From: Patescibacteria group bacterium | Lineage (GTDB): Bacteria > Patescibacteriota > Patescibacteriia > UBA2591 > JAQWAS01 | Direction of reading: 5' to 3' | Assembly (NCBI GenBank): GCA_028707495.1 | Contig: JAQWAS010000006.1 | Coordinates: 664-64,663, forward strand | DNA: 64,000 nucleotides | In this document: positions 1 to 64,000 of the stretch, in pieces | How positions within the stretch are numbered: the stretch's first letter is position 1 | Layout of the letters: every line of letters starts with the position of its first letter | Translations under genes and position numbers: made by a program | The notes under the pieces: model-generated | What the model was told of the DNA's origin: nothing | What the model saw: only the letters and a program-made list of their open reading frames with translations | The model's database searches: none

Positions 1-355
1 CAAACAAAATTGGGGAAAAAATAACCAAAACTGTCGGAATCAATGAAGCTAAACGTCCATCGGTGGCTATCTTTCTATTGAGAAGCAGGCTTGCGCCCAA
101 GATAAGGCCAAGCATAACAATTATTCCACCGAGCAAATTTCCAACCGATAAAGCCGTGGCGCGATCAATCGTTGCGTTTATACCCAAAGAAAGTTCGGGC
201 AAGCTGGTGATAAGTCCGAGCAAAATTCCAAACGCGAACAAGCGAATTTTTAAAACAGCGCCCAAATACTTGATATTTTTTACAGCAAAATTCGCCGACC
301 AGCCCAAGGCGATAAATAGTAATAAAAGTTTTAGTGAATCAAGTAAAATTGGCAT
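1..355 (-). CDS. CaCA-family (Na+/Ca2+ exchanger-like) membrane antiporter, N-terminal part; the gene runs off the left edge
   Basis: Manual minus-strand translation from ATG at 353-355 gives MPILLDSLKLLLLFIALGWSANFAVKNIKYLGAVLKIRLFAFGILLGLITSLPELSLGINATIDRATALSVGNLLGG..., which contains the alpha-repeat GxSxPE motif of CaCA exchangers. It is absent from the ORF track because it is partial; the + ORF 63..431 is its antisense shadow. Confidence 0.5.
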   Translation of the reverse strand, partial: MPILLDSLKLLLLFIALGWSANFAVKNIKYLGAVLKIRLFAFGILLGLITSLPELSLGINATIDRATALSVGNLLGGIIVMLGLILGASLLLNRKIATDGRLASLIPTVLVIFSPILF

Positions 356-392
356 AATTATAATTTTTCAATTCTTTTTTTGTAACAATCAT

Positions 393-1034
393 CTATTTAA
401 AACTATCCAATTTCAACGGTGCCCTGTCTGATTTGTCACGCATCAATGTTTTAATGATACTTCTCTTGCTTATGCCCAATACCAATAAAATTGTGGCGCT
501 GATTATGCCGAAGAAAGTTATTATTCCGAAAAGAATGTTAAAACCGAATTTATCGGCTATTATAGCGCCTATTGCGGCACTTGATGCTGTGGCTATACCT
601 ACGCCAACATCTTCCAGCGACCATTCAAACCCAACAATTTTTTTATCTATGTGATTGGTAAAAATTATACGCCAAGCCGGAACCGCCATAGAGTAGGCGA
701 GACCGTTAAAAATTTGTAATAAATATACATGCCATGGATGAGAGGATATCGTATAAAATAGCGGGATAATCGCGATTAAAAAAGTGCCGGCCACCATAAA
801 AGAATATTCGTCTCGCTCGCCTTTTATTTTGTCCATCAATCGGCTGATCGGCATTACCATAAGAACTCTTGTGATCCAGTAACAAGCCACCGCGTAGCCG
901 ATCACTTCAATCCTGTTTTCGATATTTTCTAAAATAAATACCGCGAATATGGGTGCCAGTAGGCCGACCGCAAAGAAAAGAAAAAAATCAGAGAAGATTA
1001 AAAAACGAATTGTCCTACTCACTTTATTATTCAT
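393..1034 (-). CDS. MFS-type transporter, half-size (6 TM, 213 aa)
   Basis: Hydrophobic six-helix protein with MFS motif A (RLMDKIKGERDE) between TM2 and TM3. Only half the length of a canonical 12-TM MFS. Confidence 0.55.
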   Translation of the reverse strand: MNNKVSRTIRFLIFSDFFLFFAVGLLAPIFAVFILENIENRIEVIGYAVACYWITRVLMVMPISRLMDKIKGERDEYSFMVAGTFLIAIIPLFYTISSHPWHVYLLQIFNGLAYSMAVPAWRIIFTNHIDKKIVGFEWSLEDVGVGIATASSAAIGAIIADKFGFNILFGIITFFGIISATILLVLGISKRSIIKTLMRDKSDRAPLKLDSFK

Positions 1035-1302
1035 AGTTTATATTAATTGTTTATTTTATAAAATCGTTTTCTGAGCGACGAGAGGAGCGAGAAAAACACC
1101 ATATACCCCCCTCTTAAAAAAATAAAAATAAAATTTGTTCATTATAGAAAAGTGTTAGGCGTTAGCCGTAAAAAGAAAAGCATATTTCATATAACAGGGT
1201 TTATACAAACTCATTAAATTGAGCCTTTATTTAAGCCAAAAATGAGCTTAAAATTTGTAATCATAAATGGTTATGATTACACAGAAATAGGCTATTTATT
1301 AT

Positions 1303-2826
1303 TTACCTTGCATACTCAGTAATGCGTTTTTCACGAATAACGCTGACCTTGATCTCGCCAGGATATTTGAGTTCTTCTTCAATGCGATTAGCTATTTCAC
1401 GAGCGAGCTTTTGAGCTTGAAGATCATCAATTTCTTCGGGCATAACAAAAACGCGAATTTCGCGACCAGCTTGAATAGCATAAGTTTTATCAACTCCATC
1501 AAAGTCACGAGCTAGATTTTCAAGTTCCTCTAGACGTTTGATGTATTCTTCATAAGTATCTTTACGCGCACCAACTCGAGCGCCAGAAATGGCATCAGCT
1601 ACTTTAACAATGACCGATTCGAGTGTAGGTGGGTGATCTTCGTGGTGATAGGCAATACCATTGATAATTTCTTCTGACAGACCGAATTTTTTACCCAAGT
1701 CACGGCCAATATCAGGATGAGTACCAATTACTTCATGGTCAACAGCCTTACCAATGTCATGGAGTAAACCCGATTTTTTAGCAATGGTGACGTCTGCTCC
1801 TAGTTCAGCTGCCAAGAGGGCAGAGAGGTTAGCAACTTCAATTGAGTGTTGTAGAACATTCTGACCATAGGATGAGCGGAATTTTAAACGACCTAAAAGT
1901 TGAATCAGTTTAGGATCTAAACCAGTTACACCCATTTCATAAACTGCATCTTCACCAGCTTTGCGAATCTCACGAGCCATTTCTTCTTTAGTTTTTTTAA
2001 CAATTTCTTCAATGCGACCCGGATGAATACGACCATCCAAAATTAATTTTTCTAAAACTCTTTTAGCTAAATGACGACGAATCGGTGAAAAACCAGAGAT
2101 AACCACGGTTTCTGGAGTGTCATCAACTATAATTTCTGTGCCAGTTAATTGTTCTAAAGTTTTAATATTACGACCTTCACGACCAATAATACGACCCTTT
2201 AATTCGTCCGATGGTAAGCTGACGGTCGTGGTGGTTAGTTCGGGAGTAACTGACGAAGCGCAACGTTCAACGGTTTGAGTTAAAATTTGTCGTGCTTTGT
2301 TGTCCCATTCTTCTTGAGAAATATTTTCTAATTTACGAACACGCTGAACCAAATCGTCTTTAATTTGACGTTCGGTATTTTTTAATAAAACATCTTTAGC
2401 TTCATCTTGGGTTAAACCGGCAATTTTTTGGAGTTTTTCCATTTGTTGCCCTTTAATTTCCTTGATGCTTTCTTCTTCTTTGCGTAGTTGCTCAGTTTTT
2501 TTAAAGATAGTCTCTTGTTTATTTTCTAGGTCAAGAATTTTTTTATCAAAAACCTCTTCGCGCTTCTCTAGTCTTTGTTGTTGAGAGTGGAGGTCTTTTT
2601 TAGTTTCTTGTTCTTCTTGTTTAGCCTTTTCAATAATAACTAAAGCCTTATCCTTGGCTTGGATAAGTAATTCTTTGTGTTGAGTTTTAGCTTCATTAAT
2701 TAAGGCAATAGCCTTAGCTTCAGCTGATTCCGCATTGCGGGCAGCTATGAGTTTACGAACAAAGTAGCCAATCACAAAGCCGACTGGCAAGGCCAGGGCT
2801 AAAATCAAAGGTAAAATATCGTTCAT
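1303..2826 (-). CDS. rny: Ribonuclease Y
   Basis: N-terminal TM helix, long coiled-coil, KH domain (GRIIGREGRNIKTLEQLTG) and HD domain (LLHDIGK...HHE), 507 aa, which is the typical RNase Y architecture. Confidence 0.9.
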   Translation of the reverse strand: MNDILPLILALALPVGFVIGYFVRKLIAARNAESAEAKAIALINEAKTQHKELLIQAKDKALVIIEKAKQEEQETKKDLHSQQQRLEKREEVFDKKILDLENKQETIFKKTEQLRKEEESIKEIKGQQMEKLQKIAGLTQDEAKDVLLKNTERQIKDDLVQRVRKLENISQEEWDNKARQILTQTVERCASSVTPELTTTTVSLPSDELKGRIIGREGRNIKTLEQLTGTEIIVDDTPETVVISGFSPIRRHLAKRVLEKLILDGRIHPGRIEEIVKKTKEEMAREIRKAGEDAVYEMGVTGLDPKLIQLLGRLKFRSSYGQNVLQHSIEVANLSALLAAELGADVTIAKKSGLLHDIGKAVDHEVIGTHPDIGRDLGKKFGLSEEIINGIAYHHEDHPPTLESVIVKVADAISGARVGARKDTYEEYIKRLEELENLARDFDGVDKTYAIQAGREIRVFVMPEEIDDLQAQKLAREIANRIEEELKYPGEIKVSVIREKRITEYAR

Positions 2827-3004
2827 AATATTTTAATTTAAACATAATTTATTAATTTTAATTTACATTTTTTAAACTATAAATTTAAATAATAACGTAA
2901 ATTTATTTTATTGTAGCATAGATTTAATTAACAATCAAGCGGTGATGAAAATTAATTTAAAAAAAAGAAGACAATTGTAGTCTTGCCTTCAAATTTTTAG
3001 ACTC

Positions 3005-3646
3005 TTATTTTATAACCTTATCGATTAATCCATATTTTAAAGCTTCTTGAGATGTTAAAAAGAAATCGCGATCAGTATCTTGTTCGATTTGAGTTAATTT
3101 TTGGCCGGTGTGTGTGGATAAAATTTTATTAATTTTATCTTTAATTTTTAAAATATGCTCAGCTCGAATTTTAACATCAATTGCTTGACCTTCAGCGCCA
3201 CCCATGACTTGGTGAAGCATAATTTCGGCATTCGGCAAAGCAAGGCGTTTACCTTTAGCTCCGGCAGCCAGCAGAACGGCACCCATACTCGCCGCCGTGC
3301 CAATGCAAATAGTCATAATATCAGGTTTAATGTATTGCATGGTATCGTAAATAGCCATGCCAGAAGTTACCATGCCACCAGGCGTGTTGATATATAATTT
3401 AATATCTTTGTTTTTATCTTCACTTTCTAAAAATAAAAGTTGGGCGATGATAGTATTAGCTACCGCATCGTTAATCGGATTACCTAAAAAAATAATTCTT
3501 TCTTTAAGTAGGCGAGAGTAAATATCATAAGCGCGTTCACCACGAGATGATTTTTCAATTACCGTAGGAATAAGTTGAAAATTTTGAGCTTGAATTTGAG
3601 ATGTCATATTTTTTAATTTTAATTTAAACCGGGTTAGAAGTTTCAA
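3005..3646 (-). CDS. clpP: ATP-dependent Clp protease proteolytic subunit
   Basis: ClpP core motifs [18 protein letters not shown] and [14 protein letters not shown], about 200 aa. Confidence 0.9.
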
Positions 3647-3920
3647 ATTTAAAAGTAATACGTGGAATCCATTTTAATCTAATTTGACGATTAAGCTTGC
3701 GTTGAAGATGACCAATATTTTTTTCTAAAATTTTTAAAGTGGTACCAGCTTGAGTTTCTGGAAAAACACTAATATAAATATCGGCGTTTTTAAAATTATC
3801 ACTAGTATCAACTCGAGTTATAGTTAAAAAGCTTTCCAAAGGGAGTTCAATCTCACGAGCAAGAATTTGGCTTAATTGCTGTCGAATTAAAATATTAATT
3901 TTTTCTAAACGTTCCGTCAT
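3624..3920 (-). CDS. rbfA: Ribosome-binding factor A
   Basis: 98 aa protein immediately downstream of infB; the RbfA-like sequence and this gene order are conserved. Confidence 0.75.
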
Positions 3921-3922
3921 AA

Positions 3923-5917
3923 TTATTGAATTGTATTTTTTTCTTGTTCAACCTCTTTAAAGGCGCGCAGAATATCGTCGGGTTGAATTTGAGTTTTACC
4001 TTCAAATTGCAGGCCACACTCTTCACCGGCATTAGCCTGAGGAATATCTTGTTGGCTTTTTTGAATTTTACTTACCTTACCTAAACCAATTTCTTTTTGA
4101 TCGCGTAAGATTAAACAGCGATTACCCTTTTCGATTTTACCACTAACAACCTGTCCGCCCAAAATAGTTTGTTTAGCTTCTTGGCGGAAAATTTTTAAAA
4201 CTTTTAATTGACCGGTTTCGATTGTTTTAAACTCGGGTTGAATGAGTTTATTCATGCAATCCTTAATTTCATCAATCAATTCATAAATAATACCAAAATT
4301 TTTAACTGGAATATTTTTATTTTTAGCTAATAGGTCAGCAGAAGTAGAAATTTGAGTATTAAAGCCAAAAACATGACCATGCTTAACTTCAGCACGCAAA
4401 ATGTCGGTTTCATTAATTTGACCTAAACCACGTTTAATAATATTAATTTTAATTTTAGGATGTTCTAATTTATTAATAGCCTCTTCAACGGCCTCAAGCG
4501 AACCCATAACATCAGCTTTTAAAACCAAGTTTAAATTAATTCTATCAGAGGACTCTTCGGTAGTTTTGTTTTTAATTGATAAAATTTGTTCAAAAGTTTC
4601 TTGTTGTTTTATCTTTTTTCTTTTTTTAAGATCTTTTTTGTCATCAATTTTTTCTAAAATGTCGCCAGCTTGCGGAGTGTTTTTTAAACCTAAAATTTTA
4701 ACCGGTGTACCGGGAAGAGCTTGTTCAATTTCTTGGCCATTAGTTAATTTTAAAGACTTTATTTTGCCACTACCTTGATTAACCAAAACAATATCATTTT
4801 TTTTAAGAGTACCACTTTGAATTAAAACTATAGCTTGTGGACCTTCGTTTTTATCTAGATGAGCCTCGATAATTGTGCCTAAAACCGGGCCATTGGGATC
4901 AGCCATAATTTTTTCTTTTTCCATATCAACAATCAACAAAATCATATCTAATAAATCATCAATGCCTTGTCCGGTTTTGGCTGAAATTGGCACGCAAATT
5001 GTTTTTCCGCCCCAGTCTTCTGGAGTTAGGTTAATTTCAGATAACTGTTTTTTAACTTGATCAACGTTGGCCTCGGGTTTGTCAACTTTATTAATAGCCA
5101 CTAGCATCATCAGATTTTCTTCTTGAATAATTTTAATCGATTCCATGGTTTGGGGCTTTAAACCTTCCTCGGCCGCCACGATTAAAATAGCGATATCGGC
5201 AATAGTGCCACCGCGGGAACGCATTTTTTTAAAAGCCGCATGTCCAGGTGTATCAATAAAAGTAATAAGTTTATTTTTCTTTTCAACCTGATAAGCTGAA
5301 ATGTGTTGGGTAATACCTCCTTGTTCTGATTGAGTAACGTGAGTTTTACGAATAGCATCTAATAAAGTTGTTTTACCATGATCGATGTGGCCCATAATTG
5401 TTACCACTGGCGTTTTAGAGCTTAAATTTTGATCAAGGTGTTGAGCAATAAGATCCTTAGCATTAATTTTTCTAATCTTTTTTTCTTCTAGAGACTGTTC
5501 CGTCACTCTAAATCCTAAATCCTCAACAATAATAGCTGCAGTTTCAAAATCAATATTGTCATTAATTGTTGCCATAATACCGTTGCGCATTAGTTCACTG
5601 ATAACTTTTACAACCGATAAATTAAGTCTATCGGCTAAATCATTAACAGTGATGACCTTAGGTAGACTGACTGGTGGTTGGTCAGCTTTAGCTTCAGCTT
5701 TTTTTTCTTTAAGTTGATCTTGTATTTCAATTTTTTGACTAATACTTTTAAGCTTCTCCTGCTCTTGATAATCTTTCCAGACTTGAATGATTTTTTCAGC
5801 AATTTTATCATCGACCTGAATGGCTTTTTCCCCCACATCAAAACCAAGCTGAGGAATTTTTTCGCGCAACTCTTGGGTTGAGGTTTTTAGTTTTCTAGCT
5901 AATTCAGTGATATTCAT
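3923..5917 (-). CDS. infB: Translation initiation factor IF-2
   Basis: G-domain motifs GHIDHGKTTLLD, DTPGH and NKVD, C-terminal beta-barrel domains, 664 aa. Confidence 0.9.
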   Translation of the reverse strand: MNITELARKLKTSTQELREKIPQLGFDVGEKAIQVDDKIAEKIIQVWKDYQEQEKLKSISQKIEIQDQLKEKKAEAKADQPPVSLPKVITVNDLADRLNLSVVKVISELMRNGIMATINDNIDFETAAIIVEDLGFRVTEQSLEEKKIRKINAKDLIAQHLDQNLSSKTPVVTIMGHIDHGKTTLLDAIRKTHVTQSEQGGITQHISAYQVEKKNKLITFIDTPGHAAFKKMRSRGGTIADIAILIVAAEEGLKPQTMESIKIIQEENLMMLVAINKVDKPEANVDQVKKQLSEINLTPEDWGGKTICVPISAKTGQGIDDLLDMILLIVDMEKEKIMADPNGPVLGTIIEAHLDKNEGPQAIVLIQSGTLKKNDIVLVNQGSGKIKSLKLTNGQEIEQALPGTPVKILGLKNTPQAGDILEKIDDKKDLKKRKKIKQQETFEQILSIKNKTTEESSDRINLNLVLKADVMGSLEAVEEAINKLEHPKIKINIIKRGLGQINETDILRAEVKHGHVFGFNTQISTSADLLAKNKNIPVKNFGIIYELIDEIKDCMNKLIQPEFKTIETGQLKVLKIFRQEAKQTILGGQVVSGKIEKGNRCLILRDQKEIGLGKVSKIQKSQQDIPQANAGEECGLQFEGKTQIQPDDILRAFKEVEQEKNTIQ

Positions 5918-6025
5918 ATGTTCCTATTGTACTCTTTTAAACCAAATAAGTCAATTAATAAATTAAAAAACTTGATTTTATTATCAGAATAAGTTAAAAT
6001 AAGATTTAATATAAACAAATAAATT

Positions 6026-7192
6026 ATGGCCTCAGACTTAATTAAAAAATTGCAAGAATTGATTAAAAAATCAACCAGAATTTTAGTTATTTTTCCAGCT
6101 GATTTTGATGGTGATATGTTAGCTTCAAGTTTGGCTTGGATAAATTTTTTATCTAAATGCGATCGACAATTACATGTCGATATAGTCGCTGATGGTATAG
6201 AAATTCCTAAAAAGTATGATTTTTTAAAATGTTTAGATCAAATTCAATCGAAGTTGAATTTAATTCGGGATTTAGTTATTTCTATCCAATCTCAAGACAA
6301 TAAAATTGGCGAATTAAGCTATGAAACGATTGATAATAAATTAAACATTTATTTATCTCCACAAGATCGAACTATTCAAAAAAATGATATTGCTTTAAGT
6401 TTAGACGGTTATAACTACGACTTGATTTTTGTTTTGGGTTGTCAACATTTATCTGACTTGGACACTGTTTATACTACACATAAAGATTTTTTTGATAAGA
6501 CGGCAATAATTAATTTTGATTATCATGCCAATAATGACAATTTTGGAATTTTAAATATTATTGATGTTAACTCAGCTTCGTTGGGAGAAGTGATTTATAA
6601 AATTATGCGTGGCTATAACCAAGAGCTAATTGATAAAGACATGGCCACGAGTTTATTGGCAGCGATGATTGCAGCAACTAACGCTTTTCGTTCGGCTAGC
6701 ACGAGCCAACACACTTTATTGGCAGCCAGCCAACTAATTTCTTTTGGAGCTGACAAAAGGAAAATTATGGAGAAATTATTTGAAAGTCGTTCCGTCGCCG
6801 TTTTAAAATTATGGGGTAGAGTTTTAGCGAGATTAAAAAATTCTCGCGATGGAAAGATTGCTTGGTCATTAATTTCAGATGAAGATATTTTGAAAAGTGG
6901 CTTAGATGGTTTAAATTCAACGGAGCAGGAAGAAGTAGTTTTTTGGGACATTATTAAAGAGCTTTATGCTAGTTTGTCACAAGCTCAAGTTGTTGCTATT
7001 TTTAGGCAAAAAAACAATCAAGTTAATGTTTATTTAAAATCACGAGACAGTAAAATTGATTTATTGAAAATCACTGAAGATTTCTCACCTCAAGGCGACA
7101 GTCAAAAAGTTAAATTAACATTTGAAAACGGCAGTATTTTAGAAATTGAAGATATTTTAACTAAACTGATAGAAACTAAAATGAGATCATAA
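6026..7192 (+). CDS. DHH-family phosphoesterase (NrnA-like, motifs partly degenerate)
   Basis: N-terminal DxD motif (FPADFDGD) and a DHH-like motif (FDYHANND). Transcribed divergently from rbfA/infB, a neighbourhood where nrnA is often found. Confidence 0.5.
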   Translation: MASDLIKKLQELIKKSTRILVIFPADFDGDMLASSLAWINFLSKCDRQLHVDIVADGIEIPKKYDFLKCLDQIQSKLNLIRDLVISIQSQDNKIGELSYETIDNKLNIYLSPQDRTIQKNDIALSLDGYNYDLIFVLGCQHLSDLDTVYTTHKDFFDKTAIINFDYHANNDNFGILNIIDVNSASLGEVIYKIMRGYNQELIDKDMATSLLAAMIAATNAFRSASTSQHTLLAASQLISFGADKRKIMEKLFESRSVAVLKLWGRVLARLKNSRDGKIAWSLISDEDILKSGLDGLNSTEQEEVVFWDIIKELYASLSQAQVVAIFRQKNNQVNVYLKSRDSKIDLLKITEDFSPQGDSQKVKLTFENGSILEIEDILTKLIETKMRS

Positions 7193-7211
7193 ATAATAAA
7201 ATGTTTTTTGA

Positions 7212-7288
7212 GGGCGCATAGCTCAGTTGGTTAGAGCACCACGCTTATAACGTGGGGGTCGATGGTTCGAGTCCATCTGCGCCCACCA
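7212..7288 (+). tRNA. tRNA-Ile with anticodon UAU, CCA encoded
   Basis: Manual cloverleaf: acceptor GGGCGCA/TGCGCCC, anticodon stem CCACG/CGTGG, loop CTTATAA giving anticodon TAT, T-loop TTCGAGT, 3' CCA. Confidence 0.8.
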
Positions 7289-7390
7289 GAATAACTGATA
7301 ACTCATAATCGCAAGATTGTTTTTAATATGAAGTTGTGATAAAGTTAAATGTTGTTATCGGTTACGAGTTGTAAGTTATAAGTTTTTTCC

Positions 7391-7465
7391 GCCGGGGTAG
7401 CTCAGTGGTAGAGCAGATGACTGAAAATCATCGTGTCGGCAGTCCGATTCTGCCCCCCGGCACCA
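7391..7465 (+). tRNA. tRNA-Phe (GAA), CCA encoded
   Basis: Acceptor GCCGGGG/CCCCGGC, anticodon loop CTGAAAA (GAA), T-loop TCCGATT; close to canonical bacterial tRNA-Phe. Confidence 0.85.
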
Positions 7466-7765
7466 CTACCAACTTTGGAAAAGTTGGTGTGGTGCCCCGG
7501 CACCACTATACATTTTTTTAAAAAGTTGACGTGGATGTCCTTGACACCACTATACATTTTTTTAAAAAGTTGACGTGGATGTCCTTGACACCACTATACA
7601 TTTTTTTAAAAAGTTGACGTGGATGTCCTTGACACCACTATACATTTTTTTAAAAAGTTGACGTGGATGTCCTTGACACCACTATACATTTTTTTAAAAA
7701 GTTGATGTGGTGTCTTCAATATCACCTATATCTTTAAAAAAGTTGATGTGATGTCTTTAGTGCCA
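7462..7765. repeat. Tandem array of a 44 bp repeat: four perfect copies at 7501-7676 flanked by about three degenerate copies, beginning inside the 3' end of tRNA-Phe
   Basis: Unit caccactatacatttttttaaaaagttgacgtggatgtccttga repeats with period 44 at 7501, 7545, 7589 and 7633. Degenerate copies lie at 7466-7500 and 7677-7765. The copy at 7494-7507 re-creates the tRNA 3' end (ccccggcaccacta). Confidence 0.85.
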
Positions 7766-7794
7766 ACTCACTAGCAATATATTACAATATAATT

Positions 7795-8046
7795 ATGTTT
7801 TATGTGTACGTAATTAAAAGCCAAAAAGACAACATGACGTATATTGGTTCAACTAATGATTTAAAAAGAAGATTTAATGAACATAATAAGGGTTTAGTTA
7901 AATCAACAAAACCAAGGATACCGTTTGAATTAATTTATTATGAAGCCTATAAATCAGAAGCAGATGCCAGAAGGAGAGAGCATAATTTAAAATTAAAAAG
8001 CCGTGCTTACGCGCAACTTAGAAAAAGAATTGAAAATAGTTTATAA
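7795..8046 (+). CDS. GIY-YIG nuclease family protein (UPF0213/YhbQ-like, 83 aa)
   Basis: N-terminal YVYVIKS...YIGST and the conserved R...E..H.N motifs of the GIY-YIG fold. Confidence 0.8.
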   Translation: MFYVYVIKSQKDNMTYIGSTNDLKRRFNEHNKGLVKSTKPRIPFELIYYEAYKSEADARRREHNLKLKSRAYAQLRKRIENSL

Positions 8047-8056
8047 TTGGTTATTT

Positions 8057-8133
8057 CGGAGTGTGGCCTAGTGGCTTAAGGCGCTTGCTTTGGGAGCAAG
8101 AGATCGCGGGTTCGAGTCCCGCCACTCCGACCA
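8057..8133 (+). tRNA. tRNA-Pro (UGG), CCA encoded
   Basis: Acceptor CGGAGTG/CACTCCG, anticodon stem CTTGC/GCAAG with loop TTTGGGA (TGG), T-loop TTCGAGT. Confidence 0.85.
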
Positions 8134-8157
8134 AATTAATGATAAAATAATAAATAT

Positions 8158-10032
8158 ATGAATCCAGAGAAAATAACTCAGGAATTTTTACCAGATGAAA
8201 CAAATAGACTTGACGTTTTAAATCAAGAAAATTTTAATGATTTACCAGAATATATTCAAGTAAGTCGAGAATTTAGAGATAAATTATGCGAATCGATTGA
8301 AACAGAAGGCTGGCCAGAATATCCCAATGAAAACGTAAAAGGTATTGAAGATTTTTTTAACCAAGCTAAAGATCAAGTAGATCAAAGATGGGAAAAATAT
8401 GCGACAGGGGTTTTAAGCGAAGATTTAAAAAAATGGGCTGATGAAATTCCTAATCATAAAAGCAATAAGGAAATTAAATTTTTATTATCCAATCCTGAAG
8501 AATTAGAAGAAAAATTAAAAATTAATCAATTTGGCGTTTTAGAATCTTTGAGAAATATAAAGCCAGAGGCTTGGCGAGAGTTGGTTCTTTCGGCATCAGA
8601 AAGACAATTGGCTCGTGTAGTTTTAACTCGTCATTGGATGAAAGAAATGTCTGACGAGCAATTTGAAATACTTGGTATTAATAAATCAGAAATGGAAATT
8701 TTACTTGATGCGGCTGGGATTTTTGGAAAATATATTGATCATGCTTATGTTAAACAAATTGAAATGGCTGATCGACCTGGCGGTCAAGAAAAAACACAAT
8801 TTGAAGATGATCCAGGCTCAGAATGTGTTTATGAATTTAAATCAGATCAACCAGACAAAATTGATTTAAAACCATATATTGATGTTTTTCCTTTTGAGTT
8901 CAAAAGAATAGATGTGGGTTTTAATTTTTTGTCACAAAAAGTTAGAAAATTTTTAGATCAAGGTAAATTACCAGAAGCTTATAATAATTTGCCAGATTAT
9001 TTAGAAAATATTTCTCGAAACTATATATCAGAAGAAGTTACTTTTGAAACTTTGGATAAAAATTGGAAGGAATTATATGCACAATTTGGGAAAATAAGTC
9101 AAAGCGAATGTCCACTTATGGTTATTCCTCAAGGAAATGCTTCAGTGGCAGGCGATGCTTCAAAAGTTGATATAGAATTAAGGTTAGGCGTAAAAACTTT
9201 AGAAACACGAGAGATGGAAAATGAGTTTCAAAGTTATCGACAAACAGCACAGTTCATGCTAGATAAAGTTGATACAGGACTAGATGAAAAGTATAAAATT
9301 CCTGAGGTAAATTTAAATTATCAACCTTTTGCTTTTGGGTCAGATCTTTTTTGGATGACAAGAGGCGAATCAGACGAAAAAACAATATCTTCTCATGTTA
9401 ATTCCGTAGCTGATGTGGCGATAGTTAGAGAGTTGCCACTTTTACAAAAAACATTCTTAGAAATGAAAACCGATCAAGCTGATTATACAAAATTGGCAGT
9501 TGATGAAACTGTTCGTCATGAAATTGGTCACAGTGTTGCGAGTTGGGAAGATAAAAAAGTTCTTAAAAGAATTGGCACTGGTTTTAATGCAGATGTTTTA
9601 GAAGAATTAAAAGCTGAAACACTTGGGGCTGAATTTTTTTATCAAAAAGCCATTGAAGCTAATTTAGATTCAACGGAAATTAAAAAGCATTTTTCAGCCA
9701 AGATGGGTGCGATGTGCGATTATTTAGCTAATAAAGATAAAAAAAGTGAAGCAGATAGGATATATTATTATTCAGGAGTAGCTATGTTTGATAAGCTTTT
9801 AGAACAAGGAGTTATTGTTATGTCAGAGTCGGGTCAGTATGAAATTACCGATGCTAAAAAAGGATTTGAAGTTTTAGGTGAAATAGGCAAAGACATTTTA
9901 AATAATTTTCATACTAATTCAAAGATTAAACCAAAAGAAGTTAAACAAAATTTAAAAGGATTTATTCAAGGATTAAAAGAGAAAGATAAAAAAGATCAGG
10001 TACAATCTTTTATAGAATTTTTAAAAAAATAA
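8158..10032 (+). CDS. Hypothetical soluble 624 aa protein with a zincin-like HExxH motif (HEIGH, with a downstream Glu)
   Basis: No TM segments, acidic; VRHEIGHSVASWED...EELKAE suggests a gluzincin-type metallopeptidase core. Otherwise unrecognisable. Confidence 0.5.
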   Translation: MNPEKITQEFLPDETNRLDVLNQENFNDLPEYIQVSREFRDKLCESIETEGWPEYPNENVKGIEDFFNQAKDQVDQRWEKYATGVLSEDLKKWADEIPNHKSNKEIKFLLSNPEELEEKLKINQFGVLESLRNIKPEAWRELVLSASERQLARVVLTRHWMKEMSDEQFEILGINKSEMEILLDAAGIFGKYIDHAYVKQIEMADRPGGQEKTQFEDDPGSECVYEFKSDQPDKIDLKPYIDVFPFEFKRIDVGFNFLSQKVRKFLDQGKLPEAYNNLPDYLENISRNYISEEVTFETLDKNWKELYAQFGKISQSECPLMVIPQGNASVAGDASKVDIELRLGVKTLETREMENEFQSYRQTAQFMLDKVDTGLDEKYKIPEVNLNYQPFAFGSDLFWMTRGESDEKTISSHVNSVADVAIVRELPLLQKTFLEMKTDQADYTKLAVDETVRHEIGHSVASWEDKKVLKRIGTGFNADVLEELKAETLGAEFFYQKAIEANLDSTEIKKHFSAKMGAMCDYLANKDKKSEADRIYYYSGVAMFDKLLEQGVIVMSESGQYEITDAKKGFEVLGEIGKDILNNFHTNSKIKPKEVKQNLKGFIQGLKEKDKKDQVQSFIEFLKK

Positions 10033-10035
10033 TTT

Positions 10036-10623
10036 ATGTCAATTGAATTTGAAGCTACCTTTGTTGATGTCGATATTGATGAGGTGCGTGTAAAATTAGA
10101 AAAATTGGGAGCGAAATTAATTCAACCAGAAAGATTGATGCGTCGGGTTATTTTTTGGCCACCCAAACAAGATGAATTAGGTTGGATGCGAGTTAGAGAT
10201 GAAGGACATAAAATTACTTTAAGTTATAAAAGATTTTTAGGTTATCAAAAAGAAAAAGTTGATATTAGTGATCAGGAAGAAATTTGTTTAGAAATTAATG
10301 ATTTTGAGCAAGGAGTTAAACTTTTAGAGATGACCGGGGCTAAAAAGAAGGCTTATCAAGAAACCAAGAGAGAAGAGTGGTTATATTTAAATAGTGAGAT
10401 TTGTCTTGATACTTGGCCGGGCTTGGAGCCATTTATAGAAATTGAAGCTCAGGACGAAGCTTTGGTTAAAAAAATTTCACAAGATTTAGATTTAGATTAT
10501 TCGCAGGCTTTGTTTGGGCCGGTACATGTAGTTTACGAAAAGAAATTAGGCATTTCAGCCGATGAAATTAATAATCATACACCTGAGATCACTTTTGACA
10601 ATCCACCACAGAAAAAGATATAA
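10036..10623 (+). CDS. CYTH-domain protein (triphosphate tunnel metalloenzyme / class IV adenylyl cyclase-like)
   Basis: N-terminal IEFEATF (ExEx motif), RVR...ITLSYK, and a C-terminal K.K..Y....KRE...LD.WPGLEPFIEIE pattern typical of CYTH domains. 4-nt spacing to the upstream gene suggests an operon. Confidence 0.55.
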   Translation: MSIEFEATFVDVDIDEVRVKLEKLGAKLIQPERLMRRVIFWPPKQDELGWMRVRDEGHKITLSYKRFLGYQKEKVDISDQEEICLEINDFEQGVKLLEMTGAKKKAYQETKREEWLYLNSEICLDTWPGLEPFIEIEAQDEALVKKISQDLDLDYSQALFGPVHVVYEKKLGISADEINNHTPEITFDNPPQKKI

Positions 10624-10636
10624 AATAAAAGTGCAA

Positions 10637-10711
10637 GCGGGTATCGTATAGTGGCTATTACCTCAGCTTTCCAAGCTGATGAGAGGGGTTCGATTCCCCT
10701 TACCCGCTCCA
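10637..10711 (+). tRNA. tRNA-Gly (UCC), CCA encoded
   Basis: Near-identical to canonical bacterial tRNA-Gly-UCC (GCGGGTATCGTATAGTGGCTATTACCTCAGCTTTCCAAGCTGATGA...). Confidence 0.85.
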
Positions 10712-10740
10712 AAATTATTTAGAATTCAAAATAAATCAAA

Positions 10741-10764
10741 AATAGGCCAATGGCCTATTTTTGT
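10741..10764 (+). terminator. Rho-independent terminator (taggccaatggccta followed by a T-tract)
   Basis: Perfect 6-bp stem with a GC core followed by TTTTTG. Confidence 0.6.
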
Positions 10765-10825
10765 GTGTAATTTCAAAAAATTCTAAACACTTTTTAGTTT
10801 AGCGAATAAAGAGAAAAGAGTTTAA

Positions 10826-10984
10826 TTAATCTTGTTTTGGCAAGAATTTAAACATCTTTGTGCCACAAGTTGGACAAGTTCCAGTAGCGGCACGTCTTTT
10901 GACTCCACCTTTGCCTTCAATAATAACTTCTTGTGGGTTTTTGATCTCTTTTTTAGCTTTGCATTTAACGCAATAAGCTTCCAT
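10826..10984 (-). CDS. Small (52 aa) CxxC...CxxC zinc-ribbon protein
   Basis: Manual translation MEAYCVKCKAKKEIKNPQEVIIEGKGGVKRRAATGTCPTCGTKMFKFLPKQD. Below the ORF-track size cutoff, but a clean ORF with four Cys in a zinc-ribbon arrangement. Confidence 0.45.
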   Translation of the reverse strand: MEAYCVKCKAKKEIKNPQEVIIEGKGGVKRRAATGTCPTCGTKMFKFLPKQD

Positions 10985-11076
10985 GAGATTATTTGTTAAT
11001 AATTAAACTACCTTTATTTTAGCTTATTTAAGCCAAAAATGAAAGTTGATAACTTTTTCAAGCTAAATTTACCAAA

Positions 11077-11283
11077 TTATTTTAATTTATTCAAATCTTT
11101 TAGTAAATTATCTAAATCCAAATCATACATTTTACAAATATCACCTAATTTTAAAACTTGCATTTCCATTTGAGCCATAGGGCAAGAAATACACGGTACT
11201 TTATATTTAGCTAAAATTCCAACAGATTCTGGCTTAGTTAAAACTTGAGCTAAAGTTGTATTTTTATTTATTTTTTGAGTCAT
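11077..11283 (-). CDS. DUF1858-like small protein (68 aa)
   Basis: Sequence pattern LAQVL...P....L.......C..C.....L (with VPCISCP) resembles the DUF1858 domain, which is often linked to Fe-S and redox genes. Confidence 0.5.
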   Translation of the reverse strand: MTQKINKNTTLAQVLTKPESVGILAKYKVPCISCPMAQMEMQVLKLGDICKMYDLDLDNLLKDLNKLK

Positions 11284-11644
11284 ATGTTTGTAAATAATTA
11301 TTAATAGCTTGAGTTAGAGCTTCACCGCCTAAAATAGAGCAGTGATATTTAATCGGCGGTAATTCGCCTAGATTTTTAGTTATTTTTTGTGCGTTTATTT
11401 TTAAGGCTTGTTTAAGTGTTTTGCCTTTGGCTAATTCGCATAACATATCCGAGGCAGCAATGGCCGCCGGACAACCATAAGTCATAAATTTAATGTCTTG
11501 AATGACATTATTTTTAATTTTTAAATATATTTTCATTATATCACCACACCGTACATTGCCAACTTCGCCGATGGCATCGGCGTTTTTAATTTCTCCGGCG
11601 AATTTGGGATTTTTAAAGCGATTGATGACTTTTTTGTTATACAT
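11264..11644 (-). CDS. nifU: Fe-S cluster assembly scaffold (IscU/NifU N-terminal domain)
   Basis: Three conserved Cys (GCGD, GCPAA, HCS) in IscU spacing, 126 aa, adjacent to a cysteine desulfurase. Confidence 0.85.
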   Translation of the reverse strand: MYNKKVINRFKNPKFAGEIKNADAIGEVGNVRCGDIMKIYLKIKNNVIQDIKFMTYGCPAAIAASDMLCELAKGKTLKQALKINAQKITKNLGELPPIKYHCSILGGEALTQAINNYLQTYDSKNK

Positions 11645-11678
11645 AAATTAAATCTTAAATGTAAAATTAAATTTTATT

Positions 11679-11840
11679 TGTCATCCCGAATTTCCGTCTG
11701 AACATCTATGGCTTTGTGTCATGCTGAATTTATTTCAGCATCTGTAATTAAGTTAAACGTTTCTTGCTCTGACAGGGTAAAAAGCATCAACAGATTCTGA
11801 AACAAGTTCAGAATGACAACTACAAAACAGAATGACAATC
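11679..11840. repeat. Copy A of the dispersed hairpin-repeat family (tgtcatcccgaa; gtcatgctgaa-N5-ttcagcatc; ttctgaa-N5-ttcagaatgacaa)
   Basis: Shares the TGTCAT..CTGAA / TTCAG..ATGACA modules with the loci at 13542, 20300, 21497 and 53609. Confidence 0.7.
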
Positions 11841-11929
11841 TCTAGCGTTAATAGACTTTTAAATATCCTCCGGTTCGGCTGGTTAGTTGCCACCCTAAAT
11901 CCCACGGACATTCTGCTAAATTTTTTTAA

Positions 11930-13075
11930 CTAGTAAATCGGCGATATCTTTCTTAATTTTTGAATAATGTTTGGTAAAATTTTAATTAAATAATCAATCT
12001 CTTTTAAAGTATTAAAACGACTTAAACTAATTCTTAAGCTACTATTAGCTAGTTCATCAGATAAGCCAATAGCTTTTAAAATATAACTTGGTTCTAAGGT
12101 TAAGGCCGAGCAAGCCGACCCAGTTGAAGTGGCAATCCCTTTATCATCTAATAATTTACCCAAAGATTCGCCTTCAACACCCTTGAAAGAAAAATTGATA
12201 TTATTACACAAACGTTTTTTACCGGTTGGGCCGTTTAAATATGTATCAGGAATTTTTTGAATTTCTTTGATTAATTTATCACGCAATTGAGTCATTTTTA
12301 AAATATCTTTTTGTTTGGCTAATTCAACAGCTTTACTAAAACCAATGATTGCTGGAATGTTTTCAGTGCCGGCTCTTAATTTATGTTCATGATTACCGCC
12401 ATGTTGCCAAGGTTCAATTTGTGTACCATTTTTAACATACAAAGCGCCAATGCCTTTAGGCCCGTGGATTTTATGAGCATTTAAACTAACCAAATCTAGA
12501 TTAAATTTTTTAACATCAATTTCGGTTTTAGTATAGCTTTGACAAGCATCAGTATGAAAATAGATTTTGTGTTGAGCACAAATTTTACCAACAGCTTCTA
12601 AATCTTGAAGAGTGCCAATTTCGTTATTGGCATGAATAATTGAAATCAAAATAGTTTTGGGAGTGATGGTTTTTTTGAGTTCATTTAAATCAATAAAACC
12701 GTGTTTATCAACTGGCAAATAAGTAATTTTAAAGCCTTGAGTAGTTAACCATTTACAAGAGTTTAAAACAGCTTTATGTTCAATTTGAGTGGTAATAAGA
12801 TGATTACCCTTTTTTTTATTAGCCCAAGCGATCCCTTTCAAGGCTAAATTATCACTTTCAGTTCCGCCAGAAGTAAAAATTATTTCGTTAGGTTTGGCCT
12901 TGATTGATTGAGCAATAATTAAACGACTTTTTTCTAAATCCTTTTTAGATTTTAAACCACAAGTGTGCAATGAGGAGGCATTGCCATAAAAATTCATTAA
13001 ATATGGTTGCATAGCTTTAACAACTTGCAGATCAGTTTGGGTTGTGGCCGCGTTATCAAAATAAATATGTTTCAT
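11930..13075 (-). CDS. nifS: Cysteine desulfurase (class V aminotransferase, NifS/IscS)
   Basis: PLP-binding lysine region (SLNAHKIHGPKGIGALY) and active-site Cys (STGSACS), 381 aa. Confidence 0.9.
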   Translation of the reverse strand: MKHIYFDNAATTQTDLQVVKAMQPYLMNFYGNASSLHTCGLKSKKDLEKSRLIIAQSIKAKPNEIIFTSGGTESDNLALKGIAWANKKKGNHLITTQIEHKAVLNSCKWLTTQGFKITYLPVDKHGFIDLNELKKTITPKTILISIIHANNEIGTLQDLEAVGKICAQHKIYFHTDACQSYTKTEIDVKKFNLDLVSLNAHKIHGPKGIGALYVKNGTQIEPWQHGGNHEHKLRAGTENIPAIIGFSKAVELAKQKDILKMTQLRDKLIKEIQKIPDTYLNGPTGKKRLCNNINFSFKGVEGESLGKLLDDKGIATSTGSACSALTLEPSYILKAIGLSDELANSSLRISLSRFNTLKEIDYLIKILPNIIQKLRKISPIY

Positions 13076-13175
13076 AAAATTTTATTTAAGATTGTTTTAA
13101 ATATAGCATAGAACAGTTTTTTTTTCAATTTTAAAAGCCATTTCAAAAATTTAAAATGGCTTTTAATAATGTGTT

Positions 13176-13505
13176 TTACAATGTATTTAGGATATCGTTT
13201 TTTAAGGCATCTTTTTGTCTTAAACCAACAAATTCTTTAATAGAGATGCCATTTTTGAATAATTTCATCGCTGGAATGCTTTGAATTTGATATTCTTCAA
13301 CTAATTGTTGGTTAGCTTCGGCACTAATATCAACTTTTACAATTTTAACTTTATCAACTAAATCTTGAGCGAGTTCATCTAAAATTGGTCCCATCATTTG
13401 GCAAGGGCCACACCATGGTGCCCAAAAATCAACCAAAACAGGTAAGTCTGATTTTAAAACTTCAGACTCAAAATTATCCTGAGAAATATTTAATGCTTGT
13501 GACAT
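13176..13505 (-). CDS. trxA: Thioredoxin
   Basis: WAPWCGPC active site, 109 aa. Confidence 0.9.
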   Translation of the reverse strand: MSQALNISQDNFESEVLKSDLPVLVDFWAPWCGPCQMMGPILDELAQDLVDKVKIVKVDISAEANQQLVEEYQIQSIPAMKLFKNGISIKEFVGLRQKDALKNDILNTL

Positions 13506-13541
13506 AAGATTATTGATTATTAATTAAGAATTATAGTTTTT

Positions 13542-13695
13542 TGTCATTCTGAATTTAACGAAGTGAAATGAAGAATCCCGTGAGACCTGCCTGCCGGCAG
13601 GCAGGTAACGAACCAATGTTTTAAAGTGTTTTTTGCAAACCTCACGGGATTCTATCAGTCGCCTGCTGAATCGGCAGGCTCCTTCCAGAATGACA
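13542..13695. repeat. Copy B of the dispersed repeat family; a 154 bp MITE-like element with perfect 10 bp terminal inverted repeats (TGTCATTCTG...CAGAATGACA)
   Basis: The terminal inverted repeats are seen directly. Internal nested palindromes include gaatcccgtgag/ctcacgggattc and the 20-nt perfect palindrome cctgcctgccggcaggcagg. Confidence 0.75.
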
Positions 13696-13704
13696 GCTTT
13701 TAAA

Positions 13705-14850
13705 TTAATTTATACCAATTAAATAATAAAAACCTAAACCTAAAAGTAGTATTGCCTCAATCAAAGTAATCCACACAACAAATTTTTGCGAACCCAATCT
13801 AATTTTCATAGTAAAAACCGCGATAACAAAAATTACAATTTCATCCAACATATAGAAAAAGACAAATAAGGTAATACACAAAACATAGCTTAGGGCAGTT
13901 AAATTAGCTTGAGAGAGCAGGCCGGCATAAAAAAGTGGTAAGGCGGCTGAGCAAGGGAACTCAATTAAGGTAATAACACCAGCAAAAACAATAATCGCGC
14001 CAACGAGACTTAAGGTGCGACTGGGTTGGGTGAAGGCAGATTTTAATTTAGTTGAAATTTTAGTCATAGCCTGACTCATACCACAATTGGGGCCATATTT
14101 TAACATACGAATAAATTGATAAATTAAATAAATTCCGCCGATTAAGCCAAGACAACCAATTACAACTTCCATGGAGCGCAAATAATTACCTAAAATATTA
14201 AAAAGTTTATACCAAAAGCCAATCAATAAACCATATAAAATAGCCGTTGTTAAAATAAAAGTTAAACCTAGACCAAATATTTTTTTACGTGATTTTAGGG
14301 TCAAAACTAGACCTAAAATAAAAACCAAAGCACCCAGAGAGCACACATTAAAACCATCAAAAAAGCCGAACATAACTGCTAAAATTGGTAAGGAATATTT
14401 TTCAATATCTATGTGGCCAATAATTGGTAGATGAATATCATTTTCGTCATCATCTTGACATTCAGTATTAGATTCTTGTTGTTGATCAGTTAGATAATCA
14501 ATTTTATTTTGTAGGTTAATTTGAGTTGTTTGGCCAAAACCTAAAAGGTATTCATCTTGGATAAAAGTTATTGGTACCAAGCCATGGATATTTTGAGGCA
14601 CATTATATTGCTGATAAAAACTTTTTAGCAGATCAACATTTTCTGATTGAGCCAATGAATAATAATTAATTTTTAAATCACAACCCTCTTTTTCTGTTTT
14701 CTGTAAAAAGCTTTTTTCTTGGGCACAATGGGGGCAAGACTCACTATAAAAAAAATTAATTTCATTATTAATTTCTTGTGCCAAAGTTAATTTAGGCAGC
14801 CAAGTTAAGCTGACTAAGATTAAAACTAAACTTAAAAATAATTTTTTCAT
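13705..14850 (-). CDS. Thiol-disulfide oxidoreductase fused to a CcdA/DsbD-type transmembrane domain
   Basis: Signal peptide, an N-terminal thioredoxin-fold with a CPHC motif, then a polytopic membrane domain with the conserved Cys pair of CcdA/DsbD-like proteins. Confidence 0.65.
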   Translation of the reverse strand: MKKLFLSLVLILVSLTWLPKLTLAQEINNEINFFYSESCPHCAQEKSFLQKTEKEGCDLKINYYSLAQSENVDLLKSFYQQYNVPQNIHGLVPITFIQDEYLLGFGQTTQINLQNKIDYLTDQQQESNTECQDDDENDIHLPIIGHIDIEKYSLPILAVMFGFFDGFNVCSLGALVFILGLVLTLKSRKKIFGLGLTFILTTAILYGLLIGFWYKLFNILGNYLRSMEVVIGCLGLIGGIYLIYQFIRMLKYGPNCGMSQAMTKISTKLKSAFTQPSRTLSLVGAIIVFAGVITLIEFPCSAALPLFYAGLLSQANLTALSYVLCITLFVFFYMLDEIVIFVIAVFTMKIRLGSQKFVVWITLIEAILLLGLGFYYLIGIN

Positions 14851-14934
14851 ATTTGAAAATTATAATATTTTTTAAACTTTATTTCAAGTTAATCAAAAAA
14901 TCCCACCAAGGGCGTGGGAAATTTTGACAAGATT

Positions 14935-15132
14935 TTATCTTGGTCGGGTCATTTTGGCTCCGCATTTAGGGCAGTCACATTCATAGCAGGGACAGCCTCT
15001 TTGATGATCAATTTTTTCGCCACAAGAAGGGCAAACACATTGACCATCTGGACCTAAACCTTGACCTTGAGGTTGTCGTCCTCGTCCTTGACCAAATCCT
15101 AGACCACGACCAGGTGCATTTGTATTAGGCAT
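14935..15132 (-). CDS. Small Gly/Cys-rich zinc-binding protein (65 aa)
   Basis: MPNTNAPGRGLGFGQGRG... followed by CxC..C / CPCYECDCPKC; it recalls the small partner proteins encoded next to DUF134 genes. Confidence 0.45.
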   Translation of the reverse strand: MPNTNAPGRGLGFGQGRGRQPQGQGLGPDGQCVCPSCGEKIDHQRGCPCYECDCPKCGAKMTRPR

Positions 15133-15157
15133 ATGTTTTTTAGTTAAAAATTAGTAA

Positions 15158-15454
15158 TTATTTTTTTAATCTATAATTGCCACCATCAACTTTAATAGCT
15201 GAACCATTGATTAGGGCTTGGGCAATTTTTTTCTGGGCTGAAACTAAAACGCGATGAAAGGTTGAACGTGAAACTTGCATTTTTTTAGCAGCTTGTTCTT
15301 CGGTTAACTCTTGAATGTCATGCAAACGAATAGCTTCTATTTCTTCAAAAGTTAATTGAATTTCGGTTAAATTTTTAAGACGTTGACCAGCTGGTTTAAA
15401 ATAAGTACAGCGTGGTTGTTGGCCGATGCGTCTGCATCTACACGGTCTAGGCAT
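15158..15454 (-). CDS. DUF134/UPF0251-family putative DNA-binding protein
   Basis: MPRPCRCRRI...FKP N-terminus plus an HTH-like LTEEQAAKKMQVSRSTFHRVL region. Start chosen at MPRP (15454) rather than the upstream ATG in the ORF track. Confidence 0.65.
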   Translation of the reverse strand: MPRPCRCRRIGQQPRCTYFKPAGQRLKNLTEIQLTFEEIEAIRLHDIQELTEEQAAKKMQVSRSTFHRVLVSAQKKIAQALINGSAIKVDGGNYRLKK

Positions 15455-15591
15455 AAAATTATTTTTAAAGTTATCCACAGTTATGAACATATGTTCATTA
15501 TTATTATAGCAAAGTTATCAACAATGTCAAGAGTTTGTTCTATTTAAAATTATGATATAATAAAAATAACTTAATTTTTAATTTTAAAAAT

Positions 15592-16503
15592 ATGCAACAA
15601 CAAAAAAATTCACCTAACTCTAATGGAATTTTTGGATTTTTATCTGTTATAATTGTTTTTTTACTTGTTTTATCTCCAACTTTAATTAAATCAATAATCA
15701 GTGGATCTAAGAGTGGGGTTGACGGTGGTATTGTTGGAATTGTGGCAATTATAATTATGTTTTTAAGTTTAGCGGTTATTGTTGGGTTAGGTGGTTTACG
15801 TGTAATTAATCAGTATGAGCGTGCGGTTGTTTTAACACTAGGCAAATATACAGGAACTAGAAACCCAGGATTAACTTGGATATTTCCTGGTATTCAAAGA
15901 ATTATTAAACCAGATTTAAGAATAACTACTGTTGATATTCCTCAACAAGAAGTAATTACCAAAGATAATGTTACGGTAGGTATAAATGCAGTAGTTTATT
16001 TTCGTGTTGCTATTCCAGAAAGAGCAGTTTTAGAAATTCAAGATTATTCGCGAGCCGTAGCTTTATATGCTCAAGCTACATTAAGAGATATCGTTGGTGG
16101 AGTTGAATTAGACGCATTTTTATCAGAGAGAGATAAAATTGCTGATGAAATAAAAAAAATTGTTGATGTAGCTACTGATCCTTGGGGAATTGATGTAACT
16201 ATAATTAAAATTCAAGATATTGAATTGCCAGCTGACATGAAACGAGCAATGGCCAAACAGGCAGAAACAGAAAGAGAGAGAAGGGCAGTAATTATTAAAG
16301 CCCATGGAGAATTAAGTGCTTCAGAAAATTTAAAAAAAGCAGCTGAAAATTTAACTTCAGTTCCTGGAGGTTTATCATTAAGAACCTTGGCAACTATTGA
16401 AAATATTAATCCCGATCCATCAAAAATGGTTATCTTTGCTTTACCAGTTGAAGTTTTAGAAGGGTTTAAATCTTTACAAAATTTAAAAGAAAAACAAAAA
16501 TGA
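15592..16503 (+). CDS. SPFH/Band-7 (stomatin/prohibitin-like) membrane protein
   Basis: N-terminal TM region then an SPFH domain (VDIPQQEVITKDNVTVGINAVVYFRV...) and a coiled-coil tail. Confidence 0.85.
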   Translation: MQQQKNSPNSNGIFGFLSVIIVFLLVLSPTLIKSIISGSKSGVDGGIVGIVAIIIMFLSLAVIVGLGGLRVINQYERAVVLTLGKYTGTRNPGLTWIFPGIQRIIKPDLRITTVDIPQQEVITKDNVTVGINAVVYFRVAIPERAVLEIQDYSRAVALYAQATLRDIVGGVELDAFLSERDKIADEIKKIVDVATDPWGIDVTIIKIQDIELPADMKRAMAKQAETERERRAVIIKAHGELSASENLKKAAENLTSVPGGLSLRTLATIENINPDPSKMVIFALPVEVLEGFKSLQNLKEKQK

Positions 16504-16760
16504 TATCAAAAAATATATTTGAAATAGAAGATATTTTTTCTATTGAAGGAATAGGAATTATTGTTGCTGGAACATTAAAAAATGGTAATATTTTGAAAGG
16601 GATGAAAACAATTATAAACGGTAAGACAGCCGAAGTTGCTAGCATTGAACAATATCATAAAAAAATTGATATGATTGATGCAGTAGGAAGTTCAGCTGGT
16701 TTATTGTTAAAAGGAGTTGAAAAAAAAGATATTTCTTTGGGAGAAATTTTTTTACAATAA
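16500..16760 (+). CDS. Small soluble beta-barrel protein (86 aa), EF-Tu domain-2-like / NfeD-like partner of the SPFH protein
   Basis: Start overlaps the SPFH stop (ATGA), implying translational coupling. IEGIGIIVAGTLKNGNILKGMKTIINGKTAEVASIE resembles the EF-Tu domain II beta-barrel. Confidence 0.45.
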   Translation: MISKNIFEIEDIFSIEGIGIIVAGTLKNGNILKGMKTIINGKTAEVASIEQYHKKIDMIDAVGSSAGLLLKGVEKKDISLGEIFLQ

Positions 16761-16765
16761 TAAAT

Positions 16766-16814
16766 AAAAAATCAGCCAACCTTTTTATAGATAAATTGGC
16801 TGATTTTTTATTTA
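16766..16814. terminator. Bidirectional hairpin terminator (atcagccaa...ttggctgat flanked by A/T tracts)
   Basis: 9-bp perfect stem with a T-tract on both strands, lying between convergent genes. Confidence 0.55.
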
Positions 16815-16818
16815 AAAA

Positions 16819-17469
16819 TTATTTGATAATATTTAAAAATTCTTTAATTAATTTATTAGTTTTTTCATTTAAATAATAAAAATCTTTCCATAAAACAACG
16901 ATATCAGCATTATTTAACACAGAACTTTTAATTTCTTGAATTGTATCGCCACCAGCTACAGAAATAAAAATTTTATTATAACTACCTTTAATTTGTTTAA
17001 TTTGATAATAGGGAATTAATTTTTCATTATTTTTTGTTTCGTCAACTCCTCTATGCAAGATAACTGCATCGGGCAAAGTTTTTAGTTTTTTTAAAATTAA
17101 AAGAGGATTTTCAACATTCATCATATCAATCATTGAATCAATATGATAATGGTCACATAATTCAATAAATTGTTTGATAGTTTCAATTGGTGCTACGCCT
17201 AAACAAGTAATAGCATTGGCACCGGCTTGAGCAAATAATTCTACTTCTCTATAAGCAAGATCGGCACACTTAGTATCAGCAACAAAATAAGAAGATGGGG
17301 CCACTTTTTTTAAGGTTGCTACGGCAAGTGCGCCATAAATTTTAATTAAAGGTGTTCCAATTTCAATTAAAATTCTTGGTGAAATAGGCAATTTAGAAAT
17401 AATAGCTTGTGCATTATTTAAATTACTATTGAGAGCAATTTGAATATATTTTTGGTGTCTTTGTAACAT
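16819..17469 (-). CDS. 3-hexulose-6-phosphate synthase-like (OMPDC-family ribulose-phosphate-binding barrel), paralogue 1
   Basis: LQIALN...IEIGTPLIKIYG...VADTKCADLA aligns with B. subtilis HxlA (LQLALD...VEIGTPVIKIWG...LADMKTMDAA). Confidence 0.65.
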   Translation of the reverse strand: MLQRHQKYIQIALNSNLNNAQAIISKLPISPRILIEIGTPLIKIYGALAVATLKKVAPSSYFVADTKCADLAYREVELFAQAGANAITCLGVAPIETIKQFIELCDHYHIDSMIDMMNVENPLLILKKLKTLPDAVILHRGVDETKNNEKLIPYYQIKQIKGSYNKIFISVAGGDTIQEIKSSVLNNADIVVLWKDFYYLNEKTNKLIKEFLNIIK

Positions 17470-17488
17470 AATTATTATTTAACAAAAA

Positions 17489-18157
17489 TTAATATTTTAA
17501 TGTTTTAAGAAATTCTTTAGCTAGTTGGCTTGTTTGTTTAGAATTATTATTGAATAATCGCCAAACAACAGCAATATTAGCATCATTAAAAATAGCACGT
17601 TTAACTTCTTTAATATTTTCGCCTCCAGCAATGGAAATTAAAACACGATAGGTTGCTTTAATTAAGTGAATTTGATGATAAGGAATTTGTTTTTCTCTAT
17701 TATTAGATTCATCAACTCCTCGATGAAGAATAACAACATCAGGAATTAATTTTAATTTTTTTAAAATTTCAAAAGGAAATTCAACATTCATCATATCAAT
17801 CATTGAATCAATATTATGTTTAACACAATTAGAAATAAATTCGTTTATTGTTTCAATTGGAGCTAATCCTAAACAAGTGGCCGCCTGAGCGCCAGCGCGG
17901 GAAATTGACGCGATTTCTCGTGAACCACGATCCATACATTTTAAATCAGCTACAATATATCCTGGTTTGCCAAGTTTTTTTTGCCAATAATTTTTAAGAT
18001 AAACAATGCCCTGTTCGCCATAAGTTTTTATTAAAGGCGTACCCGCTTCAATTAAAATTCTATCTGAAGTTGGTAAAGAATCAATCATTTGTTTAATTTC
18101 ATCTAAAGATTGATTAAAGGCAATTTGCAAATAAGTTTTTCTATGATTAAGAGTCAT
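17489..18157 (-). CDS. 3-hexulose-6-phosphate synthase-like, paralogue 2 (tandem duplicate)
   Basis: About 45% identical to the upstream paralogue; the same motifs (IEAGTPLIKTYG, ADLKCMDRG, IDSMIDMMNVE). Confidence 0.65.
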   Translation of the reverse strand: MTLNHRKTYLQIAFNQSLDEIKQMIDSLPTSDRILIEAGTPLIKTYGEQGIVYLKNYWQKKLGKPGYIVADLKCMDRGSREIASISRAGAQAATCLGLAPIETINEFISNCVKHNIDSMIDMMNVEFPFEILKKLKLIPDVVILHRGVDESNNREKQIPYHQIHLIKATYRVLISIAGGENIKEVKRAIFNDANIAVVWRLFNNNSKQTSQLAKEFLKTLKY

Positions 18158-18274
18158 AAATTTTTTGAAATTTATTGATTATCAAAAATAAATTATTAAT
18201 ACTTTATTATATAATATTTTTTGTTTTTGTGCATTTTTAACAAAAGAAAAATCACCGGCGTAGAGTCGGTGATT

Positions 18275-18478
18275 TTATTCTCTTAGCTCAATAAGCATAC
18301 AAGCATAGAGATATAAATTGACAAGAGTTATCCAACGGTGATTATAAATCGATGCGCCTATTTGGCTATACCGATTAGCTTCTTTAAAAATTTTTTTACG
18401 GAGTTCTCTAACAGTATTTTTTAATTGTTCGAGAGTCATTATCTCAAGCAATTTTTCATTTAAAGTATCAAGATCCAT
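18275..18478 (-). CDS. Hypothetical 67 aa protein
   Basis: Perfect SD (AGGAGG + 5 nt + ATG), a TTGACA-17-TAAGGT promoter at 18519-18547 on the minus strand, and an intrinsic terminator at 18243-18272. Confidence 0.5.
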   Translation of the reverse strand: MDLDTLNEKLLEIMTLEQLKNTVRELRKKIFKEANRYSQIGASIYNHRWITLVNLYLYACMLIELRE

Positions 18479-18593
18479 TTATCCTCCTTCATTTTTATTT
18501 TAACCTTACCAAATTTTAATTTTTATGTCAAGGGTAAATAAAAAAACCGTTTATATAAAAACGATTAATCTTAAAAATAAAAATTAAAACAAA

Positions 18594-20219
18594 TTACCAG
18601 GCCTTATTAACTTCTACATCAGTATAAAAATATTTAATAATTTCTTCAAAATTCATATCGCGATTTTTAGCCATATCCCAAGCGCCCCAAGCGGACATAC
18701 CGACGCCATGGCCAAAGAGTTCTTCGCCATCATCGTAAGGCACATATTTGGGTTGAATCCAAGGCTTATCACTACCGCCCCAGACTTGAGACCAAAGTTT
18801 AGTCATGCCATCACTGCGAGCGAAATAGGGCGTGATAGCTATTTGATTATTATAAGTTGCAACTAAACCTTGAGTATTTTCAACAGCTTGAACAACATTG
18901 GGGGACATTAATTCACGATCATAGCCACGATAATATTGATCGCCCGGATGTGAAGTTAAAGTAAAATGACGAACTTGATGGCGGGAAGGATTTAAAATGT
19001 TATACAAGGCATAGGTGCGTTCAGCAATAGTCATTGATTCGAGATAGGCCATGGGATTGACATTGCCAGTTTCAGCCATACCCTTTAAATAATCCTCCAT
19101 TGTTAATTCGTTAATTACCCAAAATTTATTATTATCTTGAGGAACGTAGCGTAATTCTAATTTGCCACGAAAACGAGAATAGACACCCCATTCGTCACGA
19201 GTTTTGTTAGTCGTAATTTCTAAAATAGTGTTGTCTAGTGGAATAAAGCGTAGGTATTTGTCAGTCATTAAAATACGTTTACCGCCGACATTTACCATAT
19301 AACGTTGAATATCAAAGTCAAAAATAATTTCTGTTTCTTCGCCTTGTGTCTGAGTAAATAAAAGATTGTTTTCAGCGTCAAAAACTTGATAAGGACCATT
19401 GCCAGTAATTTTGACTGGATCTTCAGTTGAATATAAACCAATACGAATGTCAGGTTCTGAGTTGACCAAATTTAAAACTGGAAATTCGTTGAGGTCTTTT
19501 TTTTCATAACGCGTAGGGTTAAAGCGTGGTTCTTCGATTGATGGTTGAGTTTCATTTTCGGGCAGAGACGAAATTTCTTCATCTGGGGTAGAATTATTTT
19601 CAGCAATAATTTCAGCTTGGTCGGGAGTTTCGGGGACTATAATAGTTCGCGGGGCATTGGGATCCTCAATTTTAATAACTAATTCTAAAGTTCCACCTTG
19701 AATCCAGTCTATACCTTTGGAGGCGATTTGGAAATTTTCAACATACAAACCTTCTTGTTCTGGTGCTTGAATAGCAAAACGAAATAAACCGATTTCGCCG
19801 GGTTTAACCGTTGTTGTTGTCATGCGAGTCGGGCAATAATAAGATGGCCAAAAGTCATGTTGAAAAGTGCTGTGGCGACCATAGGGTTTAGCTAAATTTA
19901 AAGCCACTAAATTATCTCCAGAGTTGCGCCAAGTAGCCGTGCCAGTGTTTTTAAATTTAACCCAAAAAGTAAAGCCTTTGCCGGGCGTTAAATTAATAAC
20001 ATAAGGATAACTTTGTTCGACGCGTTGAGCGGTGTAGGAGGCGGCTTGAATTGGTTTTAAAAAAGAAAAACCACCTACAAATGAGGTGTTAAAAAATAAA
20101 ACCAAGACACAAAATTTAAGGCCAATTTTAATAAACTTTTTGAATTTTTGTTTTTGACTACGACAAAGCATGGGATAAACTCTTACACTTATATTGTAGC
20201 ATGGATGAAAAAATAACAC
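18594..20219 (-). CDS. SpoIID/LytB-domain protein (putative cell-wall lytic transglycosylase or amidase enhancer)
   Basis: C-terminal domain with ...IAERTYALYNI... and GHGVGMSAWGA, which are SpoIID/LytB hallmarks; N-terminal signal/TM anchor. Confidence 0.7.
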   Translation of the reverse strand: MLFFHPCYNISVRVYPMLCRSQKQKFKKFIKIGLKFCVLVLFFNTSFVGGFSFLKPIQAASYTAQRVEQSYPYVINLTPGKGFTFWVKFKNTGTATWRNSGDNLVALNLAKPYGRHSTFQHDFWPSYYCPTRMTTTTVKPGEIGLFRFAIQAPEQEGLYVENFQIASKGIDWIQGGTLELVIKIEDPNAPRTIIVPETPDQAEIIAENNSTPDEEISSLPENETQPSIEEPRFNPTRYEKKDLNEFPVLNLVNSEPDIRIGLYSTEDPVKITGNGPYQVFDAENNLLFTQTQGEETEIIFDFDIQRYMVNVGGKRILMTDKYLRFIPLDNTILEITTNKTRDEWGVYSRFRGKLELRYVPQDNNKFWVINELTMEDYLKGMAETGNVNPMAYLESMTIAERTYALYNILNPSRHQVRHFTLTSHPGDQYYRGYDRELMSPNVVQAVENTQGLVATYNNQIAITPYFARSDGMTKLWSQVWGGSDKPWIQPKYVPYDDGEELFGHGVGMSAWGAWDMAKNRDMNFEEIIKYFYTDVEVNKAW

Positions 20220-20299
20220 AATAGTTAATTAGAAATAATAAACTATTGACTTAGTGAGTTGAAAATCTAAAAATATCAATTGAAACGATAAAATAAAAA

Positions 20300-20632
20300 G
20301 AGCCATTGCGAGGAGCGTAGCGACGAGGCAATCTCTTACGAAATAGAATTTAATGCGTTGATTTACGGGATTGCCACGTCGTCGGATTACCTCCTCCTCG
20401 CAATGACACTTCGGAAGTAAGATTGCCGCCTGCCTGCGGCGGGCAGGCGTCGTTCGCCGAATTGGCAAACTCCTCCTCACAATGACACACATCTAAAGTG
20501 TCATGCTGAACTTGTTTCAGCATCTGTAGTTGGATTAAAATTTGTTATTTTAAATAGACATCATGAGTGTTTACAGATCCTGAAATAAATTCAGGATGAC
20601 AAAAGACAAATTCAGAATGACATCGATAATCA
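20300..20632. repeat. Copy C of the dispersed hairpin-repeat family (gtgtcatgctgaacttgtttcagcatctg; cctgaaataaattcaggatgacaa; ttcagaatgaca; GC-rich palindrome gcctgcctgcggcgggcaggcg)
   Basis: The 30-mer agtgtcatgctgaacttgtttcagcatctgt is identical to one at 53705-53735. The annotated ORF 20229..20492 lies over this repeat and is probably spurious. Confidence 0.7.
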
Positions 20633-20672
20633 ACAAAAAGTGCAATAAGTGTGTACACATTACCAATATACC

Positions 20673-20701
20673 TTGACAAGAAATTTAATTTATGCTAGAA
20701 T
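20673..20701 (+). promoter_or_regulatory. Strong sigma70-type promoter P1 (TTGACA-17-TAGAAT with TGc extended -10), a member of a six-copy promoter family
   Basis: TTGACAAGAAATTTAATTTATGCTAGAAT matches sites at 55939, 56911, 49931(-), 47068(-) and 53552(-). Confidence 0.7.
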
Positions 20702-20849
20702 ATAGATAGATAATAATTATGGTTCTTTGATATAATATTTAATTGCGAAAAGAACAGACTGTTAATGCGGTTGGTTGGTTATCTGACTGATTGCCTTAGT
20801 GGTCTACTCTTTTCGCAATTATACAAAACAAGTTTTCCAAGGAGGAAAG

Positions 20850-21341
20850 ATGGAATGGTGCAAGCAAGACGGTATCATTTATTTCACTGTCACTAGTGAC
20901 ACGACCGGCGAAGGGTGGATCGAGCGTTTCAAAGACCAAGGATTCGATGTTAGCGATTACGCCCAAGGCGTACTTCGTTCACCGGATTTCAAACCGACGA
21001 AGGGAGTGACAAGAAAAATTGCTATCATCATGGGTACAACCTGGGATCATTATAGAGATAGGACCACCAAAAACATCCGTGCCAAGGCATCAGAGCTTGG
21101 CTTTACCACCCCAAGTGGTGAAGTCGCCTGTCTTATCAAAGAGCAATTCTCTGACGAGAAGATTAAAGCCATGGGTCTTTACTGGATTGTCACCATGCAC
21201 GAGCCCATTTATGTTAACGGCGATCCGTTGCTACTCGACGCTAGCATCTCCCGGGTGGTCACGTACTATGGCAATCCCGACAGGAGGTGGAGCCGTGGCG
21301 ATGGGTTCGCTTTCGAGGTCCCGCAAGTTTCTGGCTCTTAA
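20850..21341 (+). CDS. Hypothetical 163 aa protein with GC content well above its surroundings
   Basis: Start chosen at the ATG at 20850, which is preceded by AAGGAGG; the ORF-track start at 20799 lacks an RBS. Promoter P1 lies upstream and an intrinsic terminator downstream. No signal peptide. Confidence 0.55.
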   Translation: MEWCKQDGIIYFTVTSDTTGEGWIERFKDQGFDVSDYAQGVLRSPDFKPTKGVTRKIAIIMGTTWDHYRDRTTKNIRAKASELGFTTPSGEVACLIKEQFSDEKIKAMGLYWIVTMHEPIYVNGDPLLLDASISRVVTYYGNPDRRWSRGDGFAFEVPQVSGS

Positions 21342-21401
21342 GCCTTGGATCTTTGAGCTGTTGAACTTGGAATTTTAGCCCTTGGCTATTGTCGGGGTTA
21401 T

Positions 21402-21440
21402 GCGGGGCGCAATACAATACAAATTGCGCCCCTTTTTTAT
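21402..21440 (+). terminator. Rho-independent terminator (gcggggcgcaat...attgcgcccc followed by TTTTTTATTTT)
   Basis: 10-bp GC-rich stem followed by a T-tract. Confidence 0.8.
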
Positions 21441-21496
21441 TTTCAATAGCTAAAAAGACGGATATGAGATATAATGAAATATAAAACAATTTAAGT

Positions 21497-21633
21497 TGTC
21501 ATTCCCGCGTAGGCGGGAATCCAGGGTTAACAACTTTTAACTTTTTATAGAATAAGCCATATTTAATTTAAAGAGATTTTTTAAATTAAAGTATTTATTT
21601 AATCAATCCTGGATCCCCAATTAGGGATGACAA
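21497..21633. repeat. Copy D of the dispersed repeat family; about 137 bp with terminal inverted repeats TGTCATTCCC...GGGATGACA and an internal hairpin cccgcgtaggcggg
   Basis: The terminal inverted repeats are related to copy B (TGTCATTCTG). Confidence 0.65.
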
Positions 21634-21677
21634 TAAATTAATTTTTAATTTTTGAGATTTAATTTTTAATTTATTCA

Positions 21678-23120
21678 ATGTCTTTGACTCGTAAAATAGC
21701 ACACCAGACAATTATTCAGACTTTGGGTAAGGTTTTTGGTTTGGTAATTGCTTTGATTAGTATTGGTTTAATCACGCGTTATTTGGGAGCTGAAAAATAC
21801 GGCGTGTATACGGCGGTTTTAGTTTTCCTAAATTTATTTGGCGTGTTGGCTGATTGGGGCTTACATTCAATGTTAATTCAGTTTGCCAGTCAGCCCGGTA
21901 CTGATTTAAATAAAATTTTCAACAACATTTTTACTTTAAGGGTTTTATTACTGATTGGGTTTTTGTTTTTAGCCATCGTTGTCGGTTGGTTAATTCCTGT
22001 TTATTCTTTAGAGATTAAAATTGGGATTACGACGTCCTGTTTAGTTTTGTTTTTTGTCTCAGTTAATCAACTTTTAACCGCAGTTTTCCAACTTAAAATT
22101 AAAATGCAGGCCGTAGCTTGGGGAGAATTTTTAGCCAAATTGACTGGTTTAATTTTTATTATAATCGCTATCTTTTTAAAATTAAATATTTATTTTATTT
22201 TATTAAATGTAGTTTTGGGTGGTTTGGTGAGATTTTCAATTTTATTTTTTAAAGCTAAAAAATATATTCAATTTAAATGGCAATTTGACTTTGATTTATG
22301 GAAAAAAGTTTTAAATAAAACATGGCCATTAGCCTTATCAATTGTTTTTAGTATGATGTATTTTTTAATGGATACAATTATTCTATCTTGGACTCAACCA
22401 AATTTTGACGTTGGGATTTATGGCGCGAGTTATAAAGTTTTAGAAAATTTAATTGTTTTTCCAGTGATGTTTATTGGTTTAGTTTTTCCACTTTTGAGTC
22501 AGAGTTGGCAAAATCAAGATTTAGAAAAATTTAAGCATGTTTTGCAAAAAGCTTTTGATTTTTTAATCATCATTGTTACGCCTTTAATTTTTGGCGGTTA
22601 TTTAATTGGTAATAAATTAATGGTTTTTGTTGCCGGATCAGAATTCTATCTATCTGGTGAAGTGCTTAAAATTTTATTATTAGCTGTTGGTTGGCTGTTT
22701 GTGGGGCAATTATTTGGTCATACGATCATTGCCTTGGATTTACAAAAGAAAATGATGTGGTGTTATTTAATTATTGCGATTATGAGTTTAATTGGCTATA
22801 GTATTTTAATTCCACGTTATTCATATTTTGGCGCAGCTTGGATGACAGTCGGAGCTGAAATGTTGATGGTAATTTTAAGCAGTCTGTTAATTTTTAAAAA
22901 AACGCATTGGCTACCCGAGATTAAAACATTATTTAAAAGTTTATTCGCCAGTTTGATTATGGCTGGGGCGATATATTTAATTTTAGATTTAAATTTGTTA
23001 ATTAATTTAATAATTGGAATTATAGTTTATTTTAGCATCTTATATTTAATTGGTGGTGTTAAGAAGCAAGTTTTGCAAGAGATATTGAGGTTGAAGTATA
23101 ATACCAATGACACTAATTAA
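21678..23120 (+). CDS. Polysaccharide biosynthesis / oligosaccharide flippase (Wzx-like, MOP superfamily)
   Basis: 480 aa with about 12-14 TM helices; the N-terminal pattern is typical of Wzx/MurJ-like flippases. Confidence 0.7.
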   Translation: MSLTRKIAHQTIIQTLGKVFGLVIALISIGLITRYLGAEKYGVYTAVLVFLNLFGVLADWGLHSMLIQFASQPGTDLNKIFNNIFTLRVLLLIGFLFLAIVVGWLIPVYSLEIKIGITTSCLVLFFVSVNQLLTAVFQLKIKMQAVAWGEFLAKLTGLIFIIIAIFLKLNIYFILLNVVLGGLVRFSILFFKAKKYIQFKWQFDFDLWKKVLNKTWPLALSIVFSMMYFLMDTIILSWTQPNFDVGIYGASYKVLENLIVFPVMFIGLVFPLLSQSWQNQDLEKFKHVLQKAFDFLIIIVTPLIFGGYLIGNKLMVFVAGSEFYLSGEVLKILLLAVGWLFVGQLFGHTIIALDLQKKMMWCYLIIAIMSLIGYSILIPRYSYFGAAWMTVGAEMLMVILSSLLIFKKTHWLPEIKTLFKSLFASLIMAGAIYLILDLNLLINLIIGIIVYFSILYLIGGVKKQVLQEILRLKYNTNDTN

Positions 23121-23149
23121 ATACTAATGACACTAATAGATATAATATT

Positions 23150-24499
23150 ATGACTTTATTTATTTTATTAACATTGTTATTTGCTTTATTTATTTTTTTG
23201 AGTTGGCAAAATATTCAGTTAGCCTTGGGCTTATTATTTTTATGTTTGCCAAGTTATTTGATTCGATTTAATGTCGGATTTTTGCCGACGACAGTTTTAG
23301 AATTGATGATTTTAGCCATTTTTTTAACTTGGTTAGTTAAGAAATTGATTCGACATGAGCGAGTTTTAATTATAAAAAAATGGTTTTGGATTATTTTAAT
23401 GTGGCTGTTGGGTGCGACCTTGGCTTTATTAGTTTCGGCTGACTTAAGGGTGGCGGCTGGGATTTGGAAAGCTTATTTTATAGAACCAATTATAATTTTT
23501 ATAATTTTAATTGATGTTATTCAAAAACGTCGAGACATTAATTTAATTATGCATTTTTTAAGCGTAAGTGTGGTTAGTGTTGCACTTTTAGCGATTTATC
23601 AAAAAATAACGGGTTGGTTAGTACCGATCGAATTTTGGCAAGATGGGCGGATGACGAGTTTTTTTGGTTATCCCAATGCAATTGGTTTATACGTGGCGCC
23701 AATAGTTATTTTACTTTTGGCTCAGATTAAAGAAATTTTTAAAAATAAAAAAGATTTAAAATGGGGAGTCTTTTATTTAATAACTATTATTTTGGGCATT
23801 ATCAGCTTAGTTTTAGCAAAGTCGGAGGGGGCAGTAGTTGGCTTGTTGGCCGGAATTATTTTTTTAGCTTTATTAAGTGGGCCTAGAGAAAGAAAAACCA
23901 TTTTAATTATAATAATTTTAGCAATTTTAATGATAAGTTTTTATCAGCCTTGGCAAGAATATGCTAGAGAAAAAATAACTTTAAACGATTTGTCTGGTCA
24001 GATTCGTCGCCAACAGTGGAAAGAAACCTGGCAGATGTTGCAAGATGGCCGAATTTTAAGTGGTTCGGGTCTAGCCAGTTATCAGATAGCTATTGAACCT
24101 TATCATCAGGATGGGATTTTTTTTAACGCTGAGAAAGACCCTGATTTTAAGCGCAAAATAATTTTATTTAGCGATGAATATAAGGCGGAACACTGGCAAC
24201 CGGTAGAAATTTATTTATACCCGCACAACATAATTTTAAATTTTTGGACTGAATTGGGTTTGGCCGGATTATCAATTTTTATTTTGTGTCTTTTGGAATT
24301 TTTTAAAACTGGTGGATTAATTTTGAAAAATAAAAAAAATTATTTAGTTATCGGCTTGATGGCTAGTATGATTGTTATTTTAATTCATGGCTTAGTGGAT
24401 GTACCGTATTTTAAAAATGATTTAGCTATTTTATGGTGGCTATTTATTGGTTTAATAACAATTTTAGATATTAAATATCAAACGCGTTATGAAAATTAG
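23150..24499 (+). CDS. O-antigen ligase/polymerase-like polytopic membrane protein
   Basis: 449 aa multi-TM protein with a periplasmic loop and a Wzy_C-like region, adjacent to the flippase. Confidence 0.55.
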   Translation: MTLFILLTLLFALFIFLSWQNIQLALGLLFLCLPSYLIRFNVGFLPTTVLELMILAIFLTWLVKKLIRHERVLIIKKWFWIILMWLLGATLALLVSADLRVAAGIWKAYFIEPIIIFIILIDVIQKRRDINLIMHFLSVSVVSVALLAIYQKITGWLVPIEFWQDGRMTSFFGYPNAIGLYVAPIVILLLAQIKEIFKNKKDLKWGVFYLITIILGIISLVLAKSEGAVVGLLAGIIFLALLSGPRERKTILIIIILAILMISFYQPWQEYAREKITLNDLSGQIRRQQWKETWQMLQDGRILSGSGLASYQIAIEPYHQDGIFFNAEKDPDFKRKIILFSDEYKAEHWQPVEIYLYPHNIILNFWTELGLAGLSIFILCLLEFFKTGGLILKNKKNYLVIGLMASMIVILIHGLVDVPYFKNDLAILWWLFIGLITILDIKYQTRYEN

Positions 24500-25199
24500 A
24501 TTACAAAAATTTTTATCACAAGCCGGCTGTTGTTCGCGTCGGCAAGCAGAGGAATTAATCCAACAAAAAAGGATTAAAATTAATAACCAAGTGGCACGGC
24601 TAGGCGATAAAGCAGAAATTAACAAAGACGAAGTTAGGTTTGATGAGCGTGTTATAAAATTGACTTCGAACTTAATTTATATTAAATTAAATAAACCTAG
24701 GGGATATACTTGCACGCACGGTAAATTTGAAAAAGAAAAAAATATTTTTGAATTAATTAATCTTAAAGAAAAATTATTAATTGTTGGTCGTTTAGATCGA
24801 GAGAGTCGTGGTTTAGTATTATTAACGACAGATGGTGAATTGATGCAACAAATTACGCATCCGAGTTATCGACACGAAAAAGAATATATAGTTAAAATTA
24901 GCCAAAAAATTACCGAAGAAGAAATTAAAAATTTAATCCGAGTTTTTAGGGCTGGACTAGATTTGGGACCCGATTTTGGGAAAGTAAGAGTTAAAAATAT
25001 AGAATATTTGAAACAAAGTCAATTTAAAATAATTTTAATCCAAGGTAAAAAACGACAAATTCGCCAAATGTTTCAAAAATTAAATTACCAAGTTGCTGAT
25101 TTACAAAGAATTAGAATAAAAAACATCAAATTAGAAAAATTAGCAGAAGGTAAATGGCAATATTTAACTCAAACAGAAATTAATAATTTAAAAAAATAA
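24489..25199 (+). CDS. Pseudouridine synthase, RsuA/RluB family (S4 domain plus catalytic domain)
   Basis: N-terminal S4 RNA-binding motif (RLQKFLSQAGCCSRRQAEELI) and the catalytic Asp motif (GRLDRESRGLVLLT). Confidence 0.85.
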   Translation: MKIRLQKFLSQAGCCSRRQAEELIQQKRIKINNQVARLGDKAEINKDEVRFDERVIKLTSNLIYIKLNKPRGYTCTHGKFEKEKNIFELINLKEKLLIVGRLDRESRGLVLLTTDGELMQQITHPSYRHEKEYIVKISQKITEEEIKNLIRVFRAGLDLGPDFGKVRVKNIEYLKQSQFKIILIQGKKRQIRQMFQKLNYQVADLQRIRIKNIKLEKLAEGKWQYLTQTEINNLKK

Positions 25200-25214
25200 T
25201 TTAATTTAAAAATT

Positions 25215-25523
25215 ATGAATATAACAAAAATTTTTCCTCAAAGTTTTCTGTGTGCACTCGGTACGACTGCGTATATAATTTTAGTAAGTTTAATAATGAA
25301 TAAGGGCGAACAAATTTTTGGTCAGACAGATGGTGTGGCTGGTCCAATAGCTTTTTTGCTTTTGTTTGTTTTTTCAGCGGCTCTGACTGGAAGTTTAGTT
25401 TTGGGTAAGCCGGTTTTACTTTATTTAGATGGAAAAAAGAAAGAAAGTATCCAGATGTTTTTAACAACTTTGGGTTGGTTATTAATTATGACGATGCTAG
25501 CGTTAGTGTTGAGCGTAGCTTAA
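25215..25523 (+). CDS. Small 3-TM membrane protein (102 aa)
   Basis: Hydrophobic profile only; chosen over the overlapping antisense ORF 25213..25467. Confidence 0.35.
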   Translation: MNITKIFPQSFLCALGTTAYIILVSLIMNKGEQIFGQTDGVAGPIAFLLLFVFSAALTGSLVLGKPVLLYLDGKKKESIQMFLTTLGWLLIMTMLALVLSVA

Positions 25524-25539
25524 CTAATTCAAAAAATAA

Positions 25540-25625
25540 GGAGAGGTCGCATAGTTGGTCGATTGCGCTGGTTTCGAAAACCAGTAGACTGTAAAGTCTC
25601 GAGGGTTCGAATCCCTCCCTCTCCG
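25540..25625 (+). tRNA. tRNA-Ser (CGA), long variable arm, CCA not encoded
   Basis: Acceptor GGAGAGG/CCTCTCC, anticodon stem CTGGT/ACCAG with loop TTCGAAA (CGA), long variable arm, T-loop TTCGAAT. Confidence 0.85.
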
Positions 25626-25652
25626 TTTTTAGGGTTTTATTAAAAAATTTTT

Positions 25653-26411
25653 ATGTCCCAATACTACAAAATCCCACGCGATTCAAGATGGAACTTTGAC
25701 CCCAATCAAAAAAATAACTTTAAACTAAGTCGCTCTAAATTGGCTTTATTTTTAGAATGTCCACGTTGTTTTTATCTTGATAATCGTTTAGGTCTTAAAC
25801 GACCAGCGGGTTATCCTTTTAATTTAAATTCGGCCGTGGATTATTTATTAAAAAAAGAATTTGATATTCATCGAGCTGAAAAAAAACAACATCCTTTACA
25901 GGAAAAATATGGCCTTGATGCTCGGCCGGTAGCACATGAAAAATTAGACGTTTGGCGTGAAAATTTTCAAGGTGTTGAATATTTACACCCTGAAACTAGT
26001 TTATTAATTACCGGTGCGATTGATGATTTGTGGATTAATTCCAAAGGAGAATATATCGTGGTAGATTACAAGGCCACTTCAAAAAATGATGAGATTACAG
26101 AATTAGATCAAGATTGGCAAGATAGTTATAAACGCCAGATGGATATTTATCAATGGTTGCTACGTCGAAACGGACTTAAGGTTTCAGATACAGGCTATTT
26201 TGTTTATTGTAATGGCCGAACCGACACAGAAGCTTTTGATGCCAGATTAGAATTTGATGTGACTTTGGTACCATATAAAGGCGATGACAGTTGGGTCGAT
26301 AAAGCTATTTTAGATGCTTATGAATGTTTAATGTCTAACCAAATTCCAGAATCTAATTCTGAATGTGATTATTGTCTTTATCGTCAAACAATTCAAAAAT
26401 ATCTTAAATAA
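25653..26411 (+). CDS. PD-(D/E)XK nuclease with Cas4/RecB-like Cys cluster
   Basis: N-terminal CPRC, a central D...DYKATSK (D-x-n-D/E-x-K) motif and C-terminal CDYC, matching the four-Cys Fe-S arrangement of Cas4/AddB-type nucleases. Confidence 0.55.
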   Translation: MSQYYKIPRDSRWNFDPNQKNNFKLSRSKLALFLECPRCFYLDNRLGLKRPAGYPFNLNSAVDYLLKKEFDIHRAEKKQHPLQEKYGLDARPVAHEKLDVWRENFQGVEYLHPETSLLITGAIDDLWINSKGEYIVVDYKATSKNDEITELDQDWQDSYKRQMDIYQWLLRRNGLKVSDTGYFVYCNGRTDTEAFDARLEFDVTLVPYKGDDSWVDKAILDAYECLMSNQIPESNSECDYCLYRQTIQKYLK

Positions 26412-26413
26412 AT

Positions 26414-27346
26414 ATGATGGATTTGTTTAAAGAAATTTTAGAAAAATATAATTTAGAATTTAAAAAAGATCATCCAGAAATTGAAATTAATGGTAGCCCT
26501 GAACGTTGCCAGCAACGTTGGGTAATTGAAGATCAAGTGGGTGATTTTTTTATTGTTGAAAAAATTTTTAATCATCAAGTTAACCGTCGAGAATATATCA
26601 GTCAAAATTTAGAAAAATTAAATCAAGCTGGTTTAGATAAAATTGAATTATATTTAACAAATAATCAGAATGAGTTTATAACTCAAATTAACAAAGACTG
26701 GTGGCAGATTAAAAAATATATTTTGGGCGTAGATTTGCAACGTCCAGATTATTTAGATGACAGCTGGCGTGGTCAAGTTTTGGCTGACTGGTATTTAGAA
26801 TTTAGTCAAAATAGTTCAAAATTAAACACAATTCCTCAAGCGGTTTTTTCTATTAAAACTTATATTTATGAATTAATTGAAGGGCTTAAAAAATATCAGC
26901 CTAAAGTTTTGAATCAGATTGAACCTGTTTTGAATTTTTTGAACCAAAAGTTTATGTTACAACATGATAAATTAACCAAGAGTTTTTGTCATGGTGATTG
27001 GCATGTGTTAAATATAATTTGGGGAGAACAAGAAATTAAAAAAGTTATTGATTGGGAATTTTGCGGTTGGAAACCGCAAGTCTATGATTTAGCTAATATG
27101 TTAGGTTGTTTAGGAGTTGAACATCCAACGGCTTTTCAAAGAAAATGCGTTTTAAGTTTAATTCAAAAAATAAAAGGGTCTAATTTATTTAATAAATTAA
27201 GCTGGCAAATTTTACCAGAATTTATTTTAGCCTTGCGTTTTGCCTGGTTGGCTGAATGGTTGAGAAAAAATGACCAGCCGATGATTAAATTAGAAATAGA
27301 TTATATGTTTTGGTTAAAAGCTAATGTTGATAAATTAATTGATTAA
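26414..27346 (+). CDS. Phosphotransferase-family kinase (APH/choline-kinase-like)
   Basis: Catalytic HGDWHVLNI and DWEF motifs. Confidence 0.55.
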   Translation: MMDLFKEILEKYNLEFKKDHPEIEINGSPERCQQRWVIEDQVGDFFIVEKIFNHQVNRREYISQNLEKLNQAGLDKIELYLTNNQNEFITQINKDWWQIKKYILGVDLQRPDYLDDSWRGQVLADWYLEFSQNSSKLNTIPQAVFSIKTYIYELIEGLKKYQPKVLNQIEPVLNFLNQKFMLQHDKLTKSFCHGDWHVLNIIWGEQEIKKVIDWEFCGWKPQVYDLANMLGCLGVEHPTAFQRKCVLSLIQKIKGSNLFNKLSWQILPEFILALRFAWLAEWLRKNDQPMIKLEIDYMFWLKANVDKLID

Positions 27347-27384
27347 GAGTTTACTCTTTTTTGTTTTTTATCTATAATATATAT

Positions 27385-28254
27385 ATGAATAAAAAAATTA
27401 CCAAAGCGGTTATACCCGTGGCCGGTTTCGGTACGCGATTTTTTCCAGCTACCAAAGCTCAGCCCAAACAAATGTTGCCAATTTTAGATAAACCAGTTAT
27501 TCAATATATTGTTGAGGAAATGGTAGAGTCTGGAATTAAACAAATTATTTTAGTAACCGGTGCTGATAAAAGAGCCATTGAAGATCATTTTGATTATAAT
27601 GATGCTTTGGCTCTTCATCTAGAAAAACAGGGCAAAAAAGATGTTTTAGAGCAAATGGAAAAAATTTCAAACATGGCTGACTTTATTTATGTGCGCCAAA
27701 AGGGTCCCTACGGTAATGGCACACCATTATTAAACGTTCAAGAAATAATCGGCGATGAACCTTTTATCTGTGCTTTTGGCGATGATGTTTTTATGGGAGA
27801 AAAACCAGCTGTTCAGCAAATAATCGAAGTATATAATCAATATGGTGGAAGTGTTATTGGATCTTTTAGAGTTGATCAAAATAAAGTTAATCAATATGGG
27901 GTTTTGGATGTTGAAAAAAAAGAAGATAAAATTTATCAAATAAAAGATATTGTTGAAAAACCATTAGTTAAGGATGCTCCCTCTAATTTAGTTGTAACTG
28001 GTCGGTATTTATTTACTCCAGATATTTTTAAAGCATTAAAAGAGATTCAACTTGATGGGGGAAAAGAATTGTGCGTTTCAGATGCAATTGATATTTTATT
28101 GGGCCAAAATAAGCCCTTTTATGCTCGAGAAATTGATGGAACATATTATGATTGTGGCAATAAGTTTGAATTTTTAAAGGCCATCGTGGATGTTGGTTTG
28201 CAACGGCCAGAATTTAAAAAAGATTTAATTGATTATCTAAAAGCTAAAATATAA
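27385..28254 (+). CDS. galU: UTP--glucose-1-phosphate uridylyltransferase
   Basis: KAVIPVAGFGTRFFPATKAQPKQMLPILDKPVIQYIVEE is a canonical GalU N-terminus. Start set at MNKK (27385) rather than the ORF-track 27361. Confidence 0.85.
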   Translation: MNKKITKAVIPVAGFGTRFFPATKAQPKQMLPILDKPVIQYIVEEMVESGIKQIILVTGADKRAIEDHFDYNDALALHLEKQGKKDVLEQMEKISNMADFIYVRQKGPYGNGTPLLNVQEIIGDEPFICAFGDDVFMGEKPAVQQIIEVYNQYGGSVIGSFRVDQNKVNQYGVLDVEKKEDKIYQIKDIVEKPLVKDAPSNLVVTGRYLFTPDIFKALKEIQLDGGKELCVSDAIDILLGQNKPFYAREIDGTYYDCGNKFEFLKAIVDVGLQRPEFKKDLIDYLKAKI

Positions 28255-28263
28255 TCTATAAGT

Positions 28264-29634
28264 ATGATTAAAAAACATTGGAGTAAAATTTTAGTTATTT
28301 TATTATTAATCGTTATTATGACGGGTGGATTTAGATGCAAGACAACTTCGCAAGAAGTCAGAGAGGCGATGAAGCCGGTTAAATTAATTTATTGGGGAGT
28401 TTGGGACACGCCCGAAGCCATCAATTTTTTAATTAATGATTATCGAGTTTTACATCCGCATGTTTCAATCGAATATAGAAAATTAAGAAACGAAGAATAT
28501 GAACAAGCCTTAAAAGAAGCTTGGTTAGATGAACGTGGTCCGGATATTTTTGCCATTCCAATTACCTGGTTAGAAGAATATAAACATCGATTATTGCCCT
28601 TACCAGATAAAATTACGATGCCATACGTTCAATTGGTTGGACCGTCGTGTAAACGTGAAGAAGAAGTTGTTTTAAAAACTCAAGCTAGTTTAAATTTAGG
28701 TGATATTCGCCAAAAATTTGTTGGCACAATTTATGATGATGTGGTTGAGGGCGAGCAGATTTATGGATTACCATTAAGCTTAGATAGCTTAGTTTTATAT
28801 TATAATCGTGATTTGTTGAATACAGCTGGTATCCCTCAACCACCAACTAATTGGACAGAATTTAAAAATCAAGTTCAAAAATTAACTTTTCAAGATGAAA
28901 AGGGCAATATTGTTCAGGCTGGGGTGGCCTTGGGTACGGCTAATAACGTCAGAAACGCGACAGATATTTTATCCCTATTAATGATGCAAAATGGAACACC
29001 GATGATTCAAGGCAGAAAGGCGACTTTTAATTTACCCTCAACTCAACGAGAAGGCTATTATCCTGGAGAAGAAGCTTTACGTTTTTATACAGATTTTGCC
29101 AATCCAGCTAAGGAAGTTTATACTTGGAATAGTCAAATGCCAGATTCTTTAGACGCTTTTATTGAAGGTCGCGTAGCTTTCTATTTTGGTTATTCGTATG
29201 ATTTGGCGACTATTCAATCTCGAGCACCTAAGTTGAATTTTAGTATCACTACCATGCCTCAAATTAAAGATAGCTTGCAAAGCGTGAACAGCGCTAATTA
29301 TTGGATTCAAACGGTTTATTGGAAAACGGAACATGCCAATGAGGCTTGGGATTTTATTCAATTTATGGCGACGAATGAAGATTCGATTAAAAAGTATTTA
29401 GATGTTGATCATCGTCCAACGGCTTTGAATAGTTTATATAATCAACAAATTGAGGACTATGATTTGCGACCATTTGTAAAACAAATTTTAACTGCCCAAA
29501 CTTGGTATAACGGTCAAAATTATCCAGTAGTTGAAGAGGCTTTTAAAGAAATGATTAATAAAGTTTTACGTGGTGAGGCGACGATTAAACAAGCAATTCT
29601 ATATGGAGTAGGGGCAGTAAATTTAACATTTTAG
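28264..29634 (+). CDS. Extracellular solute-binding protein (ABC transporter, family 1 sugar-binding type); no permease genes adjacent
   Basis: Signal peptide and a 456 aa periplasmic-binding-protein-like sequence. Confidence 0.65.
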   Translation: MIKKHWSKILVILLLIVIMTGGFRCKTTSQEVREAMKPVKLIYWGVWDTPEAINFLINDYRVLHPHVSIEYRKLRNEEYEQALKEAWLDERGPDIFAIPITWLEEYKHRLLPLPDKITMPYVQLVGPSCKREEEVVLKTQASLNLGDIRQKFVGTIYDDVVEGEQIYGLPLSLDSLVLYYNRDLLNTAGIPQPPTNWTEFKNQVQKLTFQDEKGNIVQAGVALGTANNVRNATDILSLLMMQNGTPMIQGRKATFNLPSTQREGYYPGEEALRFYTDFANPAKEVYTWNSQMPDSLDAFIEGRVAFYFGYSYDLATIQSRAPKLNFSITTMPQIKDSLQSVNSANYWIQTVYWKTEHANEAWDFIQFMATNEDSIKKYLDVDHRPTALNSLYNQQIEDYDLRPFVKQILTAQTWYNGQNYPVVEEAFKEMINKVLRGEATIKQAILYGVGAVNLTF

Positions 29635-29664
29635 AAAATTCAAAATAAAAAATTAAGAGATAAG

Positions 29665-30402
29665 ATGATATCTAAAAATTATAAAATCATAATTTCAATT
29701 CTATTGTTGTCGTTATTTTTTTTACCACAAGTTTCTCAAGCTAAATTATTGCCAACACCAACCGGCAGTTGTCCAAATAATTTAAGTTGTGTTGACGGCA
29801 AATGCAGTGGTACTACCTTAGAATGTAATTACACTCTAGATGATATTTTAAGAGGCTTTGTAGATTTTAGTGAGTGGTTATTAAAAATTTTAGGAACCAT
29901 TGCTCTGCTAATGTTTGTAGTTGGTGGGGCAATGTATTTAACGTCTGGTGGCAATGAAGAAAAAGTCAAACAAGGTACGGCTATTTTAAAGGGAACAATT
30001 ACGGGTATTATAATTGCTTTATTGGCTTGGACAATTGTGCATTTTGTTTTAGTAATTTTAAATGTAGACCCCAAATATCAAGCCGGTCTAACTGGAGCTG
30101 GGGTAAGTGATGCTTGCGGAACCACACCGGCAACATCTGGTTACGATTGTATGGAATTGACTTCATGTAACCTACCTAGTGATTTAGATTATTGTCGGAT
30201 TGATAATCAATGCTATCGAGGAATGTGTATGAGTAATTCGAGTCAGACGGTTGTGTGTTGTAAGCCGTTATCAACTTGTGGGAGCGGTAGTCGTCAATAT
30301 TGTTTTTGCCGAGAAAATTGTTTGGGCACGGATGAACATTTGTCGAGCAATGATAGTGATTGTAATTCTGGTCAGTGTTGTTGTTTAAATTATCTTCCAT
30401 AA
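29665..30402 (+). CDS. VirB2/TrbC-like pilin-family protein with Cys-rich N- and C-terminal extensions
   Basis: Core FVDFSEWLLKILGTIALLMFVVGGAMYLTSGGNEEKVKQG with a second TM helix, shared with the three downstream paralogues; about 20 Cys in the extensions. Confidence 0.6.
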   Translation: MISKNYKIIISILLLSLFFLPQVSQAKLLPTPTGSCPNNLSCVDGKCSGTTLECNYTLDDILRGFVDFSEWLLKILGTIALLMFVVGGAMYLTSGGNEEKVKQGTAILKGTITGIIIALLAWTIVHFVLVILNVDPKYQAGLTGAGVSDACGTTPATSGYDCMELTSCNLPSDLDYCRIDNQCYRGMCMSNSSQTVVCCKPLSTCGSGSRQYCFCRENCLGTDEHLSSNDSDCNSGQCCCLNYLP

Positions 30403-30415
30403 TAAATAAAAATAT

Positions 30416-30790
30416 ATGACATATAAAAAAATTATCATTGGTATTATATTAAGTCTGTCATTTTTTAATTTTTTAATTATACCAATTTTAGCACAAACGA
30501 ATGCTTCGCCAAGTACAGTATCAATATCTAATCCAATTCCAGAAAATGATCCTAAAATTTTAGTTGGTAAAATCATTAAGGCCTTTTTGGGATTTTTGGG
30601 CACAATTGCTTTGGTAATGGTTATTTACGGTGGCTTTATGTGGATGACGTCAGCCGGTAATGAAACTAAAATTGAAAAGGGTAAAAATACTTTATTGTGG
30701 GCAGTCATTGGTTTGGCGACAATATTTTTAAGTTATACTATTCTAACAATGGTTTTTAATGCTCTAGAAGGAAAACCGATTTTTGGTTAA
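30416..30790 (+). CDS. VirB2/TrbC-like pilin-family protein
   Basis: Signal peptide, GGFMWMTSAGNETKIEKGK motif, C-terminal TM helix. Confidence 0.65.
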   Translation: MTYKKIIIGIILSLSFFNFLIIPILAQTNASPSTVSISNPIPENDPKILVGKIIKAFLGFLGTIALVMVIYGGFMWMTSAGNETKIEKGKNTLLWAVIGLATIFLSYTILTMVFNALEGKPIFG

Positions 30791-31003
30791 AGATCGGCTT
30801 GTTGTGGATAGTTTTTTTGTGGTATAATAATTTAATAGTGATAATAATTAATAATATCTTTTAAAAATTTGTCTAGATTAAGGTTATAAATTAGAATCCG
30901 TTTGGGGAGGTTTAATGTTAATCAACATTGCCCACCTGAGGCGGACTAATAATTTGTAACTAAATCAAAGATTTAGACAAATTATTAGAAAGGGGGTGAA
31001 AAT

Positions 31004-31381
31004 ATGAAAATTACAAAAAAACATTTATTAGCTGGTGTCTTTTCTGTTTTTGCGATAAGTATGTTAGTTGTGCCAGCAGTTTTGGCACAGAATATGCCAA
31101 ATTTGCCTAATAGTCAATATGCAATTAGTAATTTAGAGAATCAACAAGATATTATGAATAGAATAGAAGGTATAATTAATTCTATTTTAGCCTTCTTGGG
31201 ATTTATAGCCGTTATTATTATGTTAATTGGTGGTTTTTTGTGGATGACAGCTGCTGGTAATGAAGAAAAAGTAGAAAAAGCCAAAAAAACTATTGGTGCG
31301 GGCGTAATTGGTTTAGCTATTATTTTATTATCTTGGATTATAGTCAGAATCGTTTGGTTAATTTTGATAAATCAATGGTAA
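31004..31381 (+). CDS. VirB2/TrbC-like pilin-family protein
   Basis: Signal peptide, GGFLWMTAAGNEEKVEKAK motif, C-terminal TM helix. Confidence 0.65.
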   Translation: MKITKKHLLAGVFSVFAISMLVVPAVLAQNMPNLPNSQYAISNLENQQDIMNRIEGIINSILAFLGFIAVIIMLIGGFLWMTAAGNEEKVEKAKKTIGAGVIGLAIILLSWIIVRIVWLILINQW

Positions 31382-31392
31382 AAGAATATTAA

Positions 31393-31803
31393 ATGAAAAT
31401 CGAATTTAAAAAAATATTAATTATAATATTTATTCTATTGATTTTACCAATCACAGTTTTGGCTGATAATTATGGACTTGATGTAACAGCGAACGTGGCT
31501 GGTTTAAAAAATGCAGATATAGATGTTATGGCCAGAACAGAAGAGATCATAAATGCTATTTTGGGTTTTTTAGGCTTTATAATGGTATGTTTAATAATAT
31601 ATAGTGGTTTTATGTGGATGACTTCGACTGGTAATGAAGAAAAAATTACTAAAGCTAAAAATACATTGAAAGCGTCTATTATCGGTTTTGCTATTATTAT
31701 GCTAGCCTGGGTAATAATTACGGTTGTTTGGGGTGTCTTAGTCGGCGAACCAATTTTTAGTGGAGGTACGGGTGTGACCGGTGGAATAAATGTACCTCAC
31801 TAA
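31393..31803 (+). CDS. VirB2/TrbC-like pilin-family protein
   Basis: Signal peptide, SGFMWMTSTGNEEKITKAK motif, C-terminal TM helix, Gly-rich tail. Confidence 0.65.
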   Translation: MKIEFKKILIIIFILLILPITVLADNYGLDVTANVAGLKNADIDVMARTEEIINAILGFLGFIMVCLIIYSGFMWMTSTGNEEKITKAKNTLKASIIGFAIIMLAWVIITVVWGVLVGEPIFSGGTGVTGGINVPH

Positions 31804-31822
31804 AAAGTAATTAGTATAAAAA

Positions 31823-31860
31823 AAATAACAGATTGAATTTAATCTGTTATTTTTTTATTT
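31823..31860. terminator. Bidirectional hairpin terminator (aacagattgaatttaatctgtt flanked by A/T runs)
   Basis: Perfect 8-bp stem with a T-tract on both strands, between convergent genes. Confidence 0.6.
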
Positions 31861-31865
31861 AAAAA

Positions 31866-32588
31866 TTATTGGATTTGGATTTTTAATCTTATAGTTTCTT
31901 TTAAATATTGTAAAATGGTTTTTAGTAAATTGACTCGACTATGACGAATCTTTTTATCAGCGTTATCAGACCATTCAACAGAGATTTCTTGTATTTTATA
32001 ATTAAGTTTTATAGACCGGATTAATAGTTCCGAGTCAAAGAACCATGAATCGTTTTTTACGTTTGGTAAAATATTTTTGATAATTTCATAATCGAAAGCT
32101 TTAAAGCCACAGGGATAATCGTTAATTTTAAGACCAAAAACCCAATTTATTATTATAGTATTTATTTTCGACAACAAAGTTCTTAACTGTGACCTATCTA
32201 TTTTTGACGCAGTTAAATATCTAGAGCCAATAGTTATATTAGCCTTTTGTAAGATTATAGGTTCTATCAAATTTTTTAAATAAGACAAATCGGTTGCCAG
32301 GTCTGCGTCCATAAAACAATTGATACTGGCTGGATATTTATTCCAGGCAGTTCTGATAGCTAGTCCCTTGCCTTTATTGTTTGTATATGTGTATTTTATG
32401 TTTAAGTATTTTTTTTCTAAAATTTGAGAAATTTGACCGGTTTTGTCTGACGAATTATTGTCAGCAATTATTATTTGATAGTCATGAGAATATAAATTTT
32501 TCTGACAGAAATCTAATATTTTCAAAATATTCTGTTCTAAAATTTTTTCTTCATTATAAACAGGGACGACAATGGAAATTTTTTTCAT
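31866..32588 (-). CDS. Family 2 glycosyltransferase (polyprenyl-phosphate sugar synthase, DPM1/ArnC-like)
   Basis: KISIVVPVYNEE... DNNSSDKT ... FMDADL GT-A fold motifs, 240 aa. Confidence 0.85.
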   Translation of the reverse strand: MKKISIVVPVYNEEKILEQNILKILDFCQKNLYSHDYQIIIADNNSSDKTGQISQILEKKYLNIKYTYTNNKGKGLAIRTAWNKYPASINCFMDADLATDLSYLKNLIEPIILQKANITIGSRYLTASKIDRSQLRTLLSKINTIIINWVFGLKINDYPCGFKAFDYEIIKNILPNVKNDSWFFDSELLIRSIKLNYKIQEISVEWSDNADKKIRHSRVNLLKTILQYLKETIRLKIQIQ

Positions 32589-32600
32589 TTATTTTTTAAT

Positions 32601-34112
32601 TTAATTTTTTTTTGGGGTAAAAAGGTAATAATTGTGACAAGATGGACAGTCGCCGCCTATTTTTTCTTTCAATAAATAGTTATTTTTAATTAATTTAATA
32701 GTTGAATAATTGAATCTTCCCAAGATTCCATTTATTATTTTACTGTCGTCAAATATATTAGTTTCTAAGATAATAAGATTTAATTTTTGATCAACAATTT
32801 GATTATTGAAGTCATCTAATTTTTTAATATTTGATCTGTCGAGCTGAGAAAGCATAAAAATATCTATAGGGGTGCCTTTATTTGTTAATAAAGATAGTGT
32901 TGCGTTTTCACTGAAAATAGGTGCATTAACTTGATCTATTCTTTTTAAAGTTTCCAAATTAATATGTTTTAAATAATTTAAAAAAACATGACTATTTTTA
33001 TAAAGATTTACAGGAATGCAAATAAGATCAAAAATTAAAATAGTTGATATAATGACTACGAAAATATTTTTATAATTGCTATATGTTACAAATTTAATTG
33101 TATCGTCAATAAATAAAGATGCACAGATTGAGAGAAAAATTATTATTTCAATAAAATAATTAGTATTAGATCCAAGTCTAACTAACGTTATAAATGTTAA
33201 AAAAAGGGATATAATGGCATAGATAATTAACAAGTAGAAAGATTTTTTATTTTTAAATAAGTTAATAAACAAAAAAGTTCCTCCAAATAGATAAATTAAC
33301 AGGTCAATTAAGGCAGATTCGTGTATTCTAAATAAAACCATAGATAAATCCATAACAGAACCAGACGTTAAATATTTAAAAATGTGCAATGTAAATTGGT
33401 TTTGGGTAAGTAGATTTAAAACAACAATACCCGATAAAAGGGAAATAAAAAATATCGAGGTGAACTTAATTAGTTTTTTATATTCCTTGTTAATAAATAA
33501 ATATATTATAAAAGCGACCGGAGCGGATATAAATGAGTGTTTAGTAAAAAAAGCTAAAACAAAAAATATTATTGATAGATATAACCAGTTTGATTTTTGA
33601 TATCTCAATATGAGATAAAAACCTATTAAACTAAAAAGGACTGCCAGCGGATCAACCCTAACGAGTGATAACCAGACTAGAATAGTTTGCGATGAGTAAA
33701 TTAAAAGAGCGGCAACAAGGGATGTGGTTTTTTTATTCGATAAAATGAATGTAATTTTATAAGCCAAGAAAACTATTAAAATTGAAATAATAAAGGAAAA
33801 GGTTCTGCCAGCTAAAAAATTTACTCCGAAAATTTTGACGAGTAAAGATAAAATAAAGATATGAATCGGTGGATAGTTAGTAGGTACGAAGAGAGGATCA
33901 TCTAATTTGCCGTATATGGTTGTATCGAGATCAAAATTGGTAGCTTGATATAATTCTAAGCCTTCAGCATAGTCTAGCTGGTATGGATATAAAATTTGTT
34001 TTATAGATATAAAAACAAAAAAGCCAAAATTTATCAGTAAAATAAAAATAATTACATATTTTATTTTTTCTGCAATGGGTTGGTCTAAAAATTTTTTAAT
34101 AATTCTCTGCAT
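32601..34112 (-). CDS. Polytopic GT-C-type membrane glycosyltransferase (PMT/ArnT-like)
   Basis: 503 aa with more than 10 TM helices, overlapping a second such gene and adjacent to the polyprenyl-phosphate GT2. Confidence 0.55.
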   Translation of the reverse strand: MQRIIKKFLDQPIAEKIKYVIIFILLINFGFFVFISIKQILYPYQLDYAEGLELYQATNFDLDTTIYGKLDDPLFVPTNYPPIHIFILSLLVKIFGVNFLAGRTFSFIISILIVFLAYKITFILSNKKTTSLVAALLIYSSQTILVWLSLVRVDPLAVLFSLIGFYLILRYQKSNWLYLSIIFFVLAFFTKHSFISAPVAFIIYLFINKEYKKLIKFTSIFFISLLSGIVVLNLLTQNQFTLHIFKYLTSGSVMDLSMVLFRIHESALIDLLIYLFGGTFLFINLFKNKKSFYLLIIYAIISLFLTFITLVRLGSNTNYFIEIIIFLSICASLFIDDTIKFVTYSNYKNIFVVIISTILIFDLICIPVNLYKNSHVFLNYLKHINLETLKRIDQVNAPIFSENATLSLLTNKGTPIDIFMLSQLDRSNIKKLDDFNNQIVDQKLNLIILETNIFDDSKIINGILGRFNYSTIKLIKNNYLLKEKIGGDCPSCHNYYLFTPKKN

Positions 34113-35757
34113 TTTTTATTTTGTAGATTTTAACTTCTAAGTCTTCATAGGCAAGTATAAATTTAGCATTATTATTTAAAACCTTATCGAGCTCTATGTG
34201 ACGATTTTTTTCTAAAAAGATATAAGAAGAATTAAAATTGTTTTTTATAATTTCAGACAGATTGTAATCATTGATATCTAATTTTTTATTATTTTTAAAA
34301 TTTTTTTTATAGTCAGTATTAATAGGTGGATTGCCCCACACAAGATTTTCCCATTGCCAATATAGATTTTTATCATAGTTATACATAAATGTTGGGTCTA
34401 AACCAACTAAATAATTATTTTGATCGTTGTGATAAAAGAGGGCGGGAAATTCGTCCCAGCAACTGTGGAAGATGGTTGATTTTAAAGGGGTGTTGTCTTT
34501 AAGCCATTGGCTACTGTATTTAAATTTATTTAAGTCAAAACCATTGGTAATATTTTTTTGAGTATCGATAATAACTCTAACTAAGCCAAAATAAACAAAA
34601 AACCCCATGCCGATAATCAAATAAATAGTTATTATAGATAAAATAAAACGTTGTGGTCCTAAAAAGCTATGCTTAATTTTTTGTATGATCGATTTATAAT
34701 TGACGGTTGGCCAAAAATTATTTAAAGAGTAGCCAATGGCGAGAATAGTAAGGGGTACAAAATATTCTACATAGCGACCAGATTTTAGTGTTGCCAAACA
34801 AAAAATAATCGATAAAAATAACAAACTAAAAACTTTTTTAGATTTATTTCTTTGATTAGAGGACCAGATGAAAGAAAAAATCCATAGAATCATTATAATA
34901 ATTAGTACATAAAGTAATGATAAGCCATTATATGGATACCACTCCATACCGACTGAAATTTTATTGCCATAATTTAAAATACCTATTTTAAAAATTTGTT
35001 GCCAATAAAAATTTATATTTTGTGGAAAATATGGATTAATTATTATTCCCAAAATCGATCCGGATAAGGTTGATAGGATTAATTTAATTTTTTGTTTTGC
35101 AAATAAGTTTTTAAAAGTTTCTGATAAAAATTTATTATAATCTTTGTAATTTGCTGATAACGAGATTATAAGACAATATATAATAGTTATAAAAGGTAAA
35201 AGTATCCAGCCGCCATAACTCCAAACATAAATAAAAGATAAACATAAAAGACTCCATGGCCTATTTTTAAATAGACAATAAATACCTATAAACAAAATTA
35301 TCATTGATAGGGGTTGGGCTTTTGCTAAGCTCATGCGATATAACCAGGGAGAGGCAGTTAATAAAAGGCCAAGATATAACCAAGTTGGTTTTATTTTTAG
35401 TTTTTTTAGTAACCAATAAAAAGTCAAAACAGTTAAAGTTGATAAGATGATTACGGAAAATTTTATACCGATTAGTGGGTCAGGGAAGAGAGTAATAAAG
35501 GGGATTAAAATAATATGATAAAGTAAATGATGATCTACATATTTTTCACCCGTCACAACCGTATACTGTAACCATGGGAAATTTTTTATAATTCCCTGGT
35601 CTTTCATTAAAAGAGCCATTTTGGTGTGATAAAATGAATCGGGGTCGGTTAAAGTCGGTGAAATTTGAAAATAAGAAAAAATAGTTACACTAAAAAGTAT
35701 GACTAGTAGGATTGGCAATAACTTATTTTTATAAAAAATATTTTTAATTGAAAGCAT
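34096..35757 (-). CDS. Polytopic GT-C-type membrane glycosyltransferase (PMT/ArnT-like), second copy
   Basis: 553 aa with more than 10 TM helices; 17-nt overlap with the downstream gene suggests an operon. Confidence 0.55.
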   Translation of the reverse strand: MLSIKNIFYKNKLLPILLVILFSVTIFSYFQISPTLTDPDSFYHTKMALLMKDQGIIKNFPWLQYTVVTGEKYVDHHLLYHIILIPFITLFPDPLIGIKFSVIILSTLTVLTFYWLLKKLKIKPTWLYLGLLLTASPWLYRMSLAKAQPLSMIILFIGIYCLFKNRPWSLLCLSFIYVWSYGGWILLPFITIIYCLIISLSANYKDYNKFLSETFKNLFAKQKIKLILSTLSGSILGIIINPYFPQNINFYWQQIFKIGILNYGNKISVGMEWYPYNGLSLLYVLIIIMILWIFSFIWSSNQRNKSKKVFSLLFLSIIFCLATLKSGRYVEYFVPLTILAIGYSLNNFWPTVNYKSIIQKIKHSFLGPQRFILSIITIYLIIGMGFFVYFGLVRVIIDTQKNITNGFDLNKFKYSSQWLKDNTPLKSTIFHSCWDEFPALFYHNDQNNYLVGLDPTFMYNYDKNLYWQWENLVWGNPPINTDYKKNFKNNKKLDINDYNLSEIIKNNFNSSYIFLEKNRHIELDKVLNNNAKFILAYEDLEVKIYKIKNAENY

Positions 35758-35944
35758 AAAGAATACTATTTCTATAGTTTAGTCTTGGTAAATAAAAATT
35801 GTTTTCTCCAAGCATGGGAGAGAAAATAATTAATATAATAAAAATCAGTTTAATTGTTACTGGCTGGTACTATTATGTCGAAAGTTTGTTTTCTTATAAG
35901 TCTGGGGGTCTATAATCTTGGTAATAATTGGAAATATTTTAAAT

Positions 35945-36565
35945 TTAATTTATTACCCTTAAATTGCCTGAGTCTTCTTTTAAGATTTTTTTGTAGCGTG
36001 GATTTTTTTTGAGTGCTGGAGTGTTTTCATGTTCAACAACATAATAAGCAAAGCCTTGCATTTTTTTGACTAATTCATAATTTGCATGCCCTGGAAATTT
36101 AATTGGGTCTTTTTCTTCGAAATTAACTGGGCTGTCGTCAACAGTAGCAAAATATGTTTGGCCAGTATTGGCAAGAAGGTGGCCATATCCAGGTGGCATA
36201 TAAATTTTTTGTCCTGGTTTTGTAATAATCGCTTTAAACTCTTCTACTACGTCAGCGATCATTTCTCCTTTTTTATTGGTAGCTAATTTTTGGAGGAGGG
36301 CGACACCTTCTCCAAAAATAATTTCATAATTTTCATCCAATTGTCCAACATGGTAGTGCCCATAAGTTTTAATGTATTCTCCTGAGATTGTGCCGGGTTC
36401 CCAAATGGTGATATTTTTTTGATCAGATCCTCCACGGATCATATAATAATGAATGATGGGACCTTTTCCTTTGGGGTCCATTAAAACCTCTTGCATTTTT
36501 TCATGTGTTCGCGCGGCGTAGTGTTTGGCGACATTAAGAAAATTGATATTCATATTTTTAATCAA
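35945..36565 (-). CDS. Cupin-type glucose-6-phosphate isomerase (archaeal cPGI family)
   Basis: TYGHYH, IYMPPGYGHLLANTG and C-terminal NPRYKK align with Pyrococcus cPGI (TKGHFH, VYVPPYWAHRTVNIG, PRWKK). Confidence 0.7.
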   Translation of the reverse strand: MIKNMNINFLNVAKHYAARTHEKMQEVLMDPKGKGPIIHYYMIRGGSDQKNITIWEPGTISGEYIKTYGHYHVGQLDENYEIIFGEGVALLQKLATNKKGEMIADVVEEFKAIITKPGQKIYMPPGYGHLLANTGQTYFATVDDSPVNFEEKDPIKFPGHANYELVKKMQGFAYYVVEHENTPALKKNPRYKKILKEDSGNLRVIN

Positions 36566-36857
36566 TTAAAGTTTTATATTTTTTGAGCAATGTCTTAAAA
36601 TTATTTTTATAGAATTTAACGAGTTTATTATTTCAATTTAAAAATAAAAAAAGCCATGTGCTGGCGATTAATTTTTCTAATAAATTTTAAATTGTCGAGT
36701 TGATTTTTCATTTTTATTTTCGCATATTTATTATTTAATGTTATCATATGGCTAATTTTTTGTCCAATAAAATTATTTGTTTAAAATTCCAAAAATTTGC
36801 TAACTGAGTTTTATTTTGCTACAATATGTATGATTATAAATCAAATAAATTTATTTT

Positions 36858-37577
36858 ATGTCAGGACACTCAAAATGGCACTCAATCAAGCATAAAAAGG
36901 GTGCAGCCGATGCTAAGCGGTCGGCGTTATTTACTAAATTAGCTCATACGGTGACGATTGCTGCTCGTCAAGGTGGCGGAGATATTGATATGAATCCCAA
37001 GTTAAGTTTGGCCGTAGAAAAAGCTAAGCAAGCCAATATGCCTAAAGACAATATTGATCGGGCTATTAAACGCGGGACGGGTGATGGTAGTGGTAATCAG
37101 GTTGAAGAAGTTTTGTACGAAATTTTTGGCCCAGGTGGCGTTGGTATTTTAGTTCAGGCGTTGACTAATAATAAAAATCGGACCGTATCTAATTTAAAAC
37201 ATATTTTAAGTAAGTATAATTCAACGTTAGCTGCTCAAAATAGTGTTCAGTGGATGTTTGAATTAAAAGGCGTAATTCGGTTAGCCGAGACAGAAATTAA
37301 AGATAGAGATGATTTAGAAATGAATTTAATTGAACAGGGAATTTTGGATATTATGAGCGAAGAAAATTATTTAGTTATTTATACTAAAATGGAGGATTTG
37401 CAAAAAATTGAAGCTTGGCTTAAAAATAATAGTTATCAAGTTGAATATGCTGAGATTGAATGGATTGCTAAAGAACTTATTGAAGTTGACGTAAACATAG
37501 AAGAAAAACTAAATAGATTATTAGAAAATTTAGACGAAGACGAAGATATTAGTGATTATTATACTAATGTGAAATAA
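36858..37577 (+). CDS. yebC: YebC/PmpR-family transcriptional regulator
   Basis: MSGHSKWHSIKHKKGAADAKR is the hallmark N-terminus, 239 aa. Confidence 0.9.
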   Translation: MSGHSKWHSIKHKKGAADAKRSALFTKLAHTVTIAARQGGGDIDMNPKLSLAVEKAKQANMPKDNIDRAIKRGTGDGSGNQVEEVLYEIFGPGGVGILVQALTNNKNRTVSNLKHILSKYNSTLAAQNSVQWMFELKGVIRLAETEIKDRDDLEMNLIEQGILDIMSEENYLVIYTKMEDLQKIEAWLKNNSYQVEYAEIEWIAKELIEVDVNIEEKLNRLLENLDEDEDISDYYTNVK

Positions 37578-37714
37578 TGATTAGGTTATAGGTGAGAGGT
37601 GGTAGGTTATTTTTATTATCATTTATGTCCATCAGCTGGCGCATAGATTCCTGTAGCGTCTAGAGTTAATCATATCTAAACGTTGATTTAAGAATAGATA
37701 CTTTAAAACGCTTT

Positions 37715-37812
37715 CCCCTCCTTACGAAGGAGGGGATAAAAGGGGTGGTTCTGTTTAAAACTTAGAATCAGAATCAACCACCCTCTGACCCTCTCCTTAA
37801 AAAGGAGGGGAG
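37715..37812. repeat. Cluster of three GC-rich hairpins between yebC and ruvC
   Basis: cccctcc-ttacgaa-ggagggg; gggtggttctg...cagaatcaaccaccc; ctcc-ttaaaaa-ggag(ggg). Confidence 0.5.
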
Positions 37813-37839
37813 AATTAAATAAAGTAATTAAATATAAAA

Positions 37840-38331
37840 ATGATTATTTTAGGGATAGATCCAGGTTTGGCGACACTAGGTTATGGTTTAATCGAAGTTG
37901 ATAAAAGTGAATTAAAATATCTTAAACATGGTACGATTGAAACAGCTAAAAATGAAGATCATGTCCAACGTTTATCTCAAATCTACGATCAATTAAGCAA
38001 GATCATAAAAAAATATCAACCAGAAAAGGTAGCTGTTGAAGAGCTATTTTTTTGTAAAAACACAAAAACAGCTTTAAAGGTTGGTCAGGCAGTTGGCGTA
38101 GTCTATTTGTGCTTGGCGCAAAATAAATTACGATTAGAGAGTTATACGCCGTTACAAGTTAAACAAGCTATTAGCGGTTACGGTAATGCGAATAAAAAAC
38201 AGATGCAAGATATGGTGAAAATAATTTTAAAATTAAAATCTATTCCACAACCAGATGATGCGGCCGATGGCTTAGCTTTGGCTTTATGTTGTGCTCAGAG
38301 TTTAAAATTTAAAAGTAGAATTAGAGAATAA
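37840..38331 (+). CDS. ruvC: Holliday junction resolvase RuvC
   Basis: MIILGIDPGLATLGYG catalytic Asp region, 163 aa. Confidence 0.9.
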   Translation: MIILGIDPGLATLGYGLIEVDKSELKYLKHGTIETAKNEDHVQRLSQIYDQLSKIIKKYQPEKVAVEELFFCKNTKTALKVGQAVGVVYLCLAQNKLRLESYTPLQVKQAISGYGNANKKQMQDMVKIILKLKSIPQPDDAADGLALALCCAQSLKFKSRIRE

Positions 38332-38345
38332 ATTTTTTAAAAAAT

Positions 38346-38385
38346 AAAGCAGGCAACACATTGACGTGTTGCCTGCTTTATTTTT
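38346..38385. terminator. Bidirectional intrinsic terminator (aaagcaggcaacac...gtgttgcctgcttt)
   Basis: 14-bp perfect stem flanked by A and T tracts, between convergent ruvC and smc. Confidence 0.8.
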
Positions 38386-38402
38386 TAAAATAAAATAAAA
38401 AT

Positions 38403-40661
38403 TTATTTATCGTCTAGTTTTAAACTCACAATTTTAGAAATACCATCTTGGCTCATGGTTACACCATAAAGAATTTCGCCGATTTCCATAGTATAACGAT
38501 TGTGGGTAATAACAATAAACTGAGTTTTATGGGCTAAATCTTTTAAGATTTTAGCAAATTTATGAGAATTGTTTTCATCTAAGGCCGCGTCAACTTCGTC
38601 CAAAATTATAAAAGGTGGTGGATTAGATGAGATAATGGCGCAAATTAAAGCCAAAGAAGTTAAGGCTTTTTCTCCACCAGAGAGCATTTCAATATTTTTT
38701 AATTTTTTTCCTGGCGGAGTGGCGTGAATTTCGATTGATTTATAGCTGGTTTGATTGATGATTTTTAAGATTTTATCTAATGGAGTTTGCCTTTTACTAG
38801 TTTCGGAATCGAGTGTTTCGTCGGGTATATCTTGGCCGATTTGAAATTCAGGATCGAGTTCTTCATTTTCTTCTATAGTGGTCGTCTCTTCCTTTTTAAG
38901 AATTAATTCAGCTTTACCACCATCAAAAAAGCTAGTAAAAAATTTGTTAAACTCTTTATTAATAGTTTCAAATTTTTCTTCAAATTGATTTTTAATTTTT
39001 TGATTTAATTCTTTAATAATTTTTTCTAAAGATTGGATGGCCTGGTTAAGATCTTCAACTTGATGATTTAAAAAATCATAACGTTCTTTAATTAAAGTAT
39101 ATTCTTGAACGGTTTCTGGGTCGATACCACCAATAATTTCTAATTGGTGTTTTAATTTATAAATTTCACTTTTGATTTCTTCCGAGTTGGGTTGAGTTGT
39201 TGCTGGGCACTTTTTAATCTGATCAATATTTTTACCAACAAAATCTTGTTCAATTTCACGCATTAAATCTTCTTGTCTAACTTCAATGCGCGCCAAGTCT
39301 ATTTTAACTTCATTGAGCTGACTATTAAGTTCATTAAGTTCAAATTGTTTTTGTTGGAGTTCTTCTTGTTGTTTAAAAAGCTGTTGATTTTTAGTTTCTT
39401 GGGTTTTATTAAAATCACTAATTTCCTGTTGAACATTTTTTAAATTATCTTGATTGGTTTGCAAATCCTGACTAATTTTAGCTAGTTGCTCATTAATTTT
39501 TTTATTTAATTCTTTTTGAGCCGAATTGTCTCTGGTTGGCGAAAGCTGTTGACTTAAAATTTTAAGCTGTTGATTATTTTTAATTAAAACCTGTTGAAGA
39601 TTTTCTAAGCTTTGTTGGTTAATTTGGCTTAAAATTTTATCTTGAATTTCAATAATATTTTTTAAATCTTGAATAATTTTATTTAAAAGTTGAGGTGTTA
39701 GTTGGATCGAAATATTTTGAGTTGGAATTTGGATTAGCTGTGATTTTAATTCAAATTCTTTTTGGCGAAGCTGATTTTGTAAATCAATAATATGTTGATA
39801 TTTCTCTTGAAGCTGATCAAAAAGTTGTGAGCGTGTTGGTTTGATTTTAATTTGGTCAATCTTGTTTTTAGCCTGATTGAATTCAGTTTGAGCCTGATCG
39901 ATTTTTTGATTTAAATTATCAAAATTTATTTTCAACTTAGCTTGTTGTTGGTTAATTTGTTGCCACAAATGAGCATAGTAAGTTGTTTGGTAGCTTTCCA
40001 GCTCTTGTTCGATTTTTTCTCTTTTTTCCAAACGTTTAACCTGGCGAGTTAGGGAAGTTAATTGGGGAATAATTTCTTTTAAGGTTAATTGAGTTTGTTC
40101 TAAATTTTCTTGGACACTTTTTAATTTATTAATGGCTTTTTCTTGTTTAAATTGATATTGTTTTACACCAACAGCTTCGTTAAAATAATCACGTCTTTCT
40201 TGCGGGGTAGCTTTAATAATAGAATCTATTTCACCCTGGCTGATAATGCTGTAATTTTTTTGACCAAAACTTATTTTAGCTAATAAAAACAAAATATCCT
40301 GTAAACGTGATTTAGATTCATTAATTAAATATTCTCCCTCACCATTAAGATAAATACGTCGTGTAATTAATAAATTAGTATAATCAATAGCTTGGCGCTG
40401 AGGATTATCAATATCAATTGAAACTTCAGCCAAATTTTGGCGACTAGCCTTGTCGGAACCAGAAAAAATAATGTCAGTCGATTTTTTACCACGTAAATTT
40501 TTTAAACTTTGTTCGCCCAAGCCCCAGCGCAGAGCATCAACTAAATTAGATTTACCACTGCCATTTGGTCCGACAATACAAGTAACACCAGGTTTAAAAT
40601 CTAACCTGGTTTTATTAGCAAAAGATTTAAAGCCTTTAATTTCGAGTCTTTGTAGATACAT
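38403..40661 (-). CDS. smc: SMC-family chromosome segregation ATPase, unusually short (752 aa) with no recognisable hinge
   Basis: N-terminus KGFKSFANKTRLDFKPGVTCIVGPNGSGKSNLVDALRWGLGEQS (SMC Walker A), C-terminal LSGGEKALTSLALI...ILDEVDAALD (signature and Walker B), coiled-coil middle. The conserved rnc-smc order supports the call. Confidence 0.75.
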   Translation of the reverse strand: MYLQRLEIKGFKSFANKTRLDFKPGVTCIVGPNGSGKSNLVDALRWGLGEQSLKNLRGKKSTDIIFSGSDKASRQNLAEVSIDIDNPQRQAIDYTNLLITRRIYLNGEGEYLINESKSRLQDILFLLAKISFGQKNYSIISQGEIDSIIKATPQERRDYFNEAVGVKQYQFKQEKAINKLKSVQENLEQTQLTLKEIIPQLTSLTRQVKRLEKREKIEQELESYQTTYYAHLWQQINQQQAKLKINFDNLNQKIDQAQTEFNQAKNKIDQIKIKPTRSQLFDQLQEKYQHIIDLQNQLRQKEFELKSQLIQIPTQNISIQLTPQLLNKIIQDLKNIIEIQDKILSQINQQSLENLQQVLIKNNQQLKILSQQLSPTRDNSAQKELNKKINEQLAKISQDLQTNQDNLKNVQQEISDFNKTQETKNQQLFKQQEELQQKQFELNELNSQLNEVKIDLARIEVRQEDLMREIEQDFVGKNIDQIKKCPATTQPNSEEIKSEIYKLKHQLEIIGGIDPETVQEYTLIKERYDFLNHQVEDLNQAIQSLEKIIKELNQKIKNQFEEKFETINKEFNKFFTSFFDGGKAELILKKEETTTIEENEELDPEFQIGQDIPDETLDSETSKRQTPLDKILKIINQTSYKSIEIHATPPGKKLKNIEMLSGGEKALTSLALICAIISSNPPPFIILDEVDAALDENNSHKFAKILKDLAHKTQFIVITHNRYTMEIGEILYGVTMSQDGISKIVSLKLDDK

Positions 40662-40665
40662 GAAT

Positions 40666-41367
40666 TTAAATATAATTTTGCCAAGCTTGTTTCTTGAGCG
40701 CTTTTTCGGCAGCTTGAACTTCAGCTTCCTGTTTGCTTGAGCCGATAGCTTGAGCCATTAAAAAGTTTTTAAGATAAACACCCATTTCAAATTTTTTAGC
40801 GTGGTCTGGTCCGTGTTCTTGAATTATTTTATAGCTAGGGGTAATTTCAAATTTTTCTTGAGTGATTTCTTGTAGACGCGTTTTAGGATCAATGTAGAGT
40901 TTATTTTTTAAAATATAAGGCAATTCAATTAGAATATTTTTTTGGATAAATTGACTAACGATTTTAATTCCTTGGTCAAGATAGATGGCGCCGATTAAAG
41001 CTTCCATAGCATTGGCTAAAATAGATTCGCGGGCTTTGGAATTTTTATCTTTAGCCTCGCCCCTGCCCAATAATAAAAAATCATTAATTTTTAATTTATT
41101 AGCCACTTGAGCCAGCATTTTAGAATTAACTAAACTTGAACGCCAGTTGGTAAGATCACCCTCTGGATTATCATATTTTTTAAATAAAAATTCAGTTACA
41201 ATTAATTCCAAAACAGCATCGCCTAAAAATTCCAAGCGTTCATTGTGGTTAAGTTCGAAATTATTATTTTCATTTAAATAAGAACGGTGAGTTAGGGCTT
41301 GAATTAGTAGAAAGTCTTGTTTAAATTTAATATTTAATTGTTTTTCTAAAAGATTATATTTTTTCAT
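40666..41367 (-). CDS. rnc: Ribonuclease III
   Basis: [15 protein letters not shown] catalytic signature and C-terminal dsRBD, 233 aa. Confidence 0.9.
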
Positions 41368-41797
41368 CTAGTTGAGGATTATTTTCTTGTAAATCACGGT
41401 AAATACTACCCAAAACACCGTTAACAAATTTACCCGAAGACGATCCACCAAAATTTTTTGCCAATTCAATAGCTTCATTAATAGCGACTTTGGGCGGAAT
41501 AGTCTTGTCGTACATTAATTCATAAATACCAATTCTTAAAACATTACGATCGATAATTGTAATTTGTTCTAATGGCCATTCGGGAGCATATTTAACAATT
41601 TGGGCATCTAATTCTTTTAGGTGTTCAATAATGCCTTGCAATAAATCAAGCGCGAAATTATTTTTTTCTTCAAGGGTCGGTGCAAATTCAGTTAAATCTT
41701 TTTTAAGTAAGTCAGTCGGGTTGCCTTGTTGATTATTAAAGTCCCACTCATAGAGAGATTGCATAACGACACTGCGAGATAAATGACGATGAGACAT
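41354..41797 (-). CDS. nusB: NusB-family antitermination factor
   Basis: 147 aa all-helical NusB-like sequence. Confidence 0.7.
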
Positions 41798-41839
41798 AGA
41801 TTTATTTTTTAAAAATTTAAATTAAAACAAAAAAGAAGA

Positions 41840-42094
41840 TTATTTCTTCTTTTTTGCGGGAGTATTTTTTTTATCTAAATTTTTAACTTCAGCTTTTTCG
41901 TTTTTGGAGAGCTTTTTTAATTTAATGTCCAGAATTTTTTTGTCGGCATAAGTGCCACAAAATTTACAAACATGATGTGGTTTAACTGGGTGTTGGCATT
42001 TAGGACACGAAGTTAATTTAGTTGGTTTGAGTTTTAAATGTTGAGCGCGTTGTTTACGTTGAGATGAAGTTTTCTTTTGTTTGGGTACAGACAT
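41840..42094 (-). CDS. rpmF: Ribosomal protein L32 with a Lys-rich C-terminal extension
   Basis: MSVPKQKKTSSQRKQRAQH...CPKCQHPVKPHHVCKFCGTY is the L32 signature. Start moved to MSVPKQ (42094). Confidence 0.75.
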   Translation of the reverse strand: MSVPKQKKTSSQRKQRAQHLKLKPTKLTSCPKCQHPVKPHHVCKFCGTYADKKILDIKLKKLSKNEKAEVKNLDKKNTPAKKKK

Positions 42095-42118
42095 ACTTAT
42101 AAATTTATTAATTATCAA

Positions 42119-42313
42119 ATTATTATAAATTATTTTTTATAAAATAGCAAGTGTGTAAAATTTAACAATAAATTAAAATGAATTTTTAAAAAATTTTATC
42201 CCCAGTTAATTCACACACTGTCCACCCTTAGGCATTTTGAAAATTTTTTATTTTGTGAGATAGTAGATGAATACATTAAATTATAAACAAAAATAAATTT
42301 TAATTTTAAAAAC
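42119..42313. promoter_or_regulatory. Candidate oriC / dnaA upstream region (AT-rich, with DnaA-box-like 9-mers)
   Basis: TTATCCCCA (42195-42203) has one mismatch to TTATCCACA, and tgtgtaaaa is a weaker site. Classic rpmF–dnaA context. Confidence 0.35.
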
Positions 42314-43684
42314 ATGACAAAAGAACAATTGTGGCAGGGGGTTTTAGGCGAACTCGAATTAAATTTAAGTAAAGCCAATTTTACAACCTGGTTTAAAAAT
42401 ACTTTTATTTTTTCTTGGGATGAAACTAAAGGAGAGATCGTGATCGCCGTGCCTAACGCGTTTACGCAGGCTTGGCTAGAAAAAAAATATCACAAAGATA
42501 TTAAAAAGGGTTTAACAAATGTTTCTAATCAAGACATTAAAAATGTAATTTATAAAATAGAGAATATTCGTCATTATAAAGAAATGAAAGAATTAGAAGG
42601 CCAGAAAATAGCGGAACCAACATTAATTGAGGATTCGGCTAGTAAAACTAGGTTGAATGCTTATGGTTTAAATCCTTATTATACTTTTGATAATTTTGTA
42701 GTTGGTAAAAATAATGAACTGGCTTATGCGGCTTGTAAGGCAGTAGCCGAAAAATCAGGCGAAAAATATAATCCATTATTTATTTATAGTGGCGTGGGTT
42801 TAGGTAAAACTCATTTATTACAAGCCATCGGTCATGCGATTTTAGAAAAAAACCCTAAAGCCAAAGTCCTTTATGTCAGTTGCGAAAAATTTACCAATGA
42901 TTATATTCGAGCCATTCACGACAAAACCATTGATAGCTTTAAAAAATATTATCGTACCGTGGATTTGCTGTTAGTCGATGATGTGCAGTTTATGGCCGGC
43001 AAAGAAGGCACTCAAGAAGAATTTTTTCACACCTTTAATGAATTACATCAAAAAAACAGACAAATTGTGATCACTTCAGATCGTTTACCTAAAACCATTC
43101 CGGCACTAGAAGAACGGTTAATTTCACGTTTTGAATGGGGATTAATTACTGATATTTCCAAACCAGATCTAGAAACTCGATTAGCAATTTTAAATTCAAA
43201 ATGTGAGGAGAAAAAATATAAACTCAGTGATGATATTTTAAAATTTTTAGCCTCAACTATTCAAACCAACGTTAGAGAATTGGAAGGGGCTTTAAATAAA
43301 GTCATTGCTTATCATAATCTTTACAATTTAGAACCAACCCTAGATTCAACTAAAAATATTTTGTCGAGTTTAAAAGCCAAGCCACAACGTGGTGCTTTAA
43401 CTCCTCGCCAGGTGATTAAAACCGTTTCTGATTTTTATGAAATTAAACCGAATGATTTATGTTCTAAAACACGTAAAAAGGAAGTGGCCATGCCAAGACA
43501 AATTGCAATGTATTTATTACGTGAAGAAGTGGGAACTTCTTATCCCAGTATTGGTCAAGAATTGGGCGGACGTGATCATACGACTGCCATTCATGCTTAT
43601 AATAAAATTAAGGAAGCTGTCGAAGAAGACGGTCGAGTTAAAGATGATATCGAAATGATAAAACAGAGACTTTATAATACTTAG
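42314..43684 (+). CDS. dnaA: Chromosomal replication initiator DnaA
   Basis: AAA+ Walker A (GVGLGKTHLL), Walker B (LLVDDVQF) and C-terminal DnaA-box-binding HTH, 456 aa. Confidence 0.9.
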   Translation: MTKEQLWQGVLGELELNLSKANFTTWFKNTFIFSWDETKGEIVIAVPNAFTQAWLEKKYHKDIKKGLTNVSNQDIKNVIYKIENIRHYKEMKELEGQKIAEPTLIEDSASKTRLNAYGLNPYYTFDNFVVGKNNELAYAACKAVAEKSGEKYNPLFIYSGVGLGKTHLLQAIGHAILEKNPKAKVLYVSCEKFTNDYIRAIHDKTIDSFKKYYRTVDLLLVDDVQFMAGKEGTQEEFFHTFNELHQKNRQIVITSDRLPKTIPALEERLISRFEWGLITDISKPDLETRLAILNSKCEEKKYKLSDDILKFLASTIQTNVRELEGALNKVIAYHNLYNLEPTLDSTKNILSSLKAKPQRGALTPRQVIKTVSDFYEIKPNDLCSKTRKKEVAMPRQIAMYLLREEVGTSYPSIGQELGGRDHTTAIHAYNKIKEAVEEDGRVKDDIEMIKQRLYNT

Positions 43685-43750
43685 GTCGTAGTTTTGAGAG
43701 ATTTATTAAAGAAAACCAAAGTTAAAATTCTAAAAGTATAAAAATAAAAA

Positions 43751-43780
43751 GCCCGTCTGCCGATTCGGCGGACGGGTTTT
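43751..43780 (+). terminator. Rho-independent terminator (gcccgtctgccgattcggcggacgggtttt)
   Basis: GC-rich stem followed by a T-tract after dnaA. Confidence 0.8.
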
Positions 43781-43871
43781 GGGATTGGGTTTAGATAAAT
43801 ATGTGTTTATGACTCAGTTTTCTAAATTAAACTTGTTCTAAAGCCAAAATTAGATTATAATAAAATCATCT

Positions 43872-44702
43872 ATGTATATCATTAAAGCTTCAGGCGAAAA
43901 AGAAAAATATCAGCCTCAAAAAATTGTGAGGACAATTTTACGTGCTGGTGCAAATAAAAATTTAGCTCGAGAAGTTATCCAAAAAATAGAACCTTTTGTG
44001 TATGAAGGTATGTCGACTAAAGAAATTTTAAAATTAGTGCGTAAATTTTTAAGCCAAAAAGAAAAAACGGTTGCAGCCAAGTATAATTTAAAAAAAGCGA
44101 TTATGCAACTTGGCCCCACTGGTTTTAATTTTGAAAAATTAGTTGAAAGAATTTTACAAAAAGAAGGTTATCAAACCTCGACGCCACTTGTCACACAGGG
44201 AAGATGCGCTCAACACGAAATAGATGTGATAGCTAAAAAAGAAAATTCAATTTATGATATTGAATGTAAATATCGCAATGCGCGTGGAATTTATGTTGGA
44301 TTACAAACAGCCTTATATGTTTGGGCACGTCATCAAGATTTGGTGGGGGGCTCTCAAAATAAAAAATGTCCTAAATTTACTCAACCTTGGTTATGGTGCA
44401 ATACGCGTTTTTCTAGTCAGGTTATTCAATATGGCGGTTGTGCTAAAATGAAGTTAACTGGTTGGGATTATCCAGCAAAAGAAAGTTTGCGTGATTTGTT
44501 AGAAAAAAACAAATTTTATCCCATTACGGTTTTAACTTCTTTATCACAAAAAGATAAGGCAAATTTATTTAAAAATAATATAATTTTAATTCAAGATTTG
44601 TTAAACCAAGATTTAAAAAAAATTCAAGTAAAAACAAAAATTGATTTAAATAAATTAAAAAATTGGATTGATCAATCTAAAAAAATATTAAATTTAAAAT
44701 AA
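43872..44702 (+). CDS. ATP-cone domain fused to a PD-(D/E)XK (Mrr/restriction-endonuclease-like) nuclease domain
   Basis: N-terminal YIIKASGEKEKYQPQKIVRTIL (ATP-cone-like). The central EIDVIA...YDIECKY matches the D-(x)n-E-x-K catalytic motif. Confidence 0.55.
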   Translation: MYIIKASGEKEKYQPQKIVRTILRAGANKNLAREVIQKIEPFVYEGMSTKEILKLVRKFLSQKEKTVAAKYNLKKAIMQLGPTGFNFEKLVERILQKEGYQTSTPLVTQGRCAQHEIDVIAKKENSIYDIECKYRNARGIYVGLQTALYVWARHQDLVGGSQNKKCPKFTQPWLWCNTRFSSQVIQYGGCAKMKLTGWDYPAKESLRDLLEKNKFYPITVLTSLSQKDKANLFKNNIILIQDLLNQDLKKIQVKTKIDLNKLKNWIDQSKKILNLK

Positions 44703-44720
44703 AAATAAAACATTTTAAAT

Positions 44721-46397
44721 ATGCCAACCCAAAATTTTTTTAAGGACGAAAGCCGAAAGAAAAATCAACAATTACACGAAAAACTAGGAGATATTAAAAT
44801 AAAAGAAAAAGAACGTGTAGTTCAAACGCAAGCAGTTATTTTAGGTATAAATTATATTAATTTAGTTGGTTTTGCTATTTCCGATGAAGCTTTAAGAATT
44901 CTCCCAAAAGATAAAGCCGAAACATTAAAAACTATTTGTTTTTTATTAGAAAATAAAGAATTGCGTTTGGCTACGGTTGATTCGACTAATGTGGCTGTTC
45001 AAGATTTGGCCCAAGAATTAAGTCGACAAGGTTATCATGTTGAAATTTATTTAACTTCGCAACATTCTTTCGACAAGGCTTTACAGTTATATGAGCGTTT
45101 GCCTAAAATTAAAGAAGTCACCGTGGGGGTAAAAATTAGCCAAAATGATTTTGAGTTATATAAGAATAAAATTAAAAAATTAAGTGATGTACAGGCTGAA
45201 ATTCAGGATGCTGACATTTCTAAAATTGTAACCGTAATTATTGCTGCCGCGGTCCAAGCTGAGGCCTCAGATATTCACGTTGAAGCTGAAGAAAAAGATA
45301 TTAAATTGCGTTATCGTATTGATGGTGTTTTACAAGATGTTGCAATTTTAGATAAAGAATTGTGGAAAAATTTAAATTCTAGAATTAAATTATTAGCCAA
45401 ACTGAAAATTAATATTATCGACCAACCTCAAGACGGTCGGTTTAGTATTTTTTTGCACGATCAGAAAATTGACGTCAGAGTTTCATGTTTGCCAACTAAT
45501 TTTGGTGAAAGCGTGGTGATGCGTTTATTGACGGGGACAGCCACTAGTGTAGAATTTGAAAGCTTAGGATTAATTGGTCAAGCCTTTGAACAATTATCAC
45601 AGGAAATTAAAAGACCCAACGGGATGATTTTAACCACTGGGCCAACTGGTTCGGGTAAAACAACAACCCTATACGCTATTTTGAAAAAAATTAAAAATTC
45701 ACAAACTAAAATTATTACTTTAGAAAATCCAATCGAATATCAGCTAGATGGTATTAGTCAAAGTAATGTAGATATAGATAAGGGTTACGGATTTGCTGAT
45801 GGTTTAAAATCAATTTTACGTCAAGATCCAGATGTGATTATGGTCGGAGAAATCAGAGATTATGACACGGTTGATACGGCTATTAACGCAGCCCTAACCG
45901 GCCATTTGGTTTTATCGACTTTGCACACTAATAGTGCTGCAGCAACTATTCCGCGTTTTTTATCGATGGGAGCTAAGCCATTTTTGTTGGCCCCATCTTT
46001 AAATGTTATCATTGCGCAACGTTTAGTTAGGCGAGTATGTGAAAAATGTAAACAAGAAATCCAACTATCAGAAGCTGATTTAGAAAAAATTAAAAAAATT
46101 TTACAATCCATACCAGAAGCTATGCGCCAGGGAATTGATTTAGAAAATTTAAAGTTTTATCATGGTCAAGGTTGTGAAAGTTGCCAAGGAATCGGTTATA
46201 AGGGTCGAATTGGTATTTATGAAGTTTTGACTATGAATGAAGAAATCGAAAAAATGGTTTTGAACGAAAAAGTATCAGAATATGATATTTTAAACATTGC
46301 ACAACAAAACGGTATGGTGACGATGGTGCAAGACGGCTTATTAAAAGCTTTACAGGGTGTTACTTCAGTAGAAGAAGTTTTCCGAGTAGCTGAATAA
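44721..46397 (+). CDS. GspE/PilB-family secretion/pilus assembly ATPase
   Basis: Walker A GPTGSGKTTTLYA, Asp box, Walker B and His box; C-terminal tetracysteine (CEKC...CESC), 558 aa. Confidence 0.85.
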   Translation: MPTQNFFKDESRKKNQQLHEKLGDIKIKEKERVVQTQAVILGINYINLVGFAISDEALRILPKDKAETLKTICFLLENKELRLATVDSTNVAVQDLAQELSRQGYHVEIYLTSQHSFDKALQLYERLPKIKEVTVGVKISQNDFELYKNKIKKLSDVQAEIQDADISKIVTVIIAAAVQAEASDIHVEAEEKDIKLRYRIDGVLQDVAILDKELWKNLNSRIKLLAKLKINIIDQPQDGRFSIFLHDQKIDVRVSCLPTNFGESVVMRLLTGTATSVEFESLGLIGQAFEQLSQEIKRPNGMILTTGPTGSGKTTTLYAILKKIKNSQTKIITLENPIEYQLDGISQSNVDIDKGYGFADGLKSILRQDPDVIMVGEIRDYDTVDTAINAALTGHLVLSTLHTNSAAATIPRFLSMGAKPFLLAPSLNVIIAQRLVRRVCEKCKQEIQLSEADLEKIKKILQSIPEAMRQGIDLENLKFYHGQGCESCQGIGYKGRIGIYEVLTMNEEIEKMVLNEKVSEYDILNIAQQNGMVTMVQDGLLKALQGVTSVEEVFRVAE

Positions 46398-46417
46398 AAA
46401 AGTCGCACACTGTGCGA

Positions 46418-46888
46418 CTAATGGAATAACTTAGTGATCCCTTTTAAGATCCGTGAAAATAAGTTTACACGTTTGATTGGAATAACTGGTTGATGGTTGA
46501 TTACGGCTTGTTCCTTCATTATTTCTTGTTTAACTTTTTTGTCTAACCATTCAAGACAAATGAAGATATTGTAAATAGGTAAGCCGTGAAGCTGTGATGG
46601 GTGTTTATTTTCGAGAATTTTGTAAAATTCGAGATTAGACCATTCTTTTTTATACTTTTCTACCCACGAGTTAACAGCCCGTCGAACATACAGAAGATCT
46701 TTCGGGTCTTTGGCTTGCCGTATTCTAGTTTGAATTTCTTGAGATCCTTGGAATAGAAATTGCCAAAGGGTTTCTCTGCCAAAGACTATCCAAATGTTGG
46801 CTAATCTAGCCATGGCTAAATCGAGAATTTTTGCCGACGATTCGTCTATATTAATCGTGCATAGAAATTCCGAATGAGAATCTGTCAT
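46418..46888 (-). CDS. Hypothetical 156 aa protein behind a long GC-rich structured leader
   Basis: Start set at MTDSH, preceded by GGGGGAAT + 4 nt + ATG. Promoter P5 lies about 180 nt upstream. Confidence 0.5.
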   Translation of the reverse strand: MTDSHSEFLCTINIDESSAKILDLAMARLANIWIVFGRETLWQFLFQGSQEIQTRIRQAKDPKDLLYVRRAVNSWVEKYKKEWSNLEFYKILENKHPSQLHGLPIYNIFICLEWLDKKVKQEIMKEQAVINHQPVIPIKRVNLFSRILKGITKLFH

Positions 46889-47067
46889 TTTATTCCCCCT
46901 TAGTAAAATGTGCAAAAAATTTTCCCTGCATGGGCCTGCACTCAAGAGAATTTTTGTTAGGAGAAGTCGAGGTATAAACCCAGAGGAACCCTGACAAAAA
47001 CCCCCATGCTTGTCGTGAGTGCAGACTTATACAGGGAAAATGAAATTAATTTATTAACTTACTTTAT

Positions 47068-47096
47068 ATCCTAGCATAAATAAAAAATCTTGTCAA
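47068..47096 (-). promoter_or_regulatory. Promoter P5 of the six-copy family (TTGACAAGATTTTTTATTTATGCTAGGAT, minus strand)
   Basis: Reverse complement of 47068-47096; -35 TTGACA, 17-nt spacer, -10 TAGGAT. Confidence 0.65.
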
Positions 47097-47121
47097 GGGT
47101 ATAACTCTCTTTTTTATACAC

Positions 47122-48135
47122 ATGGATAAACTTAACAAAAAAACTCCTGTAACCGATCAAGACGATGCAATTTTAGATGCGACTTTGAGACCACAAAAAT
47201 TGGTAGAATTTATTGGTCAAAATAAAATTAAAAACAGCTTAGGAATTTTTTTGCAAGCTGCCAAGGCACGACATGAAGCAATTGATCATATTTTAATTCA
47301 TGGCGGACCAGGTTTAGGTAAAACGACTTTGGCTAACATTATAGCCAAAGAAATGGGTGTTAATATTAAGTCTATTGCCGGACCAGCCATAGAAAAAACT
47401 GGTGACGTGGCTGCTTTATTAACTAATCTAGAAGAAGGCGATGTTTTATTTATTGATGAGATTCATCGTTTACCCAAGGTAGTGGAAGAAATTTTATATC
47501 CCGCCATGGAAGAATATTTTTTAGATATTGTTTTAGGTAAAGGGCCCAGTGCACAAACCTTAAAATTAGATTTACCCAAGTTTACACTAGTTGGAGCAAC
47601 AACGCGGGCGAGTTTATTGTCTTCGCCATTACGTGATCGTTTTGGTATTGTTTATCATTTAGATTTTTATCAAGAGCCTGAGGTGCAAGATATTATTAAG
47701 CGTTCAGCTAAAATTTTCAATGTAGATTTAGATGTACCAGCTGCCGAAGAAATTGCTCGACGCTCTAGACGGACGCCTAGAATTGCTAACCGTTTATTAA
47801 AACGCGTGCGAGACTATGCTCAAGTGAAAGCCGATGGTAAAATTAATCATGATTTGGCGCGTCGAGCTTTAGCCATGATGGAAATAGATGAATATGGCTT
47901 AGATGAAGTCGATCGTCAAATTTTACAAACTTTGATTGAAAAGTTTCAAGGTGGTCCGGTGGGTTTAAAAACTTTAGCCACAGCTACACATCAGGACGTA
48001 GAAACACTAGAAACCATGTATGAACCATTTTTAATTCAACTTGGTTTTTTAAATCGCACTAGTCGTGGTCGATTAGCGACGGGATTAGCTTATCAACATT
48101 TGGGTTATCAACAACCGGCTCAACTAAATTTATAA
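47122..48135 (+). CDS. ruvB: Holliday junction DNA helicase RuvB
   Basis: AAA+ [11 protein letters not shown], sensor motifs and winged-helix C-terminus, 337 aa. Confidence 0.9.
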
Positions 48136-48137
48136 AT

Positions 48138-49163
48138 ATGCAACTTAAAGATTTTGATTATGTTTTACCACCAAAACTAATTGCTCAGCAACCAATTCGG
48201 CCGCGAGATCACTCGCGACTTTTAGTTTTAGATCAAAAGACACATAAAATTAAACATCAATATTTTTATGATTTACCGCAATTTTTAAAAGCAGGCGATG
48301 TATTGGTTTTTAACAATTCCAAAGTGATACCGGCACGTTTATGGGCACAAAAATTAACTGGTGGTAAAGTTGAAGTTTTGCTTTTACATCAAATAAATAA
48401 TAAAACTTGGGAGGTTTTATTGGGTGGAAAAAATTTAAAAGCTGGCATGATTTTAAATTTGAATAAATTTAAACAGCGTCAAATTGAACTTAAGTTAATT
48501 AAAAGTTTAACTCAGGGGCGGTGGCAAGTTGAATTTAATTTAACTTCACAAGCTTTTAAAGTTTTTAGAGCTAAATACGGAATTGCGCCAACGCCACCCT
48601 ATATTAAACGTTTATCAAATTTAAAAGAGTATCAAAATATTTATGCTCAGCCAGAAGGGTCGACAGCTGCGCCAACAGCTGGTTTTCATTTTACTCAACA
48701 ATTAATTGATAAATTAAAAAAACAAGGCGTTCAGTTAGAATTTGTAACCTTGCATGTGGGCTTAGACACATTTCGACCAGTTAAGGTTAATAAAATAGAA
48801 GATCATCAAATGCATTCTGAGCTTGCTGTTTTAAATAAAAAGACAGCTATAAAATTAAACCAAGCCAAAAAGGATGGTCGGCGAATTATAGCTGTGGGTA
48901 CGACCACGGTGCGAGTTTTAGAATCAGCTTGGCAAAAAAATAAATTTCAGAGTTTAGAAAAATTAGTAGATATTTTTATTTATCCAGGCTATCAATTTAA
49001 AAGTTTAGATGGTTTAATTACCAATTTTCATTTGCCAAAATCGAGTTTGTTAATGCTAGTTAGCGCTTGGGTTGGTCGTAAGGTAATTTTACAAACCTAT
49101 CAAACTGCTATTCAGAAAAAATATCGTTTTTTTTCTTTTGGCGATGCAATGTTAATTATTTAA
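48138..49163 (+). CDS. queA: S-adenosylmethionine:tRNA ribosyltransferase-isomerase
   Basis: FDY.LP..LIAQ.P...RD.SRLLV N-terminus and overall QueA pattern, 341 aa. Confidence 0.85.
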   Translation: MQLKDFDYVLPPKLIAQQPIRPRDHSRLLVLDQKTHKIKHQYFYDLPQFLKAGDVLVFNNSKVIPARLWAQKLTGGKVEVLLLHQINNKTWEVLLGGKNLKAGMILNLNKFKQRQIELKLIKSLTQGRWQVEFNLTSQAFKVFRAKYGIAPTPPYIKRLSNLKEYQNIYAQPEGSTAAPTAGFHFTQQLIDKLKKQGVQLEFVTLHVGLDTFRPVKVNKIEDHQMHSELAVLNKKTAIKLNQAKKDGRRIIAVGTTTVRVLESAWQKNKFQSLEKLVDIFIYPGYQFKSLDGLITNFHLPKSSLLMLVSAWVGRKVILQTYQTAIQKKYRFFSFGDAMLII

Positions 49164-49176
49164 TTTAAAAAAGATA

Positions 49177-49204
49177 AAACCCGACTTTTGTGCCGGGTTT
49201 GTTT
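49177..49204. terminator. Bidirectional hairpin terminator (aaacccgac...gccgggttt)
   Basis: Stem followed by T-tracts on both strands, between convergent queA and the lipoprotein gene. Confidence 0.6.
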
Positions 49205-49211
49205 GGAGAGG

Positions 49212-49904
49212 TTATCGAAGACTCTCCTTGTTTCTTTGTTCGAGATAATTTAGCTCATTTGTGCAAGCTAACGGATCAACGTCAGTGATTTGAATCTGTC
49301 GATCCTTAATTTCGCGCCGAATATAATCAATGGCTGGTTGAACATCCCTCCAGTCCCATTCGTCTCTAACGACACGAAGAGAATCTCGGATGTCTTTAAT
49401 GAGCGGATCTGAGTTTTTGCAACTAAGATCCAATAGTTTGTCGAGGTGTTCTTCTGACGTCCCGAGAGATTCAATTGGTACGCCAGCGGAATCAGCATAA
49501 GAAAGTATTTTCCAATACTCCTCAGAAACATCTTCATCGCTACACTTCGTTGTGGCTATTTTTATCCAACGATAGCCTTCGGAAATATAGCCCTTTTTTT
49601 GACACTCAGCGATTTTTTCTTTGGTGATTTCGAGGCTGTCGAGTTCGATCTGCGCCTTGTCGGCTAGAGAATAGAGATTTTCTATTCTTTCACTGACATT
49701 TTCTTCGAGGCACTTATCTTGAATCCATGCCCATTTATTAAGAATTTTTTTTTCATATTCTGTGGGGCTTGGCTTTCCGACTAAATCACAGGCACTTGTT
49801 ATGCCGGCGATAATAATGATTATAAGTGTTATACCTATCAAAGCGGGTGTTACCTTGCGAATTTTCTTTTCCATTTTTCTCCTTTGTTTATTTTCAATAT
49901 ACAA
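49212..49904 (-). CDS. Hypothetical lipoprotein (230 aa), GC-richer than surroundings
   Basis: N-terminal TM/signal with a lipobox-like ITSAC. Driven by promoter P4 and the RBS AAAGGAG. Confidence 0.55.
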   Translation of the reverse strand: MYIENKQRRKMEKKIRKVTPALIGITLIIIIIAGITSACDLVGKPSPTEYEKKILNKWAWIQDKCLEENVSERIENLYSLADKAQIELDSLEITKEKIAECQKKGYISEGYRWIKIATTKCSDEDVSEEYWKILSYADSAGVPIESLGTSEEHLDKLLDLSCKNSDPLIKDIRDSLRVVRDEWDWRDVQPAIDYIRREIKDRQIQITDVDPLACTNELNYLEQRNKESLR

Positions 49905-49930
49905 TCTACACTATTTTTATTTCTATTTAC

Positions 49931-49959
49931 ATCTTAGCATATATTTAATTTCTTGTCAA
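49931..49959 (-). promoter_or_regulatory. Promoter P4 of the six-copy family (TTGACAAGAAATTAAATATATGCTAAGAT, minus strand)
   Basis: Reverse complement of 49931-49959; -35 TTGACA, 17-nt spacer, -10 TAAGAT. About 20-nt leader to the AAAGGAG RBS. Confidence 0.7.
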
Positions 49960-50004
49960 GAGTTGCTTTGTTTAAATATTTAAGCTATAATAATTTGAGA
50001 TTCA

Positions 50005-50079
50005 GGCGCGATAGCCAAGTGGTAAGGCGACGGTCTGCAAAACCGTTATTCACGGGTTCGAATCCCGTTCGCGCCTCCA
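50005..50079 (+). tRNA. tRNA-Cys (GCA), CCA encoded
   Basis: Acceptor GGCGCGA/TCGCGCC, anticodon stem ACGGT/ACCGT with loop CTGCAAA (GCA), T-loop TTCGAAT. Confidence 0.85.
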
Positions 50080-50130
50080 AAATAAAAAAAAACACCCCTT
50101 GGGTTTTTTACTAAATTTTTTGAAATAAAT

Positions 50131-50625
50131 CTAACTTAACTCTATTCTAATTTTTTCTAATTCTAGGCCAAGATCAAGGCCTTGTTTTTTGTATTTAACT
50201 CCAATTTCGCTTATAATTTGATATAAATTTTCTCCACGGGCTACGCGTTGCTGAATTTCGACTTTAATTTTTTCGGTGATTATTTCCTTATATTTATTTT
50301 CTAATTCAGAGCTAGGCCATTCTTCACGATTACTGTTTTTGATTTTTTCTAAAGCCAAAAGAATAATTTGATTTAAATCAATGGGTTCAGAAGAAATTTG
50401 ATTTATATCGATTAAAATATCATTGACTTTTTTGCTCCAATTCAACCAATCAACATCAACGCCCTTATTATTTAAATTATTAATTTCAGAAATAACGTGA
50501 TTAACGGCCTGATCTATTTTATCTTGCAAAATTATATGAGAAGATTCTCTTTCGTGAGCGCAAGTAACCATATTTTTAAATTTAAAATTATATTTTATTT
50601 TATTAAAAATAATCAAAGCTGTCAA
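50131..50625 (-). CDS. Hypothetical protein (164 aa; the real start may be the internal Met at MVTCAHE)
   Basis: ORF only; no recognisable motifs. Confidence 0.4.
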   Translation of the reverse strand: MTALIIFNKIKYNFKFKNMVTCAHERESSHIILQDKIDQAVNHVISEINNLNNKGVDVDWLNWSKKVNDILIDINQISSEPIDLNQIILLALEKIKNSNREEWPSSELENKYKEIITEKIKVEIQQRVARGENLYQIISEIGVKYKKQGLDLGLELEKIRIELS

Positions 50626-50663
50626 CTTTTTTAATTTTATAAAAAGCGTTATAATATAAGATT

Positions 50664-51572
50664 ATGAATCAAAAAGATAAATTTATTATTATTGATGCTA
50701 ATGCGGTTTTACATCGAGCTTGGCACGCCTTACCGCCACTTGAAACAGAGAGTGGTCAGGTTGTGAATGCAGTTTATGGTTTTATTTCAGTTATAATTAA
50801 AATTTTGCGGGAATTTAAGCCAAATTATATGGCGGCGTGTTTTGATATGCCAGGGCCGACTTTTAGACATAAAGAATTTAAAGAATATAAAGCGGGACGA
50901 GAAAAACAACCTGATGAATTTTATGAACAAATTCCAATCACTCAAGGCGTTTTAAAAGATTTTGATATTCAAGTTTTAGGTTTAAGCGGTTATGAAGCTG
51001 ATGATTTGATCGGTTTTTTGTCTCACAAGGTTGATGGCGGTTTAGAAAAAATTATTGTGACTGGCGACATGGATGCTTTGCAATTAGTAGATAAATCAAC
51101 TTGGGTTTATAATTTAAAAAAAGGTATCAGCGAAACTGAAATTTTTGATGAAGCCGCTGTTTTCGAAAGATATGGTTTTAAGCCTGAGCAATTAATTGAT
51201 TATAAAGCTTTACGTGGAGATCCCTCTGACAACATCCCGGGAATTAGAGGAATTGGCAAAAAAACAGCGACACAATTAATTCAGCAATTTAGTTCATTAG
51301 AAGTTTTATATCAACAAGTTGAACAAGGTGAGGTTGAAGGTGTCAGTCAAAGGATTAGGCAAATGCTTTTAGATCAAAAGGATCAAGCTTTTTTAAGTAA
51401 AAAATTAGCCACCATTGTTTTGGATGTTCCTTTGGATTTTAATTTAGAAAATTTTAAAACTAAAAAATTAGATGTAGATAAAATTAGTGTTAAATTTAGT
51501 CAATTGGGATTTAAATCTTTGTTAAAAAGACTAGATGATGTCGTTGGTATTAAGCAGGAAAAATTGATTTAA
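50664..51572 (+). CDS. Stand-alone 5'-3' exonuclease (Pol I N-terminal / FEN-like domain)
   Basis: IIIDANAVLHRAWHA..., the acidic metal-binding clusters, and a helix-hairpin-helix (GIRGIGKKTA), 302 aa. Confidence 0.85.
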   Translation: MNQKDKFIIIDANAVLHRAWHALPPLETESGQVVNAVYGFISVIIKILREFKPNYMAACFDMPGPTFRHKEFKEYKAGREKQPDEFYEQIPITQGVLKDFDIQVLGLSGYEADDLIGFLSHKVDGGLEKIIVTGDMDALQLVDKSTWVYNLKKGISETEIFDEAAVFERYGFKPEQLIDYKALRGDPSDNIPGIRGIGKKTATQLIQQFSSLEVLYQQVEQGEVEGVSQRIRQMLLDQKDQAFLSKKLATIVLDVPLDFNLENFKTKKLDVDKISVKFSQLGFKSLLKRLDDVVGIKQEKLI

Positions 51573-51584
51573 ATTTTTTTAATT

Positions 51585-52556
51585 ATGATTATTTATCTGT
51601 ACGGTCAAGATGATTTTCGAATTCATCAAGACTTACAAACAATCAAAAATAAATTTTTAAAACAAGTTGATCAATCGGGTTTAAATTTTAGTTATTTAGA
51701 TGGCAGTGATTTAAAAATTGATCAATTTCGCCAAGCGGTTTTAGTTTCAGGTTTTTTAGCTAAGAAAAGAATGGTGGTAATTAAAAATTTATTAACCACA
51801 GGTCGGGATGAAAATTTAATAACTGAAATTTTAACTAATTTTAAAAAATTAGAACAGCAGGAAGATGTGGTGATAATTTTTATTCAGACCGATGAATTGA
51901 AAAATATTCGTACTCAGGTTAAAAAAGATCTTTTAAATAAATTGGTAAAAAGTCAGTACGCCAAAGAATTTAAATTATTAAAAAATAAAGATTTAATAAA
52001 TTGGATAAAAAAAGAAGTTAGCCAACTCAAAGCCAAAATTGAACCGACTGCCATTGAATTGTTAATTAATTATTTAGGCAATGATTTGTGGAAAATTAAT
52101 AACGAGATTCACAAATTAGTAGCTTATAAAAGTGGTCAAATTATACAATCAGTAGATGTGGAATTGATGGTTAAAGCTGATTTAGATGAAAATATTTTTA
52201 ATTTAACCGATGCCATTGCTAACCAAAACAAGAAGCAATCTTTAAAATTAATTCAACAGCAATTAACGGATAGTGGTGCTTGGTTACGAATTTTAAATAT
52301 GATCAGTTATCAGTTTCGTAATTTAATTATTTTAAAAAGTTATTTAAATGAACATGGCTATAGCAATCAATATGGTTTAGCTAAAGGATTAGGTTTGCAT
52401 CCGTTTATAATTCAAAAAAGTTTAAATCAAGTTGATAAATATTCTTTGCCACAATTAAAAAAAATCTATCATCAGCTTTTAGAGATAGATTTACAAATGA
52501 AAACTAAGAGTTTGAATCCAGAGGTTTTATTAGATAAATTGGTAGTCGAGAATTAG
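51585..52556 (+). CDS. holA: DNA polymerase III delta subunit-like
   Basis: N-terminal MIIYLYGQDDFRI plus size and clamp-loader-like helical C-terminus. Confidence 0.55.
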   Translation: MIIYLYGQDDFRIHQDLQTIKNKFLKQVDQSGLNFSYLDGSDLKIDQFRQAVLVSGFLAKKRMVVIKNLLTTGRDENLITEILTNFKKLEQQEDVVIIFIQTDELKNIRTQVKKDLLNKLVKSQYAKEFKLLKNKDLINWIKKEVSQLKAKIEPTAIELLINYLGNDLWKINNEIHKLVAYKSGQIIQSVDVELMVKADLDENIFNLTDAIANQNKKQSLKLIQQQLTDSGAWLRILNMISYQFRNLIILKSYLNEHGYSNQYGLAKGLGLHPFIIQKSLNQVDKYSLPQLKKIYHQLLEIDLQMKTKSLNPEVLLDKLVVEN

Positions 52557-52613
52557 TTTTTATTCAAACAAAAAAGCAATTCAATCAAGAATTACTTTTT
52601 TTATTTATCAAAA

Positions 52614-52886
52614 TTATTTTTTCTTGTCAGTTTTATTAGCTTTTTTCATTAAGCCTGATTTTTTGCGAGCGGCCGTGTTTTTTTTAAAAACATTATTTTT
52701 GGCAGCTTTATCAATAGCCTTTTGGGTTTTTTGCATCCATTCATTAATTTTGGATTTATCACTCTGATCAATAGCTTTTAATGTTTGTTTAACTAAATAT
52801 TTGATATTAGCTTTAATATCTTTATTGTGTTGTGTTCTTTTAATCTCTTGACGAAGAGACTTTTTAGCTGATTTTGATTGTGGCAT
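52614..52886 (-). CDS. rpsT: Ribosomal protein S20
   Basis: MPQSKSAKKSLRQEIKRTQHNKDIKANIKYLVK matches the S20 consensus. Confidence 0.8.
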   Translation of the reverse strand: MPQSKSAKKSLRQEIKRTQHNKDIKANIKYLVKQTLKAIDQSDKSKINEWMQKTQKAIDKAAKNNVFKKNTAARKKSGLMKKANKTDKKK

Positions 52887-52919
52887 ACTATATTAAATAA
52901 AAATTAAAAATTAAAAATG

Positions 52920-53234
52920 TTAAGCCAGGTCGTCATAAATATCCTCTTCGTAGTTATCTTCTTCTTCGGCTGGCATTTCATCTAGAAGTTGAGCTTCTTG
53001 TTTAATAATTTCATCCCAGGTTTTATCACTTTGACCGGTCAAGGCTTCAAATTTGGCTTTAAAATTATCATTAAAATCTTTAATTAATTCAGGTTCTTGC
53101 TCAAAGATTTCATTTAATTTTTCTAGCACACCTTCTGGTAAAATAGGTAAAAAAACAAGAAGGTCATTTTGATCTTCTGGCGAAACCTGCGATGTACTTA
53201 AGGTCTGTTCTATTTTTTTTAATGCTTCAGACAT
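52920..53234 (-). CDS. Hypothetical acidic 104 aa protein
   Basis: ORF with very acidic C-terminus; likely co-transcribed with 53254..53445 from promoter P6. Confidence 0.4.
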   Translation of the reverse strand: MSEALKKIEQTLSTSQVSPEDQNDLLVFLPILPEGVLEKLNEIFEQEPELIKDFNDNFKAKFEALTGQSDKTWDEIIKQEAQLLDEMPAEEEDNYEEDIYDDLA

Positions 53235-53253
53235 CCTCCTAAATCAATAATAA

Positions 53254-53445
53254 TTAAGCAGCTTGTCGATATTTACGTTCGATAAGGTTGGGGTTTCTTT
53301 TCTCGTTATCACATTCATTTGTTATAAAAGCAGCAGCTATAGCCAAGTTTTCAGATTCTTCTCTAATAAAAGCTAAATTAGGCTCATGTTCATGAGTTTC
53401 TTTGTTGGCAATTTCTTCAATTTGTGGATTATATGTTTCTGACAT
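53254..53445 (-). CDS. Hypothetical 63 aa protein
   Basis: ORF immediately downstream of promoter P6. Confidence 0.35.
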   Translation of the reverse strand: MSETYNPQIEEIANKETHEHEPNLAFIREESENLAIAAAFITNECDNEKRNPNLIERKYRQAA

Positions 53446-53551
53446 ATTTTTTGTTATCCCCAGTTAAACGACCTTTAAGTATATTATAATACATTAAAGA
53501 TTTTTTGTGAAGGGATTTAATTAAACAAGGTGTTAATTAAATTGATACACC

Positions 53552-53580
53552 ATCTTACACCCGATCTAAATTCTTGTCAA
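53552..53580 (-). promoter_or_regulatory. Promoter P6 of the family (TTGACAAGAATTTAGATCGGGTGTAAGAT, minus strand)
   Basis: Reverse complement of 53552-53580; -35 TTGACA, 17-nt spacer, -10 TAAGAT. The spacer is less conserved than in P1-P5. Confidence 0.55.
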
Positions 53581-53608
53581 GGGGTAAGCGGGGGATAATG
53601 TTAAAAGA

Positions 53609-53835
53609 TGTCATTCTAAATCCGCCTGGAGTGGATGAAAGAAATTGTCATGCTGAACTTTAGTCAGCCAAATCGGAGGATGTTTCAGCATCCGTTAGTA
53701 TGGGAAGTGTCATGCTGAACTTGTTTCAGCATCTGTTAACGCTTAAAATATTGATTCTTAAAAAACGTTTTTTTTCGACCACAGATCCCTGAACTGAATT
53801 CAGGGCAGGCTCTGAAATAAATTCAGGATGACAAT
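53609..53835. repeat. Copy E of the dispersed hairpin-repeat family (two gtcatgctgaac...ttcagcatc hairpins; ccctgaactgaattcaggg; ctgaaataaattcaggatgacaa)
   Basis: Contains the same 30-mer as copy C and the same 23-mer ctgaaataaattcaggatgacaa. Confidence 0.7.
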
Positions 53836-53951
53836 TCAAGCGTTTCTATAATGTTCGACCCAGATTTAACTAGATAAAAATAAATATTGATTATAATATT
53901 GAAATTAATTTATAGCTTTAATCAAAATATAATTTATGCTATAATAAACCC

Positions 53952-54512
53952 ATGTTGAGTTTTATCAAGGGTAAAATTAAATTTAAAGATGAGCGGAGTG
54001 TAATTATTCAAACCGGAGATTTAGGTTTTGAAGTTTATTTAACAGAGCCAATTTTAAAGGAATTAATTTTAAATCAAGAAGTGGAATTATTTACTTATTT
54101 GCATACACGAGAAAATATCATGGAATTATATGGATTTATAAATAGGCTAGAAATGAATTTTTTTGAAAAATTAATCGAAGTGCCAGGCATTGGACCCAAA
54201 TCAGCTTTAAGCGTTTTATCATTAGCCAGTCCAGATGAATTAATTGAAGCTATCAATCAAGATAATGTTGAAATTTTAACCAAAGTTTCTGGTATTGGCA
54301 AAAAAACAGCGCAACGAATTGTGGTGGAATTAAAAACCAAATTAAATTCTAAATCTAAAATTTTAGATCAAACCGATAGCCAAACATTTGATGCCCTGCA
54401 AAAACTAGGTTATTCCGTGCAAGATATTCGTCAGGCGATCAAAGAAATGCCGACAGATGTTGAGGGTTTGGAAAATAAAGTTAAAGCAGCTTTGAAGATT
54501 TTGGGAAAATAA
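53952..54512 (+). CDS. ruvA: Holliday junction branch-migration protein RuvA
   Basis: OB-fold N-terminus and tandem HhH (IEVPGIGPKSA, VSGIGKKTAQRIV), 186 aa. Confidence 0.85.
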   Translation: MLSFIKGKIKFKDERSVIIQTGDLGFEVYLTEPILKELILNQEVELFTYLHTRENIMELYGFINRLEMNFFEKLIEVPGIGPKSALSVLSLASPDELIEAINQDNVEILTKVSGIGKKTAQRIVVELKTKLNSKSKILDQTDSQTFDALQKLGYSVQDIRQAIKEMPTDVEGLENKVKAALKILGK

Positions 54513-54581
54513 AGATTAAAGCATAAACCCGAAATTACAAATTCTAAATAAATTAAAAATTTAAAATTACAGATTCAAAAC

Positions 54582-55568
54582 ATGCAGGTTGTAGAAATTA
54601 AAAATCAACAAAAGTGGAATGAGTGGGTTGTCCGTGAGAGCGGACAATTTTTACAATCTTGGCAATGGGGAGAATTGCAACAAAAATTGGGTCGTCGGAT
54701 TTGGCGTTTGGGCGTGCAAGCGGGAGATAAAATTTTAGGCGGGACTTTAATTATCAAACACGATTTGCCCTTTAACAAAAGTTATTTATATTCACCGCGT
54801 GGTCCAATTTTAAATCAAAAACAAGATTTGAAAATAAAAGAAATTTTAATAAATAAAATAAAAGAAATAGCTCAACAAGAAAAAGCCATATTTTATAAAT
54901 GCGAACCTAGCGACCAAAATTTAATTGATCAAAATTTTAAAAAAGTTAAATCAGTCCAACCGGCCAATACTTTGATTTTAGATTTAAAATTAAGCTTGGA
55001 AGAATTATTAAAAAATATGCATCCCAAAACGCGTTACAATATTAAATTAGCTCAACGTAAGGGGGTTAAAATTGAAGAAGGTCGGGATATAAGTTTATTT
55101 TTAAATTTAATACATCAAACAGCCAAGCGTGATGAATTTAATCCGCATGCAGATGAATATTATCGGAAAATATTTCAAGAATTTAAATATAATCAGGGAT
55201 CGGGTTTCAAATTATTTATCGCTAAATTTCAAGATCGGGTTATCGCCACCAATTTGATTATGTTTTTTGGCCAGACAGTTACTTATGTACATGGTGCGAG
55301 TAGCAATCAAGATAGAAACGTAATGGCACCATATTTATTACAATGGCAAGTGATTAAACAAGCGCAAGAGCAAGGGTTTAAATATTATGATTTTTGGGGC
55401 ATTAATCCGAGTGATGTCGGTTTGGGCTATTTGAAATCTTGGCAGGGGATTACGCGTTTTAAAACCAGTTTTAGTGGACAAGAAATAAATTATCCTGGCA
55501 CATTTGATTTGGTTTTAAAACCAGCTTGGTATCGGTTATATAATTTAATAAAAAAAATTAAAAATTAA
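54582..55568 (+). CDS. FemAB-family peptidoglycan interpeptide aminoacyltransferase-like protein
   Basis: 328 aa FemAB/FemX-like sequence (Q.W.W.E......R....V..G) with GNAT-like halves. Confidence 0.7.
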   Translation: MQVVEIKNQQKWNEWVVRESGQFLQSWQWGELQQKLGRRIWRLGVQAGDKILGGTLIIKHDLPFNKSYLYSPRGPILNQKQDLKIKEILINKIKEIAQQEKAIFYKCEPSDQNLIDQNFKKVKSVQPANTLILDLKLSLEELLKNMHPKTRYNIKLAQRKGVKIEEGRDISLFLNLIHQTAKRDEFNPHADEYYRKIFQEFKYNQGSGFKLFIAKFQDRVIATNLIMFFGQTVTYVHGASSNQDRNVMAPYLLQWQVIKQAQEQGFKYYDFWGINPSDVGLGYLKSWQGITRFKTSFSGQEINYPGTFDLVLKPAWYRLYNLIKKIKN

Positions 55569-55572
55569 TCTA

Positions 55573-55647
55573 GCCTCCATAGTTTAATGGATAGAACAAA
55601 GGATTCCGGATCCTTAGATCCAAGTTCGATTCTTGGTGGGGGTACCA
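55573..55647 (+). tRNA. tRNA-Arg (CCG), CCA encoded; the acceptor stem has two G-U pairs
   Basis: Anticodon stem AAGGA/TCCTT with loop TTCCGGA (CCG), D-stem GTTT/GAAC, T-loop TTCGATT; acceptor GCCTCCA/TGGGGGT. Confidence 0.7.
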
Positions 55648-55726
55648 GAGATAACAGATAACAAGTAACAGCTAACACCTAATTTTAATTAGGTTCTCAC
55701 CCAGAGGGTGATCAGTCTTTGGCTGA

Positions 55727-55750
55727 GATTCTTGGTGGGGGCATCAGAGA
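55727..55750. repeat. Imperfect direct repeat of the tRNA-Arg 3' end (gattcttggtgggggcatcagaga), about 100 bp downstream of the tRNA
   Basis: Compare 55628-55651 gattcttggtgggggtaccagaga. Confidence 0.6.
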
Positions 55751-55938
55751 CAATTTACAATCTACAACTCGCAACAGATGATAGACATAAAGTCCATTTT
55801 GGTGGATTTTTTTATTTTATTTTTTTAAATGTTTATTTATCCCGTTGACTTGTCGATTCGGCGGATAGGACAAACAAGAGTGAGTTTCTAGAAAATAAAA
55901 AGATTCAGTCATTAATAATGAGGCGGATTTTAAAAACC

Positions 55939-55967
55939 TTGACAAGAAATTTAATATATGCTAAGAT
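55939..55967 (+). promoter_or_regulatory. Promoter P2 of the family (TTGACAAGAAATTTAATATATGCTAAGAT)
   Basis: -35 TTGACA, 17-nt spacer, -10 TAAGAT with TGc extended -10. Confidence 0.7.
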
Positions 55968-56037
55968 ATTAACAGAACTTTGATATTAAAAAATAAAACA
56001 ACGGCAACAATAAAAACAAAAAAAACAGGAGGAAAAA

Positions 56038-56859
56038 ATGAAGACATTCATTCTTTGGATGTTGGTCGTGTTTTCGGTATCGGTCACTGTATTTGGTTAC
56101 GATGTAATTGACCGCGATTTGGGACTCGGCGATCCAGGTCTTAAATCTGCAGTGCCAGAATCGGCAGTTTCGGACACTGAATCCACTACTCAGCCAATCA
56201 CCTCTTTCAGTGCATTGGTCAGTAAAGAAATGACCGATAGCGAAGAAACGGAAGAGGATATAGAAGACACGATGTTTTTCGTGGAAGAAGAAGAAACATT
56301 AAGCGATGGAAGTGTCCTCAATGCCCAAAACTTTTTAGGTATTGATTTCGGCACCGGCGCCTCATTTGCTCCATCGAAAGATTCGCCAGAATATGAAGAA
56401 TGGTCTAAGACAGTGAACGAAAATTTCATTTTTTCTGTCGAGGTTTCTAATTTTTCCTTTTCTGACATTGAGGCCAGAATCACAGATCCAATGGATTTTG
56501 TTCCATTGGCCGGCGGAAGGGATGTTATTATTTTCCGATTAAGTTGGGAAAATTTAAATCTTGATAGTATCGCCGGATTGGGATTGAATGAAACAAAAAA
56601 TTATCGCTGTCAAATGGCGGTAGTTGATCAGAGGGGCGCCAAAAACGGTTTAAAAATCGTCGAAGTGCCTGTCTGGCAAGCTTTTCGTTCGCCGGCGCCA
56701 GACGATTTACCGTTCGAAAAAACTGAAGGGGGATTTGAAGGAGTAACATTTTATGATGTTTACTTCCGAGCCCCAAAGGGAGTTCATGCTATTTGGGTTC
56801 GTTTTTTAATAAACGGAACCAACATGACTGAATCGCTTTGTGATGTTCCCGTGGCGTAA
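56038..56859 (+). CDS. Hypothetical secreted protein (273 aa, signal peptide), GC-richer than surroundings
   Basis: RBS AGGAGGAAAAA + ATG; N-terminal signal peptide; an acidic Ser/Thr/Glu-rich region then a probable beta-rich domain. Confidence 0.55.
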   Translation: MKTFILWMLVVFSVSVTVFGYDVIDRDLGLGDPGLKSAVPESAVSDTESTTQPITSFSALVSKEMTDSEETEEDIEDTMFFVEEEETLSDGSVLNAQNFLGIDFGTGASFAPSKDSPEYEEWSKTVNENFIFSVEVSNFSFSDIEARITDPMDFVPLAGGRDVIIFRLSWENLNLDSIAGLGLNETKNYRCQMAVVDQRGAKNGLKIVEVPVWQAFRSPAPDDLPFEKTEGGFEGVTFYDVYFRAPKGVHAIWVRFLINGTNMTESLCDVPVA

Positions 56860-56870
56860 CACCGCCATTC

Positions 56871-56900
56871 AAGGGGGCGAATTTTCGCCCCCTTTTTTAT
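56871..56900 (+). terminator. Rho-independent terminator (aagggggcgaattttcgccccc followed by TTTTTTATTTT)
   Basis: 7-bp GC stem followed by a T-tract. Confidence 0.8.
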
Positions 56901-56910
56901 TTTAATAATA

Positions 56911-56939
56911 TTGACAAACAATTTTATTTATGCTAGGCT
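56911..56939 (+). promoter_or_regulatory. Promoter P3 of the family (TTGACAAACAATTTTATTTATGCTAGGCT)
   Basis: -35 TTGACA, 17-nt spacer with the conserved TTTATGCTAGG core, and a weaker -10. Confidence 0.6.
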
Positions 56940-56999
56940 ATAAATAGTTCGTTCTTTAAAATGTTTATAAAAAATGAAAAATAAAACCAAGGAGGAAAA

Positions 57000-57842
57000 A
57001 TGGCGAAAAAAGATCAGGGAGGTTCATATGGAGGCGGTGGTATAGAATTTACATCGAAAAAAGAAGAGAGACCATCCACCAAACCTTATACACAGAGACC
57101 ACCAAATTCAAATCTTGGCATGAGTACGGCGTATAAGATATTATTAATGCCACTCATTTTATTGGTTGTGGCGTTGGTTGCCTTTGTGACTATTAAAAGT
57201 CCACAACACGATTTCTTTTCTTTTTTTAAGAAAGGAATTAATCAAGCACCGCCACCCGAAATAATCATGAAAATGAAACAATCGGCCGAATCAAATCAAC
57301 CGATTTCTCAAAATTCTATGGGTCGGCAAGAACAACCTCTTCAGAACACGAAGGCCACATCGCAACATGATACGGTTGATACCATTAGCGATTATCTCAG
57401 CGAAGAAGAACTTGCTAGATGGATTGCCAGTAACATTCCTAAAGAATTTCATTTTTTGGCTAAACACTTGGTTGAAAATGGGTACAACAAGCCAAAGGAA
57501 ATTTTAAAGGTCTTGATAGACGAAGGGTCTTTACAGGGGAGAGATATAGCAAGGTTGGTTGTCTTGTATGAAGGGTTGACTGATACTTCAGGAATTAAGT
57601 CCGTAGATAGTTTGATTTACGCATCTCAAAATGAAAATGAGAAAATAGAAATTGTTATCGATGAAATCGAGGATCCCGAGCTTCAGCCAACTGAGCAGAA
57701 TCAACAGAGCGGGTATGTAACCATATTAAAACCCCTCAATCAATCAAAGACGGTTAATTCAGATAATTCTGGGGCGATGAATTCTCGCAAATCGGGCCGA
57801 GTGACTATTCTTCAACCACTTGTTTCGTCCGAAACACAATAG
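57000..57842 (+). CDS. Hypothetical single-pass membrane protein (280 aa), GC-richer than surroundings
   Basis: RBS AAGGAGGAAAA + ATG; Gly-rich N-terminus, one TM helix (ILLMPLILLVVALVAFVTI), acidic C-terminal region; a hairpin plus T-tract follows. Confidence 0.55.
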   Translation: MAKKDQGGSYGGGGIEFTSKKEERPSTKPYTQRPPNSNLGMSTAYKILLMPLILLVVALVAFVTIKSPQHDFFSFFKKGINQAPPPEIIMKMKQSAESNQPISQNSMGRQEQPLQNTKATSQHDTVDTISDYLSEEELARWIASNIPKEFHFLAKHLVENGYNKPKEILKVLIDEGSLQGRDIARLVVLYEGLTDTSGIKSVDSLIYASQNENEKIEIVIDEIEDPELQPTEQNQQSGYVTILKPLNQSKTVNSDNSGAMNSRKSGRVTILQPLVSSETQ

Positions 57843-57885
57843 GGAGCTAAAAACGCCCCCTATTTTATTTTTTGTTTATTTTATT

Positions 57886-58287
57886 TTAACTCTGCCACAA
57901 GCCGTGTAAATTGCAATAAGTGCGAGCATTTATAACTTCACTTTTAGTGGTGAAATTAATCTCTGGTGCGTCTTGGAGTTGTAAATATTTGCGTCCAACG
58001 CGACCATCGGCAGTAATGATTTCAATCCATTCAATTTGATGTTCAGTGGTCATGGGATGAAGACTGGAGCCAATTTTAACTTTGACACCAGTTTGTTCTT
58101 CGCAAACTGTGGCGGGTAATTTTTCAGTTACTGGTACATGTTTTTCACCAAGTTCTGCATCTTGAGTTTGGGTTTGTAATAATTCCATAGGTTGGCCGCA
58201 ACAAACCAATTCACCTTGGCCGGTGTGAATGACTTCGGTCATATTCCCACAGATATTGCATTTATAAATTTGATTTAATTGAGTCAT
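57886..58287 (-). CDS. Superoxide reductase (desulfoferrodoxin-type)
   Basis: N-terminal desulforedoxin-like CNICGN...CCG plus a SOR domain (EKHVPV...HPMTTEHQIEWIE), 133 aa. Confidence 0.85.
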   Translation of the reverse strand: MTQLNQIYKCNICGNMTEVIHTGQGELVCCGQPMELLQTQTQDAELGEKHVPVTEKLPATVCEEQTGVKVKIGSSLHPMTTEHQIEWIEIITADGRVGRKYLQLQDAPEINFTTKSEVINARTYCNLHGLWQS

Positions 58288-58305
58288 CTTAATTTATTTA
58301 CTTTA

Positions 58306-58878
58306 TTAATACTCTTCGCATTTAATTTGATAATAGCTTTGAGGATGGTCACAAGATGGGCATTTAGTAGGAGGAGTTGTGCCAACATGCACATAACCGC
58401 ATTCACGACACGTCCAAGCAATTTCTTGGTCTTTTTTAAAGATAGTGCCATTTTCTAATTGAGCTAAAACTTTTTTAAAACGCTCTTCGTGGTGTTCTTC
58501 TGCCTTAGCAATAGCGCGTAGACGATTGGCAATTTCTGGATGGCCTTCCTTTTCAGCAATTTTAGCAAAATCAGGATACATTGAAGTGTGTTCGTGATTT
58601 TCACCAGCAATGGCCGATTTTAAATTTTCAATAGTTGTGCCATAAACATTAGGCGAAGTCGCTTCAACCATAATTTCATTTTGATCACTTTTTAATTTTT
58701 GAATGTGTTCAAAAATGCGTTTAGCATGCACACGTTCATTGTCTTCGGTTAAACTAAAAATTTCAGCAATTTGTTCATAGCCTTCTTTTTTAGCAACTTT
58801 GGCATAATAGTTATACCGATTACGCGCTTGGCATTCGCCAATAAAAGCTTGAGTTAGATTAATTAGAGTTTGTGACAT
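58306..58878 (-). CDS. rbr: Rubrerythrin
   Basis: Ferritin-like diiron E..H motifs plus a C-terminal rubredoxin-like CRECG...CPSC. Confidence 0.9.
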
Positions 58879-58908
58879 AAGATTATTATGTTAATAATTA
58901 ATTAATAT

Positions 58909-59652
58909 TTAATGTGGTGCAATAAATTTAACACCATATAAAATTAAAATACCTAAAATCAAAATTAATAAATTCAAAATAGATTTACGGAGATTAGTTT
59001 CTTTTTTAATTTCTGGAATTAAATCACAGGCCGCGATGTAAATAAAACCACCACCAGCAATCGGCAGGAGTAAACTAACAAAGTTTTCAACTTGTTGAGC
59101 TAAAAAAAAGCCAACTAGACCACCCATAATAGCTGTTAAGGCAGTTATTAAATTATACATTAAAGCTTTTTTCTTGGTCAGGCCACCATAAATTAAAACT
59201 CCAAAATCGCCGATTTCTTGTGGAATTTCATGTAAAATAATAGCTAGGGTGGTAATTAGACCTAATTTAAAATCAACTATAAAACTCGTAGCAATAATTA
59301 AACCATCAATAAAATTATGGACAGCATCGCCAATGAGGTTCATATAAGTAAAAGTGTGGATAGTACATTTAATATTATGGCAATGTCGCCAGTGGAGAAT
59401 TTTTTCAATCAGAAAGAATAAAATAAAACCAAGCAAAACATAAATTAAAGATTTTTCGCAATTTAATAAATGTAGACTTTCGGGAATTAAATGTAAAAAA
59501 GCACCGCCCATTAAGGCACCAGCCGATAAGCCAATTAAGTAAAATAAAATTTTATCCAGTTTAGTGTCTGATAATTTTAAAAATAAAATACCCACCAAAG
59601 ACAGGAGGCTGACAATTAAGGTAGCTAAGATAATAATTAATAAGACGGGCAT
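58909..59652 (-). CDS. ZIP-family zinc/iron transporter
   Basis: 8-TM protein with HNFIDGL and HEIPQEIGDF metal-binding motifs. Confidence 0.85.
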   Translation of the reverse strand: MPVLLIIILATLIVSLLSLVGILFLKLSDTKLDKILFYLIGLSAGALMGGAFLHLIPESLHLLNCEKSLIYVLLGFILFFLIEKILHWRHCHNIKCTIHTFTYMNLIGDAVHNFIDGLIIATSFIVDFKLGLITTLAIILHEIPQEIGDFGVLIYGGLTKKKALMYNLITALTAIMGGLVGFFLAQQVENFVSLLLPIAGGGFIYIAACDLIPEIKKETNLRKSILNLLILILGILILYGVKFIAPH

Positions 59653-59660
59653 AGTTTTAT

Positions 59661-60935
59661 TTATTTTTTAAGGCCACAACTTTGACCGGCTAAATAACCA
59701 GTGCTCCAAGCGATTTGTAAATTATAACCACCAGTTGGTCCGTCCAAATCTAAAATTTCACCAGCTAGATAAAGATTATCAATAATTTTTGATTGCATGG
59801 TTTGCGGATTAATTTCTTTTAAATTTATACCGCCCGTCGTGATAATAGCCTTATCAAAGCCAGCTAGCGCTTGAATATTTAATTCAAATTCTTTTAAAAG
59901 TTTAATCAGTTTTTTTCTTTGTATTTTAGTAATAGAATTAACCGGTTGATCAGCTGGAATATCTGATAAATCAATTATAACTGGAATAAGTTTTTGAGGC
60001 AATAATTGATTTAAACTATTTTTAAATTGTTTGTTAAGCTGAGATTGAAAATCCCGTAAGATTCTTTTATCTAGGGTGGTGTAATCGATGGCCGGTTTAA
60101 AATCAATTTTAATTTTCAAATTTAATTTATTTAAAGGCAAATTATATTGGTTGGTATAATCAATAATTTTTTTACTTAAATTTAAAACAACCGGACCACT
60201 GAGACCTTCATGAGTAAAAAGTGCTTCGCCGAAAAGTTCGGTAATTTTGCGTTGGCGCCATAAACTAACATTTACATTTTTTAAACTTAAACCAGCTAAA
60301 TTTTTAACCCAAGTTTCCTGAATTAAAATTGGCGTGAGAGCGGGTTGCGGTTTAATAATGGTGTGGCCTAATTTTTTTAACCAGGTATAGGCTTCGCCGT
60401 TTGAACCAGTCTGGGGATAAGATTGACCACCAGTGGCTAAAATAAATTTATCAGCTTGAACTATTTGATTGTTATTTAAAATTATATGTTGAATTGTATT
60501 ATTTTTAATTATAATTTTTTTAACAACAGAATTGAGCTGAATTTTAACTCGCTGGTCAGCTAAAAATTTTTTTAAGCAATCAATAACATCTCGCGAAGCG
60601 TCTGAAGTCGGGAAGACTCTTTGACCGCGTTCAATTTTGGTTTTTAAACCTAATTGATTAAAAAAATTTATCAAATCATAATTCGAAAAATTATTTAAAG
60701 CTGAATACAAAAATTTACCATTTGATCCATAGTTGGCAATGAATTTTTTTAAATTTTTTTCAGCATTAGTTAAATTACACCGGCCTTTGCCGGTGATAGA
60801 TAATTTAATACCCAAGCGATCATTTTTTTCTAATAAAACAACTTGCGCGCCTAATTGCGCTGCGCGGCCAGCCGCCAACATGCCAGCTGGTCCACCGCCA
60901 ATCACGGCTAAATTGTAGTGAATAGGATTTGACAT
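59661..60935 (-). CDS. HI0933/BaiN-family FAD-dependent oxidoreductase
   Basis: N-terminal Rossmann VIGGGPAGMLAAGRAA and the family-typical GKGRCNLTN motif, 424 aa. Confidence 0.8.
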   Translation of the reverse strand: MSNPIHYNLAVIGGGPAGMLAAGRAAQLGAQVVLLEKNDRLGIKLSITGKGRCNLTNAEKNLKKFIANYGSNGKFLYSALNNFSNYDLINFFNQLGLKTKIERGQRVFPTSDASRDVIDCLKKFLADQRVKIQLNSVVKKIIIKNNTIQHIILNNNQIVQADKFILATGGQSYPQTGSNGEAYTWLKKLGHTIIKPQPALTPILIQETWVKNLAGLSLKNVNVSLWRQRKITELFGEALFTHEGLSGPVVLNLSKKIIDYTNQYNLPLNKLNLKIKIDFKPAIDYTTLDKRILRDFQSQLNKQFKNSLNQLLPQKLIPVIIDLSDIPADQPVNSITKIQRKKLIKLLKEFELNIQALAGFDKAIITTGGINLKEINPQTMQSKIIDNLYLAGEILDLDGPTGGYNLQIAWSTGYLAGQSCGLKK

Positions 60936-60941
60936 TTTAAA

Positions 60942-61319
60942 TTAACTAAAAAGTCGATCATCGTTTTCAACATATTGACTCATAATTTTATAAGCCTCGT
61001 ATAATTGTGGTTCAAGTTGTTTAACAATTCGGTTGAGAGTGCCTGGCGTATATTTATCTTCACGAAAAGCATAAGTCAAAACTTTAGTTAAAGCGCTTTC
61101 AAGGGTGGGGTTTTCTTGATGGAGTTTTTCTAATAAATCATTTTTAAAATCTTGACGATGAGGGTTATTTTCAATATCGATAAATAATAAATAAAAATTA
61201 TTATACATCGGCGGTTCCTTGCCTTCTGGAAATTGTTTATTTTCCGGCTGAGAAATAAATTCGTCGTATGTTAAGGGTGAATAATTTTCTTTTTCGAAAG
61301 AAGGTAATTTTTCTGACAT
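60942..61319 (-). CDS. Hypothetical 125 aa protein
   Basis: ORF only. Confidence 0.4.
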   Translation of the reverse strand: MSEKLPSFEKENYSPLTYDEFISQPENKQFPEGKEPPMYNNFYLLFIDIENNPHRQDFKNDLLEKLHQENPTLESALTKVLTYAFREDKYTPGTLNRIVKQLEPQLYEAYKIMSQYVENDDRLFS

Positions 61320-61323
61320 AAAA

Positions 61324-61866
61324 TTAATTATAATTTATAATTATAGGGAATTCCAAGGCATCATCGTTAGCCGGCAAACCTGATGGATTGTCTTTTTGTA
61401 AAATTAAGGCTCCACGATCGCTATAAGCTGGAGGTTGGTCAAATTCAAGTGTAGCCGTGAAGGGAACCATGTTTTGAGTCATCCAATCGGATTGAGCAGT
61501 CGCAATGCCCTGGCTGATAATTAAACCGTCCCAATTAACCAAAACAATTGGGAAACTGGCTTCAAAAAACCAAGTGCCAGGTGCTTGACCTTTAATAAAT
61601 AAAGGACTGTCGACCGTTTGGTTGGGAAGGGGGTAATCAAGTTGGATTAATTCGCCCTTTTCGCTTGGGTATTCGAGCTTTTCAGTAAAAATTTGTTCTT
61701 GCCAACGACATTGGCGAGGATAGCTTTCCATCACTGGATTGCCCAGCGCTACGCATTCTTCAAAGCTAGTTACCAGCTCAGGTGCTTTGGCTTGATTGAC
61801 TTGCCAGATAATAATAATGGCGCTGACAGACAAAATTAAAATAATAATTAAAAGTGTTTTTTTCAT
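61324..61866 (-). CDS. Secreted protein with a possible Gmad2/GerM-like Ig domain
   Basis: Signal peptide; GC-richer; weak resemblance only. Confidence 0.4.
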   Translation of the reverse strand: MKKTLLIIILILSVSAIIIIWQVNQAKAPELVTSFEECVALGNPVMESYPRQCRWQEQIFTEKLEYPSEKGELIQLDYPLPNQTVDSPLFIKGQAPGTWFFEASFPIVLVNWDGLIISQGIATAQSDWMTQNMVPFTATLEFDQPPAYSDRGALILQKDNPSGLPANDDALEFPIIINYN

Positions 61867-62288
61867 AGGATTAAATTAATAAAATTTTTTTAAATGAAAT
61901 ATGTATTTTTGAAAATTCAAAATAAAAAATGATTACGCAATGAGTTTAATTTTTTTTCTCAATCATCAAGAGATAATCTCTGAATGTCGCCATGCAAGAC
62001 TTCACCAGCAATAAATTTTAAAAGTAAATAAGGGACTGCGCAATTTTGACATTTTGTTTGACCGCCAAAAGTACACCCGCCCTGAGTTTTCCAAAGTTGT
62101 AAACAAAATTCCAATTCTTTGAGATATTTTATTTTTTCTTGGGCTTGTTCTTTTTTCATTTTTTAATTTTTATAACATCAGGGATAAGAGAAGTTTTCGT
62201 AGTGGAGTGGAGGCAAATATGGGTGTAGGCTTTTGGATAAAAACCGTAACCAGATATGCCGTGTTAGCTGATGTATTCCTTTTCTTTT

Positions 62289-62312
62289 GTCCGCCCGGGG
62301 CGGACTTGTTTT
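62289..62312 (+). terminator. Plus-strand intrinsic terminator (gtccgcccggggcggac followed by TTGTTTT) with no plus-strand CDS upstream
   Basis: Perfect 7-bp GC stem followed by a T-tract; on the minus strand it is followed by A-rich sequence, so it is unidirectional. Confidence 0.55.
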
Positions 62313-62410
62313 AAAAAAATTTCAAATTTCTTTTTACGTTTTGGGCGAAGGGCAGAGGGGTTAGGGGTGCCTACCCGCCTCTGGAGGAAATGCCCAAAAA
62401 TCAAAACTCC

Positions 62411-63361
62411 TTATTTGTTTTTTCTTTGCCGTATCCTGTTCTTCAAGTACCTTTCAATCGCTTCTTTTGAAGTTAGCCAATTTCTGCCTTCTTTGTGTGC
62501 TTCTAACTTTCCTTGTCTGGCCAGCAAATTTAGATATTTTGCAGAAAAAGGTGTAGTTTTAGATATCTCAGTTAGTGAAACAAATTTTTCTTGTTTGGTG
62601 GTTGTGGGAGTTAAATTTTTTAGGTAAATATCAAGGGATCGCTCTATGGATTGAGCGATAAATTTTACTAGTGGTTCAAATCTACCACTATCCGCTTTAT
62701 CCAGTACATCGTAATATTTTTTGCGGTCATTTTTTAATATAATCACCAACGGATAACCAGATTGCATCAGCAATAAATTCATCGTTAGGCGGGCGGTTCT
62801 ACCGTTACCGTCAAAAAATGGATGAATATGGACTAATTTGTGGTGCAACAATGCAACCAGCTCAATAATGTTTGTCTTGCCTTTTTGTGAATTAAGCCAA
62901 TTAATTAAACCTCGCATTTTTTGTGGTACTTGCAAGGCGTCCGGAGGCGTGTGTTTGGCTCCACCAATAACCACATTAGAGTTTCTGTATTTTCCCGCCC
63001 ACTCTTTATCTGTTTTTTGGATAATAATTTGATGTAAATTTCGTATTAGTATTTCAGAAATGGTGTTCTTTTTGTTATTATCTATTAAGTCATACAAATA
63101 TTCCAGTGCGGTTTGGTGGTCTTTGGCTTCCAAGTGGTCTTTTAAAGGTTTTCCTTTTATGGTTATACCTTCATTAATAACCAAAAAAGTCTCTTTTAAA
63201 GTTAAAGAGTTGCCTTCAATCGCATTGGAGTTGTAGGTCATTTCTATCTGAAATTTCTCTCGCAGTTTTTGTACCGCTGATTTAGGCAATGGGCGAAGCT
63301 TGTTGAGTTTGATCAGCTTTTCTTCCAAGCGTTTTTTTATAATAGGAGATAAATAAGTCAT
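62411..63361 (-). CDS. Fic/Doc-family protein (AMPylation-type motif)
   Basis: HPFFDGNGRTARL is a canonical Fic motif, 316 aa. Confidence 0.85.
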   Translation of the reverse strand: MTYLSPIIKKRLEEKLIKLNKLRPLPKSAVQKLREKFQIEMTYNSNAIEGNSLTLKETFLVINEGITIKGKPLKDHLEAKDHQTALEYLYDLIDNNKKNTISEILIRNLHQIIIQKTDKEWAGKYRNSNVVIGGAKHTPPDALQVPQKMRGLINWLNSQKGKTNIIELVALLHHKLVHIHPFFDGNGRTARLTMNLLLMQSGYPLVIILKNDRKKYYDVLDKADSGRFEPLVKFIAQSIERSLDIYLKNLTPTTTKQEKFVSLTEISKTTPFSAKYLNLLARQGKLEAHKEGRNWLTSKEAIERYLKNRIRQRKNK

Positions 63362-63367
63362 AGAATA

Positions 63368-63410
63368 CTTAATATGGTTTAGTTAATTATTTACAGTATA
63401 CCATATTAAG
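63368..63410 (-). promoter_or_regulatory. 11-bp perfect palindrome (cttaatatggt...accatattaag) overlapping the TTGACC-16-TATACT promoter of the Fic gene
   Basis: Minus strand TTGACCaaattccttaatatggTATACT; the palindrome arms flank the -10 and the TSS, and the start codon lies 7 nt after the right arm. Confidence 0.5.
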
Positions 63411-63498
63411 GAATTTGGTCAAATATTTAATGTTTTTGGGCAGAGGGGTTAGGGGTGCCTGCCCGCCTTTGGAGGGAATGCCCCGAAGCCATTTCGTT

Positions 63499-64000
63499 TC
63501 AGATAATTTTATAGTGTGCGTTTCTGCCCAGTCCGATTCTTTCTATCTTTTTCAATCTAAGTAAAACATTCAGTGTTTGTTTTACTGTTGTTCTGATGAT
63601 TTTTGTATTATTCACGATATCACCCGTGCTCACTTCTTTTGCCTTTTCAATATATTGCCAAACAATTAGCTGTTTTTTGGACAGAATTTTTTCTATGTTT
63701 TCTTTTGATAGAAGTTCCACCGCCATTTGAGATTGCTTCAAAATAATATCTAAAAAGAAATCCAGCCAGTCAGCGATGTTCTCGTTATCTGTCCCAATAG
63801 TTTTTTGGCTGCGTCGCAAAGAGATATAATAATCTGGCTTATTGTCTTCCACCAATTTTTCATGAGAGACATAAGGAGCATACAAATATCCTGCTTTGAG
63901 TAAAAGTAGATTGGTTAGTACGCGAGATAGCCGTCCATTTCCGTCGCTAAAAGGATGAATTTTTAAAAATTCAACCAAAAAGTTGCCGATCACGAGTAAT
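63499..64000 (-). CDS. Second Fic/Doc-family protein, N-terminal part beyond the window edge
   Basis: HPFSDGNGRLSR Fic motif; the ORF is open to the right edge. Confidence 0.8.
   Translation of the reverse strand, partial: LLVIGNFLVEFLKIHPFSDGNGRLSRVLTNLLLLKAGYLYAPYVSHEKLVEDNKPDYYISLRRSQKTIGTDNENIADWLDFFLDIILKQSQMAVELLSKENIEKILSKKQLIVWQYIEKAKEVSTGDIVNNTKIIRTTVKQTLNVLLRLKKIERIGLGRNAHYKII

Follow-up and report, generated by a model that had tools for sequence, protein, structure and literature searches.

A substantial part of bacterial diversity falls within the Patescibacteria, whose members rely on host-cell contact. To our knowledge, no filament of PF18895 proteins has ever been observed in any Patescibacterium, and we know of no adhesin that has been assigned to a T4SS of CPR bacteria. 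The closest described systems are tandem arrays of VirB2-like pilin genes: the available part of a survey of Patescibacteria reports 441 such arrays of 2–11 pilins, with a mean identity of 25% and a maximum of 54%, and places pilins near virB4 in 1,135 of 1,948 assemblies (Quinonero-Coronel 2025, PMC12102498). In Ca. Southlakia epibionticum, the one species tested, the VirB2-like pilin array of the SEML1 T4SS cluster is described as essential in the accessible portion of the report (Wang 2023, PMC10633639). Work cited in the survey interprets the VirB2 paralogues of Bartonella, Anaplasma, and Rickettsia as a means of surface variation or of broadening host range (PMC12102498, available part), and the CPR filaments solved so far are the Pam pili (bioRxiv 10.64898/2026.03.03.709456).

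The window analyzed here, a 64-kb stretch of a Patescibacteria genome (64,000 nucleotides), contains four neighboring plus-strand open reading frames, pil1 (29665..30402, 245 aa), pil2 (30416..30790, 124 aa), pil3 (31004..31381, 125 aa), and pil4 (31393..31803, 136 aa), which the open reading frame listing places exactly where a sequence-only reading had located a tandem quartet of pilin genes. The array is chromosomal, 10.5 kb from dnaA, and an HMM built from pil1–4 found no fifth paralogue within the 64 kb. Pairwise identity among the four products is 28–49%. Each begins with a signal-like helix, after which a polar GNE(E/T)K loop connects two long, hydrophobic helices, an arrangement that the sequence-only reading had described in outline and on which Kyte-Doolittle hydropathy and AlphaFold2 concur; in the pil4 model (mean pLDDT 78), the hairpin helices span residues 41–77 and 82–116 at a pLDDT of about 90. 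The N-termini are of the Sec type, ending for example in ...VSQA↓K, ...VLAQ, or ...VLAD. The core motif reported earlier as common to all four genes holds for pil2–4 (LGFLG...GGFMWMTSAGNEtK and similar) but not for pil1, which departs from it (LKILG...GGAMYLTSGGNEEK). Cysteine is absent from pil2 and pil3 and occurs once in pil4, whose C-terminal tail is Gly-rich. In the NCBI annotation of a 67.9-kb contig from a Patescibacteria MAG, pil1 and pil4 are each labeled 'pilin' and pil3 'hypothetical protein'.

A 213-bp intergenic gap on the plus strand (30791..31003) separates pil2 from pil3. A terminator scan found a terminator-like hairpin at 30776–30797, at the end of pil2 and the start of the gap, and a pattern search found an extended -10 element (TGGTATAAT) at 30820–30828. 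A strong Shine-Dalgarno sequence (GGGGGTGA) lies immediately 5′ of pil3, which has the best ribosome-binding site among the four pilin genes. From these predicted signals, the gap likely divides the quartet between two transcription units, SBP-pil1-pil2 and pil3-pil4; it contains no known RNA element, the Rfam matches in the window being tRNAs only.

All four products exceed the Pfam gathering score of the T4SS_pilin family PF18895 (26.6 bits), with 44.6, 33.6, 40.2, and 41.8 bits for pil1 to pil4, respectively, and have the form of that family, being small and exported, with a short polar loop that links two hydrophobic helices. The earlier assignment to a T4SS pilin family is thereby upheld. 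In further support of it, the TrbC/VirB2 profile (PF04956) is matched by pil2 alone, at 22.6 bits (E=1.2e-4), under the gathering score of 27.9 bits; among relatives in the databases, some match PF18895 and PF04956 alike. Against NF045849, with its cutoff of 40 bits, pil4 scores above (47.5 bits) and pil3, pil2, and pil1 score below (39.2, 38.1, and 18.0 bits). As the sole query against a database of 5.8 billion proteins, pil1 yielded 3 matches, so a profile search was required, which returned 1,124 relatives at E<=1; those listed carry PF18895. The best match of a profile search among PDB sequences, although non-significant (E=0.98), was VirB2 of A. tumefaciens (8cue), aligned in register and sharing the motif D..I...LG..G...V..I..G..WM with the profile. 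By these sequence comparisons, the resemblance of pil1–4 to pilins is not a chance pattern. The quartet is an array of VirB2-like PF18895 genes on a Patescibacteria chromosome, of a kind already described in the phylum, and pil2–4 are ordinary short, sequence-divergent array pilins.

The first gene is different. Its product comprises a signal peptide (aa 1–26, ...VSQA↓K), an N-terminal extension of 31 aa (aa 27–57), the hairpin (aa 58–132), and a C-terminal extension of 113 aa (aa 133–245, encoded at 30061..30399, plus strand). Python counts give exactly 20 cysteines, 4 of them N-terminal of the hairpin (residues 36, 42, 47, and 54) and 16 C-terminal of it, within residues 151–240. AlphaFold2 predicts helices at residues 58–93 and 98–132 with a pLDDT of about 90, and the C-terminal extension falls below 50. 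This ectodomain contains no known domain, with no Pfam match at E<=1, and an exhaustive search of 1.84 billion representatives gave one clear homologue, P0123, which has 42% identity, keeps the Cys pattern, and shares the motif C..LPS.LDYC...NQCYRG.C...VCCKP..TCG. Two other candidates were set aside: a 4,003-aa repeat protein (P0122) that matches residues 10–47 only and looks compositional, and a leucine-rich-repeat-like protein (P0124).

The cleavable Sec-type signal and the K-rich inter-helix loop indicate an N-out/C-out topology, which supports an extracytoplasmic location for both Cys-rich extensions, as the sequence-only reading had anticipated. Neither of the outcomes that it had named as refuting, a lack of similarity to VirB2/TrbC profiles or a predicted cytoplasmic position of the cysteines, was obtained. 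Across the family, Cys counts are strongly biased towards even numbers, with even:odd ratios of 60:13 in the C-terminal extensions (p=2e-8) and 38:9 in the N-terminal extensions (p=2.5e-5). Together with the extracellular topology, this bias makes disulfides in the extensions likely, in keeping with the disulfide bonding proposed earlier; for pil1, the probable complement is 2 N-terminal and 8 C-terminal bonds. Also counted towards disulfide bonding are a CPR-enriched MdbA-like oxidoreductase reported in the literature and a secreted CPHC protein encoded in the window.

The reading in which we have moderate confidence is that of a VirB2-like array whose products are polymerized by a T4SS into a filament or channel, with pil1 as a minor subunit bearing a Cys-rich knob. 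Read directly from the sequence, each pilin is exported by Sec, loses its signal peptide, and inserts into the membrane as a two-helix hairpin, with the short K-rich GNEEK loop towards the cytoplasm and both termini outward; in the pil1 subfamily, the hairpin presents extracellular Cys-rich domains that are probably disulfide-bonded. The short pilins may then be extracted from the membrane and polymerized into the surface structure by a monoderm-type T4SS whose genes lie in another part of the genome, and the pil1 knob would project from the outer face and contact the host-cell surface, with paralogue divergence widening surface specificity. The steps of filament assembly and pil1 incorporation are proposed by comparison with VirB2/TraA and the essential Ca. 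Southlakia array. In solved conjugative pili, the two termini of every subunit lie on the outer surface of the filament, so the pil1 extension would decorate the side of the filament wherever the subunit was incorporated, and the adhesin-like tip suggested by the sequence-only reading is not supported. It counts against the pilus model that a helical pilus could hardly accommodate an appendage of 113 aa (in relatives, of 3,000 aa) on each of its subunits.

The VirB4/VirB6-like partners for which the sequence-only reading had proposed a search did not appear nearby. No VirB4, VirB6, VirB3/PrgI, or VirD4 was found in the 64-kb window, where about 60 of the 70 open reading frames of at least 90 aa were scanned (the rest being shorter than 250 aa). 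A comparison set of 80 related loci (±10 kb, 1.26 Mb) was scanned with an alignment of pil2–4 (A2), since a six-sequence alignment (A1) was too divergent; no VirB4-type ATPase was present among its Walker-A open reading frames of at least 450 aa. Recurrent flanking clusters and Walker-A open reading frames taken up as VirB4 candidates proved to be the housekeeping proteins ComM, SMC, FtsH, IF-2, EngA, GyrA, DnaA, PPDK, and HisRS; the Pfam scan of 89 cluster representatives covered the top 25 families, at which depth one VirB4 could escape. With no T4SS gene nearby, the linkage of pil1–4 to a T4SS is drawn from homology and the literature only.

The related loci do bear out the proposed expansion of this family in CPR, as does the available part of the literature, with 2–15 pilin copies in 72 of the 80. 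The closest among them carry names such as Falkow-, Magasanik-, Veblen-, Kerfeld-, and Uhrbacteria, which we take to be members of class ABY1. In the relatives scanned (<=3,167 aa), the same N-terminal hairpin is fused to Big_5, Big_7, TIG, fn3, and He_PIG ectodomains, and Ig-like fusion proteins reach about 3,400 aa. These fusions support an adhesin-display role.

The neighborhood of pil1 is likewise conserved. An extracellular solute-binding-protein-like gene of the SBP_bac_1 type (28264..29634, plus strand; PF01547 88.8 bits, PF13416 79.8 bits) stops 30 bp short of pil1 and has neither an ABC permease nor an ATPase gene at its side; the N-terminus of its product is hydrophobic, either an anchor or a signal. 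Upstream of the SBP gene stands a sugar-1-phosphate nucleotidyltransferase-like NTP_transferase gene (27361..28254, plus strand; PF00483, 109.9 bits), a conserved neighbor with homologues no more than 3 kb from a pilin gene in 25 of the 80 loci. In 42 of the 80, an SBP homologue (<=50% identity) precedes a pilin gene by at most 500 bp (median gap, 11.5 bp), and the SBP-pilin pair is separate from the main array in 15; in the locus that encodes P0123 (L082), an SBP gene is followed by a pilin gene adjoining this pil1 orthologue. SBP-adjacent pilins make up 15 of the 20 best BLAST matches of pil1 (p=6e-14) and 13 of the 20 best when the pil1 core is the query (p=8e-11). At least 8 cysteines are found in half of the SBP-linked pil1 orthologues, and the pil1 C-terminal extension is weakly similar to those of SBP-adjacent pilins in loci L073, L020, L011, L066, and L015. 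The sequence-only reading was thus right about the length of the first gene and its roughly 20 cysteines, but pil1 is not just a longer paralogue: by sequence relationship and gene order, it is a member of a distinct orthogroup located directly downstream of SBP_bac_1 genes. Literature searches, full text included, returned nothing on Cys-rich or SBP-linked CPR pilins, and the available portions of PMC12102498 and PMC10633639 make no mention of an upstream SBP_bac_1 gene or of an SBP-linked Cys-rich subfamily.

On the other side of the array, a convergent glycosylation block (31866..35757, minus strand) comprises, by Pfam, a GT2 gene (31866–32588) and a PMT_2 GT-C-type membrane glycosyltransferase gene (32601–34112), followed by a gene for a 553-aa polytopic membrane protein (34096–35757). 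Of the 80 loci, 30 have a GT2 homologue no farther than 3 kb from a pilin gene and 21 have a GT-C-like membrane protein within 500 bp; the block is a contextual neighbor, and its functional link to the pilins is putative.

Such neighbors invite another reading, in which the hairpin is a membrane anchor and oligomerization scaffold for surface display, independent of any T4SS, and is no filament subunit. Here, pil1 would join the orphan SBP-like protein in a receptor or capture complex at the cell surface, for instance one that binds host glycans or scavenged sugars, with the short paralogues as accessory membrane partners and the GT2 and GT-C enzymes glycosylating the exposed parts. The tight order of SBP then pilin gene, at times apart from the main array, argues for this reading, as do the missing T4SS ATPase near the 80 arrays (within the Walker-A scan described above), the continuous range of lengths, 0 to about 3,300 aa, among the C-terminal ectodomains that one PF18895 hairpin carries, and the recurrence of glycosyltransferases even where gene order differs. 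Sequence homology, however, points to VirB2-type pilins, and their counterparts in other classes of Patescibacteria are essential and lie within T4SS clusters, according to the available parts of the two reports; moreover, conserved gene order in related genomes may partly reflect shared ancestry, and the suggested interaction of SBP and pilin is read from gene adjacency. We consider surface display of this kind possible but rather improbable. The broader proposal is that the PF18895 hairpin has become, within this part of the Patescibacteria, a modular display scaffold genetically uncoupled from T4SS clusters. The pil1 subfamily would work with the orphan SBP_bac_1, GT2, and GT-C proteins, and both this subfamily and other PF18895 proteins of the related loci would bear interchangeable C-terminal ectodomains, the smallest being disulfide knobs of 100 aa and the largest Ig-like adhesins of 3,000 aa. 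This proposal is slightly more doubtful still and is offered tentatively.

It is most improbable that pil1–4 are unrelated small membrane or secreted proteins (holin-like, bacteriocin or immunity proteins, Cys-rich toxins) that resemble pilin hairpins. Bacteriocin loci do contain Cys-rich secreted domains and small proteins with two TM helices encoded in tandem, and fold searches cannot tell helical hairpins apart: with Foldseek against the PDB, the pil1 model gave as its top match the Aeropyrum conjugation pilus (8dfu; E=0.51, probability 0.92, target TM-score 0.63), in line with the pilin assignment, and the pil4 model gave generic helical hairpins only, none of these matches being significant because the fold of two helices in a hairpin is too simple. 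Against this reading, the curated PF18895 cutoff is exceeded by all four proteins and that of NF045849 by pil4, genes for a peptidase-ABC exporter, lysis, or phage functions are absent nearby, and the chromosomal housekeeping context is conserved in many genomes.

The sequence-only reading had also pointed to a PilB/GspE ATPase gene at 44721–46397 (T2SSE 402 bits, with an MshEN domain), which serves type IV pili and is no partner of pil1–4. Although this ATPase is encoded in the window and T4P are abundant and important in CPR according to the literature, the reading of pil1–4 as T4P pilins or pseudopilins assembled by it is improbable in the extreme, since the class III signal peptide of such pilins (G↓F/M-x-x-x-E) is present in none of the four, which instead have Sec-type signals that end in A-x-A-like sites and, in place of a single hydrophobic helix, two, Pfam and NCBIfam scans gave no match to a T4P pilin family, and the ATPase gene lies 13 kb away among unrelated genes.

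The tandem array itself is expected for Patescibacteria, and the quartet adds a further clean example. Taken with the 80 related loci, it indicates that pilin arrays are heterogeneous and include a conserved SBP-linked subfamily that carries disulfide-rich and, in relatives, Ig-like ectodomains on a pilin hairpin, away from T4SS ATPase genes; the SBP-linked pilins are thus concrete candidates for host-recognition modules. If the hairpin does serve surface display, these ectodomains could supply the 'missing' adhesins by which CPR bacteria attach to hosts or, alternatively, belong to a previously unrecognized SBP-dependent apparatus for host contact and nutrient capture.

Among known systems, the Pam pili of Ca. 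Mycosynbacter amalyticus are likewise CPR-specific surface filaments implicated in host contact, but they consist of Ig-like subunits joined by donor-strand exchange with chaperone-usher-like factors, and their fold and family are unrelated to PF18895 (bioRxiv 10.64898/2026.03.03.709456). The effector T4SSs of Bartonella, Anaplasma, and Rickettsia share tandemly amplified and diverged VirB2 pilin genes with the present locus; these, however, are diderm bacteria pathogenic to eukaryotes, whose VirB operons are complete and whose pilins have no Cys-rich ectodomains. The Mycoplasma ICE protein Mbov_0395, a pilin-like conjugal transfer protein (NF045849), has an 80-residue hairpin profile that is matched over nearly its full length, and its host lineage is wall-less or monoderm, as here, but its family belongs to mobile ICEs with conjugation genes, whereas pil1–4 are chromosomal, multi-copy, and without conjugation neighbors. 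With VirB2 of Agrobacterium and TrbC of RP4, pil1–4 share the signal peptide, the two hydrophobic helices, the short cytoplasmic/lumenal loop, and the outward position of both termini; they differ in falling under the PF04956 cutoff, in their monoderm host, in that neither cyclization nor a VirB-type operon is evident, and in the Cys-rich extensions of pil1, which VirB2 and TrbC do not have. The nearest likeness is to the VirB2 pilin arrays of Patescibacteria, as the available part of the survey describes them: unlike the published arrays near virB4, the quartet has no T4SS gene within 64 kb and is preceded by an SBP_bac_1 gene, but it shares with them PF18895 membership with PF04956 cross-matches, a chromosomal location, Sec-type signals, and divergent paralogues in tandem, and it consists, as the arrays defined there do, of at least two PF18895/PF04956 genes, adjacent or with one non-pilin gene between them, of low mutual identity (PMC12102498).

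Exactly the coordinates that the sequence-only reading had given for four consecutive pilin genes are occupied by forward-strand open reading frames (ORFs) in the ORF listing: pil1 (29665-30402, 245 aa), pil2 (30416-30790, 124 aa), pil3 (31004-31381, 125 aa), and pil4 (31393-31803, 136 aa). No further pilin paralogue was found in the 64 kb window with an HMM made from these four proteins. Hydropathy analysis bore out the claimed signal peptide and second transmembrane helix, with a signal-like N-terminal segment and two more hydrophobic segments in all four products; the conserved core motif ascribed to the whole quartet is present in pil2-4 and differs in pil1 (GGAMYLTSGGNEEK). The extensions of pil1, that is, the parts outside its two-helix hairpin, had been credited with about 20 cysteines and hold exactly 20 (4 at residues 36-54 and 16 at residues 151-240), against one in pil4 and none in pil2 or pil3. 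The genes are spaced by 13 bp (pil1/pil2) and 11 bp (pil3/pil4), with 213 bp between the two pairs. A division of the quartet into two transcription units, pil1-pil2 and pil3-pil4, is plausible, given that this gap has a terminator-like hairpin where pil2 ends, an extended -10 element (TGGTATAAT) at 30820-30828, and a strong Shine-Dalgarno sequence preceding pil3.

The assignment of all four proteins to the Pfam family PF18895 (T4SS_pilin) by sequence is solid, with scores of 44.6, 33.6, 40.2, and 41.8 bits for pil1 to pil4, all above the gathering score of 26.6 bits. Against the TrbC/VirB2 profile PF04956, pil2 reached 22.6 bits, under the threshold of 27.9, and the cutoff of NF045849 (NCBIfam; "Mbov_0395 family pilin-like conjugal transfer protein") was passed by pil4 and missed by less than 2 bits in pil2 and pil3. 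The best PDB sequence match of an 88-sequence family profile was Agrobacterium VirB2 (8cue; E=0.98), aligned in register (D..I...LG..G..V..I..G..WM). Homology to VirB2/TrbC, as first proposed, is probable, at sub-threshold scores. AlphaFold2 predicted confident two-helix hairpins for pil1 (residues 58-93 and 98-132, pLDDT about 90) and pil4; Foldseek ranked an Aeropyrum pernix conjugation pilus first for the pil1 model (E=0.51) and returned generic hairpins only for pil4, and this fold evidence is uninformative since a two-helix hairpin is too simple to discriminate.

Each pilin begins with a Sec-type signal (basic N-terminus, hydrophobic core, and small-x-small site, e.g., VSQA|K), and its most lysine-rich segment is the loop between the two helices, so that an N-out, loop-in, C-out topology is predicted, the same arrangement as in VirB2/TraA. 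Both Cys-rich extensions of pil1 are therefore predicted to be extracytoplasmic, in keeping with their proposed extracellular location and against a cytoplasmic one. Among the PF18895 proteins of the database matches and 80 related loci, cysteine counts are biased towards even numbers, both in C-extensions with at least 3 Cys (60 even vs 13 odd, p=2e-8) and in N-extensions (38 vs 9, p=2.5e-5). Both counts in pil1 are even (4 N-terminal and 16 C-terminal), and its extensions are probably disulfide-bonded, as had been suggested, judging from this family-wide bias. The C-extension matched no Pfam family and was modelled by AlphaFold2 with pLDDT below 50 only; when 1.84 billion representatives were searched exhaustively, it had one credible homologue, the pil1 orthologue P0123, which aligns over the full length at 42% identity with the Cys pattern kept. 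Elsewhere in the window, a 381-aa protein (13705-14850, reverse strand), whose gene adjoins a thioredoxin gene (13176-13505, reverse strand), starts with a signal peptide and ends in a polytopic membrane domain, and its thioredoxin-like domain bears the DsbA-type active site motif CPHC (weak DSBA match, E=0.11). This candidate extracytoplasmic thiol-disulfide oxidoreductase could serve the Cys-rich pilin; enrichment of MdbA-like oxidoreductases has been reported in CPR genomes (PMC6744442).

Directly before pil1 lies a solute-binding-protein-like gene (SBP_bac_1, hereafter SBP; 28264-29634, forward strand) that ends 30 bp upstream. In 42 of the 80 related loci, which came from scanning one genome per GTDB species with a pil2-4 profile, a homologue of this SBP is located at most 500 bp upstream of a pilin gene (median gap 11.5 bp), and an NTP_transferase precedes the SBP in 25 of the 80. 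When pil1 was compared with 460 pilin ORFs, 15 of its best 20 BLAST matches were pilins directly after an SBP, and 13 of 20 remained so for the hairpin core alone (p=8e-11); the best 20 matches of pil2, pil3, and pil4 included none. By these sequence comparisons, pil1 is a separate SBP-linked subfamily, or orthogroup. At least 8 Cys were counted in 19, and at least 180 aa in 20, of the 38 SBP-adjacent first pilins, and at 15 loci the pair is isolated, a few kb off the main array. At the 42 loci with the pair (L003-L079; e.g., L012:2920-5047, L024:2024-4234, and L073:~1000-3188), as in the window (28264-29634 with 29665-30402), the pilin is of the pil1 subfamily and follows about 10-30 bp after the SBP, an orphan with no ABC permease or ATPase adjoining. 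Upstream of P0123 there is likewise part of an SBP gene, with 63% identity to the window SBP. In the P0123 locus (L082, JGI 3300017593 contig Ga0187538_160940) the SBP is split, the C-terminal part upstream of the pilin (2-517, forward strand) and the N-terminal part, with an NTP_transferase, inverted 3 kb downstream (3938-4921, reverse strand), either by inversion or as an assembly artefact.

The Pfam scan of window ORFs shows the array in ordinary chromosome. Upstream are Polysacc_synt, Wzy_C, pseudouridine synthase, and PD-(D/E)XK nuclease genes, followed by an APH/choline-kinase-like (APH-type) kinase and an NTP_transferase (26414-28254, forward strand); convergent downstream genes (31866-35757, reverse strand) encode GT2 and PMT_2 (GT-C) glycosyltransferases and a 553-aa polytopic protein, and further on come GPI, YebC, RuvC, SMC, RNase III, NusB, and dnaA (42314-43684). 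The kinase, NTP_transferase, GT2, PMT_2, and 553-aa protein resemble a sugar-activation and extracytoplasmic-glycosylation set around the pilin genes, possibly for pilin glycosylation or sugar salvage. GT2 and GT-C neighbours recur among relatives, also where gene order differs, with GT2 within 3 kb of a pilin gene in 30 of the 80 loci and a GT-C-like membrane protein within 500 bp in 21. Other window genes include a 624-aa protein with a HEIGH motif (zincin metalloprotease signature; 8158-10032, no Pfam match at E=0.5), two adjoining OMPdecase-family paralogues (16819-17469 and 17489-18157, reverse strand), and, near the window end, a Fic/DOC protein carrying HTH_17 at its C-terminus (62411-63361, reverse strand). 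Cumulative GC skew rises steadily over the whole window, with no turning point at dnaA.

Nearly all of the 80 loci belong to Patescibacteria, including Veblen-, Falkow-, Magasanik-, Kerfeld-, Uhr-, and Jacksonbacteria, which we take to be members of class ABY1; the record title "uncultured Gammaproteobacteria bacterium" on many of these MAGs (L002, L004, L012, L014, L025, and others) looks like a labelling error. Between 2 and 15 PF18895 ORFs (mode 7) are found in 72 of the 80 loci. At least nine loci encode giant proteins of 600 to about 3,400 aa with a signal peptide and PF18895 hairpin at the N-terminus (690-3,476 aa in L032:12839-20134, L049:9854-19357, L026:9830-14224, and L013:9815-11887 and in the further examples of L027, L031, L035, L059, L071, and L080). 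In the four scanned, the hairpin is followed by Ig-like Big_5, Big_7, TIG, fn3, or He_PIG domains, and the largest contain more than 150 Cys (up to 158); these pilin-anchored proteins look like adhesins. Some relatives also have two tandem T4SS_pilin hairpins in one protein, some with a Cys-rich tail (P0015, P0018, P0023; L003:8644-9372, L011:6270-7352, L012:5050-6066, L015:5929-7002, L054:3053-4480); the gene is often the second of the array, directly behind the Cys-rich member.

The pil1-4 products belong to the VirB2-like PF18895 family and are exported through Sec as membrane proteins with a helical hairpin; on family assignment, topology, and expansion in CPR, the initial interpretation was largely correct. 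In our preferred model, pil2-4 would be assembled into polymers by a monoderm-type T4SS whose genes lie elsewhere, and pil1 would be a minor subunit exposing a binding knob. Because relatives have Ig-domain fusions, an adhesin-display role for the C-terminal extensions is credible. The proposed tip position is unsupported: in solved conjugative pili both subunit termini sit on the filament outer wall, so that side decoration by pil1 is just as possible. The main rival, which we judge rather unlikely, is that the hairpin is a mere anchor or scaffold acting with the SBP and glycosylation genes, independent of a T4SS. It stays alive because the SBP-pilin pairing is tight, the ectodomains exceed what a regular helical lattice holds, and no VirB4 lies nearby: the 23 Walker A ORFs of at least 450 aa in 1.26 Mb of related loci are all of housekeeping families (ComM, SMC, FtsH, IF-2, EngA, GyrA, DnaA, amidase, AAA_14). 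In the window, VirB4, VirB6, VirB3/PrgI, VirD4, and relaxase were likewise absent from the approximately 60 of 70 ORFs of at least 90 aa covered by Pfam, the rest being under 250 aa. The lone PilB/GspE-type ATPase (44721-46397; T2SSE and MshEN domains), earlier offered as context, is flanked by an ATP-cone/Mrr-like protein and a 175-aa ORF without annotation, and has no PilC, PilM, or pilin genes beside it. PilB belongs to the type IV pilus machinery, and type IV pilins have a class III signal peptide. This signal is absent from all four proteins, so that PilB is not their partner, and an identity as type IV pilins is effectively excluded. Bacteriocin- or holin-like identities are also effectively excluded.

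PF04956 and PF18895 were used in a published survey of 3,035 Patescibacteria genomes, which described VirB2-like pilins in 1,948 assemblies with VirB4 (near virB4 in 1,135) and 441 arrays comprising 2-11 pilin genes at a mean identity of 25% (Quinonero-Coronel et al., 2025; PMC12102498). The distance between array and dnaA is 10.5 kb in the window and 4.7 kb in related locus L018 (dnaA 2727-4082, array 8799-12143), echoing the published origin-proximal tendency of Patescibacteria T4SS genes towards the dnaA vicinity (PMC12102498). In Ca. Southlakia epibionticum, the pilin series embedded in the T4SS cluster proved essential (Wang et al., 2023; PMC10633639), and a 2025 review singled it out as a possible Gram-positive conjugative pilus. 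Full-text literature searches returned nothing on Cys-rich, fused, or SBP-linked pilin combinations, and the searched passages of Patescibacteria pilin papers mention neither Cys-rich or fused pilins nor an SBP neighbour or pairing. Given the published arrays and the Southlakia series, the tandem quartet is an instance of an already described kind and in itself little new; the Cys-rich subfamily linked to the SBP is moderately new, as are the fusions of pilin and adhesin in relatives.

Follow-up and report, generated by a model that had tools for sequence, protein, structure and literature searches.

ATP-cone proteins with an AF1548-type PD-(D/E)XK nuclease core and an (HhH)2-like domain as candidate nucleotide-gated nucleases

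What might a protein do that carries a predicted adenine-nucleotide sensor and a predicted nuclease on one chain, and does its place beside the gene of the replication initiator DnaA matter? The question is raised by a stretch of 64,000 nucleotides from a Patescibacteria group bacterium (hereafter the window), in which a complete open reading frame of 276 codons plus a stop codon runs from an ATG at 43872 to 44702 on the forward strand. The predicted N-terminus (MYIIKASGEK...) is flush with the N-termini of the homologs in the alignment, so the start codon is taken to be correct. A preliminary description had read the product as an ATP-cone fused to an Mrr-like nuclease, encoded downstream of dnaA, and had offered two roles, a defence or surveillance factor and a regulator that ties ATP or dNTP status to cleavage. 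The reading frame and the domain architecture hold up, with matches to ATP-cone, Mrr_cat and AF1548-like_C each scoring over their Pfam cutoffs; the weight placed on the dnaA neighbourhood does not, and the defence option found no support. The protein is already known in the sense that a 100% identical one (P0001) is annotated by NCBI as [quoted passage not shown]. The window gene itself adds nothing past membership in its family.

The protein is a single chain of three domains, namely an ATP-cone, an AF1548-type PD-(D/E)XK nuclease and an (HhH)2-like C-terminal domain, and its AlphaFold (AF2) model has a pLDDT of 94.9 and a pTM of 0.89. The ATP-cone that had been proposed for the N-terminus was confirmed by a PF03477 match over residues 1-71 (35.9 bits against a cutoff of 25.8, E=1.1e-8). 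It occupies residues 1-78 (43872 to 44105, forward strand) by Pfam, the model and Foldseek, and consists of a beta-hairpin followed by a helical bundle, with strands at residues 2-4 and 10-12 and helices at 15-24, 29-42, 49-63 and 65-78, modelled at a pLDDT above 90. Cones of ribonucleotide reductases (RNRs) and NrdR were matched by Foldseek (5im3, 7agj, 3hnf, 7p37 and 9fxk), and the domain profile of the cone aligns to the cones of Aquifex NrdA and P. copri NrdD. The Pfam profile search of the protein returned neither a zinc ribbon nor an HTH, the chain opening directly with the cone.

The cone thus shares its fold and its Pfam family with the cones of RNRs (NrdA, NrdD, NrdJ) and of NrdR, and it also retains the beta-hairpin lysine, the helix-1 lysine, the aromatic pocket residue and the threonine that are conserved there. 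Among 267 aligned sequences, positions K5, G8, F/Y13, K17, T/S49 and Y/F71 are each at least 95% conserved (K5 in 245/251, F/Y13 in 249/252, K17 in 244/252 and T/S49 in 249/252), and K5, F13 and K17 are the counterparts of Lys53, Phe61 and Lys65 of E. coli NrdR, which form the adenine cap and pocket. The canonical "KR" of cones reads "KA" or "KS" in the nuclease family; the missing arginine is no objection, since E. coli NrdR has Lys53-Ser54 at this place. The expected logic would likewise be analogous, in that binding of an adenine nucleotide alters oligomerisation. The output domain differs, being a nuclease in the window protein where RNRs have a reductase and NrdR has a DNA-binding zinc ribbon. 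A fused cone is present in 250 of 266 homologs (~94%). The other 16, AF1548 among them, are without it, which suggests that the nuclease is able to work coneless. In the top 150 representatives the nuclease module either carries a cone or stands without one, and no other sensor was found on it.

The linker and nuclease core follow at residues 79-202 (44106 to 44477, forward strand; phmmer, Foldseek and Pfam). The linker motif G81-P82-x-G84-x-x-F87-E88 is invariant in the family, and its last residue, E88 (codon 44133 to 44135, forward strand), is acidic, lies in the opening helix of the nuclease domain and is present in 264/265 homologs. The D...ExK motif pointed out earlier (EIDVIA...YDIECKY) proved to be conserved: in the "D" element, E116-I117-D118 (44217 to 44225, forward strand), E116 and D118 are found in 265/265 homologs, and in the "ExK" element, E131-C132-K133 (44262 to 44270, forward strand), E131 and K133 are found in 266/266. 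Together with R153, D156 and N177, these five residues are ~100% conserved across the 267 aligned sequences. D118, E131 and K133 align with D38, E51 and K53 of AF1548 from Archaeoglobus fulgidus (PDB 1Y88), which are the predicted catalytic residues of a structural-genomics entry whose nuclease role is itself a prediction only (PMC1821046). AF1548 was matched over residues 89-273 by phmmer (E=2e-35) and by Foldseek (E=5e-17, TM 0.87 normalised to the target); the next Foldseek matches were Cdn1, Card1, Can2 and VC1899 (E=2e-4 to 6e-3), followed by the RNR and NrdR cones.

The label "Mrr-like" applies to the catalytic core and not to the family. Mrr_cat (PF04471) matches residues 84-135 marginally, with 22.1 bits against a cutoff of 21, and as UPF0102/YraN (23.2 bits), DUF234 (21.6 bits), Hjc (19.5 bits) and NERD score nearly as well, this match expresses a likeness at the level of the clan; Mrr_cat, UPF0102, Hjc and NERD all belong to the PD-(D/E)XK clan. 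Unlike the Mrr type IV restriction endonucleases, the window protein has no Pfam match to the Mrr_N winged-helix domain, its N-terminus being the ATP-cone, and it has no defence context. The family is instead AF1548-like, and its core is a predicted metal-dependent nuclease of the AF1548 type with the catalytic constellation E...D...ExK intact. As judged from the alignment, both the catalytic residues and those predicted to contact the adenine nucleotide are under strong purifying selection.

The C-terminal domain, AF1548-like_C (PF22357), covers residues 203-276 (44478 to 44699, forward strand) by Pfam and by its domain profile. The Pfam match spans residues 216-273, with 24.6 bits against a cutoff of 23.9, and the domain was present in all 21 family members tested (best E=2.9e-15). 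Its profile matches NusA AR2, an (HhH)2 fold, with E=8.6e-5, and weakly the N-terminal domains of RAD51B and DMC1; the weak Pfam matches of the domain were RAD51D_N, HHH_5 and IMS_HHH_1. AF1548 shares this domain and the D/E/K triad with the window protein, as well as the motifs FTQPW, LTGW-YP and YPIT; it differs in the absence of the cone. The preliminary description had overlooked this third domain.

The family is widespread and chromosomal. It comprises 860 clusters at 50% identity from at least 595 species of CPR bacteria, DPANN and other archaea, Bacteroidota and Chlamydiota, and a search of the literature on AF1548, on ATP-cones with a nuclease or restriction endonuclease, and on the cassette described below gave no functional study of any member. 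A phage or plasmid origin was considered and rejected: neither 2.9 M IMG/VR contigs nor 50,697 GenBank phage records yielded a viral copy, only 2 of 72,556 plasmids carry one, and the matches in BFVD cover a single domain. The window protein belongs to a mixed CPR/archaeal clade that is separate from the Bacteroidota/Chlamydiota clade bearing the cassette. CPR and DPANN copies are solo genes, and no conserved partner emerged from the CPR/archaeal loci, where even the most frequent of 162 neighbouring Pfam families is found in at most 3 of 38. Likewise, no salvage gene was found among the 10 large open reading frames scanned in the window.

The neighbourhood is different in Bacteroidota and Chlamydiota, the clade from which all of the cassette evidence is drawn. 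Here the gene heads a cassette in which it is followed by genes for an MBL/beta-CASP hydrolase, a thymidine-phosphorylase family protein and a ribose-phosphate pyrophosphokinase; Pfam and NCBIfam confirmed these neighbours as beta-CASP hydrolase, thymidine/AMP-phosphorylase family and PRPP-synthetase family. The beta-CASP gene lies downstream in 21 of 90 loci and the full cassette is present in 11, and on the Criblamydia and Pontibacter plasmids the coding sequences overlap or abut. This is the sole tight operon that crosses phyla, and its partners are nucleotide-catabolic enzymes, not repair genes. Genes of the three partner families are induced by microoxia in Bradyrhizobium (PMC6515984), and AMP-phosphorylase nucleoside pathways are carried by CPR and DPANN (PMC5113843, PMC6389311).

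The nucleotide-contact positions of the cone and the catalytic residues are at least 95-100% conserved, and the second role offered earlier, a regulator that would tie ATP or dNTP status to cleavage, stays the best reading. We consider it probable that the protein is an adenine-nucleotide-gated nuclease in a widespread three-domain family, one that may have a part in the regulated turnover or salvage of nucleic acids. The ATP-cone would bind ATP and/or dATP. By analogy with ribonucleotide reductases and NrdR, binding would shift the oligomeric state and in this way turn nuclease activity on or off. The (HhH)2 domain may grip duplex nucleic acid with no sequence specificity. More loosely, the outcome could be a regulated breakdown of DNA or RNA linked to energy or nucleotide status, and the cleavage products might enter nucleotide salvage or pentose catabolism. 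CPR and DPANN organisms cannot make nucleotides and live on salvaged ones. A role in salvage or turnover is suggested because the gene heads the operon with beta-CASP, phosphorylase-family and PRPP-synthetase-family genes in Bacteroidota and Chlamydiota and stands alone in these salvage-living organisms. A fuller version of this proposal is tentative and, in our estimate, doubtful: the cone would be a gauge of energy charge or dATP that licenses controlled digestion, either of the cell's own rRNA or DNA in hypoxia or starvation or, in CPR, of DNA imported by type IV pili (T4P), and the products would pass to the beta-CASP exonuclease, then to the NMP/nucleoside phosphorylase and into the ribose-phosphate pathway.

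The bearing of dnaA on this reading can be judged from the window and from other genomes. The dnaA gene (42314 to 43684, forward strand), identified from its translation and from Bac_DnaA domains found by Pfam in the syntenic homolog, is indeed the upstream neighbour, and the nuclease gene sits between dnaA and ruvB in the order of the window. Between dnaA and the nuclease gene, RNA folding places a 15-bp GC-rich hairpin followed by UUUU (43748 to 43780, forward strand), with a fold of -26.3 kcal/mol (z=-4.75) that none of 200 shuffled sequences equalled in stability. It is probably the dnaA terminator, in which case transcription of dnaA would not run on into the nuclease gene; a simple terminator scan missed it because its tail has only 4 T. 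When the position was compared among genomes, adjacency to dnaA was found in just 1 of 80 independent species-level loci (L027) and in the close clade L001-3, that is, in one narrow Parcubacteria clade. No DnaA-box cluster or GC-skew switch was seen near the gene, so there is no signature of an origin. A functional link to dnaA or oriC was rejected on these three grounds, and the adjacency is inherited local synteny of one Parcubacteria clade, functionally meaningless. A riboswitch or other structured RNA upstream was also rejected, as the sole match was a sub-threshold AsdA inside dnaA.

Three rival readings were weighed. The protein could be a structure-specific repair or recombination nuclease of the Hjc or XPF/Mus81 kind, which the cone would allow to act in response to the dNTP/ATP pool, for example in junction or flap cleavage coupled to replication status. 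Some homologs are named "Holliday junction resolvase" by JGI and there is a weak Pfam match to Hjc (PF01870, E=9e-4), but its 19.5 bits stay under the cutoff of 21.1. In XPF, Mus81 and Hef a restriction-endonuclease-fold nuclease is likewise followed by a C-terminal (HhH)2 domain, and low-probability Foldseek matches to FANCM-FAAP24 fit this layout; however, no ERCC4 sequence signature was detected in the window protein and the resemblance is architectural only. The placement between dnaA and ruvB would also suit repair, as would the presence, close to a few of the CPR copies, of IMS (Y-family polymerase) and MGMT-like genes. Against this, the proximity to dnaA and ruvB is lineage-specific, no repair gene occurs in more than 2-3 of the 38 non-Bacteroidota loci, and the sole tight cross-phylum operon links the gene to nucleotide-catabolic enzymes. 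We regard a repair role as unlikely. That the protein is a catalytically silent, nucleotide-responsive DNA-binding regulator, using the nuclease fold and (HhH)2 domain for binding only, is highly improbable. An ATP-cone joined to a DNA-binding module does follow the logic of NrdR, and (HhH)2 domains of the NusA AR2 type can also mediate protein-protein contacts; however, the protein has neither zinc ribbon nor HTH, and the ~100% conservation of E88, E116, D118, E131 and K133 is unexpected in an inactivated nuclease.

The role in defence that had been offered earlier would make the protein a single-gene anti-phage or anti-plasmid effector, type IV-like or acting by abortive infection, that is triggered when the ATP/dATP pool is upset, by analogy with CARF- or SAVED-gated PD-(D/E)XK nucleases. 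The analogy is closest for the type III CRISPR effectors Card1, Can2, Cdn1 and VC1899, in which a C-terminal PD-(D/E)XK domain is controlled by a small-molecule sensor at the N-terminus of the same chain, and which are the nearest solved nuclease folds after AF1548. The nuclease domains of Card1, Can2 and Cdn1 are resembled in fold and in PADLOC profiles, but the PADLOC similarity is weak (best E=6e-4, to CARF_PDDEXK) and confined to the nuclease core, the PADLOC alignments spanning residues 57-165 only. The sensor of the window protein is an ATP-cone, its presumed ligand is a housekeeping nucleotide rather than a cyclic oligoadenylate, it has the extra (HhH)2 domain, and the loci examined showed no association with CRISPR. 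A defence role would also accord with the Mrr_cat score over its cutoff, with a solitary nuclease lacking a methyltransferase, and with the patchy spread over both domains of life, including the mixed CPR/archaeal clade, which suggests horizontal transfer. The neighbours, however, are housekeeping or metabolic genes, with no recurrent methyltransferase and no defence families among the top recurrent neighbours, and viral relatives are absent and plasmid copies confined to the two noted above. Flanking synteny is stable between genomes whose proteins are merely 46-57% identical, unlike a defence island. A restriction-modification or defence system was rejected on the lack of a methyltransferase, a PADLOC family and defence neighbours, and we find a defence effector of the kind described quite unlikely.

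If the adenine-nucleotide-gated nuclease that we favour exists, its meaning would reach beyond this locus. To our knowledge, the part played by ATP-cones has so far been worked out only for ribonucleotide reductases and NrdR, where they act as allosteric switches; the same switch hard-wired to a nuclease would extend cone regulation to the degradation of nucleic acids, and it would parallel the CARF- and SAVED-gated immune nucleases, with a housekeeping metabolite as the signal. Since the family is kept in the tiny genomes of CPR and DPANN and, in Bacteroidota and Chlamydiota, heads an operon whose other three genes respond to microoxia in Bradyrhizobium, it can be put to the test as a candidate for the step at which a regulated nuclease acts in nucleotide scavenging or dormancy metabolism. 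Should the fuller proposal of a gauge that licenses digestion be true, the protein would be the first nuclease under the control of an ATP-cone, and it would fill the place of the missing entry enzyme in nucleotide scavenging by CPR and DPANN organisms.

In the lineage of the window, the gene has a downstream companion. A PilB/GspE-type type IV pilus ATPase gene (44721 to 46397, forward strand) starts 18 bp further on and was recognised by NCBIfam type_IV_pilB with E=1e-150, under the equivalog cutoff. The pair is spaced by 2 bp in L001 and is also found in L027; within this lineage alone, the two genes probably share an operon. A simple scan for terminators and promoters gave counts no higher than in shuffled sequence; by eye only, a perfect TATAAT is seen at 43856-43861, 10 nt ahead of the ATG.

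The open reading frame at 43872-44702 on the forward strand has 276 codons and begins with ATG, as the preliminary description had it, and its start codon is right because the N-terminus of the product, MYIIKASGEK, aligns exactly flush with those of its homologs. Based on Pfam, structure-search, and C-terminal profile matches, the architecture is ATP-cone, PD-(D/E)XK, and (HhH)2-like. Pfam bore out the ATP-cone read from the sequence (PF03477, residues 1-71, E=1.1e-8, 35.9 bits vs a cutoff of 25.8), and gave a nuclease match (Mrr_cat, PF04471, residues 84-135, 22.1 bits vs 21) and a third domain absent from the preliminary description (AF1548-like_C, PF22357, residues 216-273, 24.6 bits vs 23.9). 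The proposal of an Mrr-like nuclease holds for the catalytic core only at clan level: PF04471 scores just above its cutoff, other members of the PD-(D/E)XK clan (UPF0102/YraN, DUF234, Hjc, and NERD) score nearly as high, and the strongest anchor is the A. fulgidus hypothetical protein AF1548 (PDB 1Y88; phmmer E=2e-35, residues 89-273). The proposed D...ExK motif is real: with the 13-residue tag offset applied, D118, E131, and K133 correspond to D38, E51, and K53 of AF1548, for which a catalytic role was predicted from structure and metagenomic homologs (PMC1821046).

The AlphaFold2 single-chain model, built from a 33-sequence family alignment, is confident (mean pLDDT 94.9, pTM 0.89). Residues 1-78 fold as a beta-hairpin with a helical bundle, residues from about 83 to 200 make up the alpha/beta nuclease core, and the C-terminal domain has five helices. 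The model's top Foldseek match in the PDB is 1Y88 (E=5e-17, TM 0.87 normalised to the target), followed by the CARF-fused PD-(D/E)XK effectors Cdn1 (9u49), VC1899 (1xmx), Card1 (6xl1), and Can2 (7bdv) at E=2e-4 to 6e-3, behind which rank numerous ATP-cones of RNR and NrdR. A C-terminal domain profile matches AR2 of E. coli NusA, an (HhH)2 fold (E=8.6e-5), and weakly the N-terminal domains of RAD51B and DMC1, while single family members give weak Pfam matches to RAD51D_N, HHH_5, and IMS_HHH_1 in this domain.

When the N-terminal domain was searched as a profile, it aligned with the Aquifex NrdA (7agj) and P. copri NrdD (8p23) cones, IIKASGEKEKF..K of the window protein falling opposite VIKRSGRKEKLDINK. 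E. coli NrdR caps the adenine with Lys53, Glu59, and Lys65 and has Val51, Phe61, Leu66, and Ile108 beneath it; Ser54 comes after Lys53 (bioRxiv 10.1101/2025.03.28.645925). The predicted counterparts in the window protein are K5, K17, Y13, I3, and I18, position 13 being Phe in most family members; Ala/Ser where cones classically have Arg is a family feature, for which Ser54 of NrdR is a precedent. Counted over 267 homologs, with denominators that vary by position, the cone keeps K5 (245/251), G8 (240/252), F/Y13 (249/252), K17 (244/252, plus 7 Arg), T/S49 (249/252), and Y/F71 (258/258), and the nuclease residues E88, E116, D118, E131, K133, R153, D156, and N177 are essentially invariant; catalytic and nucleotide-contact residues are intact in the window protein. 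This conservation clearly points to purifying selection on the cone half and the nuclease half alike, and the invariant linker G81-P82-x-G84-x-x-F87-E88 suggests a rigid coupling of sensor and enzyme. C112, H115, C132, and C190 (nt 44205-44207, 44214-44216, 44265-44267, and 44439-44441) are Cys/His positions 86-95% conserved in the same homologs, and could make up a metal-binding or redox site on the side facing away from the active site; C132 falls between catalytic E131 and K133, and AF1548 carries Gln at position 115.

The fusion is near-obligate. The nuclease and C-terminal module alone retrieved 860 clusters at E<=1e-3 (616 at 1e-10) from an exhaustive representative library; in about 133 of the best 150 representatives, which are 263-322 aa long, the module begins at residue 79-109, so these are cone-fused, whereas about 16 lack the cone or are truncated, and none of the 150 carries another sensor domain. 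The cone is likewise present in 250 of 266 members of the 267-sequence alignment. A word-indexed search returned 1066 homologs, named "restriction endonuclease", "ATPase", or "Holliday junction resolvase" in their sources; the window protein itself is identical to an NCBI entry on a 67.9-kb contig, [quoted passage not shown]. At least 595 species-level genomes match one peptide pattern of the family, and the matches listed include archaea (Altiarchaeota, Hadarchaeota, Iainarchaeota, Aenigmatarchaeota, Micrarchaeota, Methanoperedens, Thermofilaceae, and Nitrososphaerota) and bacteria (many Patescibacteria lineages, very many Bacteroidota, Chlorobiota, and Thermoanaerobaculia). No report on the function of the fusion or of AF1548 was found in the literature searched; the window gene is one unremarkable member of a family that is catalogued yet experimentally uncharacterised, and adds little by itself, while the family is a good experimental target. 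In a rough NJ tree of 88 members, the window protein groups in a mixed clade in which CPR, DPANN, and other archaeal sequences are interleaved, which suggests inter-domain gene transfer, as reportedly occurred for RuBisCO in the same organisms.

The position next to dnaA (42314-43684, forward), which had been thought worth checking for conservation, recurs little. Of the 80 independent loci compared at species level, L027 alone (Parcubacteria CG2_30_36_38) likewise has dnaA before the gene and PilB after it; a homolog of 46% identity lies in the same array of SMC, RNase III, NusB, L32, dnaA, family gene, and T2SSE/PilB, and the neighbours are unrelated in Sphingobacteriaceae, Roizmanbacteria, Nanoarchaeota, and Paceibacterota loci. 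A 15-bp GC-rich hairpin followed by UUUU (43748-43780; -26.3 kcal/mol, z=-4.75) separates the two genes and is probably the dnaA terminator; since an A-run flanks it, it could work bidirectionally. There is no DnaA-box cluster in the 42119-43871 region, where one of two single one-mismatch boxes lies (42196; the other is at 43975), no GC-skew inversion near dnaA, the skew being positive on both sides, and no Rfam element upstream of the nuclease gene. Because there is a single independent locus, a hairpin between the genes, and neither origin signals nor an Rfam element, the adjacency is the inherited synteny of one clade, and a functional link to dnaA or an origin was dropped. Gene orientation switches at 42119-42313, and dnaN does not come after dnaA. 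Within the dnaA coding region there is a sub-threshold Rfam match to AsdA, the antisense RNA of dnaA mRNA (42785-42865, reverse; 29.1 bits vs a gathering score of 52), which is probably due to conservation of the coding sequence.

On the other side, 18 bp (44702-44721) separate the nuclease stop from the start of the PilB/GspE-type ATPase gene (44721-46397, forward), 2 bp in the related Parcubacteria locus L001 (6867-6870), and the pair is present in L027 too. The two genes form a probable lineage-specific operon, and the operon partner at this locus, if any, is pilB; the pairing is compatible with processing of imported DNA, a role that is speculative.

Elsewhere, neighbours within four genes on either side were clustered at 83 loci. 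P-type ATPases occur at 18 of these, in different phyla with three CPR lineages and Chlorobiota among them, and a 458-aa beta-CASP MBL hydrolase at 18, always at +1 or +2; the other recurrent families are tandem Usp genes (16, upstream), D-2-hydroxyacid dehydrogenase (9), an archaeal-type thymidine/AMP-phosphorylase-family protein (9; NF003338 688 bits, TIGR03327 AMP_phos 489 vs a cutoff of 535), PRK07199 ribose-phosphate diphosphokinase (7), AAA_28 (6), and ArsR (5). On plasmids of Pontibacter actiniarum (Bacteroidota) and Criblamydia sequanensis (Chlamydiota), the ATP-cone protein, MBL-fold hydrolase, thymidine-phosphorylase-family protein, and ribose-phosphate pyrophosphokinase form a cassette in that order, and its coding sequences abut or overlap in Criblamydia, flanked by 2-hydroxyacid dehydrogenase, P-type ATPase, phosphoketolase, glycogen phosphorylase, acetate kinase, and glucoamylase genes. 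By tblastn within the fetched DNA, the beta-CASP gene is present in 21 of 90 loci and the full cassette in 11 (L089 1972-6597, L090 7001-11608, and L023, L031, L049, L053, L058, L059, L074, L076, and L079), often preceded by tandem Usp and 2-hydroxyacid dehydrogenase. The cassette, present in Bacteroidota and on a Criblamydia plasmid, is the sole cross-phylum association of operon grade that we found, and within one large clade it gives the family an operon linkage. Through it the nuclease is tied to the catabolism of nucleotides and pentoses under energy stress; the MBL/PRPP-synthetase/phosphorylase triplet in Bradyrhizobium diazoefficiens, bll3115-3117, is microoxia-induced (PMC6515984). Every cassette-linked member sits in the Bacteroidota (plus Criblamydia) clade of the tree, and because the window protein belongs to a separate clade, the inference reaches it indirectly. 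The 38 CPR, archaeal, and other loci have no recurrent partner, their 135 nearest neighbours representing 162 Pfam families at no more than three loci each, with MnmA, P-type ATPase, and FKBP most frequent. MnmA neighbours the gene in five loci (L008, L024, L035, L063, and L070), and in one sub-clade of CPR it has MnmA on one side and a small MGMT-like ORF on the other (PF01035 DNA_binding_1; L008 4838-7591, L063 4879-7084, L006 10056-10343).

The cones of RNR and NrdR switch oligomers in response to ATP and dATP, and relatives of the nuclease domain act as dimers. By analogy, binding of an adenine nucleotide would toggle the oligomeric state and thereby nuclease activity, binding independent of sequence would fall to the (HhH)2 domain, and, more tentatively, regulated nucleic-acid breakdown might feed salvage or pentose catabolism. 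The substrate may be DNA or RNA; Card1, Can2, and Cdn1 cut both. AMP-phosphorylase/RuBisCO nucleoside pathways are widespread in CPR and DPANN lineages (PMC5113843, PMC6389311). The pairing of cone and nuclease varies two known schemes, the nuclease gated by a sensor and regulation through an ATP-cone; the preliminary description was right in its observation and partly supported in its interpretation.

A structure-specific repair nuclease is unlikely. XPF/Mus81-type nucleases place the nuclease before (HhH)2 in the same order, and the likeness is an architectural analogy only. Somewhat less likely again is the nucleotide-triggered defence nuclease that had been suggested. The CARF-fused effectors are structural neighbours, but PADLOC gave weak matches only, to the nuclease portion of CARF_PDDEXK models (best E=6e-4), the recurrent neighbours include neither a methyltransferase nor a known defence family, and there are no relatives in IMG/VR or among GenBank phages. 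BFVD held single-domain structural matches only (TM normalised to the query <=0.37), and the family is on 2 of 72,556 plasmids; it is neither mobile nor defence-like. A non-catalytic regulator is very improbable beside the intact D118, E131, and K133. Regulated nuclease activity gated by the cone is the reading we prefer.

Elsewhere in the window, the ORFs at 34096-35757 (reverse, 553 aa) and 46418-46945 (reverse, 175 aa) are without a Pfam match at E<=1e-5. A tRNA-Ile with a UAU anticodon, an uncommon bacterial means of reading AUA, lies at 7212-7288.

Follow-up and report, generated by a model that had tools for sequence, protein, structure and literature searches.

The window analysed here is a 64-kb stretch of DNA from a Patescibacteria group bacterium, the right end of which carries two Fic genes, a GC-rich repeat behind each of them, a palindromic promoter and one structured site (Table 1). 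Both Fic genes had been proposed in a preliminary description of the sequence, and both are real. Fic2 encodes 364 aa in full and is complete on L001:818-1912. The two proteins match the Fic family (Pfam PF02661) with E values of 2.8e-24 (Fic1) and 5.9e-15 (Fic2). They share with class II Fic AMP-transferases the Fic domain, the HxFx(D/E)GNGRxxR motif (at residue 180 in Fic1 and residue 213 in Fic2) and, N-terminal to it in the same chain, the (S/T)xxxE(G/N) inhibitory motif (SNAIEG at residue 45 and STRIEG at residue 69, respectively); the proteins themselves have no unusual features. The inhibitory helix (S/TxxxE) that had been raised as a possibility is present in both, and no antitoxin is needed because each protein carries its inhibitory motif within the molecule.

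Table 1. Features at the right end of the 64-kb window, named according to the proposed cassette reading
Feature	Positions	Strand	Details
66-aa ORF	61959-62159	minus	No family match; starts 12 nt past the GTT...AAAAA tail of the site
Structured site	62164-62274	minus	Covariance model R1, 62.4 bits, E 2e-13; the only one in the window
Site, 3′ half (degenerate)			P2 3′ strand decayed; R' box GTTATAAAAAT; GTT at 62176-62174
Site, 5′ half (intact)			R'' box ACATCAGCTAAC 62263-62274; P2 5′ strand 62250-62261; P3 hairpin 62228-62245; junction CACCCATATT 62216-62227; P4 5′ arm and loop 62199-62215
Cassette-end arm	62275-62337	minus	Motif AAAAGAAAAGGAAT 62275-62288; GC hairpin 62289-62305; A-rich 62306-62337
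Cassette-end hairpin of Fic1	62338-62413	minus	Starts TAA-GGAG; 5′ arm 62391-62406; 3′ arm 62338-62354
GC-rich segment of the Fic1 hairpin	62350-62395	minus	Family C-rich loop CACCCCTAACCCCTCTGCCC 62350-62369; rare 19-nt insertion 62370-62388
Fic1	62411-63361	minus	316 aa; class II Fic; inhibitory SNAIEG; active-site motif HPFFDGNGRTAR; C-terminal excisionase-type HTH (HTH_17)
Fic1 promoter	63368-63422	minus	-35 TTGACC 63417-63422; 16 nt; -10 TATACT 63395-63400; overlapped by 11-bp perfect palindrome CTTAATATGGT 63400-63410 / ACCATATTAAG 63368-63378
Relic hairpin of the Fic2 cassette	63438-63495	minus	Keeps 5′ arm TGGCTTCGGGGCA and 46-nt GC-rich loop variant 63438-63483
Fic2, 3′ part	63499-64000	minus	Class II Fic; inhibitory STRIEG; active-site motif HPFSDGNGRLSR; gene continues past the window end

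The Fic1 promoter, described earlier as embedded in a palindrome, was recovered where it had been placed. Its -35 and -10 elements and the palindrome are conserved with Fic1 in all seven homologue contexts (7/7), which supports the earlier suggestion of an autoregulatory operator and agrees with the C-terminal HTH of Fic1; the palindrome is likely to be the operator for this protein's own HTH_17 domain. In the proposed cassette reading Fic1 is self-contained: it brings a promoter of its own, overlapped by the conserved palindromic operator, together with an inhibitory helix. Homologues that are 84–91% identical to Fic1 recur as a cassette in many Patescibacteria of several classes, including the array loci L029, L039, L160, L161, L163 and L165. 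Such identity across several classes, in a gene with its own promoter and operator, fits cassette spread.

A GC-rich loop on a covarying stem

The GC-rich repeat consists of two 46-nt direct copies that are 93% identical, and its 23-nt core occurs exactly twice in the 64 kb of the window, where shuffled sequences are expected to contain none. That a copy follows each Fic ORF, as previously noted, stands, but the second copy lies about 8 nt from its earlier placement (63438-63483, not 63430-63476), and the distance from the stop codon to the element measures 15 nt for both genes instead of the 12–13 nt claimed. Equal distances behind the two Fic genes, and a rare 19-nt insertion common to both copies, would suit a Fic-specific 3′ element that was duplicated along with a tandem Fic gene, as had been supposed. 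This explanation, to which we attach practically no weight, is refuted by four observations. The Fic1 and Fic2 proteins can be aligned over 29 residues only, corresponding to the active-site region; the arms of the two hairpins fall in different stem classes; the element lies behind dozens of non-Fic genes; and it is present behind 4 of 7 Fic1 homologues and missing behind the other 3.

In total, 82 instances of the element were found behind many unrelated genes, and in these it forms the conserved loop of a hairpin. The covariation analysis proposed in the preliminary description, carried out on 70 unique copies, gave a covarying stem and a conserved loop: the copies have 55 different stems and few loop variants, the stem is 82% Watson–Crick paired with many compensatory changes, and the C-rich loop has the consensus TTCACCCC-N2-7-CCCCTC. 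Sixty-two of the 82 hairpins sit 72–145 nt (mode ~78) upstream of a structured site of ~113 nt. The Fic2 copy in the window is a relic: its 3′ arm, A-rich terminator arm and structured site are missing, and ...CTCTGCCC runs directly into the promoter module of Fic1.

The suggestion that the GC-rich segments are structured 3′ RNA elements or recombination sites was right in that they are selected, structured and tied to recombination sites, but the RNA option is not favoured. There is no bias of G.T over A.C mismatches (that is, towards G.U) in the hairpin stem (29 versus 31), nor a G.T versus A.C bias in the helices of the site, and an RNA role is therefore not favoured for either. Most likely the hairpin is a DNA-level accessory of the site, because its loop and the site junction share a YCACCC motif and its stem is free of this bias; this role is the least certain step of our reading.

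Two further candidates were ruled out: an intrinsic terminator, as a T-run is absent behind the hairpin on either strand, and a 46-aa ORF across the element (62264-62404, minus strand), the frame of which is shifted by the 19-nt indel relative to the common variant. Exact core patterns gave chance matches only, both in viral contigs (GGGGTTAGGGGTGCC) and in GTDB representative genomes (GGTTAGGGGTGCCNNCCCGCC); the 19-nt-insertion variant of the window is rare, and the pattern used on the genomes was too specific. No Rfam family reached threshold for the GC-rich element, the site or the arms. The DUF3800-XI motif (RF02975; Weinberg et al. 2017, PMC5737381) gave scores of 20.0 and 16.8 bits, well under its gathering score of 37.8; the 19-nt insertion and the start of the C-rich loop (UCCCUCCAAAGGCGGGCAGGCACCCC) align to the model's single-stranded 3′ part, whereas its hairpin is unmatched in the element, and the resemblance is a lead only.

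A structured site in one-directional arrays

The site spans ~105–113 nt and combines an AAC...GTT box, both parts of which are (nearly) invariant, with three covarying helices. Pairing is kept in 90.8% of cells, compared with 83.5% in shuffles, and the covariation score of 0.231 (0.106 in shuffles) was reached by none of 500 shuffles. Helices P2, P3 and P4 are ~97% paired, with compensatory changes, and P1 conserves only TAAC/GTTA. P2 is a continuous, bulge-free helix of 11–12 bp (97% paired), and the unpaired spacer is asymmetric, with 1 nt (A) on the 5′ side and 4–5 nt (GAAAC) on the 3′ side. The 7-mers of the site mostly agree with RYYYAAC/GTTRRRY at six of seven positions (AGCTAAC, ATATAAC; GTTAGCT, GTTATAT), and some agree at all seven (ATCTAAC, GTTAGGC). 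Similarity between copies ends abruptly just past the GTT. Hybrids of left and right site variants occur at three loci (L090, L102 and L037), so the crossover point could lie within the site, or the hybrids could be products of homologous recombination. An nhmmer profile of the site was less sensitive than the covariance model and served as a cross-check only.

The window's only site overlaps a small RNA of ~130 nt that had been proposed for the plus strand at 62161-62312. Most of that stretch (62164-62274) is the antisense of the site (E 2e-13) and no plus-strand promoter was found at 62161, and the proposal is not supported. Its plus-strand terminator-like hairpin (62289-62312) is partly upheld: the GC hairpin at 62289-62305 is real, is followed by TTGTTTT and resembles an intrinsic terminator on the plus strand only, but it is a conserved part of the cassette-end arm. 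This arm repeats, in inverted form, the module with which the next cassette opens in related arrays; the sequence of its terminator hairpin is conserved and covaries between loci, and cassette-start and cassette-end arms alike carry outward-facing terminator hairpins. The 66-aa ORF beyond the site is either a small cassette that closes the array or the gene with which the chromosome resumes past it.

Covariance model R1 identified ~190 sites (E < 1e-5) in 100 related contigs. All sites lie on one strand in every one of the 47 multi-site loci. The intervals between sites have a median of 918 nt, and in 98 of 104 of them the longest ORF runs in the same direction as the sites. At L163, 12 sites are found within 13 kb, with about one gene per interval and two Fic genes among them. 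Toxin and defence-type genes are among the cargo (Fic, HigB/HTH, AAA_21 and T5orf172). To the right of one site, three loci (L029, L030 and L036) share 3 kb at 100% identity, and to its left their genes are unrelated.

The module is present in multiple copies, contigs often break there, and its form is that of a long imperfect palindrome, with two inverted arms around a centre. These properties are also consistent with a palindromic intergenic repeat (MITE- or REP-like) that spreads itself between genes and has no part in gene movement. We nevertheless regard such a repeat as very improbable, given the strict co-orientation of the sites in 47/47 multi-site loci, their clustering in arrays at one recombinase gene with fixed geometry, the presence of a single site in the 64-kb window and the swapping of flanking genes between identical strains.

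The strong covariation of the three site helices and of the hairpin stem would also suit RNA elements, the site and terminator hairpin being a structured non-coding RNA, a cis-regulatory leader or a 3′ untranslated region, and the C-rich-loop hairpin an mRNA 3′ stabilizer or protein-binding RNA loop. On both flanks, a canonical hairpin with a U-tract lies behind the site when the outward strand is read; the C-rich loop looks like an anti-Shine–Dalgarno sequence, in an element that starts AAGGAG; and there is the weak, sub-threshold resemblance to DUF3800-XI. This interpretation seems improbable to us, however. In addition to the missing G.U excess, plus-strand promoter and Rfam match described above, copy similarity breaks off just past the GTT, a half site is fused to dif-like sequence beside a recombinase gene, and gene content switches at sites between otherwise identical strains. 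A riboswitch-like leader is further argued against by the neighbouring genes, which are functionally unrelated.

A recombinase gene and a dif-like half site

Homologues of a tyrosine recombinase occur in 15 of 120 loci (0.62 Mb). In 14 of these 15 the gene lies upstream of the array and diverges from it; the array start that belongs to the window, with any recombinase gene, lies past both the window and the contig sequence recovered around it. Beside the recombinase gene, 60–110 nt from the start codon, is a conserved dif-like half site ending ...A|GTTA, with the junction TTCGTATATAAAC(G)A|GTTA... and arms inverted around ...ATAA-ACGAG-TTAT.... Among solved structures, the best match of the recombinase is VchIntIA (2a3v). 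The phmmer alignment to VchIntIA is split, with IntI residues 186–239 corresponding to only 12 residues of the recombinase encoded at L029:977-1837, and the 'integron integrase' model TIGR02249 scores 228.5 against a cut-off of 265, in two stretches. NCBIfam NF040815 (recomb_XerA_Arch) scores 235.6, over its cut-off of 220, and the XerA structures 4a8e and 5hxy also match strongly.

The recombinase may simply be a housekeeping Xer. The arrays would then be an IMEX-type pile-up at chromosomal dif, in which a housekeeping Xer of the 'Cand' Xer-related group acts on folded sites that mimic dif as the folded attP of phage CTX does; the half site at its gene would be dif, and the cassettes would be small integrative elements that accumulate in tandem. 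The resemblance of the half site to an Xer site with inverted arms speaks for this, as does a recombinase that passes the XerA cut-off and is without the IntI insertion. In single-recombinase Xer systems (XerS, XerH), moreover, dif adjoins the xer gene. Candidate-phyla recombinases have also been treated as Xer substitutes (Smyshlyaev et al. 2021). By contrast, the cassettes are mostly single genes of ~0.9 kb without replication or transfer functions, one highly structured site family is used throughout, which is the pattern of integrons and not of independent elements, and the GC skew does not invert near the array of the window, although the start of this array lies outside the window. On balance we consider a pile-up at dif rather unlikely; the main difference from our preferred reading is whether the arrays have a recombinase of their own.

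A probable integron-like cassette array

The comparisons show the anatomy of the sites, their covariation, the array geometry, the link to a recombinase and gene turnover between strains. Our preferred reading is that the right end of the window is probably the distal end of an integron-like gene-cassette array in a Patescibacteria chromosome, with Fic2 and Fic1 as cassette genes and exchange driven by a recombinase. Every cassette of the family closes with a conserved module, which begins with a stop codon inside AATAAGGAG and continues with a ~17-bp hairpin that has a covarying stem and, as its conserved C-rich loop, the GC-rich element. An A-rich arm with an outward-facing terminator hairpin comes third, and the last piece is the ~113-nt hairpin-folding site, with its R box (..TAAC / GTTA..), asymmetric spacer, 11–12-bp L box and three-way junction with two small hairpins. 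We infer that an Xer/IntI-like recombinase, encoded divergently at the array start and adjoining a dif-like double-stranded site (TTCGTATATAAAC-GA-GTTATATGAAAT), catalyses strand exchange between the dif-like site and the folded sites, at the conserved GTT or immediately beside it. Cassettes would be inserted, excised and reshuffled in this way, much as integron integrases use attI and attC. The window's array appears to be decaying, with the Fic2 module reduced to its loop and a lone site with a mutated 3′ half. Neither excision products nor circular cassettes or empty sites were observed. We found no earlier report.

A broader proposal is more tentative, and we hold it with somewhat less than even confidence: that the arrays belong to a distinct cassette-capture platform of Patescibacteria, in which a Xer-derived recombinase without the integron domain is combined with a dif-like site and with folded three-way-junction sites that have accessory hairpins, the GC-rich loop being one of these. 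It could be an independent invention of the integron principle or a surviving intermediate between Xer/dif systems and integrons. If true, it would be a main route by which Fic, toxin–antitoxin and defence genes move among these bacteria with reduced genomes.

Integrons are the textbook gene-capture system, and both the origin of their integrases from Xer-type enzymes and the source of their cassettes are open questions. The system described here bears on the first of these, as it has an integron architecture without the domain thought to be needed to read folded attC, and a dif-like site where integrons have attI. With the site model R1, such arrays can readily be mapped in public metagenomes. 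Cassette exchange of this kind would help to explain the fast strain-level turnover of accessory genes in Patescibacteria, and the assembly breaks at such loci. For annotation, both Fic genes are best treated as self-inhibited, self-regulated cassette genes and not as a toxin–antitoxin pair with a missing partner.

Comparison with known systems

The exploiters of Xer/dif that we compared are IMEX (CTX phage, with a folded single-stranded attP) and the pdif modules of Acinetobacter plasmids. A dif site consists of two inverted arms of ~11 bp around a 6–8-bp centre and lies at the replication terminus; here a dif-like sequence was found beside the recombinase gene, and the window shows no GC-skew inversion. 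Like Xer/dif systems and IMEX, the arrays have a short Xer-type recombinase that scores over the XerA cut-off and a dif-like inverted-arm site that adjoins its gene. The folded sites could imitate a Xer site whose central region is mismatched, as CTX attP(+) does, and the units are integrated in tandem. Unlike in IMEX, each unit is a single gene that has no phage or plasmid functions, all units share one structured ~113-nt site family, and arrays reach 9–12 units.

Integrons (IntI, attI and attC) are also among the closest known systems, in particular the sedentary chromosomal kind whose attC sites are homogeneous, such as the VCRs of Vibrio. Integron attC sites are imperfect inverted repeats of 57–141 nt, with an R'' box RYYYAAC and an R' box GTTRRRY, extrahelical bases in the L box and an unpaired central spacer of ~5–6 nt on both strands. 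Integron cassettes are promoterless and are expressed from a common Pc promoter, and it is the folded bottom strand that recombines, at G|TT. Many cassettes in the arrays described here appear to have their own promoter and terminators, unlike these classical promoterless cassettes, an observation that counts against the integron reading.

As in integrons, a recombinase gene diverges from an array that runs in one direction and consists mostly of single-gene cassettes (~0.5–1.7 kb). Each cassette is followed by an imperfect palindrome of ~110 nt that combines AAC/GTT boxes with another paired box and a spacer that is unpaired. Similarity ends at the GTT, a half site occupies the attI position beside the recombinase gene, cassette content varies between close strains, the cargo is of toxin and defence type, and the recombinase is nearest to VchIntIA. 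Unlike in integrons, the domain that IntI enzymes have around patch III is absent from the Patescibacteria recombinase, the sites are free of extrahelical bases and have a spacer of 1 versus 4–5 nt, and a conserved three-way junction with conserved loops takes the place of a terminal structure that is free and variable in integrons. The site is flanked by additional conserved arms (terminator hairpins and the C-rich-loop hairpin), the Fic1 cassette has its own promoter, and the host clade is Patescibacteria. The same comparison led to the rejection of a classical attC: the R boxes come close to canonical, but there is a misfit in the spacer, in the extrahelical bases and in the IntI domain. 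Because the recombinase is without the IntI-specific domain and the sites are without extrahelical bases, we describe the system as integron-like and not as an integron.

GC-rich repeats behind two Fic genes

At the right end of the AT-rich window (G+C around 32%), two tandem minus-strand Fic genes (Fic1 and Fic2) are each followed, 15 nt after the stop codon, by a GC-rich direct repeat of 46 nt (the GC element). The copies are 93% identical, which confirms the repeat pair of the preliminary description and its placement of the first copy; the second lies around 8 nt from the position given there. A 23-nt core occurs exactly twice in the 64 kb (none expected by chance). The suggestion that the elements had duplicated along with the genes does not hold: the Fic proteins are alignable only near the active site, across 29 residues, so a recent gene-plus-tail duplication is excluded as the source of the near-identity. 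The module that includes the GC element also lies 3' of unrelated genes, among them a caspase-helicase, a pair of AAA_21 genes and a T5orf172/MUG113 gene.

Contigs encoding Fic1 homologues reveal that the GC-rich segment is only the first part of a much longer conserved non-coding module, 45 nt of which (AAAAGAAAAGGAATACATCAGCTAACACGGCATATCTGGTTACGG) are identical between the window and Uhrbacteria contigs. Scanning a degenerate pattern derived from these 45 nt against JGI metagenomes yielded at least 120 loci. An exact-pattern scan for the GC element in 185,579 representative genomes returned chance matches only, because both window copies carry a 19-nt loop insertion; among the loci listed, a similar insertion was present at one other locus only (L103). 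On an IMG/VR contig (L003; 37% G+C), positions 56-130 hold a sequence (GGGGTAGGGGGTTAGGGGTGCCGGCCATACCCGTCTCC) loosely like the plus-strand form of the GC element, which may be a remote form of it, the contig being putatively viral, or a chance match.

Anatomy of the module

The module is described in gene direction (the minus strand of the window) and has four parts, (a) to (d). The part (a) motif reappears between hairpins where two stand in tandem and is therefore part of the element, not of the gene. Part (b) is the cassette-end GC hairpin, with the GC element in its C-rich loop. Its 70 unique copies include 55 different stems and few loop variants, and the stem is Watson-Crick in register in 82%, with many compensatory changes; the covariation check proposed earlier thus finds a covarying stem under a conserved loop. 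The part (c) hairpin differs wholly in sequence between loci while keeping its self-complementarity, has the look of an intrinsic terminator on the opposite strand alone, and belongs to an arm that is an inverted copy of the start module of the next cassette (GTTAGCTGAAAT-ATTCCTTTTCTTTT-hairpin-TTGTTTTAAAAAA...). Part (d), the centre, is a folded element of around 113 nt with helices P1-P4 and outer boxes R'' and R'; module copies diverge completely beyond its GTTRnnnGAAAT end.

The preliminary description had also raised recombination sites as a reading of the GC-rich elements, and this link is borne out: among the loci listed, 62 of 82 GC hairpins lie 72-145 nt (mode around 78) upstream of a centre, and those without a nearby downstream centre are mostly at contig ends.

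Features of the window and of comparison loci
Feature	Location	Strand	Description
Fic1	62411-63361	minus	316 aa
Fic2	from 63499 past window end	minus	364 aa in full on L001
GC element, copy 1	62350-62395		loop insertion at 62370-62388
GC element, copy 2	63438-63483		
Part (a)		gene direction	AATAAGGAG; its TAA is usually the gene's stop codon
Part (b)			GC hairpin; stem ~17 bp, conserved loop TTCACCCC-N2-7-CCCCTC
Part (c)	62289-62305 (hairpin)		A-rich stretch, then GC hairpin, then AAAAGAAAAGGAAT
Part (d), left			ACATCA-nnTAAC-A-[P2 5' strand nnGnATATCTGG]-TT-[P3 hairpin]-CCACCCATATTT
Part (d), right			[P4 hairpin]-ACATCAGATATnCnn (P2 3' strand)-GAAAC-GTTRnnnGAAAT
Window site	62164-62274	minus	62.4 bits, E 2e-13
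Tandem C-rich-loop hairpins, example	L148:337-420		
P4/leader loop motif TCCGCTACGCTAC	L029:3086-3120, L029:2010-2040; window 62199-62215, 1066-1097		doubled CGCTA
YCACCC motif	window 62216-62227, 62350-62369; A1 columns 51-60		
Half site	within 1063-1195	minus	...AAACCCT/GTTATATGAAATATGCTTTTCTTTTTACGG...
G-rich box	1099-1115	minus	after half site GTTATATGAAATATGCTTTTCTTTTTACGG
Leader hairpin	1066-1097	minus	ahead of 213-aa MFS-like gene (393-1034)
RNase Y gene	1303-2826	minus	directly before the half site
tRNA-Ile	7212-7288		anticodon TAT (UAU), called by ARAGORN

Several motifs recur within the module. Loci L055, L059, L074, L089 and L148 carry two different C-rich-loop hairpins in tandem, with AGAATAAGGAG between them and a single site after. 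The P4 hairpin and a 'leader' hairpin ahead of cassette genes have a 13-nt loop motif in common on different stems (TTTGCC/GGCAAA versus GTTTTC/GAAAAC), which suggests a common binding partner. The motif YCACCC is common to the single-stranded junction of the centre (CCTCCACCCATATTT) and the GC hairpin loop. This loop is similar to the anti-Shine-Dalgarno tail of 16S rRNA; AAGGAG stands at the start of the GC hairpin element.

The centre is a selected structure

We aligned 42 distinct centres (alignment A1) and scored the four helices. Standard pairs occupy 90.8% of helix cells versus 83.5% after shuffling, and the covariation score of 0.231 (shuffled, 0.106) was reached by none of 500 shuffles; pairing falls to 27-43% when the 3' partners are shifted 1-3 columns out of register. 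P2, P3 and P4 are around 97% paired, with C-G, G-C and U-A swaps. Conservation of P1 is limited to the inner TAAC/GTTA, and its outer positions do not covary, as expected if what lies 3' of GTT is already part of the next unit. The centre is thus a selected structure. G.T and A.C mismatches are about equally frequent in the GC hairpin stem (29 versus 31) and the centre helices have no consistent G.T/A.C bias, so RNA is not favoured and a DNA-level structure fits. An Rfam search matched no family in any part of the module; the insertion-bearing loop gave sub-threshold matches to DUF3800-XI (20.0 and 16.8 bits versus 37.8).

Arrays, recombinase and gene turnover

R1, a covariance model built on the centre, matched around 190 sites at E < 1e-5 across 100 of the loci listed. 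Among these loci, sites are all on one strand in 47 of 47 multi-site loci, the median distance between neighbouring sites is 918 nt (n = 104 intervals; interquartile range 587-1680), and the longest ORF is co-oriented with the sites in 98 of 104 intervals. The largest arrays have 9 sites (L143) and 12 sites across 13 kb (L163); the L163 array has around one gene per interval, two Fic genes included.

A tyrosine recombinase homologous to that of the Uhrbacteria contig L029 (35-51% identity) is encoded at 15 of the 120 loci listed (0.62 Mb in total). Where recombinase and sites occur together, the recombinase is upstream of the array and divergent in 14 of 15 loci, and the first site detected is usually 0.4-1.5 kb away. 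The half site TTCGTATATAAAC(G)A/GTTATATGAAAT is conserved 60-110 nt from the recombinase start codon; the left part is Xer-type-arm-like and the right part is an R' box starting a cassette.

Genes turn over at the sites. Contigs L029, L030 and L036, from one aquifer population, are 100% identical for 3 kb right of one centre; left of it, their genes are unrelated (T5orf172; AAA_21 and a 188-aa protein; a 247-aa protein). L037 has a further different gene there, and a hybrid centre. Homologous recombination between the repeated sites can account for such hybrid centres (L090, L102 and L037), although they may also reflect a crossover inside the centre. Many contigs, L001 among them, stop at a module, as expected of repeats with variable neighbours.

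In L088, around 480 nt separate a full site with a start-of-cassette arm (5326-5440) from a 23S rRNA gene downstream of it (5924-6653). The six-site array of L084 is followed, around 3.7 kb past its last detected site, by an RNase P RNA gene, and the L165 array is around 2.3 kb from rny.

A probable decaying array end in the window

R1 finds one site in the window, scoring well below intact sites (100-139 bits). No change is seen in its 5' half (R'' box, P2 5' strand, P3, junction and P4 5' arm); in its 3' half the P2 3' strand carries mutations and GTTATAAAAAT stands in the R' box. The end module of Fic1 is complete (hairpin, arm, site), whereas that of Fic2 is reduced to the 5' arm and loop, with the Fic1 promoter module fused directly after ...CTCTGCCC. 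Both Fic genes therefore lie in one interval of a decaying distal array end. The Logan contig L001 opens with the R' side of another site, the next one upstream (ATATGAAATATGC...), and the sequence recovered ends short of the array start and any recombinase. Taken together, the Fic genes and GC elements are probably cassette parts of integron-like arrays.

The plus-strand terminator-like hairpin reported previously is present and is the part (c) hairpin. The small RNA of around 130 nt proposed to end there (62161-62312) is not supported: it is mostly the antisense of the site, its 3' end is the arm hairpin, and we found no plus-strand promoter for it.

Near the left end of the window, the RNase Y gene is followed by a half site, a G-rich box and a leader hairpin; together they make up a cassette-start module that lacks a full site, so each end of the window touches the repeat family. 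The window also has a predicted tRNA-Ile with a UAU anticodon, an uncommon bacterial isoacceptor.

The Fic genes and their control

L001 (3.15 kb) encodes Fic1 exactly and reaches 1.9 kb beyond the window, with Fic2 complete, an OmdA-like gene upstream and no third GC element on this extension. The exact Fic1 protein derives from a 67.9-kb Patescibacteria MAG contig, and homologues of 84-91% identity occur in many Patescibacteria (annotated Magasanikbacteria, Uhrbacteria, Buchananbacteria and Parcubacteria). Both proteins have the Pfam Fic domain and the canonical HxFx(D/E)GNGRxxR motif. In class II Fic proteins, an upstream (S/T)xxxE(G/N) motif marks an intramolecular inhibitory helix. The suggested search for this motif located it in both chains (SNAIEG in Fic1, STRIEG in Fic2), and we take these to be such helices; the antitoxin partner noted as missing is therefore not expected.

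The Fic1 promoter and its 11-bp palindrome are where they had been described, the left arm lying between the -35 and -10 boxes. Promoter and palindrome (CTTAATATGGT-N21-ACCATATTAAG) are kept in 7 of 7 homologue contexts while sequence farther upstream varies, which supports the palindrome as an operator. Fic1 ends in an excisionase-type HTH, and autoregulation through it may reasonably be predicted.

In Uhrbacteria contigs, a 32-aa ORF (MGHAYKNFWSLNTDGAVTIGILRGSTPIVLNA) absent from the window separates the Fic1 promoter from the cassette leader (L029:3281-3379; the same in L030-L038). At three Fic1-homologue loci (L029:4394-4493, L039:4949-5050 and L160:7170-7200) the gene is followed by only the right part of a site (P4, P2 3' strand and R', with or without the GC loop), so that a defective site often leaves the Fic1 cassette 'locked in'.

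A proposed mechanism

From the observed anatomy, covariation, array geometry, recombinase link and gene turnover at the sites, we propose that the recombinase would exchange strands at or adjoining the conserved GTT, with the dif-like site beside its own gene and the folded sites as partners. The folded centre would present two boxes, their outer ends both ACATCAG toward an asymmetric unpaired spacer, and could thereby mimic a core recombination site in the way known from attC sites and from the CTX phage attP in its folded form. The inverted arms flanking the centre could extend the stem and aid extrusion, and their outward terminators would insulate cassettes bearing their own promoters. The GC hairpin may be an accessory binding or folding element; this best guess is the weakest step, and our confidence in any specific role for it is low.

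Comparison with known systems

Open-access full texts yielded no account of integrons or cassette arrays like these from Patescibacteria. An aquifer study applied IntegronFinder to groundwater MAGs, and the parts of it consulted note no integron result specific to Patescibacteria. Smyshlyaev et al. placed candidate-phyla recombinases in a Xer-related "Cand" group with a presumed Xer role (PMC8138268). The finding matters because it brings to light a structured cassette system that is widespread and linked to a recombinase.

The solved structure closest to the recombinase is that of the integron integrase from V. cholerae (2a3v; 177 bits), followed by XerA (4a8e; 153 bits); the recombinase scores above the cut-off of the NCBIfam XerA model and below that for integron integrases. 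The IntI-specific domain (IntI residues 186-239), treated as defining for integron integrases (PMC9668308), has only a 12-residue counterpart. Array sites retain AAC...GTT and are of attC-like length; they have no extrahelical bases, an asymmetric spacer (1 nt on one side, 4-5 nt on the other) and a conserved three-way junction. The system works like an integron yet, given the missing domain and these site differences, is not a member by two of the criteria tested; a Xer/dif-based platform may be an equally apt description.
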